From NCBI GenBank assembly GCA_051294905.1, contig CM119371.1, positions 19,594,001-19,654,000 on the forward strand: a stretch of DNA of 60,000 nt. Reading direction: 5' to 3'. This document shows positions 1-60,000 of the stretch, one piece after another (the stretch's first letter is position 1; every line of letters starts with the position of its first letter). The notes beneath the pieces were generated by a model that saw only the letters and a list, made by a program, of their open reading frames with translations, did not search any database and was not told the DNA's origin. The translations under genes were made by a program, and so were the position numbers. The DNA comes from Botryllus schlosseri. Taxonomy: Eukaryota.

Positions 1-3000
1 CACCTCTGTGACGACTCGCACGTGCTCTACCAGTGTGGCCTTTTCCACCAGAAGACTCCAGCCGAACGCAAGAAACTCGTAGAAGAAAAGTCAGTCTGTG
101 TCAACTGCCTGGGCTACGGGCACGAGGCCAGCACGTGCAGGTCAGATCGCAAGTGTCGCATCAGCGGCTGCGGAGCGTCGCATCATACCCTCCTGCATGG
201 GGGCTTTCAAAATAAAATAACCGCAGATGTCCACACCATGTCGTCTTGGCTAAACGGGAAAGTCAATCCCGTGCGGTTATCCGTTATACCGGTTATAATC
301 ACCTCTCCCAATTCGAATGTTAGAGTGATAACCAATGCATTCCTAGATCCAGGTTGTGGACATGTTCTGTGCACACCGCGCTTGCGTAACAAATTAAATA
401 TCCACGGTGATCGTATGATTTGCGAAACGTCGACTGCAGGTGGCGTTTTTGAAAGCGAAGTAGAGGTAGTTTCTCTTACAGTGCAATCCCTTGATCAAAG
501 CACAAGTATCGATATAAAATATGTGCTTGCGTCTTCTCACTTTCCCGATGTGCAAAATCATGCGCCAAATGTTGATACGATATCTACATGTGATCACCTG
601 AGACACATAAACATACCGGTCGCCGATACGAATGATGTAGACCTGGTCCTAGGAAAAGATTTCCTAATGCAATACCCAAATACGGACGTCATTAAGCCTC
701 AGAATGGATTGCCCGGTGCTGAGCGTTCGGTTTTCGGTTGGTCTCTTGCTGGCGCTGACCGCACCCTTGTCAAATCTGGCTTTAAGCCCAATAGTGTGAA
801 TTTTATCGATATCAATTTTGTGCATGCCGAAAAACCCTTGTTTGACCGATTTGATTCGCCAAAATTGCCAATGTGTTCTAGTTGTAACGCTGATTTTTCG
901 GACGTTTGGGTTGACCCCTACGAGTCGCAAAACTCGATCGAAGACGAACAAGCGCTGTCCATTATGAAAGAATCCGCGCACATATTGAACGGCCGGTTCC
1001 GAGTTGCTCTGCCATGGAGAACAAAAGAGGTGAAACTTCCGTATAATCGCGAAGCTGCCGAGAAATCGCTCGAAAATCAACGCTCGAGATTCAAGAAAGA
1101 TCCAGAGTTCTTTCGAAAGTATAAAGAAAAAATTGACGAATACTTGTCTCGAGGCTACGCGCAAGTGGTCCCGCCCGACTTACTTCCTTCATCTGAAAGG
1201 ACTTTCTATCTCATCCATTTCCATACCCGACAGCAGAAGATGCGAATTGTCTTTGATGCTAGCCGCAAATTCTCGGGCATCAGCCTGAATAGCCAACTGC
1301 TCAGTGGGCCCGACGTCAACTCCTCTCTAATTGGAGTCCTATGCCGTTTTCGTATGGGCAGGTACGCTTGGGTCGCCGACCTGGCTCAGATGTTCTCAAG
1401 AATTCAGACCTATCCAGGAGACTCGGATAGCTTACGTTTCCTCTGGTTCGAAGACAGCAGACTGGATGGAAAAGCGATCGATTATCAGATGACGTCTCAC
1501 GTTTTTGGAAGCACGTCTTCACCTTGCATTGCTCAATTCTGTCTTCGTCAAATTGCTATGTTAAACGGCACCAGCGCCGACAAGCCTACGCTCGACTGTA
1601 TCTTACGTAACACATATGTAGATGACATACTTCATTCATCAGATGACCTCGGAGCTTCGATCGCGATCATCGAGCAGCTACGAACGCTTTTCGCTCATTA
1701 CGGTTTCAACCTCACGAAATTCGCCAGCGGCAGGAGCGAGATCATGTCGCGGATCCCCCAAGATGCCCGCGCTGCCAACCTGGTTGATCTCGACTTCACG
1801 AATTCCAGTGACGAACGTACATTGGGAGTTATCTGGGACATGACAGAAGACTCGCTTCGCGCCCGGACTAACATCAAACCCAAGCCTTTTACACGAAGAG
1901 GCATCGCAAGCCAAATCGCTCAGATCTACACTCCGTTTGGATATCTGAGCCCGTTCCTGTTACCGGCACGGCTGCTCCTGCAAGAAATATCTCGTGATGA
2001 CCTGGAGTGGGACGCACCGATCGATGATGCTTTCACAGAAAAGTGGAATAAATGGGTCGATGCACTTCCAGAACTCGAAAAGCTATCGTTTCCCAGGTGT
2101 TACAAGCCGCCTGGGTTCTCGCCAGTAAATATTCAGCTCCATGCGTTTGCTGATGCTAGCACATATGGTTATTCTTCCTGTTGTTACCTCCGCTTTGAGG
2201 ACGCTGGCGGAAAGGTTCATGTCTCCTTCGTCAGAGGAATATCCAGGGTCGTGCCAAAGAACGCACCCAGCATTCCAAGACTAGAACTCACGGCTGCCGT
2301 AGCCTGCATAAAACTTGCCAGAGACATTATCAAAGACATTGACTACAAGATCGACTCCGTTCACTACTGGACCGACAGTACCGCGGTACTCCAAAGCATT
2401 CGGAGTACTTCTGCTCGTTTCAACACCTTCGTACATCAAAGACTGCTCAAGATTCGAGCTCTGTCTCGTACCGACCAATGGTGTCACGTCGACTCGGCTA
2501 ATAATCCGGCTGATATTGGCTCATGCGGGCTCCCACCAGTGGCAACGCGCAAAAATGTGGTTCGAAGGTCCTGACTTTCTACGTCAGTCTTTCGACTCAG
2601 GGTCTGGTCTCACAGATGCACACCGACCCGTCAAGCTAATGGAGCCAGTGTTCTCGATTGACGTGTCGCCGACAAAAGGGCCGCTCAGCGACTACTTGCG
2701 TAGTTTCTCATCATTCACCAGTCTCGTTCGCTCGACCGCTTGGATACTTCGGCTACGTTCTATGCTGCGCTGGAAGATGAAAGGCTCGCCAACGAACCCG
2801 CTCCTTGAACCGCGCTCTGGCTTCCTCACGGTTGAGGAGCTGGAGGAAGCGACGAAGGAAGTCATCAGACTAGTGCAAGCCGAGTCATTTCCCAGTGCTA
2901 TCGAATCGCTTCGTGACAACGCTCGCGCTGAGCATGTTAGTGTTAACAAAAAATATGTTCCCAATTCGTTGTCGAAATTGATACCTTTTGTAGATGATGG

Positions 3001-4195
3001 TGTCATGCGTGTCAAGGGTCGTCTGAATCGCTCACAACTGCCCGATGACGCAAAAAATCCCATGATCCTACCGGCTGGCCACCATGTCACTCACTTGATT
3101 ATTCGTCAATATCATGTGGCTAATGGCCATTGTGGCACGCTACAAGTCCTGTCCCTAATTCGTGAGAAATTCTGGGTCATGAAAGGTCAAACTTCCATTC
3201 GCAAAGTACTAAATAAATGTGTATTTTGTCAATGCCGCCGTGCTAACCTGGGCTCCCAATACATGGCCGACCTCCCGCACTATCGTCTAACCCCACACAA
3301 GGCTGTTTTCAATCATACAATGGTCGACTATTTTGGTCCTTTGATCTGCAAGCGCAAACGTACCGAGCTTAAGCGCTATGGCTGTGTATTTACCTGTTTA
3401 TGTACTCGAGCTGTACATTTGGAAGTCGTTGATTCACTTGAGACTTCTTCCTTTCTGATGGCATTTTTAAAATTCTGTGATATTCGAAATAGGTCCACCC
3501 ACATGTTCAGTGATAATGGCACGACTTTTGTAGGCGCTCAAAAAGAGCTTGCAAAAGCACTCAAAAATTTGAACTCCAAGCATGTTGCCTCCTCACTAGC
3601 TGACAGAGGTATCCAGTGGCATTTTTCACCCAGTCTCGCACCGCATTTCAATGGATGTGTTGAACGTGTAGTCGCTTTGTGTAAACGCACTCTATATGCC
3701 CTCAATAACAATGCTGCTTTTCAGGATAATACTTTATCTGCGTTGTTTTATGGAGTCGCTCGCATTTTGAACGATCGGCCCCTAACGCCCATTTCAGATG
3801 ACACAAATGACTTGCCGTGTCTGACTCCAAACTCCCTCATTCTAGGGAGACTTGACCCTTCTATCCCGACTCACAAGTTCTGTAAAGCTGATGATTATGC
3901 TAAAAACTGGCGTAACGTCCAACGTAAACTCGATCTCTTTTGGGAAAGGTGGTTGAAAGAGTACCTACCCTTGCTGCAATCTCGTTCGAAGTGGCTTGAA
4001 AAAACGCCCAATTTCAAAGTAGGGGATATCGTTCTCATGTCTGATTCCTCTGCACCACGCGGTAAATGGCCGAAAGCCATAGTTGAGCAGACATTTCCAG
4101 ATTGTCATGGTTTGGTCCGAAAAGTCACTGTACGTACTCCCACTGGTACTTATAGTCGCGACATACGCAAGTTGTGTCGCCTCGAACTCGAATAA
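1..4195 (+). pseudogene. BEL/Pao gag-pol polyprotein with one frameshift at about 2530-2555 (ORFs 22..2574 and 2315..4195)
   Basis: Knuckles CVNCLGYGHEASTC and CRISGCGASHHTLLH; protease FLDPG; RT RIVFDAS...YVDD; RNase H HAFADAS/PRLEL/WTDS/NPAD. The second frame carries WFEGPDFL and the integrase HHCC, DYFGP, SDNGTTF and ER motifs. The frame switches between NPADIGS and WFEGP. Confidence 0.9.
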
Positions 4196-4446
4196 TTTTT
4201 TACTTTCTCGTTTTGCATGCCTTTCTGTATCTTGCCAATTTGTACCCTATTTGGCAATATTGCACGTTTTCTGTACATTATTTTCACTTACTGCGGCTGT
4301 ATCCGCTTCTGTACATTGCAACCACTTTGCATATATTTCTTCACTCCCTGATTGTCTTCATGATCTGAAAAACCACCATTCCTCAATTTCTGTGGCTCAC
4401 CGATAACTGCATTTTTACAATTATGTTTCGCCACGGGGGCGGCCTA

Positions 4447-4660
4447 TGTCACGGTGGTTTTACGCCTGTATCTATGATACCGTCACACATGACTGCTGCG
4501 CAACACGAGGTCAAGTCTCCTAGCACATGCTCAGTCTCTCTGTAGTTTTCGCAGTGTAAACAGGGCTGTGTAACGCTGTTAGTTTGAACTGGTATTAACG
4601 TATTTTCGCATTTAGAGTATTTGCCAACGTATTTTTTAACGATATGCTATTGGACTAGAC
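4447..4660 (+). repeat. BEL/Pao 3' LTR, first part
   Basis: Starts TGT immediately after the polypurine tract and ends at the hAT insertion. Confidence 0.75.
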
Positions 4661-4837
4661 CAGGGGTGGGCAAACTTTTGAGCTCGCGGGCCGCATTCAA
4701 CATCTGAATCCATTCGCGGGCCGCACTATATAAAATTGGGATTATAAACCATAACGTAATATTGATATTTGATTATATAGTGAGGACATGGAAATAATAT
4801 ATGTGCTTATGTAAAACAAGCCAAACATTGCTTCGAT

Positions 4838-5513
4838 AGTAGTTATATAGATCGGTCAACCGGTGGCAGGGGTTCTTATGGGCGGGGTGGTGAGCGGCTG
4901 GAAAACCGGGGGTGGTGAGCGGCTCTTATTTCTTATGGCGGGGGTGGTGAGCGGCTATTGCGTCTTATGGCGGGGGTGGTGAGCGGCTCTTATTTCTTAT
5001 GGCGGGGGTCGTGAGCGGCTGGAAAACCGGGGGTGGTGAGCGGCTCTTTTGTCTTATGGCGGGGGTGGTGAGCGGCTATTGTGTCTTGTGGTCGCACGGT
5101 AACCCTTTTCAGTATAGGGATCGGTCGCAAGCGGCTCTTATTTCTTATGGCGGGGGTCGTGAGCGGCTATTTCGTACTTTCAGGCATCTCTCTCGCGTGG
5201 TGTTGAATAGTCACCAACAATAACCACACAAACGGAAACGCGGCTTGTAAGAGGATTTACGCAGTGCGTGCGACCTATATTTCGAATGACCTGCGCGCTG
5301 AATTGTTACCCGTGCAGCTGTGTGCTACTATCGATTATTACACTATTCCATTCAGTGCGAAATAGTTTGATCGTAAATTATGATATATGATGTCGTAGTT
5401 TAGTCGTGTCAAATGACCGATCGTGTTCTCTTTCCTCGCTATTGATTGCTAGCTGAATAATACTTTCGGCTTATTCGCTGCTTCGTGCCTACAAAATAGT
5501 CTGCTGTTCACAG
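4838..5513 (+). repeat. Maverick left terminal inverted repeat (676 bp)
   Basis: Reverse complement of 21425-22100, same length, with no mismatch noticed by eye. Confidence 0.96.
4876..5168 (+). repeat. G-rich subterminal tandem repeats within the TIR (core GGGGGTGGTGAGCGGCT, about 8-9 units)
   Basis: Visible directly and mirrored at about 21770-22062. Confidence 0.9.
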
Positions 5514-5556
5514 GCGCAACAAGAATCACAAGTATATACATTTACACATTCGTTTA

Positions 5557-6000
5557 TTACTCTGAAATCAAACTCTTCACAAAAACATGTACAATCGTAT
5601 CATTCACTTTTTTATCATCGCCAAAATTATCCAAGTATTCCTCTGTTGAAAACCCTTGAGCTCTTTTTATCAAGAATGCGATAGCATGATCTCCACACAC
5701 ATCTGAAGTTTTACTCTGTAACTGTTTCCCAGTCACTGAAAATTCATCCGGCTCCAGGAATTCGATTATCTGAGGTTTTAGTGGTCCGAAGCCTAGCGAA
5801 TCATGAAAATGAGTATCGTCATCTCTGTATATAGACACCCAGTGAGACCCAGGTAAACTCGACTCATCGTAATTAATGGTGATAGCGAATTTTCCGCTAG
5901 TTGGTTTCTTCGGTAACTGATCTACTGGATAAGTTCCTAGATATAGACTTTGTGTGTCAGGGTGGTTATAGAGAATATCATCGATCTCAGACGTATTCAT
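5557..6000 (-). CDS. Adenain-like (C5-type) cysteine protease
   Basis: Catalytic H/D/Q/C motifs GSHWV, HDSLG and QSKTSDVCG. The start at 6000 overlaps the capsid gene stop (ATGA). Confidence 0.92.
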   Translation of the reverse strand: MNTSEIDDILYNHPDTQSLYLGTYPVDQLPKKPTSGKFAITINYDESSLPGSHWVSIYRDDDTHFHDSLGFGPLKPQIIEFLEPDEFSVTGKQLQSKTSDVCGDHAIAFLIKRAQGFSTEEYLDNFGDDKKVNDTIVHVFVKSLISE

Positions 6001-7268
6001 ATTTCGACGACTTGTCTTTTTTGATTCAGTTGTAGAAGATGTTGAAACTCCTTCAAACATAACAAGGTTACGGAGGTTGGTAAAGGTTTCGATGTAGTCA
6101 AAACCAGATGCACAGTTCCTGTCTTATGAAGTTGATAACATCCCAAACTATTATCAGGTGTCAAATCAAACACAAAAAGAGTGTACCCCTTGACATAATC
6201 TTCGCGAGAAATATTTAAAGGTGCCTCGGATTCCCAGCGACCTGTCTGAGAGAATAGTGTCATATAACCTTCGAGTCCACCGTGTTTACCAAAATCGAAA
6301 TGAAATTCGCGTCCGTTAATTTGTCGCCCGTCCACACTTAACGAAAGATTTTGAACATCAAAGTGTTTAAAGTTGAATGGATTTTTGGTTCGAACACCGT
6401 TAAATGTCGTGGTCTCAACTAAACCAATTACGATCTTCTTTGGCATGGTGCCGCTAACTAACTCTCTATCAATTTTCGACAAACCCGCGGCGAATGTATG
6501 AGTCGACATTTGTAAGCGTATCCAGGGGTACTTGGCAGTATTCTTCTGTAATACAGACTTGTGTGCTAAGCTTACACTTTCAGCGATCTTCATCTGTTTG
6601 ACATACACCTCCATTTCGAGTAAAACAATTTGTACATCTTCCGCGTCGCCAAGCAGACAGAAATTATCTTCGTTACGTGTAAATTTTAATTTCATGTCGA
6701 CATTATCCAACATACATCTAGACTGTTCAAAAAGACCCATTCGAATTTTTCCGATCAACTCTAGCGGAGTGCTGTTTTTTGTAAGGTCTTTTCGTTTAAC
6801 ATATCCAGTATTCGCTACACCAAGAACATCCATAGATCCAGCGACATCTTTATAAAAACCTTGTCCTTGCACAAAACTCTCCGAGGCATCATGTGTATCA
6901 TTCAACAACCGAGAGATATAAGCTTTGTACGCATGACAATTATCCGAATTTGTGATAACCTCATTTGAAATAGTTACATCGATTTGTTTGAAAAGAGAAT
7001 CCAACATGTTATTGACCAGACCCACTTGTGTATCGTTTGCTAAATCAGTTCCATCGCGTTTAGTGAGCTTCAAACGTAATCTCAAGAACGTGTTTTGTAG
7101 ATCCATATATCGATCCGTCCTTGGTAATTGTACTTCCATGACATTCCCTAAACTATGGGGTTTGACGACGACATATTGCGATTCCTCAATACTGGTTTGT
7201 GTGTGGGGTATACTAAATATGTTTAATCCCGAGTTATGACATTCTCTGGAACCCGCGTGCATCAACAT
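5997..7268 (-). CDS. Major capsid protein (double jelly-roll, Polinton PY)
   Basis: 423 aa with Maverick MCP-type motifs: LNIFSIPHTQTSIE, LDSLFKQIDV, NPFNFKHF, GYTLFVFDLTPD. Confidence 0.92.
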   Translation of the reverse strand: MLMHAGSRECHNSGLNIFSIPHTQTSIEESQYVVVKPHSLGNVMEVQLPRTDRYMDLQNTFLRLRLKLTKRDGTDLANDTQVGLVNNMLDSLFKQIDVTISNEVITNSDNCHAYKAYISRLLNDTHDASESFVQGQGFYKDVAGSMDVLGVANTGYVKRKDLTKNSTPLELIGKIRMGLFEQSRCMLDNVDMKLKFTRNEDNFCLLGDAEDVQIVLLEMEVYVKQMKIAESVSLAHKSVLQKNTAKYPWIRLQMSTHTFAAGLSKIDRELVSGTMPKKIVIGLVETTTFNGVRTKNPFNFKHFDVQNLSLSVDGRQINGREFHFDFGKHGGLEGYMTLFSQTGRWESEAPLNISREDYVKGYTLFVFDLTPDNSLGCYQLHKTGTVHLVLTTSKPLPTSVTLLCLKEFQHLLQLNQKRQVVEI

Positions 7269-7273
7269 AGTTC

Positions 7274-7645
7274 TTAGTCGAATATATCCTGCTGTTTACG
7301 ACGACGTTTGGATGAAGTGTTCTTTGACTTTGTTTTTTTCCTTTTTATAGCTTTTGGGGTTAAAATTTTATCAATCACTCGACCGCCAGCTTGTTTACTT
7401 CTCTTGACGACACTAGACTTGATCGAATTACCCCGTAATAGATCTCTCGCTATTTCACCTCCAGTCCGTAACAATTGACCACCAGCATATTTCGCAATAG
7501 GTGTCACTAAACGACCAAGTGATTTAAACAAACTCCCGATACCGGAACCGGCTTGAACTCCACCACTAAAATATCCATAACCATCACCTGTCTGGTTATA
7601 ATGACGATGGACAGAATGATGGTCACACGTGAAAACAACTTTCAT
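7274..7645 (-). CDS. Basic virion core / membrane-active protein with a cupiennin-like amphipathic helix
   Basis: A Gly-rich putative protease site QAGSG is followed by the amphipathic GIGSLFKSLGRLVTPIAK, then a Lys/Arg-rich C-terminus. Confidence 0.7.
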   Translation of the reverse strand: MKVVFTCDHHSVHRHYNQTGDGYGYFSGGVQAGSGIGSLFKSLGRLVTPIAKYAGGQLLRTGGEIARDLLRGNSIKSSVVKRSKQAGGRVIDKILTPKAIKRKKTKSKNTSSKRRRKQQDIFD

Positions 7646-8037
7646 AATCGCTTCCTAATGTTAAATGTAGCTTGCAATGAACGACTTATTATATTTATAG
7701 GTTCCCCAAACTCATCCCTGAGGTAAAGACATACAGAATCTACAACATCTTTTGAAACAGGGAAATAATACGGATTTGTCGCTACCCAATTATGCGTGAC
7801 ATCACTAGTTGTCAGTGGTATAACTCGTAATAAACGCGCTAACGTATCTCCAAGTAAGTGAGGGTGAATAATATCACAATACACAAACAAATATTGACCA
7901 ATCGCCGGTTCGGTTAAAGTGAAATCGATCTCCATGAGGGCTAATTCACAATATCTCGTCGGGATGTTGTTGATGGTGAGTAGTCTGTGTTCAAAATCAA
8001 CACCAAGCATAGAGGTGGTTAACGTCACTATTTTCAT
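7642..8037 (-). CDS. Minor capsid protein (penton) paralog 3, 131 aa
   Basis: Motifs ELALMEI, YLFVYCDII, GDTLARLLRVI, PYYFPV and LRDEFGEPI are shared with the two upstream paralogs. Confidence 0.8.
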   Translation of the reverse strand: MKIVTLTTSMLGVDFEHRLLTINNIPTRYCELALMEIDFTLTEPAIGQYLFVYCDIIHPHLLGDTLARLLRVIPLTTSDVTHNWVATNPYYFPVSKDVVDSVCLYLRDEFGEPINIISRSLQATFNIRKRL

Positions 8038-8705
8038 CGTGCGTGGAGTGTCAATGTGGTCTCTATATCATGTACTAACTGACCGTATTGGTCTCGGATG
8101 GTGATTTTTATATCGCGGATGTGGTTAATCGACACTGGGAAATAAAACGGTTTTTCATATACAACTTCTTGTCTCATACACATCTCGTTATTTACTTGGA
8201 TCACACGAAGCAATTGACTCATGTAATCACCCACCGGATGATGTCGTAGTACATTGATATACACAAAAAGATATCTGAGGTGGGGTTGAGTTGGTTTAGG
8301 TTTGATCGACGTGACATTACATACTGGTGTCGACACTTGATCAACTACACTGAAATAATTCGTGAATATATCCGTGGGGTGGAGTGTGATACGTTTCGAG
8401 TAACGAATTCGGAAAAGTTCATCGTTGATTCTTTCGGTGAAACAGTGTTTGAAACTTTCAGCTAATATTCTTCGCGTCAACTCGAGGTTGTTTGCATAAT
8501 TCCCAAGTGGTGTTAGGTACGCATCTACTATTCGATCTTTCTCATTATGTAGCTCCCAGAGTGCTTGATCGTGATTGATTATAATTCGATCAAGAGATTC
8601 ACTGACAAAACTCATATCCATCAATGCGAGTTCATTACAAATAATTTCGTTCGGTAACACCACTGAGAATTCGCCCTGGGTGCCAGACAACGTGATGTAA
8701 CTCAT
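8034..8705 (-). CDS. Minor capsid protein (penton) paralog 2, 223 aa
   Basis: Motifs ELALMDM, YLFVYINVL, GDYMSQLLRVI, PFYFPV and IRDQYGQLV. Confidence 0.8.
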   Translation of the reverse strand: MSYITLSGTQGEFSVVLPNEIICNELALMDMSFVSESLDRIIINHDQALWELHNEKDRIVDAYLTPLGNYANNLELTRRILAESFKHCFTERINDELFRIRYSKRITLHPTDIFTNYFSVVDQVSTPVCNVTSIKPKPTQPHLRYLFVYINVLRHHPVGDYMSQLLRVIQVNNEMCMRQEVVYEKPFYFPVSINHIRDIKITIRDQYGQLVHDIETTLTLHAR

Positions 8706-9532
8706 ATTGAATCAACAGCTCTACGACGGAAGCGTAGGGTCACTGTCACTGGTGCTTTTCGAAATTTAATGGGGTTGCCAGCGGCATCACGTAGATAAAT
8801 TCGTATTGTTCTAAAATTGTTTCTCGCTAAAGCAAAGAAGTATGGTTTTGGGAATATATTGATTTGGTTTTCATTCGGTTTAGCGGTTACAGTAACCACC
8901 CGTAAAAGTTGTTGCAGCTTGTTACCGTGTGGTCTTGGTTGTATCAGATCGCAATACACATAAACCTTATCAATCCGTTCCAACTTTATCGCGGGTGTAA
9001 ATATAAATTCTACCACTCCGCGGCGACGGGATACAACACGTCTAAATGTTATTGTGTCCAACACAGAACCAAGTGGTATCAGTCCGTAAGGCTCGGGTGA
9101 ATCATGTGTGGTACGGGGTACGTGTCTGGCGCTAGAGTCTGCGGTGTCGGTATTTATGGGTACACCCCGCTTGGGTCTTTTTTTACTCGTGACTAATCTT
9201 CTGAATGTGATTCTAAAGTCTCCGAATCCTTGTAAAATGAAAATGTCCCCCATGTAATATTTCTCGTACGATTCTAACATTTCACCGATGCTGTAATACG
9301 AGCCTTCGGGAATATAATACCGATCGGTGTATCCATTCGCATCGACAAATCCAAAACCGATACTTTTCGCTGTCACTTCAATTCGCGGTTGAAAATCATT
9401 GGGGAAGGTTAGCTCACATAATCCCAGCTCATGGCGACTCATTTCTAATTCTTTGTAAAGTTCCGTTTGAAAATCTGTGCTAGTATTCGGAAATTTATCC
9501 AAACTCGCATTCGAAGGTAGAGTCAACAACAT
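8702..9532 (-). CDS. Minor capsid protein (penton, Polinton PX) paralog 1
   Basis: Starts MLLTLPSNAS at the ATG at 9532. Motifs ELGLCELTFP, YVYCDLI, LLRVV, PYF and LRDAAGNPIKF. Confidence 0.88.
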   Translation of the reverse strand: MLLTLPSNASLDKFPNTSTDFQTELYKELEMSRHELGLCELTFPNDFQPRIEVTAKSIGFGFVDANGYTDRYYIPEGSYYSIGEMLESYEKYYMGDIFILQGFGDFRITFRRLVTSKKRPKRGVPINTDTADSSARHVPRTTHDSPEPYGLIPLGSVLDTITFRRVVSRRRGVVEFIFTPAIKLERIDKVYVYCDLIQPRPHGNKLQQLLRVVTVTAKPNENQINIFPKPYFFALARNNFRTIRIYLRDAAGNPIKFRKAPVTVTLRFRRRAVDSI

Positions 9533-9545
9533 TTTATTGTTTCTT

Positions 9546-9779
9546 TCAACATATACGGTGAGGTGATGGATTCGGTAATAAATACCCAAGTGAAGAAGAC
9601 AGTAGCGTTAAATATATCTCACGATCCACCCCGACAGAAATTTGATATAATGAAAACACGATTACACACACTAACATACAAATCTGTACAATAAACACAA
9701 TCTGGTTTTTCAGACTGTTCGAGACTTGACCCATGCGAGATGAGACGTTATCAGAATCCATAGTTTGGTTGAACAACAT
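9546..9779 (-). CDS. Small two-helix membrane protein
   Basis: Hydrophobic IVFIVQICMLVCVIVFSLY and YLTLLSSSLGYLLPNP segments, tightly packed into the gene block. The true start may be Met 9761. Confidence 0.75.
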   Translation of the reverse strand: MLFNQTMDSDNVSSRMGQVSNSLKNQIVFIVQICMLVCVIVFSLYQISVGVDREIYLTLLSSSLGYLLPNPSPHRIC

Positions 9780-9788
9780 TTTCGGTGT

Positions 9789-10859
9789 CTATTTATACAA
9801 ATCCGAGACCCAAGAATTAAATGTAGACGGATAACCCAACCATTTTACAAGATATTGCGTTTTCTTTCCTTTCCTGCGAGTAGACAGGATTTTTTCGATA
9901 TTGTAAATATTATTATTTTTCGTTATTGGTTGTAACTCTTCACGCTGAAAGCGACCGTCTATAACTTCACCATGGTAGTCTTTCAATTGATAAGTAGGAG
10001 GGTCACCTTTACGACATTGAGATACGAAAAAGATTTCTTCGGTCCAACTCGCCAAGGCACTTTTTACAAAATTACCACGTGATTTCGAAATCCTGACGGG
10101 TGTGCCGATAGTTAGTTTGGGTTTTTTAGGGGTCATGTCGCCGTATAACCTATGGAAAATTTGTTCTTGATTTGAATAATCAACATCCGCTGGAGGACAC
10201 CCTATAGCAACGTGAAAAGTAGTGTTATACCCCTGGCATATCTCGGACAGGACACTGACATAATTCAAAGTCTTATTATGCGTGAAATAACGGTATAACA
10301 CTTGCTTCACAGTACGAATAACACGCTCGCATATCGATGCTTTCAGTTCACTATTTGTATGAAAATGTCGCACATTGTTATCTTTCAAGAAAGTCTGAAA
10401 CGCACGATTGGTAAACTCAGAACCCTGATCACTTTGAATAACATGAGGTATACGATCCTTAAATATTTCCTTGAATCCGCGAATAATACCTTGCGAGGTT
10501 TTGTTTTTGAGTGGATACAGATATAAAAATCGACTGAAACAATCGATCGTCACCAACACATATTTAAAATTGTCGTTTTCTTTTGAAAGATTTTGCATAT
10601 GCATGAGATCGGTTTGATACTGAACACCGAGACCGGATGTAATCACTCTAGGTCTCTTAAATTTCTTTCGGTAGGGAAAATGTTTTGTGTACGCGTCCTT
10701 GCTCGAAAGAAACTCCTTGACTTTGGCTCTATTCCGCCCTCTAGAGAATACGTATGCACCGCGATAACTACCGGGTAGCCCTGGCGTGAAATACTTAGTA
10801 TGGCTCCCATCCGTATCGTCTCGGGGTCTTGGGTGTACGACCGCTTTTCGTCTTGGCAT
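9789..10859 (-). CDS. Retroviral-like (rve) integrase with C-terminal chromodomain
   Basis: DDE triad QTDL / SDQGSEF / SICER. Chromodomain YNIEKIL...YLVKWLGYPSTFNSWV. Confidence 0.96.
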   Translation of the reverse strand: MPRRKAVVHPRPRDDTDGSHTKYFTPGLPGSYRGAYVFSRGRNRAKVKEFLSSKDAYTKHFPYRKKFKRPRVITSGLGVQYQTDLMHMQNLSKENDNFKYVLVTIDCFSRFLYLYPLKNKTSQGIIRGFKEIFKDRIPHVIQSDQGSEFTNRAFQTFLKDNNVRHFHTNSELKASICERVIRTVKQVLYRYFTHNKTLNYVSVLSEICQGYNTTFHVAIGCPPADVDYSNQEQIFHRLYGDMTPKKPKLTIGTPVRISKSRGNFVKSALASWTEEIFFVSQCRKGDPPTYQLKDYHGEVIDGRFQREELQPITKNNNIYNIEKILSTRRKGKKTQYLVKWLGYPSTFNSWVSDLYK

Positions 10860-11190
10860 GCTGAGTCTTTACTTTGCTTCGTTGGCTACTCGGTGATGGT
10901 ATAGGAATCCTTGATGGTTCACCCTTGATCAGGCGTCGCAGTGCGTCCAACTCACTAGCCGAAAATAGATTCCTTTGTTCTGATATATCGATTTTCATCG
11001 GTTGATTCAGTGTGTCGTGTTTTGTTTGATAACGATTTAGTGCGTCGTTATATAAGGCTAATTTTCGTTCTTGGGGTATGTTCATCTGTAATATGTCGCT
11101 CATACATTTGTCGATATCCAAATTCAATTTCTGAACGTCAGCTCCGTTGATCGGGCTCGGATTTATGAGGATTTTTTTAAAAGAAGTCAT
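10795..11190 (-). CDS. Maverick hypothetical protein, 131 aa
   Basis: Co-oriented ORF with an ATGA overlap with the upstream gene; helical N-half and basic tail ending WEPY. Confidence 0.7.
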   Translation of the reverse strand: MTSFKKILINPSPINGADVQKLNLDIDKCMSDILQMNIPQERKLALYNDALNRYQTKHDTLNQPMKIDISEQRNLFSASELDALRRLIKGEPSRIPIPSPSSQRSKVKTQHAKTKSGRTPKTPRRYGWEPY

Positions 11191-11534
11191 TTTTTGAAAA
11201 GATTACCGAGTAAACCAGTGACGACGGGTAGGATGCTTGATAATAGAGTCATAAACATACCCCCATGCTGGTTAACAATACGTTTTTTATGTCGAATGGG
11301 GATGTCTTTCCTGACAAGTCGACGTAAACTACATTTATGAGCTGATAGTCGCTTTCTTTTATACTTTGAAAGAGGGATGTTACCGTTTAAAATGTTCTTT
11401 GTACAATCGCATATACACTCGATCAATTCTTTGCTGGCTCCCGATATAATTTGCTTGCGTATCTCGGGTTTACTTTTATGTAGGAACTCTAGTGTGGGTA
11501 TATGCCGCCGTGTCCGAGCTGGCACCTTCGTCAT
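11187..11534 (-). CDS. Basic core protein with adenovirus pX-like C-terminal amphipathic peptide
   Basis: Arg/Lys-rich body, then QHGG|MFMTLLSSILPVVTGLLGNLFKK (a protease-site-like GG followed by an amphipathic helix). Confidence 0.75.
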   Translation of the reverse strand: MTKVPARTRRHIPTLEFLHKSKPEIRKQIISGASKELIECICDCTKNILNGNIPLSKYKRKRLSAHKCSLRRLVRKDIPIRHKKRIVNQHGGMFMTLLSSILPVVTGLLGNLFKK

Positions 11535-11567
11535 TTTGAGTTTAAAGTCGTCTCTGTGCTTGGCTAT

Positions 11568-12179
11568 TTATACCAGCGGGCTATAAACCACCATGGTTTC
11601 ACCAGGAAATATATTGGTCATAACTCGTCGATTTTCAGGCGCTTCTTGCGTGACATCAAGAAATAAATAACCATGAGGTCGTCTAGCAGCGTCACGATAA
11701 GCCTCTGTTAAAAATCTAGAGTTTGGGTACATTTGTCGACCAAGAAAACTGATCTGCTGTTGGTCGCGCGGATTCTTGAAAATCACCATATACGAACTCG
11801 AGAGACTCAAGTCACGTGCTCCTTTACCCTTGTGGTACAGGTTCTGTGTGATATAGCAAATTGTCTTTGCCGAATGATGAGAAAATCTTGTAAAGTAGTC
11901 TGCAATTTTCGCTGTCTCAGTCATGAAATCATCCACTATAATCAAGGTGTCTTCAGAGCAAACCTTCAACTCTTCTAAAATATCTAGACCCGCGTGGAAT
12001 TCTACATTATGCATCGTCTTGAAAACCTCCTGATAATTATTGTAACAATATACGACCCTGGATACACTAGGTTTAATCATTGATGTCGCATGCCTAATCA
12101 GCTTTGCAACAAAAGTAGTCTTCCCACTTCTTGAAGGACCACTCACAATACACGCGAATGGGTGGATCAATTCCATCAT
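11568..12179 (-). CDS. DNA packaging ATPase (A32-like, FtsK-HerA superfamily)
   Basis: Walker A GPSRSGKTT, Walker B IIVDD, plus FTRFSHH, ITQN and KNPRD. Confidence 0.95.
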   Translation of the reverse strand: MMELIHPFACIVSGPSRSGKTTFVAKLIRHATSMIKPSVSRVVYCYNNYQEVFKTMHNVEFHAGLDILEELKVCSEDTLIIVDDFMTETAKIADYFTRFSHHSAKTICYITQNLYHKGKGARDLSLSSSYMVIFKNPRDQQQISFLGRQMYPNSRFLTEAYRDAARRPHGYLFLDVTQEAPENRRVMTNIFPGETMVVYSPLV

Positions 12180-12458
12180 TTGTTGTTTATTGAAAACTCG
12201 ATAAAGTGCATTTGTTTATATATCAACAAGGTTGGGAATATCCACTGTTGTAGTCATCTTGTTCTAGTGGAATATATAATCCCAGTAGAGTCCGATTTAA
12301 CAATTTTCCACGGGTTATGAAATCTTCATCTGTCCCTCATCGTCAGTGGAAGTTGTAGTGTTACGAACGCTTTATTCAGGTCATCAAGCAGCTGATCCCA
12401 AGCTGCAAAATAATAAATCACATAAGAGGATTCATAATAAGAGAGGATTCATAGCGCT

Positions 12459-12686
12459 TTAAAATCTAACAGTGTTTCTATAACAACTATAGTATTCACC
12501 CTTGGAACACTCTTTCAAATCTTTATGTTGTCTCGACACGCGTTGTTCGTATAATTCATGCGATATCTCTCGATTCAAATACAGCTCCACGAAGTGTACA
12601 TGATCGCGGCGTTGTACAAGTGTCTTTTCGTGTAACCGAGTCAGGTCTGGTTGTTCCAGAACAGATATTATGTAATCACTAGCCAT
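12459..12686 (-). CDS. Hypothetical protein, short paralog of the 12784..13332 ORF
   Basis: YIISVLEQPDLTRLHEKTL resembles YIESVMSELDLNSLHKETL. The ATG is directly preceded by the acceptor-like TTGTTTTACAG. Confidence 0.55.
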   Translation of the reverse strand: MASDYIISVLEQPDLTRLHEKTLVQRRDHVHFVELYLNREISHELYEQRVSRQHKDLKECSKGEYYSCYRNTVRF

Positions 12687-12783
12687 CTGTAAAACAAGAC
12701 ACAGATTTCAGGAAATATTATTACTAAAACGTTTTAGTTACAAGTTGACATTTCGAAAACACCCACAGATTGTAAACAAAGTT

Positions 12784-13332
12784 TCACCTAAAACTATCAG
12801 TGTTCACCACAGGATTATGTTCACAATGACCAAGGGAATCATGTTTGCAAAAATCATCGGTTGTAGCATCGCTACTTTCAGAGTCAGAACGAGTTCGTTT
12901 CAAACTGTTTGCAACTCGATGTTGATCAAGGAAAAATTGGAATTTTCGATGTCGCTTGCGGGTTCTCAAGTAGGCTTGTCTCTCTTCGTGACCGAAAAGC
13001 GGTATCCACGAACAATTTCTTCCCAGGACCACATGATTTGTAAGCTTTGCTCTGTTGAATAGGATGTGGTTATCACTCGGCATCTTTCGATCAGGAAATT
13101 GTAGTTGAAGTAGCGCTTCTATGCAGACACTTCGGTCACGGGTCCATTTCTCGTCTAGTTCCTGACGGCGCGCCTTGGATCGATCGGGTATCGTGCGGTC
13201 TTGTGAGTTGTCGTCGGTACCGTGAATCGAGAGCTGTGTTAATTCCTGCTCCAGTTCAAGCGTCTCTTTGTGCAAACTATTTAAATCCAATTCTGACATT
13301 ACTGACTCAATATATGAAATAGCGTTATCCAT
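12784..13332 (-). CDS. Hypothetical protein, 182 aa
   Basis: Open frame with an ATG at 13332 directly after the acceptor-like TTTGTTTTCCAG. The upstream in-frame extension is low-complexity and intron-like. Confidence 0.65.
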   Translation of the reverse strand: MDNAISYIESVMSELDLNSLHKETLELEQELTQLSIHGTDDNSQDRTIPDRSKARRQELDEKWTRDRSVCIEALLQLQFPDRKMPSDNHILFNRAKLTNHVVLGRNCSWIPLFGHEERQAYLRTRKRHRKFQFFLDQHRVANSLKRTRSDSESSDATTDDFCKHDSLGHCEHNPVVNTDSFR

Positions 13333-13429
13333 CTGGAAAACAAATGACACATCAACACATAAAAAATACAAATAAATCATAATAATAGCAGACACACAGA
13401 TAAAATACAATAGCACACAAAATATACAA

Positions 13430-16400
13430 TTACACATTCAATGGCAGGGTTGATACACCATCCTCGAGCACTCGGCGTTTGGCATAGAAATAGGAAAATG
13501 TTTTACGCTGTTGTTTGTATGTATAGACACCCCTATCTCTGCACCGAAACCCCTTGTTCACTCCCCCGACAGATTGCCTAGATGTCAAGACACCCAGGAA
13601 AGTTTCGAAATCGACTGGGTTGGATTTCTGGAGGCCTTTGGAAGCTAATTTTTTCTTTGGTCCATCACAAAAGTAATTTTTGGATTGGAGACCGCAGAAA
13701 GATGTACCACCCTCGTACTCCACTTTCATCAAACCCGGTTGACGAAGGTAATAGGCATACGTGTCTTTGCAACACTGTCGCGAACGGTCAAAAGAAACCG
13801 GATCAGCCAAAAACTCAGCTCGATGCTCGTCACAAAAATAGCGTGGAAACCAGTTCTCGTATTCCACATAAAATTCATCTCTTTTCTCGGGGATAAGGAT
13901 ATCGTCGAATGAGGCTGAATGCGAAAGATAGAGGGAGTCTGTGTCCATCATTAATAGCATGAAGCACTCGTCGCGGAAATATTTACACAAGCAGTCATAA
14001 AAAAACGAGAGCATCTTGAGCTTAGCATTGTTATAAACCCAGAACCCCACTTGAATACAGTTACCCCACTTGATCGTTTTAGGTCGCTTCGTTACTTCAA
14101 ATAGATCAGCGTTCAATTCATCATATTTCACAAAAAAGCGATCCTCAACATTGACATCCAATTCACTTTTATCACAGTAGGTGGTTCGTTTGAATTTACG
14201 TGGATTCATCAAGACCCGACCATAGCTGCTGTTTCCGGCTAATTTTTGTGTCAGGGCAATAATCTCTAGGTTAGGGTCACGGTCCCCAGCGCGTCGACAG
14301 TCTGAGACATTTTTCGCAAAGTTGTCAAAACAGGTCTTTTTTGTGAATTCGACCGCCTCATGGATTTTTGATATAATCAATCCGTGCTCTACATACCACT
14401 TGATCAAGTCAGAGGTCAACAAGATTTTCTTGCCCCAGTATGAAGCAACTAACATGCGCGTGGGTTTGGTGAGTAATTTACGATCAATGGCAAACTGTTT
14501 CATGTGTCCTGACAAATGCTCGCGAGACACCATCGTATTTTTGAATATCGGACATAGTTCAACAAACTTCCTTTGCAAATGTTTTGGCGTAAAAATATCG
14601 ACTGATAAACACCCAAAGAATGTACCGGTCATTACCATCTCCATCAATTTATGCGCGGTGACAGACTTGGTTCTATTCAATTGCGGTTGGATGCCATTAA
14701 GATATCGCACAATATCAGGATTTTCCTGTTTCTCCGTGCGCCAGTCACATTCCCATTTACATACGACTTGATAATTGAGGCTTTTGTAATAATCATGAAC
14801 ACGTTTAGTTCGTTCTCGACGTTCCAAGTCATCACAGCCAAATCTGCACTGATGTGCATGAAAATGACACCCAAGAAAAGACAAGATTACCCCCTGACCA
14901 GCTGAATTACGATAGAACCCATCGGCAGGATAATTACGAGCTCCTACGCGTATTTCAGGTCCATTAAAAGCATGGTGGACATGTACATTGTGAATGTGAG
15001 AATACCAGTTTAACCATTGAGCTGCTGTCCCCCCCCATTTCGGTGCGGTCTTCACCGGTTTGAATTTAGTACACTCAGCATCGAGTGGTTGCCAATGTAC
15101 CGGGAAACCAGTTGGACTAGGTTCACTCAAAGCAAAAAGGTATAACGAATTGCTGTCCAGCCCTGTTACATGTTGGGTAATCTGAGCGTTTTCCTTGTAA
15201 AAAAATTCTTTGATTCGAGTTTCACCCTGTTTTTGATATCGATGGAAAATGACTGACGGTCCACCCACTAAATTGTCTCTGAATAGCGAAACCAGATCCT
15301 GGTGTTTATCATTGAACAAGGTAAAATCACGTGGGATGCTATTGAAAAGATGCCTCGATACAACCCCGGGTAGGGAGACAGCTTCTTTGAATATATCCAC
15401 ACTGAACTGACTTTTGAAAGATTGAAATTGTTTTTCTAACCCCTCAATGAAGTAGTGAGTATCGATTGCGTTGTACCATTTGAGATAATCACGTAAAGTT
15501 GTCATTTTGTTATCATTCCAAACCTTCAAACAGTTTTCATATTCAGCTGTGGAGATATTACGACCCTTTAGCGAGCTGTAAAAGTCGCTGTGGCTAGGAA
15601 GACTCGTATAATCCAGCTTTTCTAAACTAGTCAGAAACTCATACGGAAAATGACCCTTAGCGGCGCTACATTTGAAGGCCTTCAAATAAGCATCGTACGA
15701 GAACCCGGGTGCCAAGTAATTCACAATATCCAAAAATTTAAGTCTGTTAGTTGTCAACGAGAGGAAGTTGTTACCTCGTTTCAATACATTCAGATTTTCA
15801 TCAACGAGTAAACCCATCAAGTACTCTTTGAGACAGTTCAAGTCATACCGACCACCATTGAACGACAAAACAGGGATTTGTTTTAAATATCGCATAAACT
15901 CCTCTTGTAAACGTTCAAGAGGTATTTTTCTTTCGGAAGGATCGAGCGCTCTCATTTCGGTAATTTTAGTTTCGAGCATGTCCAAGTAGTGTTGATATTC
16001 CGTCTGTAGCAACCTAAATGACTCACTTTGAATATCATGAAAATGATCAACCATTTCCGCACACAAGTCATTTGGGTCACCGTTCGAGACAATTACATAC
16101 GGTTCCAAGAACCCTTCCACATTAGAAGAGATGCTAACCGAAATGGGAATATGTTTACACTCCCATGAAGTTTTGGAGGAATCTGGAATATCACACTTTT
16201 CAAACATGCTCTCTATGTCGAACGCGATACGGTATTTGAAATAACGAAGCTGGTGAGGAACAAACACCCCTTCTAAATCAAGCTTTTCAAAGATGTTCAG
16301 AGGAGGTGTATACACGCCACCTGGAAACACTTCAACGACACCCGTTGTACATTTGTGTCTGGTCAATTCATACTGTTCGTTAAATAATCGTAGACAAACA

Positions 16401-17023
16401 TCACATTTATAGGTCTCTATATACCGCCTCATGTCAGTAATGAGACAGAAGTGTGCATGTTCTAAATGTAAGTACACAGGTTTCCCTTCAAACGTACTAC
16501 GTCGGAGAGCGCTAGCTTTACCCTCGGTCTTGGTGTATACAAATATAGCGACATTAAACAAATCCTCGATATCATCCAACATGTCAAGAGTCACACCGGA
16601 TTCTACATTTACACCATATGCTGAAGTGAATTGTTGGGCCATTGCTTTGGTGTCTTTACCTATCGAGTGACCAATACAGCGAAAAGCGCAGAGATTGTCA
16701 TTGTACCGATTCTTATTTTTCCGACGTGTAAATGGCATGATCGATTTCGACTGCGCAAGCCATGTCGGTAGTTTAATACCAACACAACCAATCAACACAC
16801 CCTCGGTAGGATATTCATATAACTGCGGGTTGATCAGACAGATCGATTGGGTATCTGGGAAAACATCCGACCGCTTACGGTTCAAGTCGTGAATATTATA
16901 CACACGGTTACTGTTCACTACATACGATTTCACCGCTTGCCAGTTCTGAGATGTCATTTGTTGTTTTTGGTTGTCGATCTCTGGCGGTGCGTGTTCTTTA
17001 TGATTCCAAAGGTGTCGAGTCAT
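13430..17023 (-). CDS. Protein-primed family B DNA polymerase (pPolB) with a Vsr-like nuclease insertion
   Basis: Exonuclease motifs FDIES, FNGGRYD, YNAID. Polymerase motifs DSNSLY, KLAGNSSYG, MDTDS. Inserted ADGF...GCHFH...WECDW. ATG at 17023 follows TTTTTACAG. Confidence 0.97.
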   Translation of the reverse strand: MTRHLWNHKEHAPPEIDNQKQQMTSQNWQAVKSYVVNSNRVYNIHDLNRKRSDVFPDTQSICLINPQLYEYPTEGVLIGCVGIKLPTWLAQSKSIMPFTRRKNKNRYNDNLCAFRCIGHSIGKDTKAMAQQFTSAYGVNVESGVTLDMLDDIEDLFNVAIFVYTKTEGKASALRRSTFEGKPVYLHLEHAHFCLITDMRRYIETYKCDVCLRLFNEQYELTRHKCTTGVVEVFPGGVYTPPLNIFEKLDLEGVFVPHQLRYFKYRIAFDIESMFEKCDIPDSSKTSWECKHIPISVSISSNVEGFLEPYVIVSNGDPNDLCAEMVDHFHDIQSESFRLLQTEYQHYLDMLETKITEMRALDPSERKIPLERLQEEFMRYLKQIPVLSFNGGRYDLNCLKEYLMGLLVDENLNVLKRGNNFLSLTTNRLKFLDIVNYLAPGFSYDAYLKAFKCSAAKGHFPYEFLTSLEKLDYTSLPSHSDFYSSLKGRNISTAEYENCLKVWNDNKMTTLRDYLKWYNAIDTHYFIEGLEKQFQSFKSQFSVDIFKEAVSLPGVVSRHLFNSIPRDFTLFNDKHQDLVSLFRDNLVGGPSVIFHRYQKQGETRIKEFFYKENAQITQHVTGLDSNSLYLFALSEPSPTGFPVHWQPLDAECTKFKPVKTAPKWGGTAAQWLNWYSHIHNVHVHHAFNGPEIRVGARNYPADGFYRNSAGQGVILSFLGCHFHAHQCRFGCDDLERRERTKRVHDYYKSLNYQVVCKWECDWRTEKQENPDIVRYLNGIQPQLNRTKSVTAHKLMEMVMTGTFFGCLSVDIFTPKHLQRKFVELCPIFKNTMVSREHLSGHMKQFAIDRKLLTKPTRMLVASYWGKKILLTSDLIKWYVEHGLIISKIHEAVEFTKKTCFDNFAKNVSDCRRAGDRDPNLEIIALTQKLAGNSSYGRVLMNPRKFKRTTYCDKSELDVNVEDRFFVKYDELNADLFEVTKRPKTIKWGNCIQVGFWVYNNAKLKMLSFFYDCLCKYFRDECFMLLMMDTDSLYLSHSASFDDILIPEKRDEFYVEYENWFPRYFCDEHRAEFLADPVSFDRSRQCCKDTYAYYLRQPGLMKVEYEGGTSFCGLQSKNYFCDGPKKKLASKGLQKSNPVDFETFLGVLTSRQSVGGVNKGFRCRDRGVYTYKQQRKTFSYFYAKRRVLEDGVSTLPLNV

Positions 17024-17400
17024 CTGTAAAAATTGATACCGCGTGGTTACATTCAACACTTGGGAATATTAAACTAGTGTTACTTACAATGCGGTTTCTT
17101 TTTCGGTATCTTCCTTGGATCTTTATACTAAACAAGTAACACGTCAAACTATGTCACTAACATAGTAATATAACAGATAACTCACCAGTAGACTTGTGTA
17201 TCCCACTTAATCATTGAGTTCGCTTTGTCTGTTCAACAACAAAATCATTACATCATGCTTAATAGTTCTACACAGTAATAACTCACCGTTTCAATTCTTT
17301 AATCCCACGCTCGTTTTGTCTGGTGGATAAATAAATAACAAATTATATTCATAAATCAAAGTATTCGCATCGAATAACTTACCTATTAAACCCTTAATCC
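17024..17400 (-). other. Putative spliced non-coding leader of pPolB (4 introns of 58-64 nt)
   Basis: GTRAGT donors at 17382, 17286, 17185 and 17087; AG acceptors at 17320, 17229, 17128 and 17024. Confidence 0.65.
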
Positions 17401-17726
17401 TGTGTCAATGTAATCTCTATATGTAAACTATTCAAATCTAATGACATAACCGACTTGAGATATGAAATAATGTTATCCACCTGGAAAACAAACGATACAT
17501 TAACAAACAATAAAAAAAATCATATTAAACAAACAAAATGTACAAATATATCCAAATAACACCACACGCAATACATACAAGTACATCTCAATAAAATTCA
17601 ATGACGGGATCATTTTCTTGGATCATTATGAGAATGATTGAGATCATGAAAAGACACATCGGCGTCTTAGTTTTTCGACGTATAAATAAATGATTGTGCA
17701 AGTCCTGGTGGTATTTCGATATCAGC

Positions 17727-18215
17727 TCAACCAATCAGTAAACGACTCGTAGGGTATACATAAAACTGGACATTAGTCAGACACACTGGTAGTGACTTTG
17801 TATCTGCTCGAGAGTTTTGTAACAAATCAAGTGCGGTTTCCAGGCGAATAGATTCAACAAATTCATCAAACTCAGATAGTGTTGAAATTAGCGCTGGTGT
17901 TTCTAATACACTATCGACGTTCGCCGACGCATGAAAATAACGAAATCGCAGAGTCTCAGTGTGATATAAAATAAAGGCATGTGCGTAGTTCACTTTAAAG
18001 GTATGTGACTCAGAGAAAAATATAGCTTGTATATCACGGAAAACATCCGCTAGCTCCCGACCGATGACTCGAATATTATACACATGACCAGTCTTTTTCA
18101 CTACATACGATTTTATCGCTTGCCAGTTCTGATTTACAACTTCTTGACGTTCGTCCCCAATCTCTGGTGGTGCATTCGGTTCTTCGCGAACACGATTCCG
18201 TCTGCGTCGACTCAT
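17727..18215 (-). CDS. Stand-alone pPolB N-terminal-domain protein (putative terminal protein), 162 aa
   Basis: Both ends align with the pPolB N-terminus (APPEI...QNWQAxKSYVV...VYNI...DVF and CLxN.Q.Y.YPT..LIG). It holds about 79 aa that are absent from pPolB. Confidence 0.75.
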   Translation of the reverse strand: MSRRRRNRVREEPNAPPEIGDERQEVVNQNWQAIKSYVVKKTGHVYNIRVIGRELADVFRDIQAIFFSESHTFKVNYAHAFILYHTETLRFRYFHASANVDSVLETPALISTLSEFDEFVESIRLETALDLLQNSRADTKSLPVCLTNVQFYVYPTSRLLIG

Positions 18216-18600
18216 CTGTAAAATTAATAACACGCGGTCAAATTCAGCACTTGGGGAACATTAAACTAGTCTTACTTACAATCTAGTTTCTTTGCCGGTG
18301 TCTTCGATTCTTTATGCTTAATAAAACAAGCAACACATCAATCTATGTCCACTAACGTTGTGTTATAGCGGATAACTTACCAGTAGACTCGTGCGTTCAA
18401 CTTGAGTTTGCTCTGTCTGTCAACAACATAGAGAATTACATCATGTTCACTAGTTCTAAACAGTAATAACTCACCTATGCAATTCTTTACTTCAATTCTG
18501 ACGCTTGTTTTGTCTGTAGGATAAACGAATAACATATTATATTCATAAATCAAAGTAATCGTGCCGAATAACTTACTAATTAACTCCTTATCCGGCAATC
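18216..18600 (-). other. Paralogous spliced non-coding leader of the 162-aa ORF
   Basis: GTRAGT donors at 18576, 18474, 18380 and 18279; acceptors at 18514, 18417, 18317 and 18216. Confidence 0.65.
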
Positions 18601-18817
18601 TGCGATCGAATATACCCAACCAGTAAGCCACGTTGTTCACCGCTCGACACCCGGAGAGAAAGACCTAAACCGCTGATTCGAGATTACAAGAGCACCAGCG
18701 CCGCTAGTGGTTGTGCTTTCAGAAGCTATTGTTTATTTATGGCTCTAATGTAAAATCTGAAACGGAAAACAGAAATTGAGAATAGACACTCACAACAATG
18801 AAAATCATTCAGCCCAA

Positions 18818-19696
18818 TCACAAATTATACTTCAATTTCGTTCTAATTTCTAGAAGTCGATGCAAGTACTCATCGGTTGCGGTATTTAATTCAGGCTGAA
18901 TCTCATCAAGACTCCAACGCTGACCCTTGACAGTAAGCAATCGTTTGATGTCAGCCATGAGCTTTGTGACAGTCAAATTTTTTTTCTCCGTCAACGAATC
19001 AACATAACATAGTATTGAACCTAAATGCGGTTTAACAACGTCAATAGTCTGGAGGTAGGTGACCATCTTGTCAACTGTGTATTGACATAACTTTTCTTCC
19101 TGCTTCTTTTTTCCCTTCACGTCGTCGCGAAAATCATCGTCACTCGCACTTTTAGATTTCACAGGTTTCTTACCAACCTTCTGTCTGGGTTCGGTACGAT
19201 TCAAATTTTTCGATTTCCCATTGCGAAGCTGTTTAGCCGGTGGTATGCCCGCCGTTGTCGATGTGGTTCTTTTTCGAGTCGGCTTGCCGGTTGATACAGA
19301 TTTAGGAGTATCAGTCGCCGATAGCAACCCCGCGGGGCGCGGTATCGTCATCCCAGAAGTCGACGGTTTCTCGGGATTCGGTAATTCGTTGCTAACGGCT
19401 GTCTCGTCGGTCGGTACACACGGTATCGTCACCAAGTTCGTGAGATCGTTAATCGCGCTTTCTCTAGCTAGTTGACCCGACTTCAACCACGCCTGGCGCG
19501 CTATATCTGTATAGTTTGACTGCATTTCGATCGTTGCCGTAAGGTCGCGTTCTGCGGATTCAACTCTTAAATCCGGTGTCATCAGATCACCAGGATTAAT
19601 CACTTCAAAGATATCCGCGTTCTCTTCAAATTGCGATTCGAATGCATTTGGTTCATAACCAAATTTGTCAAGATTATCTATCTGAACCTCGGCCAT
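18818..19696 (-). CDS. Hypothetical protein, 292 aa (acidic N-terminus, basic disordered middle, helical C-terminus)
   Basis: Long ATG-initiated ORF with a TATA-like TATAAATAG about 85 nt upstream. No family recognised. Confidence 0.8.
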   Translation of the reverse strand: MAEVQIDNLDKFGYEPNAFESQFEENADIFEVINPGDLMTPDLRVESAERDLTATIEMQSNYTDIARQAWLKSGQLARESAINDLTNLVTIPCVPTDETAVSNELPNPEKPSTSGMTIPRPAGLLSATDTPKSVSTGKPTRKRTTSTTAGIPPAKQLRNGKSKNLNRTEPRQKVGKKPVKSKSASDDDFRDDVKGKKKQEEKLCQYTVDKMVTYLQTIDVVKPHLGSILCYVDSLTEKKNLTVTKLMADIKRLLTVKGQRWSLDEIQPELNTATDEYLHRLLEIRTKLKYNL

Positions 19697-19777
19697 TGTA
19701 TAATAATTAATCTAACTGCTCCAACCAACGTTTATGTCTGCGACAGCGAAGTATAACAATCGACTCGTGGGTGTTGG

Positions 19778-19787
19778 CTATTTATAG
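19778..19787 (-). promoter_or_regulatory. TATA-like element TATAAATAG (also at 9789-9798 and 11564-11573)
   Basis: The same 9-mer lies upstream of three minus-strand gene starts. Confidence 0.5.
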
Positions 19788-20159
19788 ATTTAATTTGATA
19801 GTAGCACGCGGTTGGATGGAAAATAATTCGGCGTGCAGGTCATTCGAAATATAGGTCGCACGCACACTGCGTAATCCTCAGAACCGATCGCGTTTCCGAC
19901 TTTCAGAACCGGACGTATTTAGTGTGTCACAGATCAAAACGTCGCTACAGATATCTGATTTTTCAAAATCGCACAGCGCACTGCGCTTTAGTGAATTTCC
20001 TGTTTAGCGCAACGGCCGATTTTTATTGCGCCACACATGTCAAACGCACCCGCCAACATCTGTTTTTTCGAAATCTGAGCGGTGTATTTCACCATTTTAA
20101 CACATTGTGGTGTCATTCTCATGGTTTACTTTTTCAGTTGATAGTTACATATACTCGTT

Positions 20160-20513
20160 ATGGCAACTAGCGCGATTATTGAGAATTATCTTCTGTACTA
20201 TCATAACTTGACAACCCCCACATTGAGCGAAACGGAAAAATTCATTCACGGAGTACTAGATTTCTATGTACATGGAGAAAACGTGAGCCGTGTTCGAAAG
20301 TGCGATTTTACCACATTAGTTAACTCGATTCGATCATACGGCATCGACTGGAATGGGGTTTTTAGTGTCATAAGCATTGCGGCGATGAAAAGTGACATAC
20401 GTACCCTAGCGGTGTACAGAGATTTAGCAACAGACATCTTGAATACTCACTACAGTACATTGATAAGTGACTGGGTAAGAAGAAAATTCATTCGTGTCGT
20501 TTGTCGCTTGTGA
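20160..20513 (+). CDS. Putative divergent Bcl-2-like protein, 117 aa
   Basis: All-helical. FTTLVNSIRSYGIDWNGVFSV resembles BH1 (DGxNWGRIV) and LISDWVRR resembles BH2. Similarity judged by eye only. Confidence 0.45.
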   Translation: MATSAIIENYLLYYHNLTTPTLSETEKFIHGVLDFYVHGENVSRVRKCDFTTLVNSIRSYGIDWNGVFSVISIAAMKSDIRTLAVYRDLATDILNTHYSTLISDWVRRKFIRVVCRL

Positions 20514-20675
20514 ACGGTATCATTTCTTACAGAACTCCTGTAAAGTTTATTTCAATCCAAGTCTATTCACGCGGGTCATCAGGATTATACAAAGACTGTT
20601 AACTCACTCAATACCACCCACCTAATTCTATAAATATCGACGGATTTGTTGATGACTCTCACTTTACCAAACGAT

Positions 20676-21287
20676 ATGGCATCGAACAGCGTCAGCAGTA
20701 TGCAAGTCGGAGCAGTTTCAAATTTTCACGTCGGTGTCAAATTCGTCTCATCACCCAAAAGAGGTGGCGTTAGTCAATATCTGAAAGGTATATTCATCGA
20801 CGGTAATAAGGAAGAGATATCTTTCACGTGTTTCAATCGTGAATTGTTCGGGGTCATTGAGAAAGCATTCTCCAAACGAAAAAAACTCATGGTCAAATCC
20901 GGTTGGGTCCAAATTGACAAGTTTACTGGAAAACCTGCTGTATTACTGGGACGGGCTTCGTCAGTAACTCTACATGGAAAATCGAGACATACGACTGAAG
21001 AATACCCATTATTGACCTGTGAATCGGTATACGGAAATAAAGATGAATACGTATCGATCGCCGCTACTTGTGTTTCTCGAGAGGAGAAGATGGTCAATTC
21101 TGGTGCCGGAAAGGAGTTGAAATTATACAGTTTTACATTAAAAGACGATACCGGAGAGGTGGTTTTGGACCAATGGAACAAAGCCTCGCTCGTACCCGGG
21201 AAGAAATACCAACTCACTCGTGTTAAAAACTGTGTCGGCAGCTTGAAAATCGATTCGTTAACTAGACTTGTTGAATTGAAAGAATAG
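20676..21287 (+). CDS. Tandem OB-fold ssDNA-binding protein (RPA/SSB-like)
   Basis: FTLKDDTGEVVLDQW...LVPGKKYQLTRVK matches the OB-fold LxDxTGxIxxxxW pattern. A similar N-terminal unit reads IFIDGNKEEISFTCF. Confidence 0.7.
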   Translation: MASNSVSSMQVGAVSNFHVGVKFVSSPKRGGVSQYLKGIFIDGNKEEISFTCFNRELFGVIEKAFSKRKKLMVKSGWVQIDKFTGKPAVLLGRASSVTLHGKSRHTTEEYPLLTCESVYGNKDEYVSIAATCVSREEKMVNSGAGKELKLYSFTLKDDTGEVVLDQWNKASLVPGKKYQLTRVKNCVGSLKIDSLTRLVELKE

Positions 21288-21424
21288 TTTGCATATTTCT
21301 ATACCACAATACAATATTTCATTTCACGTAAAATGTATGACCTATGTGTTTCGATAACTGGGTTAGTGCAGTGTTGTTCTACTGATCGAGGTGTGAAAAT
21401 TGCGCTATCGCGGTGAAGTCGCGA

Positions 21425-22100
21425 CTGTGAACAGCAGACTATTTTGTAGGCACGAAGCAGCGAATAAGCCGAAAGTATTATTCAGCTAGCAATCAATAGC
21501 GAGGAAAGAGAACACGATCGGTCATTTGACACGACTAAACTACGACATCATATATCATAATTTACGATCAAACTATTTCGCACTGAATGGAATAGTGTAA
21601 TAATCGATAGTAGCACACAGCTGCACGGGTAACAATTCAGCGCGCAGGTCATTCGAAATATAGGTCGCACGCACTGCGTAAATCCTCTTACAAGCCGCGT
21701 TTCCGTTTGTGTGGTTATTGTTGGTGACTATTCAACACCACGCGAGAGAGATGCCTGAAAGTACGAAATAGCCGCTCACGACCCCCGCCATAAGAAATAA
21801 GAGCCGCTTGCGACCGATCCCTATACTGAAAAGGGTTACCGTGCGACCACAAGACACAATAGCCGCTCACCACCCCCGCCATAAGACAAAAGAGCCGCTC
21901 ACCACCCCCGGTTTTCCAGCCGCTCACGACCCCCGCCATAAGAAATAAGAGCCGCTCACCACCCCCGCCATAAGACGCAATAGCCGCTCACCACCCCCGC
22001 CATAAGAAATAAGAGCCGCTCACCACCCCCGGTTTTCCAGCCGCTCACCACCCCGCCCATAAGAACCCCTGCCACCGGTTGACCGATCTATATAACTACT
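21425..22100 (-). repeat. Maverick right terminal inverted repeat (676 bp)
   Basis: Reverse complement of 4838-5513. Confidence 0.96.
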
Positions 22101-22548
22101 TTCGATGATATCGTACACGCGTCAGAAACATATAGTGGCGAGATTTCATAGGCTGACGGATCTCAATAACCAATTTGTCAAAACTATAGAGATGAAAGTC
22201 GGTTGGTCCGATTCTTAGAACAGGATTGAAATTTAAATCTGTAAGCAGTGATCTGTACATAGAATTATACTAATTCCACTTTTGGTTCAGTTCCAGGACA
22301 CACAATGCTGACAGCATCATAACCATGTTAGCTTCAAACACGCTTCTACTATGTGTAGATAAAATATAAATCCCCCAATTCTACGCATACAGACAACGAA
22401 TCTACCTAAGACACGCCCGAATCGTTTTTTATAAGCGCAAGACTGAAATAATTATTGAATGGCCAATCTGAAATCCCGCACTCGTTATCCAAATTATGTC
22501 AATCTCGTAGCAGCTTTCCCGCTGTGATATTAAGTATTTACGTTAGAT

Positions 22549-22860
22549 CAGTGGTTCTCAAACTTTTTAAGACACGCCCCCCCCTCCTATGACGGTGAAA
22601 GATTTCGCGCCCCCTTATTGGCATATCACAAAACGCAACCAGGATACTAGCAAACCTAACGGGTCGTTTGAAGGCACGGAAGGTTACAACTGTGGATGAC
22701 AGATTTTAAAATATCTAATTCAGACTAAATACTAAATACTTTAAATTGGAAGTAAATCGCGCGGAGCGCGAATTTTTTTTCAGTTGAGCTCAGTTTCGCG
22801 ACCCCTTCAGATGCTTTCACGCCCCAAAGGGGGGCGCGCTCACCAGTTCGAGAACCACTG
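22549..22860. mobile_element. hAT-type MITE nested in the 4661-23037 element
   Basis: TIRs CAGTGGTTCTCAAACT and AGTTCGAGAACCACTG; degraded TSD (CGTTAGAT vs TCTTAGAA). Confidence 0.75.
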
Positions 22861-23045
22861 TCTTAGAATTATCATGGTGAAATATACCAAGAAAAAGTTA
22901 ATCAAGTCCCTGCATTAAGTCGATTTTTAGTACGCATTTTATCAATATTTAAAAAAGTTTCTTTAGACTCGCGCGGGCCGCACAGAACGGTGTTGCGGGC
23001 CGCATGCGGCCCGCGGGCCGTAGTTTGCCCACCCCTGGACTAGAC

Positions 23046-23198
23046 TGATTGACCTTGATCTGCAATACATCACAACGGGAGAATTATTGTGTCTGGAGTC
23101 TGGACTTATAGCAGTCAGTTGGAGATACCAGAAGTCCGTCATTACTCGCAACTATACTCTAGTCCGGCTCAAGCTGAGCTGTTTCAGTACTGTGAACA
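23046..23198 (+). repeat. Probable remainder of the BEL/Pao 3' LTR
   Basis: Resumes after the hAT TSD and ends GTGAACA, inverted-complementary to the TGTCAC start. The end is inferred because the 5' LTR is outside the window. Confidence 0.45.
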
Positions 23199-24061
23199 AT
23201 TACTTTCGCAATCACACGGGACACCCGGACTACCGTACAGCAAGTAGGCTACTTTGTGCTGCACCAAATTGCGCATCTCGCAATGCTTTGTAACGATTTC
23301 CAGCGGATGAAGAGAAGGCGGATATGGAAGATAAATTGCCAGCGGGATAAATACACGCCAACACAGGGTGTTCGACTTTGATTACCTGACCTAACCTGTC
23401 ATATCGACCTCGCCTACCGACATATGCTGCATTCATTTTTGTCGCTTATCCCTCTTAGGTTATCCTTTCTTAGATCCAGTGTGCATGACTCATATTTACA
23501 TGCTGTAGGCCAAGGTAGGTGTCTGATTAAAAGATTACTGCAAGCCGTTTCGGCACCCTCCCGTCTTTTCATTATATTCTATCGCAATCATGCGGTATAC
23601 TGATTCGATAAAAAGTTTAATAAAGATGATATATCCGAATGTTTTGATTATAGGCGAATGCATACAATTTATGATCGTTTTCAATCAGGGTAGTTGAAAG
23701 TAAACTCTGATACGACGAAAAGAATGCAGAAGGTGACAGGAAAGTTTTTTAACGATATGATCAGATCGACGGTGTGAAACGGCAAGGACAGACAGTTGGC
23801 CTGTGGGTGCAAATAGAGCGACGATCGACACAATTTTGCCATCAACGAAAACCAGGTTTTCATCTGGAAACCTTGTAGAACCACAGTATAGAGATTTTTG
23901 GTCTTCGATCTTTAATAGTTATAACCGATCTTTAGATATGAATACCTGAGAATACCGTTTTATCGATGAGCGCTGTGTGAACTGGTGGTATTAGGCTACG
24001 TTTTAATTAGCCGCTGGAACCCGGTACATGTGGTCCTGGATTTGATTGCAAAGATGTTGAC

Positions 24062-24096
24062 CAGGGATATCTAGACTAGTAGTCTAGATATCCCTG
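24062..24096. mobile_element. 35-bp perfect-hairpin micro-MITE
   Basis: CAGGGATATCTAGACTA-G-TAGTCTAGATATCCCTG, flanked by the 8-bp direct repeat ATGTTGAC. Confidence 0.8.
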
Positions 24097-24581
24097 ATGT
24101 TGACATCTGACAAGCTAGCTTTCATGAGAGGAACTACATTGTGTTCCTGGATGTAGCTGTCCCAAAGGTGATGAATACGACTTGGGATTAAATTCGCTCG
24201 TTTGGTAGCCTACGTCAACTGAGACAGCCGACTGAACTTCATGCTTCACAAAGTAGACAGTATAGCAATATATGCTACTTGTATACATGGATTTCTAAAT
24301 ATCACGTGTATAGGCTGATGGTTGTTTCTCATATTTATTGTTCCTTCATCCGTACTGTGTTGCTGTTGATGCGATAGCTATCATTATAGTCGGCTATGTT
24401 TTATATTTATAATTGCTTCATAGGCAAATGTGATCAAGAAACCTACTCAAGTAGAAGTAAAAGTAGCGACGCCTAATTCGACTCAAGTACACGTAGAAAT
24501 ATATAGCGCTTTTCGAAGCAGCCCAAAGTAGTTATAAATGGGCACTCATGGATAATTCCATTCGCGATGTATTATTATAGA

Positions 24582-24740
24582 ATCATCATCATCATCATCA
24601 TCATCATTGGTTTATTAGCAATTTTATCAGTTCAATACACCACAAAAATGCGATACAATGAAAGAAAGGAAGATGTCGAAGCGACTAGGTTGTCTATGGA
24701 ATCTGACACCCACCTTGGCCTAGGCGATGTAAAGAGGAGG
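24582..24740 (-). repeat. Dispersed repeat with an (ATC)n tail, probably a LINE/SINE 3' end; second copy at about 26080-26222
   Basis: The shared TTCAATACACCACAA...GACACCCACC..GGCCTAGGCGAT block sits next to a microsatellite in both copies. Confidence 0.55.
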
Positions 24741-26732
24741 CATGCACACTGAATGAAGGTAAAGAAGATAGTATAGAAAAAGAATGCGACAAGAAATAGG
24801 GCGGCATGTCATGGGAAGCGAGATCGATAGGTCAGTCGTGGTCCGGTAATCTTGAGGATGAACTGTATAGTGTTGCTATACTTTTTCACCCCAGTGATGA
24901 CTTCTTTCATAAACTGTGACATGGCCCCGCCCCTCGTATTTCAAGGCCTGTAGATGATATGATGCTGAGCGAGGTATAGGATAATGAGATTTACTTGGGT
25001 ACTGCAACTAGAGGAAAACTACTCAAGAACTTCGCAAAAGTAGGAAGTGCTTAGCTACCGAGCACCTCTTCATGTAGGGCGTAGGCCTATATAAACAGCC
25101 TTAATTTTTGAATTATGTATATTCTCGGCTTAGTAAGGTTATAAATTGAGCATTAATACTGTAACTTTACGAATAAACTGGTGGAAATCATTCAAAAAGT
25201 CAATTTTAGGCGAACCGACGAGAGCATCTATAGGCAAATCAATGATAGATCGCTGCAGCTTCAGGACCAAAATGGCGGACGCCCTAAACGTAACAATCAA
25301 ATGACGACACAATGACCTCGCACTTCTTGTCCTTCTACATTCTTTGGTCCAAGGTACCGCGCAGTGAGTTGCTGAGTGCGCGCAGACTCGTGAAGAATTA
25401 GCGGAAACATTGTTTCCAACTTGGCCGATTTTTAGAAACGAGGGGGCAAAAATGTTAGAACGTCCAGTTGGATATATAGTTGATTAACACGGCCAAAAAG
25501 TACACATGAACACAGCTTATACAGGTCAACTCACAGGAAAGTAGACGCGGAAACCGGTTTCCCGAGCACATACTCGAAAAAAATGACCCTCTTTAAGTCA
25601 GGTCACCAGCGATCAGATTTAAGTGAATAAATTTCATGTTTATAAGTCCACTTCTATGTACAATTGAAAAGTATATTCATATTGGAATGAACCCGAATGT
25701 TTGCGGTTGACATTCTTCAGGGCAGGTGTAATCGTCAGCAACTAGTAGAGAATTGGAAGGAACATTGTATCAACAACCGTATCTCGAAACGTGACGTCAC
25801 CAGCATGAAATGAGATCTCAAATGAGAGAGCGTCCAATGTACTATTTTAAGATGGTACACGAACTCCTTTTGTTGACAAAGCTTTGGCTGATGTATCAGT
25901 GTTGACCAAAAAAGATGTCATTTTTCTGATTTGACTCCCGCGTAGCACTTCGTCTGCCTTTAGCCCAGAATTTAAGGTCTTTCGTGGTCTTGTTGTGCAT
26001 TTTAGGTTAAAAGGGAGGACATTTTGGCGAAGGGGGTCCTTTTCTTCAAAAAGGAGGGCAGGTTCTCCTAAACGAGGATGTTCAATTCAATTCATTGCTA
26101 ATAATTTCATCATTTCAATACACCACAAGACTGCGACGCAATGAAAGATTGGAAGGTGTCGAAACGACTTGAAATATTCTGTGATATCAGACACCCACCT
26201 GGCCTAGGCGATATGAAAAAGGTAACGCAAGGTAACTCTACTATCACGAGACGGCAGATAAGTAAGATTTTCGAAATCATATCCCGTTACCGTGATACAT
26301 GACACTTTCAATCAGTAATGTGATGAGAACTCATCTCAAAACTAATTTATACATTTAAGCGTCCAATCAGTAGAAAGTAAGTAGTTTGCCTGACAAACTG
26401 TTCAAGTATAGAAGTGGAAGTGGTATTAAACATAATCGCTTTAAGTAAGTATAGCGCAAGTAGGCAAAGTCTATATATTTGACTACGCGGAAAAATCTCA
26501 AGTAGCCTACGTCGTTACTGACCACTGACCAGGGACCACCTCGCAGCTGAGAACAGGGTAAAACCGCTGGGTTGCATTCAAAACAAAAATTAATTTAAAA
26601 CAAACATATTAAAAACAAGGCGTTGTTTAAAACGTGTTTTTATTGTTTTTTAAGCCATGACGTCCCGATTATTTAATTGTGACGTCACAGTTGATTACCA
26701 TTTAAAATTGAAAATATAGGTCAGGGTATAGG

Positions 26733-29040
26733 CACTGGCGTAGCAGCATGGGCTGCCGCCCCTGGCTCTCGCCTAAAATGCCGCCGCCCTCCCTTAAGTA
26801 GACCGCAGCAAATTACAAACAATATGCCGCGTCTCAGCCTCACAGTCTCAACGTTAATAAGGCCAAAAATAATAAAGACAAGAAATAGCGAACGATTGTA
26901 TTGTGCAAATAGAAAATCAATAGCCGCCTGAAAGCAAAATCACCGATAATATCCTCAAATTCAAGTTTTTAAACGTGGTCTCTTTCTATATACACAGAAT
27001 GGATAGATCTCATAGCCGATCATCATTCATGGTAGAACGTAAATAAGACTTAATCAGTTTGAGCTTTGAGAAGCTCCTCTCACAGCTCGCAATTGAAACA
27101 CCAATGGTCAGATAAAGTTTCAGACACGAGCATAAATATGGTGTCGAATCAAGTAACTTTGCATTTACTAATCACTGTAAAACATCAAACGCTGTTGCAC
27201 TACGATCAAACGTGGTTTCATTGCTCCGCACCAGCCTCTTAACCCTTTTAAAATCTCAAGTTAAACAATTTCACATCATCATATCTTAAGTTGTGTTCGT
27301 CCTAGAGGCCTCATATTGGTTTGTACGAAAAGCTAGCAATCTTCTCATTTATATGATCTCTAATTCGAAGGTATAAGGCATGACAATTTTCGCAGCTAAC
27401 TGAAAAAAGTCCACCTCGTCGTCATAAATCAGACGCGGCCAACATACGGCCCGCGGACAGTTTTCCGTCTTACATGATAATGTGGCCGGCGGCCCCAGTC
27501 TTCCGAGATTCCCCACTACTTGCTTACATGCATCAAATTTTAGTGACTGTATGTTATTATACACATGTATGCGCATCGAGCGAGGGTGGAGCTTACGCGT
27601 AAGTTCGTCGAAGCGAGCAGACTTTCATTATCGGCATTTACGATGTACTCAACCCTAATGTCATTTGTGGTAATCATGGTGCTTGTCGACTATAATGGTC
27701 ATTTACACCACGCCGATATTTCTTATTTTTGATTCCGTAACCGTAGACTTGTAGCACGGCACACTTCTAGCCTTTTGTAAGACACCGCTTATGCCAGGGG
27801 TCGCCAACTAAACATGGGTCGCGGGCCACTTTCAAATTCCGAGGCCGCGGGCCGCATGAATTCAGTACCGAAATAAAATAGGCCATACAGTTGAACAAGC
27901 ATGCTATCTCGTCACCTACTAAACCCTAATGAATTGATATTTCGTACATTCGGGGTACCGAGCTTATCGAACGCAATAAAATCTTCATTATAAGGATTGC
28001 ACAGTGTGTTGATTGGTCAGAGAGAAGCAGACATGGCGGCGCCTGTATGACAATGCTGTTATCAAATCCACATTGTCTTCGTCATTATTGGCGAGAAATG
28101 GCTCTAAAGTCTAAAGTTACATTGCCGTCGTTAAAATACATTCATTAAATACGCTTTATTCCTTGTATATGTGGATAAACGGGCGAACAATGTATCAATT
28201 CAGCAATCCGACCCGCCAAGTATTTAATTTTCCTATATCCGGCCCGCCGACCGGAGAAGTTGCCCGCCCTGTCATAAATGCTTCTAAAAGCGCCGGTGAA
28301 TAAATTGTGACTTTCGCTTTACAGCAGCGCGTGGGAATTCAAAAATCCAAACATATCATTTAAGTGGTGTATGCCGGTAAACCTATAGTTTCAGCTGCAA
28401 GTTTCCATCTGTCCAATGCTTGAAACATACATCGTCTAACTTTTTCAACAACACTGAGGCCAGCATCTTCTGATTGTTCGCCAGGCATTCTCCTTTTTCT
28501 GCGAACTCTCCGAACAATCGGCCTTGACGGCTATTACGGAGTGGTTCCGTCGCCATGTTAACATATTAATTCGTGTGTTCGGAATCAGCGCGACACTAGC
28601 TTTCGACTGAGACCTGTTTGATTAAATTTTAGCTCACGAGACGCCAGCTATAGGACTTCCAATTAGTCTTCTTTTAGCCGGCTGTGTATACTGTGCCGAG
28701 CGATATAGTGTAATGGTGATGCTCCCGGCTTCTTGATCGGTAGGTCGTGGATTCCATCCCCGGCCGCGCCAGACCAAAGACTCGAAAACTGGTATCCGCG
28801 ATTATCCCGCTAGGCGCTCAGCAATCACGGAGGAGAAAAATACGGTGGTGCAGACAAGATGACCTTACTATATAGTCCGTATCGCATCTCCATCGTCAAA
28901 GCATCTCGTCGATGGTGCAGGCGAAAAGAATATCATATCTCTCTCTCTCTCTCTCACTGTACAGTCTCATTTTGCCGCCCCCTTGGAGCCTGCCGCCCCT
29001 GGCGCAGAGCCAGAACCGCCAAGTGGCTGCTACGCCACTG
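26733..29040 (-). mobile_element. Decayed hAT transposon with a transposase remnant and nested inserts
   Basis: TIRs CA(C/G)TGGCGTAGCAGC; TSD GGTATAGG/CGTATAGG. The minus strand at about 26990-27140 encodes LYLTIGVSIASCERSFSKLKLIKSYLRSTM (hAT dimerization domain) with stops. Confidence 0.85.
28695..28860 (+). mobile_element. tRNA-derived SINE, possibly with a Meta-type central domain
   Basis: A-box and B-box-like head, then CCAAAGACTCGAAAACTGGTATCCGCGATTATCCCGCTAGGCGCTCAGCA. Confidence 0.6.
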
Positions 29041-29559
29041 CGTATAGGCTATATATATATAGCTCGTTTGAAGAAATATCTACGTAGCTGTTCGACTGAA
29101 TATTTTGAGGATTGCAACCATTCGATATCGATTTACGTCAGCTATATCGGGTGGTAATTGTCCGTATAGGTTCATACAATATGTTTTTCGGAAAGTATTT
29201 GCACAATTATGGCATGATTTTACAACTTGAAAAAAAACTTTTTTTAAAGACCTTTGTTTAAAACAAAGTGTTTTAAACAACATTTGTTTTAAATGAAACC
29301 CTAATTGCAACCTTGAAAATGGTGTATGCTCCGTGACGCAATAACACTGTAATGATTTCTATGCAACATATTGCACAACACATTTCGCGTTTCAAGTTGG
29401 CCTATGTCTAGTAAGTGAGAATGTGCAACATAGCCGTTGTTATGCAAAAGAATCGAATACCCCCGGGACAATTTGTTATAAAATAAGCAACAGTATATAA
29501 TGGGATCACAACTACGATTATCCCGGTAATCATTATGGCTTTTCTCTACAATGCACAAC

Positions 29560-29632
29560 GCCTCGATGGCGCAGTAGGCAGCGCGTGAGTCTCATAATCT
29601 CAAGGTCGTGAGTTCGATCCTCACTCGGGGCA
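29560..29632 (+). tRNA. tRNA-Met (CAT), elongator type
   Basis: 73-nt cloverleaf. Acceptor stem GCCTCGA/TCGGGGC, anticodon CAT at 29593-29595, T-loop GTTCGATCC, and a downstream TTTTT Pol III terminator. Confidence 0.95.
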
Positions 29633-31538
29633 TTCTTTTTCATTCCTTTCGGTTAAGTCGGGGCCAGGATTTAAAATTCGTGTTACTTTTTCTGCGTCAT
29701 AATAAGGCATCAGACGATATTCCCCACATAGCAACCCAGTATTCCTAGCCTGTATGGTATTTCTACCATATTTTCGTGGTTAGGCTACTCCAAGATTAGA
29801 ATTATGACCATCATGGAAGCCAACCTAATAAGCACATATATGATATCGATCGGGTCAACTATGGATAACTAACCTAAGGATGGATCTGAACCACGTGGCC
29901 GGACGGTTGGCAGCCATGAAGGTCTAGCAACTTCTGGCAGCTTCTAAACTGCGGATTATATCGTAATATGATATAACTTGCGACCCGGGCGCAAACTCTG
30001 CTGTTGTTCTGATCCCGATAATATCAACTTTGATCTGGCCACAGACTTGTACAAACTAAACATTTAGTTAGTTGATGGTCAACTAACTAACTAACGTTCT
30101 TTTAAGTAGTTCCAGTTGTAGTTCTAGTTGCTGATTTTGAAATATATCAATATTCTCAGTCTAGCGATCAAAGATTATAGTTTTCTGGCTTCCTTCCGCC
30201 ATGTTGTGACGTCACACGCAAATTGCCGTTAATTTTTCAACTCCAATGGCCGATACCGATAATTCTTTCAAAGTGTGATATCGTCTCGATATTATCGACG
30301 AACCGATAATCGGTCGGGCTCTAGTATATTCCATCTTTAGACATCTGGTTAGAATACCAGTCTTCCTGACACGCATTCGCGATAAATAAGCATCTCCAGA
30401 GTTATTCTCTATCTGGGGAAGTGGAAGTACGCAACGCAACCCTTGAGCACCCTCTCGCATTGCGTAGAGATGGAAGTTTATGCCATTTGATCAGTGGTAA
30501 TCTATACTATTTTATTTGAAAGAACGGCATGTTCTGCACATGCCATAGATAAACTTAAAATCATCTATACATCCTCGGTTTTTAAATATTTTCATCTGAA
30601 ATTCGTGCTTGGTGGATTGCACCTAGTTTTCGTAGTGTTTTACCACATCATCACCAAATTTGTAGCTGAGAGTTGGATTTCTTCAAGACGTTGGATCGAA
30701 GAACTCTAATATATGCTTTAAGAATCGATAATATGATGTTGGCAAGGGATATGAAAACCCATGCTCATCATTGCATTTCGCAGTTTCGAAACAACGCCAT
30801 TCTGCCGTCCAGTATCAACAGATGCTACGGTGTCACATATGATATATGAGTTTTTCGAATTTTCCTGTACATCATATTCTTCTAAGCGGTTTTCTAGACC
30901 GCTGAAAATACCTAGAGTTGTTCTACTTTCGCCTTTTCGAACACCCAGTTTGATTTTTGCCAGACAAATTGAAATTATACGATATATACAGTCTACATCT
31001 AAAATCGGAATTAATAATTATTTATTAATTATTTAATATTGACTGTAAACAAGAACACGATAGGAATAATTCAATCTGGGCGTTCAAAATGTACCAAAAT
31101 ACTATTTTAAATCTTCGCAATTGGAATTGGGTCACTTAAATTCAAATCAGTAGATAAATAAATTATAAAGTCTGTATCTACAAAAGAAAGCCTATCCTCC
31201 ATACAGTGAAAACTGGAAATTTTTTGTGCGGGAGGTTTTTGTTCAAACAGTCTTAACTTTTGTGAGTTTTGAAATCAGGACACAAAAGCTCATCATTTGT
31301 GACTACAGGCCACACAAAATTTTGAAATTTTTTTTCTAGTCATAACCCTAATGTGCACTGTGCAGCCATTGCTCGCTCAGAGTCATCACTGCTAATAGGG
31401 CTGCACAAAATCGAGTAGGCTACTTGAGTGATTCGATTCTGAATCACGCATTATGCCTCGAGTCGAGTATTCGAGTACCACTCTTTATGACTTCATGAAA
31501 GGATGTAATATGTCAAAGTTCAAATATGAACCTTTTGT

Positions 31539-33943
31539 TAGGGATGGTGTGAACCTCTGAATGGTTCAGGTTCGTGTGAACGCGAACGTGACGTCATATT
31601 GCTAATTCTAACCCTGCATTTCAGTGAAGTGATAGCCTATAATAATGTACACCAGTGGTTCCCAACCTTTTTCGGTGGCAGGGCCAAATTTAGAATTTCA
31701 GAGTACTGTCGGGGCCGCACGAATACCCGGAAGGATGAAAGGAACCCAAAATAGTCTTCAAAATATGAAAATTCGCATTGTTCCGATCATTCGCTTGACG
31801 CCATTGGCCATAGTGTTGACGCGCTCCCGTTGTTCAGAACAATCAACCTTTGCTGGCTATTTCGGAGTAGTTTTATTGCCCTGGCGAGATTTCAATTCGT
31901 ATTTTTGGAATCAGTGCGACACCTCCTTTCGATAAACACCGTCATATCAAATTATTCGGACGCTTGGGTCGCGAGCTATAGGACTACCAATTATGCTGTT
32001 TTTTGCCGGCTAAGCAGTACACATCTCGGCGTATTTAATCGTGAGTCACTTGTTGCACATCTATCCGTAAATTAGTTATCAATACCCATAGGGCCGTAAC
32101 AGCACTTCGTCAGCCTAAAACGTTGCTCTTGGCCCCCTCAGGCTAGATGGCTGTTTACCGCTATTCATCATCTAAATCGGGTGTCCGTTTTAGGCAGCTT
32201 CTCTCGACTAATCGCGCCATGCGCGAAAAATTTCTATAATTCATGGTTGAATCGGTCAATATAATCGGGAATTGAAAATATATTGGTACAATTTTTATCC
32301 TCTCTCTGCTCACGTAATCAGATTGACCGGTTGAGCCGAGTGAGTTGTCTTTGAAAAGGTAGGACCACTCAATAATAATTAAACATCTTCGGGCGTATAC
32401 CCATTGGCAGGAACGAAACAGCACTTCGTCGGGCCCCTCAAAACACTTGGGTCTTGAGCTCCCATAAGGTGATAAACCGACCCCCCCGCCGTCCCGTTGT
32501 TCGATGCTGTCACGAAATCATGATCACCGTTTAGGGAGCCAGCGTGGAGCGCGAAAATCTTCGATAATTCAAAATAAAATAGGCCAAGAAGATCGGGAAT
32601 TGCATATATATTGCCATCAATTACTTGTCCTCTCTGCTCACGTAATTAGATTTACCGGTACAGCTGAGTGAGGTGTCTTGGAAACTGTAGGGCCCGTAAA
32701 TAATAATTAAACATATTCGGACGGGCGGACCCGTTGCTACGACTTCGTTACATGATGTTATTACGTGACCTCCAGTCTGCTATATCAAAAAATATAGAAT
32801 CGCCCAAACGTACTAAACTAAATGATGCACACGATTTCAAATTGGCAGTTCTTCACTGGCATATAATTCTTCCTGCGGGATGGTATAGCCTATTTGTCTC
32901 GTGAGGTTCAGATTGCCAAGACAGGAATATTCGGCGCCAGTCATTTAGGCGCCTATGGTCTTATCTTAGCAGTCTACTCACAACTTTCCTGCAATCCTAA
33001 TTGAAAACTCCAGACTCCAAGCCAAGCAAGAGTATTTTATAAATATTTATATAAAATTATTTCTCAATATTTTTGTGGGGGCCGCATGCGGCCCTCGGGG
33101 CCGCGGTTGGGAATCACTGATGTACACGATACCTAGAGACGACTCGGGCCACATCATGCCACAATGCTGAAGTATTTATTGAAGTTTTAAACGTCGCCAA
33201 ATGTATCAACGGGGGCAATCAAATGATATAATAATCCCACAAAATCAATGCCTTCCGTCGCTTTCCCAACGATTTCGACGAGAACTTGCAAGGGAATATA
33301 ATAAGCTTACGCCTTTAAGGTCTAAGCCAGACCAGATAATGTATTCGGCGTTGATATTGAGCAGAGTGTAAAACGGGTTCTATCTATACTTGCTACCGAT
33401 AGTTATACAGCCGTAGCCAACACCCCAATCATCGTACGGATTCAGTTTTTATGATACAACAAACATATTGAATCGAGATCGACCCCGTACACCTGCTAGA
33501 CTTTTTACATCAGACAACAATATCAATTTCATTAATTGGTTGAAAAAGAATCATTCGCTGACTACCTACACGTAGTGTATTTCGCTCTAAATGTTGTGTT
33601 ATTGCGGGTCAAGCTCACAGCAGAGAGTCACTAAATATTCACAAACGGTAAGCTGGATTTTCGAGCAAACTTGCAACGAAGCAAGTAAAATTTTTGAGAT
33701 TGTTAAGGCGCATATGCTCGTTTAGTGTTTCTTTTTTATTCTGCTAGCGCCATTGATGGAGTGACCCGCAGTTGAAATGCAATAAATTTCAACCAAAGAT
33801 GTTATAATGAAGTTAAAATTGTAATATATGAAAAAGGTTCACAGTGCAGAACCTACCAAGGTTCGTTTGTCAACGCGAACCTTTAAATTTCTGAGGTTCA
33901 CATACAGAACGCGAACGTGAACCTCACGTTCACACCATCCCTA
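31539..33943. mobile_element. Non-autonomous hAT element (middle)
   Basis: TIRs TAGGGATGGTGTGAAC and GTTCACACCATCCCTA; TSD CCTTTTGT/CCTTTTAT. Confidence 0.88.
31653..33119. mobile_element. Non-autonomous hAT element (inner)
   Basis: TIRs CAGTGGTTCCCAACC and GGTTGGGAATCACTG; perfect TSD ATGTACAC. Confidence 0.9.
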
Positions 33944-36720
33944 CCTTTTATGCTACTACAAAGAATATAATGGCTCTTATCCACCACATTAAAGATACTT
34001 TGGTATACTTTTCGACCATACCGATTTCAATGCAGTTTGTGACAATGTTGTGGGTTGATCATGACTTCGTAAATGTTTTATTTCCATAGTAACGTTCTTA
34101 GCTTTTTGCTATGTTTTGTATGCTTCGATACCGACAATCATGTATTTCAAGGCTACCTCAGTGGAAAATAGTATCGTAAATTCAAGTCTCGTTGATAAAT
34201 TCACTTTCAATTGCGAAGAGCGTATAATTTCATTATTCGGAAAAATCGTCTTTTACTACTCGACTCCAATCATTAAAATTAATATTCGATTCAGATTCGA
34301 GTACTCGAATAATTGTGCCCAGCCATAACTGCTAACAGTGACTCAGCCAGCGGGTGGCTTTTTGGGGTCGGAATCTCCCATTTCAAATTCGAAACCCAGT
34401 TCTTTTGAAATGTCGATTCAATGTCTGATATATTATAGATAACTAACCTACGGATAGATACGCAACACCCGTCGTCACTCTTGCTTGACCGGAGAGAATT
34501 ACTGCTCAGGAATCTGAACGCAACATAATTGCTAATCCCATAGCTGACGACCCGCGCGCTTAAATTCAATAATCTTGATATTATTTGAAAGCTACTGTCG
34601 CACTGATTCCGAAAATATACATTAAAATCCAATCAGGGCAATGGAACTCCCTTGAAATACACCTCAAAGTCAGAAAATCGGCATTGTTCTAAACAATCGC
34701 AGCGACGCAGCACAATGACCATAACAATGGCCCTTGCTTTTGCTGTGCCATCTCTTCCTTGTGCTGTGCGCGTTGTTGATTTGCCATTGTTTCATGTAGA
34801 CTCGCCATCATTGCCTATGCTGCTTCTCTAGAAGCTTCAAAATACCTGAATCCATGCTTTATCTTCGTCGCAGAAATAACTATGAATCCGACTTCTGACA
34901 CCAATTGTTATGTTCTTGATCTTCTTTGACCAATAACTCAATACGACGAGGTTGCAATATGAAATCAGTATATTATCAGCAGATTAACTTTAAGACAAGC
35001 GACACGATCCAGAGTTCATTTAAACGAAAGACCAGTAGACAACAGAACTCAGATAAATACGAAGCACGACACACGAGGAAATAACGATTGGCGGTATTTA
35101 CTAATCCTAGACAAATAAGAAACAAACGATACCAAAGTAAAATGCACGAACATAACATAGCGGTATTTTGGGACGGATTGTTTTATTATTTTTTCAAAAT
35201 TTTCTCTGCACTTCAGTCCGTATTTGGCCCGCGTGCTGCGTGTTTGAGACCCCTGTGTTAGCATATATTACACCGGTGCTATTTGGTGATTTCAAGCGAT
35301 AAAAATATGAGAAATTTTGCGATGAAATTAAGAACACAATAGCAAGTGAACAGCGCTATTCAACTTGTGATGATGCAACTTTTACAATGGCGTAACACAC
35401 TGATAAAAATCATTCACCTTGAAGATGTCCCTGGTGACCCGTCCTCCCAATATGGATGACAGCATTGTCAGAGTTCGATACCATAATCTTCCCACAACCT
35501 TAGTTATCGTGTTTCGAACAGATGGGCGGGTACGATATAGTCTCATATTTAAAATTCATCGCGATCGAAGCAGTTTTCTCGTGAAATACCTTGCGCATAA
35601 TATTTTATAATTATAGTAGCAGAATCCCAAATCTTTCAAGCAGGATTACGCCAGAAGTCTTTTGTGACCATCATCATTATCAGCCTCAGCATCATCATCA
35701 CCATATTTATCTTCCACCTCCTATATTTTCTGAGGCATAGCATTCTAGATATTGCTGACTTCAAGGAATTCTATACATTCTCGTCGGCGCATTTACCATT
35801 ATTATACATCACGACGACATAGTTCACAAGGTAGACTAATTTACGACAGACCTCGTATAGGTAAATTGACGCCAGCACTATCGGACCACAAGCTACCGAA
35901 AGAAAATCCCAAGAACCATATAATCAACACACTCAATATGACTTTTCGTTCGATACTAAGGACGATCATGGTCACCTACAATCAATCCCAGTGACAGAGC
36001 TCGATAAGCGATTGGAATCTAGCTCGAACAAAGATTAAAATATTCAACGAATGACGAACACCATCTAGGATTATTCTGCCGGGCTGCGGGTCAATTAGTA
36101 AATTCGAATTGCATGTTCACTGCATCGTGGCATTACCTCACGTGCTTATTGAATTACGTGTGAACGGCTGCATATGCATTCATCGACGGCCTCATGTTGG
36201 ACACCTGCTGACTATACTAGTTCATTTCGGAACGTTAGCTTCACACGAAATCGAAATTTTCGCGATAAACATGTTTTTGAAACTATCATTGCCTCCTTTG
36301 TCAATGCGGTCGGGCTTCATTTGCTTTCCACTTGAAATATCCTATTACAAACGGGACTTTCTGCGAAACCGATACAAACGTTTTCCCATGACGCACACGG
36401 CTAGAGGTGAACCGAGACTATATATATCCTTAACCGAGCTTGACGTCAAATTTAATATCAGTTTAGGTTCAACTAGCTCGTCAGGTTCAGAGTTTAGCAA
36501 GCCTCTGTTATATATGTTCGGGCAGATGTGGTCAAAGTAATTATCAAGCAGAAGTAGAAATAACGTCGTAAATGTGTGTTGAGATAGCGTGGTGGTATAA
36601 TCCATAGCTGTAGCACCAATAGGTTGCGGGTTCGAGTCCGACCGAGGTCATCCCATCCCAAGAATTGCTACCTAGGTGTTGCAGTTAAATCTGGGATCCT
36701 CGTCGCCAGCGGTGTCTGAT

Positions 36721-37096
36721 TATTATTAATATCATTGACATTTTTACAGTTGTACTTCTCGCCTTTTCCAGGCTATGTGCACCACGACACTAATTTTTGT
36801 AATGTTCATATTTATTTGTCTTTTTTTGGTAATCTTGGGGACGACTTAAATCTTTCTCTTTGTCAATCATCATGCTCTCTCGCACCCATGCGTCCCCGTC
36901 GTGGTCTAGGGTGCCGACTTGTATCACGGCCCACTTTCAGTCTGGGCTTTTCAATGCACTGCAACTGCAGTGAGGTCGACGATGAGGAGCACAGAGAAAC
37001 CTCCGACACATAGAAGTTGGTCCGAACCGGGATTCGAACATCTGCCATTGGTGTAGTGAGGCTGGTGCTTAACCAACTGCGCCACTCGCTTCCCCA
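36721..37096 (-). mobile_element. tRNA-derived SINE inserted into another SINE (about 36585-37170, + strand)
   Basis: A-box TGGCGCAGTTGG and B-box GTTCGAATCC on the minus strand. 13-bp TSD AGCGGTGTCTGAT at 36708-36720 and 37097-37109. Confidence 0.75.
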
Positions 37097-39821
37097 AGCG
37101 GTGTCTGATAAAATCCTAGAAGTGGGCCGTGCTACAACTCGGCATCCACCTAATAAAAAATGAAGAAAATTGGCCAGGTGTAAATTACCATAGTCGTCGA
37201 CAAACACCATGAATATCACAGACAACAACAACGTCGTAAGCATCTACTCTGATAAAGGTAGAAGTAGCGATTTCAGAGTAAGCGAAAAAAGCACGTATTC
37301 TAGGCCTATAGTTTCTCCCAAAAACTGAAAGCTGCTCTGTAAGTAGACAAAAGCTACTCTGAAAAAGTAGAAGTAGCCTACTTCGTTACTCACCCCCTCT
37401 GTGTTTCGGATCATCACTTTTTGGATCAGGATTCGAATCTGTTCGATAAAAAAATCCTAATCGAATTCGGATTCTGTTTCCATCTCGAATGTTAGAATGC
37501 GGAACCGAATTAAGTGTGCTACGAGCAGCACAAGCAGCCTACTCAAAACCCTGTCGTCGATGATTTTATTATGATACTTCATCAATACATTGGGAAGAGG
37601 TCTTAAACTTTTTCGATCGCGGACCCCTTCAAGTTTTATGTGCGGTCGCACGTACCCCCAAAATCTCAGAAGTCGATGACTGGGAGGTAATACCTTCAAG
37701 CCCTACTCTATTTAGGCTATTCCAGTCCGAAAATGATATAACTAATGACTAAACAAGTTTGTCACAGTCCTACACACGACATCATTCTCTGGTTATGCAA
37801 TGTCTCGGTGATGTATTGTCCTTTCATGGACCCCCAAACACTAGATTGTGGACTCCAGCTTATGGGGTGGGCGAGGTGGACGGTCGCCCAGGGCCTCATT
37901 GGTTTTAAGTGCCCTTTTTCAAGGGTTATAGCGAATAGACGTGGAAATCCGTGTAGCAATCAAGAAGACGATTCCGTACAGATTGGTGAATCATCAAATC
38001 TCTGCATTTGTTTGAAAAGTCCCATATCCCGATAATCATCAAGTCTCTGCATGCGGTAGAGGTACTTATCAGTTTTGATGTAGTCTATCCTTGCAACCAT
38101 GCAATAATAGATATGACGTATTGACGTAATCCAGCGCATGGCTCAAACCGTGAGGTGGTGTGCTGCTGGCTTATTACTAATGTCAGCCGATAGCTTTCCA
38201 AATTAGTGTGGTCTATTTAGCCTGCAGCAGTTGTATCGCTATTCTATTATTTCACGCTACATGCCATACATCTTCAACATGAAGGCATGAACTATGTTTA
38301 ACTGTGTCAATTCTATTTATAATTTGACAATGTATGGCTCAGGAGCTAAAGCAATTCAACATTTGGGCCTGCTTCAAAGTCGTGTTATAGTGTCATTTAC
38401 ACATCACGTAATTCCGTTCCATATGGCGCACTATAACATTAAGTTGGTAATAATAGATGCGAAAGGGGAGTCTGGGTGGCGGATCCTCCCAGAAGCTGCG
38501 ATTACGTACTTCTAGCCCCCCAATCGTAGGGCCACCACTGGCGGACCCCTAATGGCTCCGTAGACTCCGGTTTAAGAGCCCCTGTATAGGGGTTACGTGC
38601 AATGAAAGTTAACGAACAAAAATTAAATTTTATCAGTTATAAATTCTTAATTCTTTCTTTTTCCGAACCCGTTACTCGGGCGAAAATAGTAACTCAGTTC
38701 CGTTCGGATCGATTCCTATTATCAATAATTTTATCATTTGATAATCCCACAACATTATGATAAAATGGAAGGATCGAGAAAAATCGAAATGATTTGAAGT
38801 CGTCTCTAAATAAAACAAAACCTAATCGCTGTAAAAAACAAGCATACAAATTGATTAATAATGAAAAGATGATAATGTAATAAGAAGAGATGAAAATGAA
38901 AAGGCATGCGGTTTTCGATTTAGATGTCGGATCGCGGTCAGCTAATCTCGAGCGCAGAGCAGTATCCATTCAATAGCATCGACTTGAACTTTGACTTGCA
39001 TGTGGATAATGCATATGGTCGACGACTATCGGAATACCGACGAAATATTGATCCACAATCGAGGTCCGCCAAACTAAATAGAGCGATGTGTTATTTTGTG
39101 AAAATATCTTGACGCATTGTAATGGTATGATGTGTATGTTGTTATCGTATGTTGCACACGTATGTTGAACTTATTCGCTTCACATTGCGAAATGAAGTGG
39201 TTGAATTTTGCGGCGTTTAGTGCCCGCAATGGGGCTGATACATTAACTTCACAATTTCCGGATTCCTCACATCTTGTATGTTTAGAAAACCAAAGCCCCC
39301 TTCAAGTCCCAATAAGCTATGACACGGAGAACTAGATATTATGTTTTTGTAGTGAGCAAAGTTTTTTTCTCATCGGCAGCACCCCAGTAAGCAGGGCTGT
39401 GGAGTCGGAGTCGGAGTCCGAGTTTCGCTGATTTTCCGCTTAATAGAGTCGGAGTCTCAAATATTTTTTAGCACGGATTGGGGTCGGAGTCGGACTCGTG
39501 AAAACTATAGTGGCTGGGGTCGTAATCGTGGAAAAAATACAGACTGCATGGAGTCGGGGTCGAAGTTTGTAAAAATGACTCCGACTCCGACTCCGAATCC
39601 AACTTCCTTATTATGAAAACAATTGCTTTCAAAGGTACGTTATCTTTAAATTTCTAATATTAACTAAAATAGAATTTTAGGATCACATGAACTATACGCC
39701 GTCATTTCCCGTACACAGGGAACACGAGTAAAACAATGAATCCCCATGTGCATTAATGATCCCCTATGTACGGCCTTTTCTTCAGATGCCTTTTTCTTTT
39801 TGCACTCTCTCGAATGTCATT

Positions 39822-40060
39822 GAAAAAGTGCTGACTCAGCGTATTTCTAGTTACGAGGTTTGAGTTTTTTCCGTCTACTCCCATTATAGAGAAATTCGCA
39901 CATCTCCATAATGTACACTTTTCTTGCCTTATAATCTCAGCAGGTATGGGCCCTTTGTATTCCCTCTATTTTCCAATAAAAAGTGCTGACTCAGCGTATT
40001 TCTAGTTACGAGGGTTGAGTTTTTCCCATCTACGCCCATTACGTAAAATACTTCACTTGA
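39822..40060. repeat. Direct repeat of about 80 bp, period about 156 bp, in the 3' region of the retroelement
   Basis: AAAAAGTGCTGACTCAGCGTATTTCTAGTTACGAGG occurs at about 39822 and 39978. Confidence 0.85.
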
Positions 40061-40229
40061 TACCTATTACAAACACTGGCTCGTCGGGATTATTTTTGTG
40101 TGCCTTATACATATCACAAGGTCACTCAACGATTTACCAATATTACAGAATCACGCTTCACTACTTCACTATAGAAAATAGGTATATCCTGTATTTACAA
40201 CTAATTTTTAAGAACCTAATCTCTAACCT

Positions 40230-40505
40230 TTAAACTCTGTCATTCTCCGTTGTGTTTCGTATTACTCTTGTCGCCATCCATTGCTCTGCTCCGTTTCGTC
40301 TCCTCGTGTTCCTCATGCGACTTAAGGTACTACGTCGACGACACTTTTTATAACTTACCCATGTTACAATCAACGGAGCAATCAACCCTATTACCGCCAC
40401 TAATTCAGTCACGTTTTCTAGGGTAGGTATCAACTTCGCACCTTCAATAATCATCCTATCGATCAAGAACAATCCTCTTACCTTATATTCACCTTCCATC
40501 ATCAC
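40230..40505 (-). CDS. Small single-pass membrane protein in the env position
   Basis: TM segment LVAVIGLIAPLIVTWVSY followed by the polybasic KKCRRRSTLSRMRNTRRR. Confidence 0.55.
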   Translation of the reverse strand: MMMEGEYKVRGLFLIDRMIIEGAKLIPTLENVTELVAVIGLIAPLIVTWVSYKKCRRRSTLSRMRNTRRRNGAEQWMATRVIRNTTENDRV

Positions 40506-40643
40506 CAGTCTTGCAGCCGTTGAGTATAGTTGTAGTCAACGAATTCTGTGGACATCTTCTCCACGGTGGTTCTTGATAGTCGGGGACATTCAGGTACGGA
40601 TGTTCCCACCCCTGGGTTTTTCTGCCCAGACAGTGGCAATGCT

Positions 40644-42875
40644 TCAACCGTTGTTGACCGTAATGGTCATCAGCTCGACACTACTCGTGAATACGTCGTC
40701 CTTGTCGTCTCCTGATGAATACAAAATGGACGTTTCGGCACCTACCTTATTGCCGTCATCCATAGTTCGGTAGTGCGTTCCGATGCCGCTCCCGCCGTCA
40801 TCCGTGAAGTTCTGCAGAGCGTCCGTAGTGGTAACCGGATGCACTGACGTTTCTCTAGGCGTTTCCACCATGATTTTCGTCATTCCGTCGGTTTGGTTCC
40901 GCGCGCGACGAGTTTGCAACTGTTGCTTCCCATGAGTCGCATCAGTTGGTTTGACATTTTCATTTTGTCCCCTTATTTTAACCATCGATCTCAATCGTTT
41001 AAAGGTTTTCGTCAGTTTTAGTTTTACAAAGCATGTCCACAGGTTTAACAACAGTAACCGGTGTGGCCTCTTCCAGTTTTCTTTCTTCAAATCTAAGAGG
41101 GAGAGTACTTCTCTTCCTTGGGCTTCTTTCAATGCCTTCGCCTGGCCCTCCCCCTTCAAATTACAAGGTCCAGATACAAATGGTTTGGTCGAAGGGTCCT
41201 TAAGTTCGATGCCGCATCTGTATGCCATGGCGTGTGAGGAGCCGAGGTGACCACGCAGGTCCTCGAGTTCGGACGCAAACGGCGCGTAGAAGGCTTTCCA
41301 GACTTCATCAGAAATAATGGTATTTTCTGGAGTCGTCAGGTCAGGAGGTTTGTACGGGAGTTTGGCCAGCGCTACATATTGTACACAAATATCTTCAAGT
41401 TCCGTCATGACGCTTGAGTTAGTGTCTTTATGCAAAACATACGCAGTAACTGGTCCAGCCATGGGCTGGTGTGAGCCTCGTGATGATCGAGGTTTTGGTG
41501 TTGGTGGAGAGAGGGCGAGGTCCTTCGATGTAGGCCTCTGATCTCGGCGCGTGCCCGCGTCTACCGTCACGCCGATGGACTCCTTTTCCGCCGGGGACCC
41601 TATTTCTGGGGTGACGTGCATCTTAAAATCCCCAGACTCCTTGTCGGACATGACTGGGCGTGTATCCGGTTGACCGGATATAGCTGCTTTGTTTGAACCT
41701 TCTGGGAAAGTAATCATAACTGTGGCTGTCGTCATGCATCTATGGGCCGAATCATTACAGTTATTCGGACAAGTGCATCCACGAGAGCATTTAGGACCAG
41801 TTTTCTCGTGCAGGTCCTTATTTACGCCAGCGGACATTCCACGCTCGACGTCAGCTGTAGCTGTCGCCATGCATCTATGGGCCGAAGTTCTGCAGTTCTT
41901 CGGACAAGTGCATCCGCGAGAGCTTTTGGGACCAGTTTTCTCGTGCAGGTCTGTATTTACGCCAGCGTGCATTCCACGCTCGACGTCAGCTGTAGTGGTC
42001 GCCATGCATCTATGGGCCGGATTTTTACATTTATCCGGACAAGTGCATCCGCGAGAGTTTTTGGGACCAGTTTTCTCGTGCAGGTCCTTATCTACGCCAG
42101 CGGGCATTCCGCGCTCGACGTCTTCATTAACGGTGTCAGCAGGCATTCCTGCCTCGACACCAACAGTTTTCCATAGGTTCTGGGTGACGTTCGTTGTGAT
42201 TTTCAACTCGTCGTTCGCACCAGTGGTGATTTCCATTTTGGTACTCGCGCCAGCGGTAATTTTCCGCTTCACGCTATCTTGGTTTGCAGCATCCATCAAC
42301 CCATCGTCGATTGCAGTGTAGCTAATACCGCTTTCGACTTCGGTTCCCTTCCATTGATTGCACGGGTTCTCATCATGTAGTGTTACTAAAGACAACTCTC
42401 CATTTGCGTTAGACGGGGTTTTCAATTCCGTAACTATGCTTGGTAATTGTTGGACTCGATCAATCCATTTTAAGCCAATTACATTGAGAGGGACTCCTTT
42501 CCCGGTCGCAAATGGAACCGGTAGTTCGTCAAAATCAATTACAACCAATGAGTCAACGTGGGAGGAGCCCCCTATACCACGTAACTTCATATCTAAAGGT
42601 TGCCGTTCCTCCCAGCTCTTTGGATACATGGCTTTTACGATATTTTTCATAATTAGATTAGGTAGGCTTCCCGTGTCGGCCAAAAATGTCGTACCGGTTG
42701 TTGAATCAGTCAAGTACAAAAGCCGACCGCCGAATAACTCCGTGAAGTCTGGCTGTAGAGGGTTATCCGGTGTATTAAGGGGTAGAGAAGCGTTATGAAC
42801 AATCTTTGCGGGTTGGGGTAATAAATTTTCTGGGAGCTGATTTACCGGATCAATCAGCACCCCCAGTCGTTTTTT
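40644..42875 (-). pseudogene. pol: pro-pol remnant: aspartic protease, 3x45-aa repeat, RT start, then a deletion junction at about 41125
   Basis: Protease FLADTGS...NVIG; RT-start-like CGIELKDPSTKPFVSGPCNL; no YxDD, RNase H or DDE motifs. Confidence 0.8.
41718..42122 (-). repeat. 135-bp coding tandem repeat, three copies
   Basis: CATGCATCTATGGGCCG recurs at 41733, 41868 and 42003. Confidence 0.95.
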
Positions 42876-44575
42876 GAGAGTCTCAACCCTTGTTCAAGTT
42901 CCTCATCCGTCCAGTGTGAGGCGTCATAGTGACGTGGCGGGCGTCGAAATAGCGGTTCCGTCCAGGCCACTTGGCTATTGCTTTGATTTGGCTGTGCAGA
43001 CGGTCCCTGAGGACCCCATTGATCCTTATCATGCCAGTGAGTTCCATCTCTATTTTTTGGCCTAGTGTCATAATAGGCTTCGCACAAGGCAGTTCTCTGT
43101 GTCAGCGAGGGAGAGCCTTGGGCGGCAAGGTATCGGTCGAGGTCCGGGACCGTCAGTATGTTATTCCTCGCAAGGAAAGGCCCCCAATCACGTTCAGCGG
43201 ACTCCTTAACGCGAGTAGGTATTGGTTGTACTCGCTTGCGAACTACCCATCCCAAGGTATCATTCTTGGCAAGCACCTCCTCATTTAGCCGAAGTATGAA
43301 TTTTGCCACGCAATTTCGGGATTGGTGTCCCGGGGCCTTACAGCAAAAACATACGGATAAGGACTGCCCCTGAGGAGGTTCCAGATATAAGCCTAGAGGG
43401 GCGAAGATGTTTGGGTTCCCAAGAAAATTATATCTCTCCCCTTGGCTCTCCGCGATGCGGAGGGCTTCCTGACTGCTTGATGGTGTGATTTCCTGGCCAC
43501 CCCCGCCGATCCCAGAGTCCTGCGTCTTCGTCAGTTGAGGTGTCCGGTTCCAAGTACTTGGTCCCTGACTAGGTTGAGAAGACCTGGAGTTTCGCGTTGG
43601 TGTAACGTTGAGTCCATTCGATGCGTTGCGCACGTTTTGTGGTCGGGCAGGTTTAGCCCTGGGAGTCGGACCACGTCTGCCGAACCCATTGCCAATCATA
43701 ACGTTGGTAAAAAAACGGTTGGTCTTGGTGCCGCGAGGAGGGTTACGTCGTGGCTGTGAAGCTTGCCCGACACCGACGAGCTGCCGTGGCCACATTTCCC
43801 CAGACCGTCCGGGTGGTGTCCCTCCGATCATGTGTAGAGGTGGTTTAGGTGAGGATGGTTGCACCATCAGAAGTGGTGTTATAGTCGGTGGGGGAGGGGT
43901 GTTCAGTCGTCCATCTTCACTCCCGTGAGTAGGGTAACTGTGCATCATGGGTCCTGCAGGTTGAACATAATATATATATACCGGCGGTAGGGAAGGCTTC
44001 GTTTCACGTATTTGACCAGTTCCCTGATTCTTGGAGCGCGTCTCCTGTTCGTCCAGAAATTCAGAGTTCCACACAAGCTGTAGTTCCTCCGCAACTTCCC
44101 GCCAAGTCTTTTTTTCTTCCCAGCCTCGTAGCATTAGTCTGAGTGCCTCTGGTAATCGTTGTCGTAGATTTCGGAAAAGTCGCAGTCCATCCTGGTTATC
44201 CTTAATGTCACTTTCCATGTTTATTTCTAATTGTTTCAAGGCGCTATTTAGCAGCGGTAGGGGTTCGTCCTCCCAGCGGTAATTTCTACGGAAATCCCCA
44301 ATGATCTTTTCATCATTTACCAGGCCCTGGGGGTTAGATAAAGAAAGGGATCTCATCACCGAAGCCCACTCTGTTTCCCCCGAAGTTGTGTTGAAGAAAT
44401 TCCCCAGTTGGGTTGCCTGCTTGTGGCGGCCAGCATCCCTTAACTTCTTCTGCATGGCGTTTGCCAAAATAACATCAGCATCCGTGTTTCCTGGGCCGTG
44501 ACGTATTCGTCTCATCGAATTTGCCATCCATTTCAGAAGTGGCATGTCTCCAGGATCCATCATAAGCTGAAGCAT
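42854..44575 (-). CDS. gag: Gag capsid/nucleocapsid part with CCHC zinc knuckle
   Basis: Helical CA-like region, Pro-rich linker, and the knuckle C(F)CCKAPGHQSRNC (CX2CX4HX4C). Confidence 0.85.
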   Translation of the reverse strand: MLQLMMDPGDMPLLKWMANSMRRIRHGPGNTDADVILANAMQKKLRDAGRHKQATQLGNFFNTTSGETEWASVMRSLSLSNPQGLVNDEKIIGDFRRNYRWEDEPLPLLNSALKQLEINMESDIKDNQDGLRLFRNLRQRLPEALRLMLRGWEEKKTWREVAEELQLVWNSEFLDEQETRSKNQGTGQIRETKPSLPPVYIYYVQPAGPMMHSYPTHGSEDGRLNTPPPPTITPLLMVQPSSPKPPLHMIGGTPPGRSGEMWPRQLVGVGQASQPRRNPPRGTKTNRFFTNVMIGNGFGRRGPTPRAKPARPQNVRNASNGLNVTPTRNSRSSQPSQGPSTWNRTPQLTKTQDSGIGGGGQEITPSSSQEALRIAESQGERYNFLGNPNIFAPLGLYLEPPQGQSLSVCFCCKAPGHQSRNCVAKFILRLNEEVLAKNDTLGWVVRKRVQPIPTRVKESAERDWGPFLARNNILTVPDLDRYLAAQGSPSLTQRTALCEAYYDTRPKNRDGTHWHDKDQWGPQGPSAQPNQSNSQVAWTEPLFRRPPRHYDASHWTDEELEQGLRLSKNDWGC

Positions 44576-45719
44576 CTCTTTTTTCCGATTGGGGTTTAAC
44601 GGGTATGGTGATCATCGGGGCTGTGACACTAGCTTGTTGTCGTGGCCGTTGTTGCCCAGACCTTACACCATTATCTTTTGGAGTAGAAGTAAAACGAGGC
44701 ATATTAGGGTGCCCGGGGCTGTTAGATTGGCCCCCATCAGAATATTCGTCAGTAAAATCATCATGGCTGTAGCTGTCTTGGAGTGACGTTTGGTAATTTC
44801 TTATCTCTTTAGCCAGACGTCGTATTCGAGAATCGAAGTCGTCACTCTCTGAATTGTCCTCGTCGTTTCGCTGGTCCTCCTGTTCCAGAAATGTCACACG
44901 TCTAGATTCGCCATCCGCACTTCTTGCTCTCCTCCGAGAGTCTACCACTGCCGTACGACGGTTCTGGCGGTTTTGCCGTGCCCGATAGCCTCTATACTTG
45001 TCCAGAGGGCCCTTTTCAGGATCTGATTCGGCACGGGATTCGTCTCCCTCAACCCTGACAGGGTTCGGTATTTCGCCGGGCCCCCCTTTTTTCTGCTTGG
45101 CACACGCACCGCCGTCCACATGGAAACACGGTGTCGTTCCCTTACGGGAGCCTAACAACGCAGTCGGTCCTGAATTAGGTATCGTAGGGTATACAGCCTT
45201 TACCGTATGGCAATCTAAGCCTTTCGTGACTGTCATGGTAGGTATTTGCGTTACGTCTTGTAATGAATGTTCAGCAAGAGGATCGTACGCTGGAGGATCG
45301 TAAGCTGGTGAGTTTGGTAGTACAGTCAAAACAGGAGTTGGATTTCTTTCCCTTACAGCTTGCGCATGTGACTTTCCGAGGTCGAACTCTGAAGCAAGAA
45401 TTTCATTTAGTACCTCGGTAGAGACTTTCCCGCTAACCTTCGAAGTGGCATCGCATACTGCTTTGAGGTCGGCTTGAGCTCTCCTGACTTCTTTCTTGGC
45501 CTTTCCCAGCCCCTTCATTGTCTCGGGCAGAGCTGATTTGACTTCTTTTAGTACCTTTGTTTGATCAGCCACGTCTTTTGCCAGCTGTCTTTCTTGTTGT
45601 CTGACGTCTTCATGGCGTTTTTGCGTTACTTTCAGCAGCTTGATACCCTGCTCGAGCTCGTCAGCCGCCTCTGACAGCTTCTTTTTCTTCTTCCTAAAAA
45701 TTTTTAGCATTCTTCGCAT
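44475..45719 (-). CDS. gag: Gag N-terminal part (basic patch, coiled coil, PPAY motif)
   Basis: 414-aa ORF starting MRRMLKIFRKKKKK, with a heptad region and PAYDPPAYDP. It overlaps the next ORF and is probably one gag broken by a frameshift near 44560. Confidence 0.65.
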   Translation of the reverse strand: MRRMLKIFRKKKKKLSEAADELEQGIKLLKVTQKRHEDVRQQERQLAKDVADQTKVLKEVKSALPETMKGLGKAKKEVRRAQADLKAVCDATSKVSGKVSTEVLNEILASEFDLGKSHAQAVRERNPTPVLTVLPNSPAYDPPAYDPLAEHSLQDVTQIPTMTVTKGLDCHTVKAVYPTIPNSGPTALLGSRKGTTPCFHVDGGACAKQKKGGPGEIPNPVRVEGDESRAESDPEKGPLDKYRGYRARQNRQNRRTAVVDSRRRARSADGESRRVTFLEQEDQRNDEDNSESDDFDSRIRRLAKEIRNYQTSLQDSYSHDDFTDEYSDGGQSNSPGHPNMPRFTSTPKDNGVRSGQQRPRQQASVTAPMITIPVKPQSEKRDASAYDGSWRHATSEMDGKFDETNTSRPRKHGC

Positions 45720-45763
45720 AATTTATGTAAATTTTGATTGTCTGTATATTAGTTCCGTGCCTT

Positions 45764-46099
45764 TTACTGGCCAGGGTAAGTACCGTTCTGAGGTAAATTA
45801 CTCACGGACGTGGTTGTGTTGTCCCCGATCACTCGTCCTTGCGTCGTGGGTACGGAATGTCTTATGAAGATAACCGGGTCAGTTCTGTTGGTGATTACCA
45901 CAGCAAATCCGTTATGTGCGACATGTAGTAGTTCGGTCGTTGTAGTGACGTCGTCAGAGAGACCTTCAGGAGTCTTCGTAGGATAGAATACCGGCGCAAG
46001 GTGTGCGTAGATCGATGCCAATATTATAAGCAGAGATATAACAGAAGTGACTACCGTCACACGGAGCACAATTCTCACGAGGGTCGTCCTTGAGAACAT
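45764..46099 (-). CDS. Pre-gag ORF: putative type II membrane glycoprotein, 111 aa
   Basis: N-terminal TM segment VTVVTSVISLLIILASIYAHL; Thr-rich ectodomain with sequons NRT, NTT and NGT. Confidence 0.55.
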   Translation of the reverse strand: MFSRTTLVRIVLRVTVVTSVISLLIILASIYAHLAPVFYPTKTPEGLSDDVTTTTELLHVAHNGFAVVITNRTDPVIFIRHSVPTTQGRVIGDNTTTSVSNLPQNGTYPGQ

Positions 46100-46128
46100 C
46101 AAAAGGTCAATGTTTTTACACCGGAAGT

Positions 46129-46146
46129 ATCCCAGTGGTGCCTCCA
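46129..46146 (-). promoter_or_regulatory. Primer-binding site complementary to tRNA-Thr
   Basis: TGGAGGCACCACTGGGAT matches 17/18 to the complement of the metazoan tRNA-Thr(AGT) 3' end as recalled (TGGAGGCACCGCTGGGAT). Confidence 0.8.
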
Positions 46147-46148
46147 TT

Positions 46149-46450
46149 TGTGTCTTTATAGTGCAGCTCCATAACGATTGTTATGCGAGTCGTCTACACT
46201 TGGTTCGGATCACTTCACGGCAAAGAATTGACCTTTTATTGCACTGTACTGTCCAGACGACGTCCGTGGACGTTGATTGAAGTAGCAGTAGTTGCAGTAG
46301 TGGTATCTTTCAGCATCAGACAATGACCCTTAGGTCCAGAGTTCTAAACTAGCCTTATATAACGTGTGATTAGGCCTTAATACAACCAAATACTCCAATA
46401 TACGTCCCACTTAGACTTGAATATCATATCAATCCTTGATAAATCCTACA
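46149..46450 (-). repeat. Putative 5' LTR (start uncertain, 46450-46472)
   Basis: On the minus strand: TG start, TATATAA at about 46355-46361, AATAAA at 46235-46240, and a CA end at 46149 two nt before the PBS. Confidence 0.65.
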
Positions 46451-46937
46451 TATTTTACATCACATTTTCACAATTTGTGTGGAATATGCGCAGCCCGAAT
46501 CTAAAATGGGGCCGACTCAACACTGATTATTCCAGATTTGGTTTTTCGAAAACAACGTACATATATATTTTTATATTTTTAATCTGCCAAGAGCCATATT
46601 TTTCGGTCGTTCATACGAAAGATCCAGAAGTGGGTGGTGTTATAAGTCTGTAGCTACGGAGAATTAACGAATAACATCGGCCCTGTGTAAATGAACACAG
46701 CGGTCGACAATCGCCATGAATACTGCAAAAGCAAAATCAACTATTCTATGCTCTTTCCGCGGCCTTTCTACAATTCACCTATTCACATCCCAGTATAGCA
46801 CATTGGTTTCCGGTTCTTTTTGTGGAAAACGGACACCTCGCAACCCTATAACTTACATCCTATTCAATTGTCAATTCGTATGCTCGATCATGAATAAAAC
46901 TTATGAACAGGCCGTGTTAACCTGTCATATACTAGGA

Positions 46938-47820
46938 CAGTGGTTCCCAACCTTCTTCATATCGTTACCCCCAAGAAGAAAATGACGGATTGCAATCACC
47001 CCTTTTCAATAAATGACAAATTACAGCTTGCACTTAATTAAATCGAAGAACAGCACAGAGATGACGCCATAATGTACACTGAAAGTTACACTGTTAAAAA
47101 TATCAAGTCCATGCGAAGGCTGATGCTGTTTTCGTGTTATCCAGTGGTCAAATATAAACAAAGGGTATGATAATAATTGACAGCATCCCTCATGTAATTG
47201 TCAATCGCAAAATCATTCAGTTTGATAGAAAACCCTCCTTCATAGCAATAAGTTGAAGGAAATTCAATCACAAGGTTCAATGCCATACGAAGATTGGTTA
47301 TTCATTTTTGAAGGAGAACCCAGAAGGTTCGAAAATCTTCCCCTCGTTTCTTTAAAGGCATGTTGATGATTTCAAACTTAATTTTACAGACTAGACTAGA
47401 CCAGCACTACACTTTTCTATACTAACAAGTATATTTCTACGATATTGTTAACGCATTTTAGGTGTAAAGCTAAACTTAGACGCCCCTTGTTGTCTTTCAA
47501 TTTGTCAGCCTGCGCAACAATATATGATCCGCCCTACCACGAAATAAATTAGAATTACCTAGCCCTATACTGAACTACATTCGGCCCTGTTATTCGTAAT
47601 CACTAATGGTTACTATGATATCACAGCAGGCATGGTGTACTAAGTGAAACGAAATATATAGGTCCACAAGCTCGCAAAGACATATGTTAGCCTACATTCA
47701 TATTAACGTTTGGAAATACTTTGAACAGTGCAGCGTTATAAGTATAAAAATTTGAATTACCCCCCAGAAATTGGTAAATTACCCCTTTGGGGGTAATTAA
47801 CCCCTGGTTAAGAACCACTG
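46938..47820. mobile_element. hAT-type MITE
   Basis: TIRs CAGTGGTTCCCAACC and GGTTAAGAACCACTG; TSD TACTAGGA/TGCCAGGA. Confidence 0.75.
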
Positions 47821-50559
47821 TGCCAGGAGGTCAAATATAGCTTATCATTTATTTTTTATTGCCATTTTTCATATCTATTTCTTAACCCCTCTGGCATCAC
47901 CAAGGACTCTTATATTCACGGCGTAGAATGCTGTATAGTGCATTTATTAGCCTATATCAAACGAAAGTCGCTAAACATGCAGTGTCTGCTTTGTGTATGA
48001 TACGCTCCCATGTTTAATACGCACCCTTAAAATAGCATGCAAATTTTAGAAAGGCCTGCACCCATGTATATTACTTGTTCTGCGTCTCAATGGGCGAGTA
48101 GTTGCGATTTTAGGGTGCGCTATCATTGCGTATTTGCGATGCAGTTATTAAACGATCATTACTCAATCAGTGGAATATTCTTTGAACGATAGCGGATAGC
48201 AGCCAAAGCTCGCAAGGCCGGCAGAGCGATAGTTTCGGCTATCGACACTATATCTTGTACACGATGTCCATGACAAGTGTGATAGGTCAGGCCAACGATT
48301 ATGTCGTGCGTACCAGGCCTGCCGATGATGCGACCGATCGCGAAAGCATTTGTATCCTGCGAACATGGCATACTATATGTGCGATTGGGGGGGCCTGTCG
48401 TTGACGTGATGAATTGGCGATTACTGCCGCGTGCGCGCTGCGATCAGTCATAAAGAATCCGATAATTTAACTGCCTCAGTGTTTTGAGTTGGACATCTTC
48501 TTAGTATACTTTACATAATAGCATCTTAGCTCATACAACGAAATGGTTTTTAGCTCAGAATTACCCTTTACTGACCGCTATCAATTTTGTTAGCATACTC
48601 TCCACGCAAGGTCCGCTGCAACAATTCTATTCGCCTTGGGCACCTCAGAGCAAGATCGGGAAAGATCGGGAGCCACCTCAAGACGTACACCAATCGTCCA
48701 TTGATCCATACCACAGGTTTGTCTTACACAATTAGTGTTTAGTATTTGATATTTTCCTGGCAATGGCGCACAAAATTAGATTGAAGACATAATATTTCAA
48801 AAGACACCCCCCATTAAAAAAACGCTGTTTAAAATACGTTTTGAACAAGGTGTTTCAAAATAACGCCTGATCCAAATGCAATCCCAACGGCAACGCCGAT
48901 CAGTTACCACGGCAACAGGCGGGATAGCCAGTAGTGTAAAAATTGATCTGGTTTTAATTGGCAATTTGACACTACCCATGACGCGAAAACACGCATATGT
49001 GCGTGTTTACGCCCATATTTCCTTGCATTCACCATTCATTGCATTCATCTTCAGGGACCCTCAATGGTGTTCAATTTCTATAAAGTCTTGCGGTTCTATA
49101 GCGTTGAAATTCTATAGCTTTACAATTCTCACGGGTCGCTGTTTTTTTTCATTTGTACTATCGTCGTCACGTGTGGCATATGTAACTAATTTCGCCTAGT
49201 GCATGGTATTCGTCTAATAGATATCAGGTCCCAAACCCTAAATACAAAATACTTAAAACGCTTGACGCCTGTTAGTTAGCGAGTCCGCAACATCGCGCAA
49301 ATGCCAACCAACCATCATTCTACCCCCCTCAACTAAACTGCATTGCGCGCATATCCACCAAATATATATATATATATTTTTTTTCTTTTTGGCCCATAAT
49401 AGTCTCGTAAACTAGGTCGCGAAATAGGTTAGTAGGTTTGTGTATATCCGCGAATTGACGTCATTCCTGCGCAAGGTGCACATCTACCCTGTGCGATCAA
49501 GTCATAATTACCAATTATCGGGAAATGGAGCAATACAGCTCCGACGTTGTTATCATAAGCAAACAATTGTCGCGATGTTAGATCCGGAACCTCATTGTGA
49601 TGTACGCCGGTAGGGGAATTCGATTAGAGATAGAGCTTCGGAGCTGGAGTCAGTTCTTTAGGGGTAGCGACGGCTTCGACGTATTTCATAAGATGCCATT
49701 GTATATGTAATGACCATATCTGCTGAGTTAACATAATTCAACAGCAGGCCTTTTCCCCCCTTTGGCGCTATCGTTCCCGACTAACCATGTTCTTGGGGAT
49801 TCAACAGCAAGGCAGTCGTATGTTCCATATTCAATTTTCATACATTAGTGCTCAACCTCGGTATGCGAATTACGCCTGTGAATATTGTGGATATTCTGCA
49901 TACCCGCAATTTCATCATCAGCACAACCTTATTGGCCAATTATAACGTTAACGAGTACAGTGCCAGTGTTAAAACGCCGCATCAGAATTTTAATGCTGTA
50001 TACTGTACAGCATTGGCACGAAGCAAAGTGGGTTCCAGTGCAACTATGACGTTAGCGACAATTGACAAGTATTCATTATATCGCCACAAGCCGGCACAGC
50101 GGCACCCATGTACCGTTGCCGCATCCGATTTTACTGACGGCCAACAGACTCCAGATTACTATAGATAACCAACTTACGGGTAAATTAATCAAACTACTCA
50201 GAATTGCTTCACATGCCGCATGCGGTCTGCTGGCCTTATGCTCGACATCGCTATCCTAGGCCATCATTGTTCGAGAAATTGACAAGAATAAGAAAAGTCG
50301 CGGTATGCCATGCTATAGCGTCTCAAAGTTTCCAAATTGCAACTGTGTTGATGACAGCATAATCTTTGCTCAGATTATAGAAGAACCTACAAAAGAGCAT
50401 GGCCCAAAGTACAGTCCTTCAACTGCTGCTGAAGTTTTGATGAAGCCCTCTTCATTCAGGCAGTTGCTGACTGATGATATCCACAAGAAAGACTGGATTC
50501 CCGTCATTATCCACACTTACTTTTTTTTTTTACGTGTTCCCGCACCAAATAAACCTGAT

Positions 50560-50945
50560 TCAAATTTACTGGTCTCAGGAGCTTAAAACTGCTGCAAGGG
50601 ACCAGACGAGTATATTGATATTACAGCAGATTTCTGTTGCCTTTAGTTACGGAAATTTTCCGTAAAACTTCCTACGGTCAGCATATGTAAAATCATATTA
50701 CGGGGAGAGTTATTTCGAATTTACTGGTCTCATCAGCGTAAAACTGCTGCACTGGACCAGACCAGTAACTTGGTATTACAGCCGTTTTTCGTTACATCAG
50801 GTAACGGGAATTTTTCCGTAAAAACTTTAACAGTCAATCTTTGTAAAAAAAAATTACGGTCAATAATATTTTACGGGAAAATATTTTTCAAATTCACCGG
50901 TCTCAGAGTCGTAAAACTGCTGCCAAGACCAGACCAGTAATTTGG
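50560..50945. repeat. Three diverged units of about 160 bp (probable DNA-transposon subterminal repeats)
   Basis: AATTTACTGGTCTCA...TAAAACTGCTGC...GACCAGACCAGTA occurs at about 50563, 50719 and 50891. Confidence 0.75.
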
Positions 50946-53900
50946 CATAGAATATTCTCAACAGTGTATTTCATCGTTGACGATCTTTCTGTGAGCACAA
51001 ACGCGAAAATAAACCCTCTCTCGCAATTGCTAATCGGCTAAATCCGGCACTTTTTCATTTTCAGATGGGGCAGTCTCCAGAGAAAAAAATCGTGTGACAA
51101 TTAAACACGTGAAGCACGAAGAACGATTTCACCACTTTTTTAGTCTATTGCAATGTACGACGATTTACCAAAAATGTGACTGCTAGACCCTCGATCTGCC
51201 AATGCGTATGAGTTGACATTTCAGTCATCATCATCCAAGTGTCGCGGCCACGCCGACTATATTTTTGGCTGGCCCTGCGAGCCCACAATCTGAGCCATTC
51301 AATTTTGATAATAATATATTGAAAGTTAGCTCACGCGCTACTCAAACCCACTCGCGGGTCACATATGGTGTTTACGTACATTTGTCACTCACACCCATGC
51401 TAGTAGGTGTGATCAAATATTGCACCGTTCTTTCATGCAACTATGAAGATTTTCTCCCTTTTAAAAAAATTAGTTTTGTGCTTTGATTTTCCAAAACTTG
51501 ACCTTTGGAGTGTGGAATCTGTGTCGGTCAGGAACCCGGATAAATGAACAGGGATGCGACAAGTGTGCACTGCTAAATGTATCCTTGTGGAAAATTTAGC
51601 CGAATCATAATGCTGCTCACCGTATAAGAAGTGAGCACCCATCTGCTGAAGTAAGCTGTAGGTTGTATAGGGTATTGTCTTTCGAGGGTGAACTATCAAT
51701 TGGAACGCGTGGTTTTGCCCACTTTATTGTTGTTCGTATCTCTAAATTATACGGTCTGTGCGCCGGCATCAGATATATCATTGACGAGAATATCAAATTC
51801 GTTGATTTTTTTGACCACCGCAAGATCCAGATCGGTTGCAACACAGCACCTGGAACGGGTATCGCAAAGCAACTCACGTTAGTGATTTAGTGAGCTAGCC
51901 ATTGCTCCTCAACCCCCGAATGACGCGCAATGAAATAGGTATGGTCCAAATGAATGGCACTGAATCATCTTCGACGTGACGTCGAATTGGCATTACATTT
52001 TATAGTAATGGTTTTTGATGTAATTTTCCCTATTCTCTGATTTAAATTAAAATTAGTGTTATAGCTTCAAGGTTTTCTGTTCCAAGTCAACCTAGAAATT
52101 AGGGTTGCAGCTGCAGTTATATATATATATTATTTTTTTTTTAAACTTAGATTGTATTTGTAATAACTATATTTCCAATATTACAACTCCGAAACTTAAT
52201 CTTGTTCAGTTCATGTCAAATCATGTTCAGTCTACCAGTCAATCAGGTCCATCATTTTATTCCTATAAGCACGAGATTGACGAATGTCTCAACAGTAAGT
52301 CTCGCTTGTTTTTCACTACGCAGTGTCCCCGCATTATCTCCAGAAGCGCCGGGAACCAAATCAGAATCAATATCAGGGAACTAAATCAGAATTAATATCA
52401 GAGCTTGAATTCATTTCGCAAATTAGATCAGAATTAGATTACCGTATGAGCACCCCGCTCCAATAAGACTAAAATTTACTAGCTATCCAAGTCTACCCAA
52501 TCAGAATGATGTTACTGTTTTAGTATCGCCGCTGACATCGATCGTACGTAGGCTAAACGTTTTCTTTATTTGTTACCCTAATACGTTTTTAATTATTGCG
52601 GTTTGCGTGACCTAATTCCATATGTTGAGAAGTTCTCGTGTCAGAACGAAGCCAGGAATTGTTACGTGTTAGTTGCCTGTGATTCGTAAACTAAAAAATC
52701 TTTGCCGCGCGATTATTTGTGACACGAGATCCGATTTCAATCTTTTGCGAATGATATTCAGGACAATCCCGAGGAGAACGAAGTTAAAGAGATTCCCGAC
52801 AATCCAAAGGACAGGGAAGACAAGCGGGACGAAGCGGCCCATAAGCGAAGATCAAAACTACAGGCCATCCAGGATTTTCTGCATCTCAACTGAGAGGTAA
52901 CGTGTTATAAATTTTACTATGACTCCCGATCCCTGGCTCAAGGTGCGATTTTCAAAAGATAAGAGGTGTGACCGCAAATTCGAATTCTTCATTATGCAGT
53001 ACAACATTTCCCGAACCCTTTCGACTTGTAGTTTTTCGTTGACTCCAAAAATCGCCTTCTAAACAGTAGTGGTCAAAATTGACCGAGCGCTTCCCCTTAC
53101 AGCACCTAAGTAGCTTTATCTACTATTTTCACATACCCGAGTGGTCCCTTTATTTATATTACTTACGCGTAGTAATAATTTTAAAGACTCGAGTCGTGTA
53201 ACAAAACACAATTTTTTGTGAGTACCGTAAACCGGGGCAACTTTGGACATTAAATAGTAAAAGGTTACGGTAGCTAAATTATAGTTTTACGGCGGAATGT
53301 GGCCGTACGACCGCGAGTACCCTTGGCACCCTTGGTCTGACCGAATTCAGGATGAACACTTGAGCAATGCTGCAACGTATTGGGAATGCTAAACACGAAT
53401 CTGAGCTGTAGCGGTGATTTCCTCAAGAATCATTAGACAGATATCGCAAGCTGAGCACATGCTAGCTCCACCCTGTGTCAAAGAGAACTTCTAAGTCCAT
53501 GACCATAGGTTAAATGATGAGAAACATTTGCTTACGGCCTCACATTTTAAGATATTACACATCCAGTCAACCTGCCCTGAAGCATAAACCGGCGTATTTA
53601 TTGTGATAACTATAGTCACCGACTTCTCGGTTCATTTGCGGATCCGGTACATCCCACTACACCCCATTCGAGTGGTACACCCCCTTTTAAATATATTATG
53701 GTACACCCTGAGGTGTGCGAAAACCCCGGTTGGAGATCACTGCCTTAGACGATTCGAGGTGCAATGGCACGCTACGCTGCATAGCATAGTGTAATTTTAG
53801 ATCTAATAAAAAAGGTATCAGAGCATAGCAACAACAACTTACACACTTTACAGCGCGAGGGGATAAACACTTTGATGTATTTTAAGGCAGGTATAGTATG

Positions 53901-54382
53901 AGGCGATTGCGAAAAACAGTAGCTCCAATCACAGGGTAGGGCGGTACGAAATTTGATTATTTATGTGCTACAAATTAACTCCCGAATTCTTGGTAGGTAT
54001 CGATAAATTTTGAGGTTTTCTTCGCACCGCTCCCGAGTCAATATGACTTCATTTTCGATTTTAATATAGTTTGGCCCTTAGTGATTATATCCCTACATTA
54101 CAGATACGGGCAGCAGAGGGAGATGATGCGCGCCATATAGAAACACAAATTGGACTCGTGTACCCCTCACTGCAACTACAATCTTGATAGGAAACTCCAG
54201 GTCAGTGCACTTCTGTATCCTGTTTGCCCCCTCAATAAGTTATGTATCAGACAACCAACACTTTAACCACACAAATCTACGTTAACGAGTTATCCGACTC
54301 AAACACAACTCCAAAAACGAACATTCAAACAGTACTAAAGACTTGCGCAAACCTTCTCGCCCCCACCTAATACTATTCTTTA

Positions 54383-55064
54383 TCAACAGTTTAGTTTTTC
54401 CTGCCACGCGATAGTTGTTATACACGATTTTTGGTTATTTCGTCGAGCAACACCTCTAAAATATTTTTGAGACCCGTTATTGCAGTACTTTCTGTAAATA
54501 ACATATATTAATAAGAATACGACAGACATGCATACTGCGACAATTATGGAATGAATGTTTCCCGGATTTATCAATCCTCCGCCATTGTATAATTTAGTAA
54601 AAATGTTTCTTACCGTGTAAGTCCGTTCAAGTATTTGTAAGTTATACAACTCTTCGTAAAAATCAAAATCACTTTGGATCAAAATCAAAATCACTTTGGA
54701 TCAGTCAGTCATATGCGGTGTTCTGCGATGTGCTGTGCTCATTGAAGATCGTCCTCTTTAGTACTGTGTTTCCTGATCCGATCGGCAGAGTCTGTCTGTT
54801 GGTAGTTGACGACAAGATCGCCGTATCGTCCCTCGGATCAATTGTTGTTGGTCCAGATGTGCCATCTCCTGATGAAATTGAAGTGGTTATTTTGGAACTT
54901 ACCTTTCGATCATGCTGTTGGAGTTGGTGATCCGGCCCGGTGATGGAGAGGTGCGTATTCGTCACATAGTACGGATCTGTTTCGGTTGTTCTTCCAGCCC
55001 GTTTTGTTTCCATCACATCTACGCGGCGTTGCATTGATATTGTGCGTCGATGATTTACGCGCAA
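54383..55064 (-). pseudogene. 3' accessory-ORF region of a second, decayed related retroelement (Thr/Asp-rich ORF plus small membrane ORF)
   Basis: The 54383..54694 product aligns by eye with the 40230..40505 product, and the ORF order is the same. Confidence 0.5.
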
Positions 55065-56410
55065 TGGTTGCGTATAAGGCTTGGTTTTTAGGTTAATTTC
55101 GAACGTCTCTAGTAGTCGTTTCTAAGGCATTTTTTACATTTCATTTTTCGCACCAATAGTCCGTGCTCCCTTAGAAACCATACGTAATCACCTACGTTGG
55201 GCAACGCTCCCGCTTGAATTGATCGCAATACGTTGTATGTCCTTCCATGAACGCCTACGTAAGCTAAATGGTAGGGCATGTGCAGGTTTTCGCTTTTCGG
55301 GTATCTGCTGTTTCTTGTGGGGAAACGCCATTTTTTTTCAACAGCGCGTCGCTAGACGGTTCTCTCCTATCTGTTTCCGTGCTATGGTTAGGCAGGGCGG
55401 ATAATTTACTTGCTCCATATAAGATCTAGTGAATTTAAAAACCTTCATTTCAATGTTCATGTACAGCACACATCTTATTAAAGTGAAACATTCACACTCC
55501 TATCGCACACCCACAATTCAGTGTTCCACACTGGCGCCGTCTCTATTTACGGCGCTTACTACACTTGAACCGAATTTTATGTAGGCCTACCATCAATCAC
55601 TGTTATTAGTAACGATATTGCCAAAATTTGACATTATTTGCAAATTGCAATTCAGTTGCATAGAGGAAAAAATCACATTATATGCGTCTTTGCGACGCAG
55701 TCACAAATTGATGCAAATTTTGGAATTATACCATGATACTGTGACAGAGTAAAATACATCGCCTGGTTTTGTAAAATATCGATGTGAATATATCTAAACG
55801 CTGCTAATATTCCTCACTTTTAACAGTTTCCGGTCGCATTTTCAAGTACCAGTACCAATAGACCAAATCCCAATAGGGTGGTTACTTTACTATTCTTCGA
55901 AATTACAATGAAACGTCGGCATTGGCCGTGTGAGTCAATACACAGAATGACTCGAGTCGAGTCGAGTCATTTCCGTATTTTGAGAAAACGACTCGAGTCA
56001 CGTCGAGTCCTCAGAAAATCGTGACTCGAGTCATTGCAACCCTGCATTTAACCGTCACTGTGTCATATAATTTTCGAAGTACATTAGTACTATTGTTAGA
56101 GTTCTCTTAAGAAAGTAGCCGGAGTCGGTACGTTTAAGACTCAGTAGTCGGAGTCGTAGTTGGAGTCGACTCCCCACTGCCCTGCCAGTAAGAAATGCGA
56201 TATTGTAGCTTTGATGAAAACGAGTAGGAATACCAGAAGCCAGAATAAGAACCCGAAGCAGCATGGGGCCTATCAGACGGTAAAACATAACGAATTCCTG
56301 TGACTACGGAACTTGTTTCAGAAAAAAAAACCTTTGTAGGATTCCAGTCTGCTAGAGCAAAAAGATTCTGATCATGTAGTTCTCCATCGACAGATTTGGC
56401 TCCCTCGGTA

Positions 56411-56681
56411 ATGGATTGCATTATCTTCGCGTTATCGCTGTCCTTGGTGACGGCAGCTCATGGGCAGAGCGAATCCGTCTGTGCTAAGCTACTGGGCTTT
56501 TATCAAACAACTTGTTCGCCCGGCGTAGAGGAGAGGCTATCCATTGCTGTACAGGGCCCGCCCGGCAAACGTGGTGCGCACGGTGAAAAAGGAGACCGGG
56601 GAAGTCCGGGTAGAACCGGTGTATCCGCCGAGATTGACTACGATCGAGTTGAAAGCATCATATCAGGGATATTTGCGGAAG
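56411..56681 (+). CDS. First coding exon of a secreted short-collagen protein (collectin/ficolin-like)
   Basis: Signal peptide MDCIIFALSLSLVTAAHG, two Cys, and Gly-X-Y GPPGKRGAHGEKGDRGSPGRTG. The exon ends at the donor AAG|GTGACT. Confidence 0.8.
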
Positions 56682-56894
56682 GTGACTTAGGCTAAATCGT
56701 CATAAATCAGTTAACACCGAGCATGGATTTAAAATTATAAACCGACATATTCCGGAGATTAACCGCAGAGATGGTCATCATCGAAGTATTTCCAGGTATT
56801 CGGAGTATTCAAGTGGATTTGGTCTACATAGACTATACTTACCCAAATGGTTATGCTTTTCTACTACATTCATTTCGACTTGAATATTTTAGAA

Positions 56895-58177
56895 CAGTGG
56901 TTCCCAACCTTTTTGTCTTCATTCCCACTTCCCCGCCAAAAAACGTTGATCTTGGTCCCCCACAGTGTGATAAACCTAACTTCTGGGGGTAAAGCCCCCC
57001 AGGACCCCTCGGTAAATATGATCGGGAATTGCATGTACTTTGTTATCAATTTTTTGTTCCCTCTCTGCTCACGAAATAAGATTTACCGGTAGAGCTGAGT
57101 GAGGTGTGTTGGAAAAGATAGGACCCCTAAATAAGAATTAAACATTTTGAGGCGGACCCCTTCGTACATTGACTTCATTACATTATGCTATTTCGTGACC
57201 TCCTATATCTGCTATGTCAAAAGATAAGGCACACACGATTTCAAATTGGTATTGCTTTACTGGCAAATAATTTTCCCTGCGGGATGGCATTTGCCCTGTG
57301 GGGTTCATATCGCCAGGACAGGAACATTCGGCGCAAGCTATTTAGCCGCCTATGGACAATTAAACTTATATGTATATTGTATATATATCGAAGTTTTCGG
57401 TCATCAAAAAGCCATTCCATCTCGGCCAAGGTCTTCTCGCTGCTGATCGTTCTGGCACATTTCTCGGAGTTGCATGTTACATGGCCTTGGTGCGTCGTGG
57501 CGCAGTAATGGCCGACGCCGAAGTCTCCATTTCTATAAATTCTACGTATTTTCGTTTGGGAAGGATACCGAATAATCAGATATTCGACAATGTTAAACCG
57601 CGCACCCAGCGCGAAAATTGTTTGATAAAGTGGCTTAAATTTCTGAAAAAAAAACTTTGATTTATGTTAATTCACGAAATAATTGTGGGCCTCTTCGTGC
57701 TCGCCCCCTTCCCAATTGGGGGTTTGGGGTCCGTCAGTTACGGTCCTGCTCCCCACTTCCCAGCACTTTTGTCATCACAGAGCAGCTATCCGCTGGTTTG
57801 ACTACACAAGACATACAACCACACCAAGTACGCAAGACGATCGCCTTTACCTGCAACATAAAACGTATTGTGAACCGATTCCAGTAACGCTCAAAATGTC
57901 GCGAAAGCGTTATTACACGTCAAACTAGTCGTGCTGGATGCGTTTGTGACGCTATGATTGTTGATCTAGAGTTAAAAATGAGGTTTTGTGAGCAACACGC
58001 AATATAATTTTCGATACATACATTCCAGAGCAGTTGACTGGTAACGGTAATTGCGCATGTGTCTCCGTGAATATGTATACTGTCCTGTATATAATTTTGA
58101 ACAAATGCGTCTATTCGCCACCAGAAATCATTGAATTTTCCACCAGTGGGGAATTCCCCACCGTTTGGGAACCACTG
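56895..58177. mobile_element. Non-autonomous hAT element
   Basis: TIRs CAGTGGTTCCCAA and TTGGGAACCACTG; perfect TSD TTTTAGAA. It shares an internal block with 32590-32960. Confidence 0.9.
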
Positions 58178-59104
58178 TTTTAGAAGGTAAAATCACCTAC
58201 TTTTCATAATTGTTCATTTGATTGTTGTATTCATAGTGTTTGTCGACTGCTATGCTCTGCTACATCAGGCCAATCTTCTTCATTTATATTCCATAGCTGC
58301 CGACTTGTAGCACGGCCCACTTCTAGGCTTGTCATAATTAAGAACTCATAAACGTTGAATGTTGAGTTGACATCCCTTTTGGAGTGACACTGTCAAAAAC
58401 CGCTCGAAATCGTCCCTTTATAACCGTTAACAGAATATTTTTTCCCAATTTGCGTTCTTTGCGCAGATGCACCAAGTAATTTCAAATGTGAAAATTTCGA
58501 CAACTGCTGACTGTGTGCGATCTCGCGACCAAATTTACTTTGAGACTATATACTTGCTTGGGCATCTTTCAGTCCTTTCATTGTCTAGCTCAGTGGTTCC
58601 AACCTGTGGTACGCGTAGTCTAGTTTTTTGACTAGCGGTGAAAAAACAATTCCATGCATCCCATCAACCGTGGCTGATAATGCCTAATAGTTTAATAGGG
58701 TGATTTTTTGACATGTCGAAATATGTCAAAATTTTTGTCCAAATTGAAGCGTTAGGTGAAAAAAAATTGTCAAAATTGTTTAGAAAATCAAATTTTTTCG
58801 ACCCCTCCATTTCGTTTGTATCGTAGATTTCGCACTGTCGGTGAACTTATCATTTGATATTTCACAGCTTGTAGCCTACAATTTTAACATTATGTGCGAA
58901 AACACCTAATTTGCATACGTGAGGGCAAAATTAAGTTATTTTAGGTCAAAATCCTCCGTTTTTTATGTAAAAACATCGCCCTTGTTATTACCCCCCACCT
59001 AGGTCAAATACGTGATTATGACGTCACAAACGGTGAAACAATTTTGACCGCCTACGGCGCGCGTAACTTGTGTAGGTGGCAGACATGGGGTGATTACTTC
59101 ATGA

Positions 59105-59240
59105 ATGTAATCGATTGCGATTACGATTACTTCTGAATCACGCGATTACGATTACGATTACGATTACAGCAAAATCAGGAAGTAGTCGATTACGATTACG
59201 ATTACACTGGAAAAGTAATCACGATTACTCACGATTACAT
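59105..59240. repeat. (CGATTA)n repeats, probable MITE subterminal array
   Basis: Many tandem GATTAC units are visible. Confidence 0.75.
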
Positions 59241-60000
59241 TTATTTTGCATCGTAGTAGTTATATTGGAAGACAATTATACATGGATTGCGCTGAAAAGG
59301 CCTGATGATATAAAAACTGTCTTTACAAAAGATGGGAAATTTCTCTGTTACGTCATAAATCATAATGTACCATTGCCCATTTTATAGAGGACGGTTTATC
59401 GCATACAACGTTTTGCATTCTTGCCAGGTCCATAACTGCCGCACCCCAAATTCCCCAATAGGGTGGGGAGCGTGGTTGGAGGGTACTCAAAAAGTATTTC
59501 GTAAACCAACATAAATTATAGAGTATTTTCGATAGATGTCATTAACTTGGAAATTATCTTTGAGCTTTGCGATTTAAATGTCTCTAGATAACTTGATTTC
59601 GAAATGCATTTCCCCTCAAGAAATAAACATGTATAATTCATAGTAATAGGCATTTAGGTGCCAGTCAATACCGCTCCTCGACACATCAAAAGACATATGC
59701 AGTTTCGGCCAACATGAGACTCCACGAAGTGCGCTACTAAAGGAATACATTGGCCGAAACTTATGGTATGTGTCCATTGTCAATAGTCGCGCTGGGTGGG
59801 CGTGACTAACAGTCCATTCCTTTCAATCTGAGCCCACGATGCAAATTGCACCCGAGCACCCATAGGGCATTAGACATGACAATTTTTTGTGTGCGTTTCA
59901 CGCAAGTTTTTCTTTTAGTCTGCTATGTTTGGGCCACTACAATCAATATCTTTTGGTTATATAACAGACCGGAGGTCACGAATTAACAACATACAATAAA

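Follow-up and report, generated by a model that had tools for sequence, protein, structure and literature searches.

Paralogous, essentially non-coding multi-exon 5' leaders precede the split polymerase genes of a Maverick element in Botryllus schlosseri

Described systems and the element under study

Mavericks/Polintons are commonly annotated as compact, intronless, virus-like elements, and their transcription is almost unstudied. In adenoviruses, the leaders are present in single copy, are transcribed from one promoter, contain kilobase introns and are joined to several ORFs by alternative splicing; in the E2B mRNAs for pTP and polymerase, spliced leaders are likewise attached to the ORFs. 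For cellular genes, introns in the 5'-UTR and intron-mediated enhancement are established. The polymerase of Mavericks/Polintons, pPolB, has been described with a terminal-protein domain at its N-terminus and a vOTU domain after it, and introns, splicing or leaders are not mentioned in the accessible part of that work (PMC11161782). [quoted passage not shown]

The window, i.e., the whole stretch of 60,000 nt of DNA that was analysed, harbors a Maverick/Polinton element with most of its genes on the minus strand (Table 1). The termini of the element are AG...CT, and a target-site duplication of 6 bp, TTCGAT, is present on both flanks (at 4831-4836 and 22101-22106); 6 bp is the size of the target duplication of Maverick/Polinton elements. 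The repeat arms were computed as 4833-5520 and 21418-22105, the outermost 4-5 bases being duplicated target. Pfam comparisons recognized the protein-primed family B polymerase pPolB (PF03175 at 31.5 bits, cut-off 25.8) and a retroviral-type integrase (rve at 60.1 bits, together with a chromodomain). With regard to the packaging ATPase, protease and jelly-roll capsid genes of Mavericks, they gave weak AAA-type and RNA_helicase matches at 11568-12215, with no match for the remaining ORFs, ORF B included. A scan of the whole element against Rfam yielded no matches at E ≤ 0.1, and the search for relatives in viral contigs returned 14 pattern matches, none of which was confirmed. Upstream of pPolB (ATG at 17023) and of ORF B (ATG at 18215) lie two paralogous minus-strand leaders of about 380 nt.

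Table 1. Positions of the element, its genes, the two leaders and further splice sites in the window
Feature	Position	Strand	Details and evidence
Maverick/Polinton element	4837..22100	-	17,264 bp; inverted repeats, target duplication, Pfam matches
Left terminal inverted repeat	4837..5520	.	684-nt arms; partner 21418-22100
Right terminal inverted repeat	21418..22100	.	inverted-repeat comparison, ends inspected
97-nt cis intron, gene with ATG 12686	12499-12403	-	joint 12402>12500: X17 66 reads, one X5 contig
AG acceptor at ATG 12686	12687..12688	-	same foreign 5' sequence as at ATG 13332: X17 184 reads, X13 28 reads
AG acceptor at ATG 13332	13333..13334	-	foreign 5' sequence joined in raw RNA: X13, 15 reads
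pPolB gene, N-terminally shortened	13430..17023	-	PF03175; alignment with unsplit form
Leader copy A	17024..17400	-	exon 1 3' end 17383; sequence signals and one contig of run X5
Copy A introns	17382-17320 (63 nt), 17286-17229 (58), 17185-17128 (58), 17087-17024 (64)	-	
Copy A micro-exons	17319-17287 (33 nt), 17228-17186 (43), 17127-17088 (40)	-	
ORF B, 162 aa, candidate stand-alone terminal-protein-like gene	17727..18215	-	match to N-terminus of unsplit PolB
Leader copy B	18216..18600	-	exon 1 3' end 18577; sequence signals
Copy B introns	18576-18514 (63 nt), 18474-18417 (58), 18380-18317 (64), 18279-18216 (64)	-	
Copy B micro-exons	18513-18475 (39 nt), 18416-18381 (36), 18316-18280 (37)	-	

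The likeness to adenoviruses, a related virus lineage, consists in multi-exon, non-coding 5' leaders on the genes for a terminal protein and a protein-primed polymerase, which adds a parallel to the adenovirus mRNAs for these two proteins with their spliced leaders. By contrast, the introns of the Maverick are only about 60 nt long and each gene has a paralogous leader of its own. The analogy to the adenovirus tripartite leader, drawn in the sequence-only reading, thus holds for the multi-exon and non-coding build and is not supported for the sharing of one leader from one promoter. The SL acceptors of Ciona intestinalis, as far as they are presented in the available sections of PMC1488885, are similar in that the host group is ascidian and the design is polypyrimidine-CAG followed by ATG; however, the acceptors of the Maverick leaders are paired with donors, with cis-splicing seen for two of them, and the spliced leader is 16 nt long there as compared to about 24 nt in the present host. 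The polymerase behind the leader is the same as that in the accessible part of PMC11161782, and ORF B corresponds to its N-terminal part, which in the split elements analysed here is a separate gene, with a spliced-type leader before each of the two. As in cellular genes with 5'-UTR introns, short GT-AG introns are confined to the untranslated leader and the coding region is intronless, whereas the Maverick is set apart in that a mobile virus-like element has four introns and three micro-exons packed into 380 nt, and in that the leader was duplicated along with a gene fragment. The earlier remark that such a structure is not known to have been described for Mavericks agrees with a full-text literature search, which revealed no description of one in the papers covered.

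Anatomy, conservation and origin of the leaders

The sequence-only reading had assigned four donors with matching acceptors to each leader, and a reading by hand followed by recomputation gave the same anatomy: each of the eight donors reads GTAAGT or GTGAGT, AG is present at every one of the eight acceptors, and the lengths of introns and exons, including the non-triplet differences between the exons of the two copies, were reproduced exactly (Table 1). The last acceptor adjoins the start codon in both copies (TTTTACAG directly followed by ATG). Within the 17.3-kb element, the two leaders comprise 762 nt and contain eight of the 15 minus-strand GTRAGT motifs. Each leader has four of these motifs as compared to about 0.5 in dinucleotide shuffles, in which four were reached in 1 of 2000 cases; hence, the splice-signal pattern is above chance. 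The introns have the sequence features of the U2-type GT-AG class, namely a GT donor that fits the extended consensus and an AG acceptor that follows a pyrimidine-rich tract. A YTRAY branch motif at the usual distance was found in only one of the four introns of copy A. Their lengths fall inside the host range as represented by actin introns of about 57-105 nt, an estimate from match coordinates.

Conservation of the splice sites in other family members, which had been named as a check, was established with copies from the same genome. A total of 158 candidate copies was detected, and the 40 scored ones were 78-100% identical, four of them at 100% and many above 90%. Among 32 distinct units, donors 1 to 4 were intact in 31, 31, 32, and 31, acceptors 1 to 4 in 30, 32, 32, and 32, and the ATG in all 32. 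The family copies are kin by descent and many of them are young, which inflates conservation in general. Classes of columns were compared within one alignment: the mean pairwise identity of the 32 units was 0.964 for splice columns as compared to 0.813 for all non-coding columns, and none of 20,000 random column sets attained the former value. For 44 distinct units, the respective values were 0.923 and 0.783 for the other columns, and one of 20,000 random sets attained the value of the splice columns. Splice columns are therefore far better kept than other non-coding columns, and intron interiors (0.816) are conserved like exons (0.793) and CDS (0.792) in the 32 units. In nearly all 44 units, GTRAGT sits 57-69 nt upstream of each leader acceptor; donor 3 alternates between GTGAGT and GTAAGT in the family, and acceptor 3 is retained despite an indel of 5-6 nt. 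Moreover, three loci with a PolB that is about 60-62% identical carry a three-intron leader of like design (introns of 73-74, 71-74, and 69 nt, last acceptor TTACAG directly followed by ATG, TATA-like motif about 20 nt before the first donor), and matches to the leader in the window remain only near the splice sites and at the start of the CDS. The idea of a TATA box conserved at a constant distance was rejected, since the TATA-like motifs vary among the three upstream types and the three-intron subfamily.

Leader copies A and B share 75.5% identity across 506 nt and originated by duplication. Unsplit PolBs of the family (L024, L028) are preceded by one leader, and split elements show the order leader and 162-aa ORF, then leader and shortened PolB. 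Aligned with the N-terminal part of L024's unsplit PolB, ORF B is identical at 139 of 160 residues, and the shortened pPolB is devoid of about 77 residues that are present in unsplit forms and retained by ORF B. Judged from these comparisons, the duplication of the leader belongs to a split of PolB, by which the N-terminal part became a terminal-protein-like gene and a shortened polymerase was left.

RNA evidence and trans-splicing of other genes

Exact removal of two introns of copy A, the third and the fourth, is seen in one contig of run X5. This contig displays the joints 17023>17088, which skips 64 nt, and 17127>17186, which skips 58 nt, both with CT..AC borders and corresponding to introns 4 and 3, respectively; the junction 17087>17023 predicted from the sequence is thus matched exactly. 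It is a single contig (n = 1) with a depth of 3.33 from a run the kind of which is not on record. X5 also has a contig with the joint 12402>12500, which is confirmed by raw RNA reads of X17 (Table 1) and indicates that X5 contains spliced RNA. An intron-less genomic copy was sought among the 44 distinct DNA units, and none was found. An absence of unspliced X5 contigs across the introns, as bin depths had suggested, was not upheld, because the spliced contig is short ("side 30") and other contigs must fill the bin. A search across sequencing runs listed no RNA run as a holder of the stretch. In the bulk RNA runs X13 and X17, of which about 6% and about 13% of the reads were examined, respectively, the depth of raw reads was zero over 14001-17710 and at most about 0.4 over 17711-18770, and at this near-zero depth the finding of no joint in either leader neither supports nor refutes splicing there. 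Run X1, taken as RNA only by guess, showed a depth of 88.8 on the bin with leader B and no joint was listed, which indicates that an unspliced form, either DNA or pre-mRNA, is abundant at leader B. For the remaining six introns (1-2 in copy A, 1-4 in copy B), removal is inferred, as are the start of transcription and the function of the leaders proposed below.

In raw RNA reads, two further acceptors of the element that abut an ATG carry a 5' sequence of foreign origin (Table 1). A 22-mer of this sequence occurs 426 times in the genome as compared to 0 times for the control, and the sequence is the host spliced leader. One motif is common to all four ATG-abutting acceptors of the Maverick, and because two of them take the host spliced leader, the design of TTTTACAG followed by ATG is not specific to the leaders described here. 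There is no GTRAGT upstream of the acceptors 12688 and 13334, whereas the leader acceptors do have partner donors. Further candidate acceptors, located before exon 1 of the leaders, lie near 17472 and 18757. The Ciona 16-mer plus GT was not enriched in the genome (55 matches as compared to 37 for the control), and its recurring variants belong to an unrelated repeat. Exon 1 as a mimic of the host spliced leader was rejected, since it shows just a vague AT-rich likeness to the recovered host leader.

Coding capacity and competing readings

As had been proposed, the element possesses a multi-exon 5' leader with its last acceptor at the ATG, and this leader is essentially non-coding as seen from stops and from the drift of frame and length: exon length and reading frame change while the splice sites hold, and the sets of exon lengths vary among family units (33/39/40, 32-67, and 33-41 nt). 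The statement that the exons contain stops applied to copy B, which has a TAG one codon before the ATG, and needed correction for copy A, in which stops occur only further upstream. Indeed, an ATG in exon 3 of copy A, and of three close relatives (4/32 units), is in frame with the PolB ATG, lies 23 codons upstream of it and is followed by no intervening stop, as would be expected if the micro-exons encoded an N-terminal extension of PolB and ORF B. This is very improbable in view of the in-frame stops within the leader of 29/32 units, which in 18 of the 32 are located one codon before the ATG, and of the three units without such a stop, which are also without an in-frame ATG; upstream ATGs of any frame are absent from 16/32 units and in-frame ones are restricted to the said four, the types show a 7-nt difference in exon 3, and in the three-intron subfamily TAA directly precedes the ATG once spliced. 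The view that the signals are a neutral relic or chance, kept only through the youth of the copies, might draw on the identical and near-identical copies and on intron interiors being as conserved as exons, but is scarcely credible: the leaders are enriched in GTRAGT relative to shuffles, the splice columns outlast the remaining ones, paralogues of about 75% identity have kept every splice signal in both copies, and the design persists in a subfamily that is no longer alignable, to which the one spliced contig is added.

The trans-splicing of the small genes raises the question of whether the acceptors at 17024 and 18216, too, serve mainly as host spliced-leader sites, the upstream region being a discarded outron in which GT-AG pairs are spliced occasionally. 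The motif shared by all four ATG-abutting acceptors, two of which demonstrably take foreign 5' sequence, and the fact that neither leader has a mapped promoter are in favor of an outron; such occasional cis-splicing would occur in read-through or polycistronic precursors. Nevertheless, it appears unlikely, since in the X5 contig exons 3 and 4 are connected in cis with the ATG, and since four strong donors in nearly all 44 units, and three in the distant subfamily, have been kept although a discarded outron needs none. Moreover, the trans-spliced acceptors 12688 and 13334 are those without an upstream GTRAGT, and paired acceptors are cis-spliced according to the rule stated in the available sections of PMC1488885. 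Alternatively, the two leaders could form an alternative-splicing unit similar to adenovirus E2B, in which transcripts from a promoter at copy B are spliced from B donors to A acceptors, skipping ORF B. From such a unit, a single promoter would give rise to either the terminal-protein-like or the polymerase mRNA, an arrangement compatible with the explanation preferred here. The leader types are homologous only from about 14-60 nt before donor 1 onwards, so that copy A was perhaps duplicated without the ancestral promoter, and an X5 contig runs uninterrupted over 17495-18042, across the ORF B end in the direction of leader A. We give little credence to such a unit, as copy A has kept a donor 1 of its own as well as an upstream region that is well conserved and contains TATA-like motifs, and as the four runs, at a coverage too low for exclusion, list no joint between a leader and the other gene (18xxx to 17xxx).

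The preferred explanation, which we consider probable, is that ORF B and the shortened pPolB carry paralogous, cis-spliced, essentially non-coding 5' leaders duplicated with the PolB split. Following this, we propose that each pre-mRNA starts upstream of the first donor, that four short host-type GT-AG introns are removed from it, and that the three purine-rich micro-exons (33-43 nt) are joined, the last one being spliced straight onto the ATG. The leader would predate the PolB split, tandem duplication would have copied it together with the 5' end of PolB, and both leader copies would have retained all eight splice signals afterwards. The upstream donors may pair with the ATG-abutting acceptor and thus impose cis-splicing, by which the mRNA would keep its own 5' end and receive no host spliced leader, and the four splicing events might confer splicing-dependent export and expression on otherwise intronless viral ORFs. 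A possible, though doubtful, extension is an mRNA 5'-end switch, with small genes being trans-spliced via unpaired acceptors and replication genes being shielded by a three- to four-intron leader with its own regulated start, so that their mRNAs would evade trans-splicing and retain a cap-proximal sequence of their own; the leader would then have been so indispensable that the split of the polymerase gene entailed a complete copy of it. If the preferred explanation holds, at least one animal Maverick lineage relies on host splicing for expression of its polymerase, which is unusual rather than revolutionary. The leader offers a handle, via donor mutants and reporters, on how a DNA virus-like element copes with a trans-splicing host, and gene finders that are blind to introns misplace the promoters and 5' ends of such genes.

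With respect to the source of the introns, an introner-like origin is not favored by a mutual comparison of the four introns, which are only weakly alike (z 2.3-3.7). Exon 2 plus intron 2 resembles exon 3 plus intron 3 with z 4.1, a likeness that hints at an internal tandem duplication and not at mobile introns.

Anatomy and conservation of the two leaders

The leader upstream of the polymerase pPolB (leader A) and that upstream of the 162-aa ORF B (leader B) are held by one Maverick/Polinton element, in an assembly of 495 Mb. Repeat search placed the inverted arms of this element at 4833-5520 and 21418-22105, and reading of the ends gave terminal inverted repeats of 684 nt with the 6-bp duplication TTCGAT at both flanks. 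The minus-strand genes are densely packed, sizeable non-coding gaps being found only at 12215-12784, 17068-17727 and 18260-18818, and leaders A and B occupy the latter two. Every coordinate proposed for the leaders in the sequence-only reading was correct when the sequence was reread and the positions recomputed. All donors are GTAAGT or GTGAGT, and in both leaders the final acceptor abuts the start codon (TTTTACAG followed directly by ATG). Eight of the 15 GTRAGT on the minus strand of the element fall within the leaders' 762 nt, and four GTRAGT per leader occurred in 1 of 2000 dinucleotide shuffles. Weak similarity of exon 2 plus intron 2 to exon 3 plus intron 3 (z 4.1) hints that the leader may have grown by internal duplication.

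Features of the element and its leaders (window coordinates)
Feature	Position	Strand	Details
Maverick/Polinton element	4837-22100		holds both leaders; ends set by reading termini
rve integrase + chromodomain	9789-10868		Pfam
AAA-type matches, weak	11568-12215		Pfam
Two small genes downstream of PolB, spliced-leader-bearing	12330-13334	minus	raw reads; second with intron 12499-12403 (97 nt)
Protein-primed polymerase, PF03175	13430-17068 (frame)	minus	Pfam
Leader A introns	17382-17320, 17286-17229, 17185-17128, 17087-17024	minus	63/58/58/64 nt; introns 1 and 2 predicted
Leader A exons	ATG 17023	minus	33/43/40 nt
Leader A upstream ATG	17196-17194	minus	exon 3; in frame with PolB via exons 3 and 4
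Leader B introns	18576-18514, 18474-18417, 18380-18317, 18279-18216	minus	63/58/64/64 nt; predicted
Leader B exons	ATG 18215	minus	39/36/37 nt

The leader recurs in high copy number across the family: 158 candidates were found in the genome, and the 40 of them that were scored are 78-100% identical. Keeping blastn hits no shorter than 380 nt from 30 loci gave 40 leader copies (units), 32 of them distinct after identical sequences were dropped. Counts of intact sites among these are 31, 31, 32 and 31 for donors 1 to 4 (donor 4 being lost to a deletion in one unit) and 30, 32, 32 and 32 for acceptors 1 to 4; the ATG is kept in all 32. For these copies, which are related by descent, mean pairwise identity was 0.964 over the 32 splice-signal columns as compared to 0.813 over all 373 non-coding columns, a value reached by none of 20000 random 32-column sets. 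Adding 30 loci via a PolB protein search (368 candidates, 104 scored) gave 73 units, 44 of them distinct; here, with donor 1 outside coverage in six units, the splice columns stood at 0.923 vs. 0.783 (1 of 20000 random sets as high), and no intron-less unit was found among the 44. Conservation of the intron interiors (0.816) is on a par with that of the exons (0.793) and of the initial 124 nt of the CDS (0.792).

That splice signals were kept while coding was not, as had been claimed earlier, is borne out by the family alignments: the splice columns are better kept than the non-coding columns overall, and exon lengths differ between types by non-triplets (e.g., exon 3 with 36 vs. 43 nt). When the 32 units were spliced in silico (exons 2-4 preceded by 14 nt of exon 1), 29 had an upstream stop in frame with the ATG, in 18 cases one codon before it, and 16 were devoid of any upstream ATG. 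An in-frame ATG 23 codons upstream was present in only four units, namely leader A and three close relatives; in this sub-lineage, the polymerase may therefore be slightly longer, with a short extension at its N-terminus, which would be no family feature.

Three loci with a PolB about 60-62% identical to that of the window carry a leader of the same design. This leader has three introns (73-74, 71-74 and 69 nt) with donors GTAAGT, GTGAGT/GTAAGT and GTAAGT, exons of 43-46 and 36-38 nt and the final acceptor TTACAG/ATG, and its spliced form places TAA immediately 5' of the ATG. By blastn, it matches the window leaders only over 16-49 nt, at splice sites and the start codon, which indicates that the leader design has outlived its sequence; RNA aside, this would be the strongest argument for function.

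Leader RNA and host trans-splicing

A search of sequencing runs listed none as an RNA source for the stretch. Splicing was examined over 5521-21417 in the contig sets X1 (possibly RNA) and X5 (of unrecorded type) and in raw reads of the bulk RNA runs X13 and X17 (about 6% and 13% read, respectively). One contig of X5, with a depth of 3.33, has joints 17023>17088 (skipping 64 nt) and 17127>17186 (skipping 58 nt). Both end CT..AC, the minus-strand equivalent of GT..AG, and the contig thus shows exact removal of leader A introns 4 and 3. Of the predicted junctions, 17087>17023 was recovered in this one contig, whereas no joint was seen at leader B's 18279>18215. The X5 contig joint 12402>12500, a 97-nt GT..AG intron in another gene of the element, agrees with 66 raw reads of X17, which confirms that X5 contains spliced RNA. 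In X1, the bin holding leader B has a depth of 88.8 and no joint listed, and in X13 and X17 depth was zero over 14001-17710 and nearly so on leader B. Within the element, appreciable depth in these two runs was seen only at 11.9-13.5 kb of the window, and these reads may derive from other family members or hitch-hiking elements.

Reads run on into one common foreign sequence at 12688 (X17, 184 reads; X13, 28) and at 13334 (X13, 15), the element's only other polypyrimidine-CAG/ATG sites. A word made of the first 22 letters of this sequence has 426 genomic copies as compared to 0 for the control, the 30-letter consensus had no match in the window or genome, and the remaining letters resemble the end of a template-switch oligo. 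The genes at both sites therefore take a host spliced leader of about 24 nt directly at the ATG. According to PMC1488885, spliced-leader trans-splicing occurs only at acceptors lacking an upstream partner donor; the acceptors of leaders A and B have partner donors, no GTRAGT precedes those at 12688 and 13334, and cis-splicing is therefore expected for the leaders. This suggests that the leaders serve to hold replication-gene mRNAs off the trans-splicing route.

How the leader transcripts begin allows several readings. The upstream regions fall into three types whose common sequence is limited to the 14-60 nt immediately preceding donor 1, and TATA-like motifs stand at varying distances (strong and about 125 nt upstream in type C, about 20 nt before the donor in the three-intron subfamily); a dedicated promoter is possible. 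Sites resembling acceptors are present near 17472 and 18757, and it is likewise possible that a spliced-leader acceptor precedes exon 1 or that leader B is spliced into leader A.

The 22-letter word is also present in the window at 46378-46399 on the minus strand. In nine copies examined (window and loci L037-L044), the downstream sequence varies by copy, GT comes next in only four and a hairpin-like motif CTGGACC...GGTC follows 55-70 nt downstream in most; these copies are unlike a uniform SL RNA gene family. In a dispersed repeat (L033, L035, L036; contig C1), GT and 80 nt of conserved sequence come after a 16-mer that differs from the Ciona spliced leader at two positions.

Origin of the leader pair and viral parallels

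The ORFs behind the 32 units are of three kinds: unsplit polymerases with one leader each (e.g., loci L024 and L028), 162-aa ORFs ending in LLIG, and polymerases without an internal N-terminal piece. Of 160 ORF B residues aligned with the N-terminus of the unsplit polymerase of L024, 139 are identical, and the window's PolB shows a gap of about 77 residues against the same protein. Both leaders are thus products of a tandem duplication of the leader and the 5' end of PolB, with subsequent reciprocal loss. Polinton polymerases carry a terminal-protein domain at the N-terminus, as described in PMC11161782. ORF B is a candidate terminal-protein-like gene.

The proposed analogy to the adenovirus tripartite leader holds insofar as both are multi-exon, non-coding and spliced onto viral ORFs, but the defining property of the latter, one leader common to several ORFs, was not found for leaders A and B. 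The adenovirus mRNAs for terminal protein and polymerase would be a nearer parallel. The earlier suggestion that such a structure is not known to have been described for Mavericks stands for the literature searched, Kapitonov and Jurka (2006) and Pritham et al. (2007) excepted: no spliced leader on a Maverick polymerase was found there, nor in the accessible parts of PMC11161782, PMC8502044, PMC10748475 and PMC12166617.

The terminal inverted repeats contain, at 4873-5182 and 21847-22065, G-rich direct repeats spaced by 25-32 nt (families D1 and D2), to which proteins may bind at the ends of the element. Long open frames in stretches of higher G+C content (0.48-0.51) at 1-4195 (plus strand) and 40644-45722 (minus strand), together with a tandem repeat of 135 nt at 41720-42124, probably belong to other mobile elements.

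Follow-up and report, generated by a model that had tools for sequence, protein, structure and literature searches.

A spliced leader-headed, internally deleted retrovirus-like element in Botryllus schlosseri, probably from an ascidian lineage without retroviral integrase

Results

The element and its 5' end

We consider, with somewhat better than even confidence, that an element in the window analysed here (60,000 nucleotides of Botryllus schlosseri contig CM119371.1) is non-autonomous, carries internal deletions and remnants of env, and was copied into DNA from a spliced leader (SL) trans-spliced RNA of an ascidian tRNA-primed, retrovirus-like lineage that lacks a retroviral integrase. The element starts with an SL, has no terminal repeat and carries a primer-binding site (PBS) and gag followed by pro in the -1 frame; its deletion of reverse transcriptase (RT) is present in other runs, and the order in related elements is PR-RT-RNase H-Tpt1 with or without an AP endonuclease (Table 1).

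Table 1. Positions of the element's features and of the paralogous cassette within the window
Feature	Position	Strand	Remarks
Exact DNA copy of 24-nt host SL	46376..46399	-	Apparent 5' end of element
5' leader (R-U5-like)	46149..46375	-	TATA-like 46361-46355; AATAAA 46240-46235; terminal CA
PBS, 18 nt	46129..46146	-	After CA-AA; CA-AA-TGG
ORF0, candidate type II membrane glycoprotein	45764..46147	-	127 aa from PBS-overlapping ATG; 111 aa from ATG 46099
gag N-terminal frame, 414 aa	44475..45719	-	Basic patch; predicted coiled coil; PPAY 45296-45285; YPTI 45191-45180
gag C-terminal frame, 585 aa	42854..44611	-	Two-lobed capsid-like domain about 44590-44042; CCHC knuckle 43351-43310
Slippery heptamer A AAA AAC	42869..42875	-	-1 shift into pro, then hairpin
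pro frame, 749 aa	40644..42893	-	Aspartic protease DTGS 42677-42666; variable spacer; RT remnants; ORF3 in frame
Three 135-bp tandem copies (family D3)	41720..42124	.	45-aa Cys/His-rich unit; PR-RT spacer
RT remnants	41082..41462	-	Pre-RT/RT start 41462-41124 joined to 14-residue RT motif 41123-41082
ORF3, Thr/Asp-rich, 113 aa	40644..40985	-	Starts at ATG 40985; open upstream as far as deletion junction
Middle frame, 54 codons, open	40502..40666	-	Stop overlaps ORF4 ATG (TGATG 40504-40500)
ORF4 frame, 101 codons	40230..40535	-	90 aa from ATG 40502; single TM, basic tail
3' non-coding region	39700..40229	-	Repeat pair 39799-39886 / 39954-40041, spacing 155 bp
Diverged paralogous cassette	54383..55351	-	14 kb from ORF4; three frames
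Cys-containing frame of cassette	55351-55112	-	No Pfam/NCBIfam match
T-rich frame of cassette	55121-54705	-	
TM+basic frame of cassette	54700-54383	-	No start codon; first Met inside TM, residue 58 of 105

The SL was identical at 24 of 24 positions to the 'Chordata 1' consensus without its first G (PMC3795323, Table 1), and this was the only copy in the window (chance expectation 1.5e-9). In RNA run X24, cDNA adapter was noted immediately beyond 46399 in 195 reads, and 181 reads switched to unrelated sequence at 46367-46370. Element-like depth stopped at 46399 in run X12 and dropped from 788 to 106 in X2, contig depth in these runs not being equivalent to copy number, and in one X2 contig the SL and the PBS region are linked by another leader. 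The leader had been described as an LTR, a label that we abandoned given that its first 24 nt are host SL and that no second copy was present in the window (word size 7). Comparison of the leader with 39000-40300 at word size 4 gave three short matches only (E 0.49), and window scans revealed no LTR partner, terminal inverted repeat (TIR) or target site duplication (TSD) for this copy, only unrelated small hAT-like elements. Paired LTRs with a 4-6-bp target duplication, the trait of Metaviridae, were thus absent from this copy, the one examined. With an exact host SL at its 5' end and no LTR pair, the element has the appearance of a trans-spliced RNA that was copied into DNA. The preliminary description had noticed neither the SL nor the absence of terminal repeats, nor that Pol in this lineage lacks integrase and ends in Tpt1.

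Strand skew persisted to about 39700, and the 3' end of the element adjoins a small repeat element. The junction at 40074 was spanned by X2 record 14. No true 3' end, poly(A) or target duplication was found in the 3' region of this copy. Among the marks of a LINE retrocopy, the SL (mRNA 5') head was present, whereas no poly(A) tail or TSD was found to support LINE-type insertion. An Rfam scan gave a single chance match, and depth over gag-pro in X24, about 6% of which was sampled, was below 2. That the arrangement is real and not an assembly artefact was evident from single contigs of other runs that span its junctions, namely X12 record 7 (both pol junctions, which places the RT deletion in other runs as well), X12 record 11 (leader-PBS-ORF0-gag start) and X1 record 1 (ORF3 end-ORF4).

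The CA-AA-PBS arrangement was present as described, with CA-AA-TGG and an 18-nt primer site that we take to be tRNA-Thr-like. Contigs of X1 and X12 part at 46140 into another tRNA-3'-like sequence, the downstream flank being retained in X12.

Gag, protease and RT remnants

Comparisons were made with relatives that included L001 and L002, the 2 of 14 loci from a metagenome scan that belong to the lineage. The very long gag anticipated from the sequence was borne out by single ORFs of 928, 976, 869 and 848 aa in relatives; in the present copy it is broken by a frameshift within the overlap of its two frames. The N-terminal polybasic patch (K/R at 9 of the first 15 residues), PPAY at residue 142 and YPTI at residue 177 were all confirmed, while the coiled coil was called by eye and from weak Pfam matches only. 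Among the five gags examined, YPx[LI] occurred in 5 and PPxY in 4, within an otherwise poorly conserved region, so that gag, with its basic N-terminus, appears suited to membrane budding, as had been proposed. Structural constraint may account for retention of the YP motif, which forms part of a conserved block (GLD...YP).

In a predicted model of the capsid-like domain, the top five VIA matches were all C-terminal domains of retroelement capsids, with modest Z values (6.5-6.9) and rmsd of 2.4-3.7 over 76-89 residues; Foldseek returned no match to the gag model at E 0.001. The CCHC knuckle lies in a conserved 150-aa domain. Searches of PDB and BFVD with the knuckle-flanking domain (pLDDT 76) gave no structural match (Z 2.4 at best), a result that is not evidence of a new fold. 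In common with Ortervirales, gag combines a predicted retroviral capsid fold with a CCHC knuckle, and a protease and PBS occur in the window; RT-RNase H occurs in relatives and as remnants only here.

The -1 frameshift into pro also stood, the DTGS protease lying in the -1 frame relative to A AAA AAC. The same heptamer was noted at the gag end of L001 while the strict pattern was not found in L002; the hairpin that follows it here is present, with a region z of -0.51 that is within chance. The designation gag-pol was not confirmed, pol being reduced to its protease, the stretch ahead of RT and an RT motif of 14 residues. Identity of the two RT remnants to L002/P0006 Pol, in which they correspond to separate regions, was 55% and 93%; RNase H, whatever lay beyond it and all other parts of RT are deleted, with junctions near 41124 and 41082. 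No GT-AG signature was seen at the equivalent positions of L001 and L002, a weak test in other species. A 27-codon frame after the second junction was considered as the end of Tpt1, in which case an integrase could not have been accommodated, and this was rejected, as the frame gave no score against a five-sequence Tpt1 profile. The copy is defective, in agreement with the preliminary description.

Membrane-protein frames

The pre-gag ORF reported as a type II glycoprotein was recovered with one N-proximal hydrophobic segment (KD19 2.55), an S+T content of 20% and three N-glycosylation sequons, and was gapless in X1 record 6, X12 record 11 and X2 record 19. A Pfam search with ORF0 gave no match above cut-off, and its nearest Atlas clusters were pneumoviral G glycoproteins (0.79, a lead only). 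We infer that ORF0 is a type II attachment-like glycoprotein.

ORF3, previously listed as a separate ORF, is in frame with the 749-aa pro frame and forms its C-terminal part. It carries two sequons and an RRAR motif, presumably furin-like; its 3' end varies by indels among copies, and a 46-nt stretch matched 54860-54905 at 72%. A search of proteins of 80-256 aa yielded 14 candidates, none at E 0.01. ORF3 is probably the remnant of a larger glycoprotein.

The small TM and polybasic ORF was found as described, with KD19 of 2.19 and K/R at 7 of the 15 residues past the TM. ORF4 had no match in Pfam, PDB gave none either, and the nearest Atlas match of ORF4 was at 0.83 (a lead only). It is homologous to 54383-54700 (score 61, 0 of 2000 shuffles), the TM frames of the two cassettes being 21% identical; homology 5' of the ORF4 ATG was marginal (p 0.04), and ORF3 and the T-rich frame of the paralogue were not significantly similar (522 of 2000 shuffles). 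The paralogous TM frame aligned with positions 551-607 of 609, among the last 60, of Pfam Baculo_F (E 0.005, 15.9 bits, under the cut-off of 24.1), a match that may reflect TM composition alone. Since the paralogue lacks a start before its TM and resembles, if weakly, an F-type env, both TM+basic frames are probably env stumps, and ORF4 probably represents what is left of the C-terminus of a longer envelope protein. The earlier proposal of an element with no classical env that spreads through small membrane proteins is weakened by the same two features of the paralogue, by the absence of the MGxxxS/T motif from ORF4 and by the ORF3 frame being open to the junction; the alternative which that proposal had itself named, fragments of an ordinary env, has become the more probable one. 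The copy is also a warning that deletion can leave behind small TM+basic frames which mimic FAST fusogens.

Further observations go against the reading of these frames as env stumps. The order common to both cassettes, compact and T-rich then TM, is explained as well by a shared small gene as by two deletions, and the ATG of ORF4 overlaps the upstream stop in the manner of coupled small ORFs.

This TGATG overlap is also part of the case for an env-less element that spreads from cell to cell by small membrane proteins, with ORF4 a FAST/sORF2-like fusogen expressed by stop-start coupling and ORF0 an accessory glycoprotein, an explanation that we regard as unlikely. By hydropathy, ORF4 (90 aa) falls within the criteria of Voichek et al. 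(60-210 aa, a single TM, an ectodomain of 10-50 aa and at least 3 K/R after the TM), and comparable ATG-started TM frames of at least 85 aa are rare (1 in 29.6 kb of flanking DNA). Similarity among copies ends at 40239, beside the ORF4 stop, but an env C-terminus would likewise end similarity at its stop. ORF4 starts MMEG and lacks the N-myristoylation motif MGxxxS/T, although two Drosophila sORF2 are likewise unmyristoylated. Against a fusogen are also the paralogue, which has no start before its TM and resembles an env C-terminus, and the position of the frame, downstream of pol as opposed to upstream of gag for sORF2. Moreover, the X24 RNA copy has a stop at ORF4 codon 75, with 3 silent and 4 non-silent codon differences in an incomplete table (40 of 655 difference rows).

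Rather less probable still is a reduced, non-classical envelope in the form of one mucin-like type I glycoprotein of compact size (about 230-270 aa), of which ORF3, the 54-codon frame and ORF4 would be pieces, the protein being broken both here and in the paralogue. Order and total length are alike in the two cassettes despite the low identity of their TM frames, and the indels at the ORF3 end, the RRAR motif and the sequons fit such a protein. However, a convincing signal peptide is absent from both T-rich frames (KD19 1.09 and -0.09), X1 record 1 has the identical arrangement without a gap, and the search of 80-256-aa proteins found no homologue.

Pol of the relatives and placement of the lineage

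Pol sequences of five relatives consist of RT-RNase H-Tpt1, one with an added AP endonuclease. Pfam matches were to RVT_1, RT_RNaseH and PTS_2-RNA with none to rve, and among these Pol sequences that extend beyond RNase H integrase was present in 0/5 and Tpt1 in 5/5. The relatives' Tpt1 domain matched Tpt1 structures (E 2e-11) and retains the RH, R, GHS, HxT and R motifs of PF01885. These motifs have catalytic roles in the enzyme. The integrase probe was positive for gammaretrovirus-pattern loci (10/10), L028-L030 (3/3) and L003-L014 (8/12) and detected none in P0010, P0012, P0016, P0032, P0034, L001 or L002. This absence applies to Pol; L002, in which all three frames are closed within about 65 nt of the Pol stop, extends just 77 nt past Pol and leaves room for a separate downstream integrase ORF.

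The RT of the lineage forms a deep branch (support 100/97) outside Caulimoviridae, the pararetrovirus-pattern clade being formed by 25 entries (94/83) in one tree and 15 (91) in the other, with labels assigned from motif and genome size. Relative to the 11 integrase-type references, among which there was no named animal Gypsy clade, it was on a separate long branch. A join to gammaretroviruses (85/76) was unstarred and flagged as a long-branch meeting. It is very unlikely that the element is an ordinary Ty3/Gypsy (Metaviridae) element with env that lost integrase and LTRs in this copy alone. The single Ty3-type RNase H, which in relatives precedes Tpt1, the PBS after CA-AA, the -1 frameshift and the capsid fold would suit such an element, and tunicate Tor elements are env-bearing and Gypsy-like with uncertain position (PMC4402516). 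Against it stand the five Pol sequences, all with Tpt1 and none with integrase, and the deep, separate RT branch.

Slighter again is the chance of an animal pararetrovirus-like agent, tRNA-primed, integrase-less and episomal, with accidental genomic copies. PR-RT-RNase H without integrase or an LTR pair is the caulimovirus plan, and of the PDB entries it was the 'Enzymatic polyprotein' 8r0s, which we take to be cauliflower mosaic virus RT, that the Pol profile matched most strongly, at 147 bits ahead of Ty3 at 131 bits. Nevertheless, the RT clade was neither inside nor beside the pararetrovirus-pattern sequences in either tree, no relative was found among IMG/VR contigs (or GTDB genomes), and copies seem to start at the SL and not at random points.

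Three other homes were dropped. Kuafuorterviruses are defined by IADD/VADD/LADD RT, LTRs and integrase, while the relatives have YIDD/YMDD and the supplement text of that group contains no PTS_2; Retroviridae, loki and Odin elements are defined by integrase and by a dual RNase H, in which a tether is joined by a new RNase H (PMC9040795), while the relatives have one RNase H; HEART was considered and dropped. The lineage fits no family tested, consistent with the earlier suggestion of a possibly undescribed invertebrate lineage. No description of a Tpt1-bearing, integrase-less or Merlin-coupled retroelement was found in the literature searched, most subscription journals and Repbase lying outside the search.

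Discussion

Known pathways suggest how intact members of the lineage might behave. Gag would bind membrane through its basic N-terminus and recruit ESCRT through PPxY, YPxL or PTAP, and the particles probably bud enveloped. ORF3 and ORF4 would be surviving pieces of larger surface glycoproteins, one mucin-like and the other an F-type envelope, that survived an internal deletion or splicing event similar in kind to the one behind the loss of RT. A sub-genomic RNA could have acquired the host leader and been reverse transcribed in trans, with either the RT of the family itself or a LINE supplying the activity. One lead is that a Merlin-type transposase may integrate intact members; the frame at 55351-55112 appears to us to resemble a Merlin transposase N-terminus. 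Around the present copy no Merlin DDE domain, GG-starting TIR pair or 8-9-bp TSD was found, and a leader-headed RNA copy would not need them. The full scheme, in which an enveloped, tRNA-primed ascidian lineage with Tpt1-ending Pol, Merlin-type integration, ESCRT budding and SL-capped RNAs gives rise to satellite-like copies of gag, protease and membrane ORFs, is tentative and falls somewhat short of an even chance.

Among known systems, sORF2 of MDG1-group Metaviridae and reovirus FAST proteins (10.1101/2025.03.14.642691) share with the element small TM ORFs, in the former case within an LTR-type retroelement, and with ORF4 its size, TM and polybasic tail; sORF2, however, lies upstream of gag in insect integrase-bearing LTR elements and is usually myristoylated, whereas ORF4 follows pol, is not myristoylated and probably represents a remnant of env. 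Tor of Oikopleura dioica is likewise a tunicate element with divergent Gypsy-like gag-pol and membrane glycoprotein genes after pol but has LTRs, integrase and a large furin-cleaved Env, and neither Tpt1, an SL head nor a pre-gag membrane ORF was seen in the available part of its description (PMC4402516). A precedent for leader addition is Cer1 of Caenorhabditis elegans, a Gypsy element in which SL1 is added by trans-splicing to a sub-genomic RNA, itself spliced in cis, but not to the full-length RNA (PMC3315495); in Cer1 the SL is on RNA only, whereas in the present element it has become part of the genomic DNA and heads a copy that has lost RT. Likeness to Merlin/IS1595 elements (PMC8101967) is confined to the possible transposase N-terminus ahead of the paralogous cassette, the present copy differing in its lack of DDE domain and Merlin-type ends. 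The relatives keep the motifs of cellular Tpt1/KptA RNA 2'-phosphotransferases (PF01885) but, in contrast with the cellular enzymes, have this domain fused to RT-RNase H at the usual place of integrase; it is deleted in this copy.

Caulimoviridae resemble the lineage in tRNA-primed PR-RT-RNase H without integrase, in a zinc-knuckle capsid protein and in the top PDB match for RT-RNase H, but the lineage's RT is set apart in trees. Caulimoviridae have plant hosts and a movement protein and are not known to have budding motifs or glycoproteins. To our knowledge they are the only integrase-less family among tRNA-primed, protease-bearing reverse-transcribing elements (family lists, PMC11673190 and PMC9040795). 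If the present interpretation is correct, a lineage of animals that combines budding motifs and glycoproteins with Tpt1 at the place of integrase would be a new family-level branch and, its ascidian hosts belonging to the sister group of vertebrates, would bear on how retroviruses gained envelopes and integration. The novelty concerns the lineage and not this defective copy, which adds evidence of passage through RNA in the host SL fixed at its head and the alternative primer sites among copies.

Organization of the element

The element was oriented on the minus strand, reading downward from 46399, and an A-rich strand skew extended from about 46000 to about 39700. Its features are listed together with those of other elements in the window.

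Features of the retrovirus-like element, of its paralogous cassette and of other elements in the window
Feature	Window position	Strand	Remark
Leader exon, 24 nt	46399-46376	-	apparent 5' end of element
Leader, 227 nt	after leader exon	-	3' end CA, then AA
Primer site, 18 nt	46146-46129	-	
ORF0 (pre-gag ORF)	46147 or 46099 to 45764	-	
gag, two overlapping frames	45719-44475 and 44611-42854	-	
gag zinc-knuckle domain, 150 aa	43037-43483	-	conserved
Slippery A AAA AAC	42875-42869	-	
749-codon frame	42893-40644	-	protease (DTGS), three 135-bp repeats, RT remnants
Cys/His-rich unit, three 135-bp copies	41720-42124		PR-RT spacer
ORF4 (small TM + basic ORF)	40502-40230	-	
3' region	3' of ORF4	-	repeat at 155-bp spacing
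Small inverted-repeat element	39400-39601		GGAGTC units; adjoins element 3' end; run X2 shows high depth
Diverged cassette, ORF3/ORF4 paralogue	54383-55351	-	possible Merlin transposase stump, T-rich frame, TM + basic frame
Polinton/Maverick, apparently complete	4833-22105		inverted repeats 688 bp, 100%; matching 6-bp flank each side; capsid and protease frames identified only by eye
Polinton/Maverick rve + chromo integrase	10868-9792		
Polinton/Maverick ATPase	12215-11571		
Polinton/Maverick PolB	17068-13433		
Bel/Pao LTR retrotransposon pol	1-4192		cut by window edge; Peptidase_A17 E 4e-41
Small hAT-like elements, two	31653-33119 and 56895-58177		CAGTG ends, 8-bp target duplications
tRNA-Met gene	29560-29632		

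In place of the LTR first described at the 5' end, a leader present only once in the window was found, the first 24 nt of which matched the 'Chordata 1' spliced leader (SL) consensus minus its first G at 24 of 24 positions (consensus as printed in Table 1 of PMC3795323; chance expectation 1.5e-9). In RNA run X24, cDNA adapter lay immediately behind 46399 in 195 reads and 181 reads departed into mixed sequence at 46367-46370; these SL reads are host trans-spliced mRNAs rather than transcripts of the element. Contigs from two other runs, X12 and X2, provided moderate evidence of at least two divergent SL-headed copies, X1 and X12 being runs of uncertain kind and depth not a measure of copy number: one X12 contig (record 11) spanned 45518-46399 and ended exactly there, summed X2 contig depth across 46399 fell from 788 to 106, and one X2 contig linked 46375-46399 via different letters to the primer-site region.

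At 46140, X1 and X12 contigs changed into another tRNA-3'-like sequence, which in the X12 contig we take to be tRNA-Ile-like, with the same flanks retained in X12. Exchange of this kind is a trace expected from tRNA-primed reverse transcription. The primer site shares bases with the first ORF0 ATG (46129-46147). The X12 copy with the different primer site was apparently one base longer there, and the ATG at 46099 is therefore the likelier start of ORF0. Around this copy, neither poly(A), TSD nor a TIR pair was found, nor were Merlin-type features (i.e., TIR, TSD or DDE domain, as given in PMC8101967).

Gag and its putative budding signals

The very long gag of the preliminary description was confirmed by four relatives in which gag is a single ORF of 848-976 aa (i.e., 928, 976, 869 and 848 aa), this copy being frameshifted within the 44475-44611 overlap. 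A structure model of the C-terminal gag frame had a mean pLDDT of 49, with values of about 75-80 across the helical part, and its top five structural matches were all capsid C-terminal domains (Ty1-derived Drt2, Drosophila Arc2, MOAP1, foamy virus and MLV) at modest Z scores of 6.5-6.9; Foldseek gave no significant match to this model. The 150-aa domain that contains the zinc knuckle was confidently modelled, and a structural search with it gave no match.

Late motifs were noted among five gags as PPxY in four, YPx[LI] in all five and PTAP in two, the chance of each motif in shuffled sequence being 0.02-0.13 per sequence. Because the gags are related, these occurrences represent conservation and not five independent events; the YP motif sits inside a conserved gag block. 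The gag N-terminus was basic in four of the five, the relative P0004 being apparently short at this end. In retroviruses, a basic Gag N-terminus and late motifs lead to ESCRT-dependent budding. The same combination of motifs and basic N-termini points to ESCRT-dependent budding here, and on it the budding-type gag originally proposed stands.

Pol of the lineage

A HMMER search with the protease-to-pre-RT region as query gave 27 matches. Named relatives were Styela clava proteins only, and together with the chordate-type leader they suggest a styelid-like ascidian as the host. Longer relatives (the proteins P0012, P0016, P0032 and P0034 and the locus L002) showed the order PR-RT-RNase H-PF01885 (Tpt1/KptA). 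The Tpt1 match was supported by solved structures (E 2e-11), with retention of RH, R, GHS, HxT and R, presumably the catalytic motifs of this domain, and in P0034 it was followed by a complete exonuclease III/AP-endonuclease domain (residues 882-1113, Pfam E 2e-18). None of these five Pol sequences reacted with an integrase probe that was positive for 10 of 10 gammaretrovirus-pattern loci, 3 of 3 loci L028-L030 and 8 of 12 loci L003-L014, and in L002 every frame was closed by about 65 nt past the Pol stop. Five Pol sequences thus show no Pol-encoded integrase; a separately initiated one may lie further downstream.

All that survives of RT in this copy is its beginning and a single 14-residue motif, the remainder being lost at two junctions near 41124 and 41082. 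Both junctions are spanned by an X12 contig (record 7), and the RT-deleted form is therefore present in data from another study. With gag frameshifted and RT deleted, the copy is defective, as first supposed, and cannot replicate alone. The separate 113-aa Thr/Asp-rich ORF of the preliminary description (ORF3) proved to lie in frame at the end of that 749-codon reading frame. The PR-RT spacer is a hot spot of repeat expansion, since P0023 and P0032 have unrelated repeats there.

Among PDB matches to RT-RNase H, 8r0s (147 bits), which we take to be cauliflower mosaic virus, ranked first, ahead of Ty3 (131), foamy virus (77) and MLV (66). An RT tree was built from 44 rows (4 lineage, 13 caulimo-pattern, 12 of 63 badna-pattern, 4 of 10 gamma-pattern and 11 integrase-type), L001, L002 and P0010 being left out as redundant or split and L004, L012, L013, L014 and L028 excluded because they lacked motifs. 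Lineage RTs grouped as a single clade (100/97) whose long branch joined gammaretroviruses weakly (85/76, flagged). The references were labelled by motif and genome size, and animal Gypsy, Bel/Pao, DIRS, loki and Odin RTs were not represented among them by name. With gammaretroviruses removed (27 rows, quick method), the lineage fell outside both the pararetrovirus clade and three typical Gypsy-like rows. The RT tree thus did not place it in Caulimoviridae.

Membrane ORFs

ORF0 combines a single N-proximal TM with three sequons in a T-rich C-terminus, and was gap-free in three contigs from other runs; its nearest Atlas clusters were pneumoviral G proteins (0.79, a lead only). This candidate is probably a real type II glycoprotein, in agreement with the preliminary description.

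The ORF4 paralogue (54383-54700) gave a score of 61, reached in 0 of 2000 shuffles (42 of 5000 for the pre-TM portion alone). Upstream of it is a T-rich frame, itself preceded by an 80-codon frame that, in our judgement, resembles the N-terminus of Merlin transposase and that had no library match.

The likelier reading of ORF3 and ORF4 is as stumps left from larger surface proteins. The first Met of the ORF4 paralogue falls within the TM, and the paralogue matched the last 60 positions of Baculo_F weakly (E 0.005, under cut-off). ORF4 similarity to the paralogue reached marginally 5' of its own ATG (p 0.04), and the ORF3 frame is open to the junction with no evident signal peptide. In the copy seen in X24 RNA, ORF4 codon 75 is a stop. 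Counting against stumps are the overlapping TGATG where ORF4 begins, a compact order shared by the two cassettes and the loss of similarity to other copies beside the ORF4 stop. The small fusogen originally proposed is an unlikely, minority reading of ORF4: in size, TM and polybasic stretch ORF4 agreed with sORF2/FAST proteins as characterized in 10.1101/2025.03.14.642691, but the myristoylation motif given there was not found, and the paralogue Met inside the TM and the Baculo_F match also speak against a stand-alone protein. That ORF3 and ORF4 are pieces of one compact broken glycoprotein is more doubtful still.

Proposed life cycle

Intact members would transcribe gag-pol RNA and make Gag, plus Gag-Pol through -1 shifting as the observed layout suggests, and would bud together with their own glycoproteins. 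Reverse transcription would be tRNA-primed, consistent with the primer site and its exchange, Tpt1 may, speculatively, act on the phosphate ends of primer or cDNA by processing or capping them, and integration would proceed without the Pol-encoded integrase that is missing from the five Pol sequences. This copy would be a derivative with a leader cap and an RT deletion that was copied back in trans, by a LINE or by the family's own RT.

Comparison with known retroelements

Literature on Tpt1-bearing, integrase-less or Merlin-coupled retroelements was not found in a search whose scope excluded subscription journals and Repbase. In the way it works the lineage resembles an enveloped LTR-type retroelement, but it differs from Metaviridae in integrase and LTR pair, from Caulimoviridae in the RT tree, from Retroviridae, loki and Odin in dual RNase H and integrase (as described in PMC9040795) and from Kuafuorterviruses in the YxDD variant (PMC11673190). 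The suggestion of a possibly undescribed lineage was thus upheld. For an SL on a retroelement's sub-genomic RNA, Cer1 is a precedent: according to PMC3315495, its spliced sub-genomic RNA acquires SL1 by trans-splicing whereas full-length RNA does not. The closest tunicate parallel is provided by Tor elements, which, as portrayed in PMC4402516, differ in carrying LTRs, integrase and a large Env.
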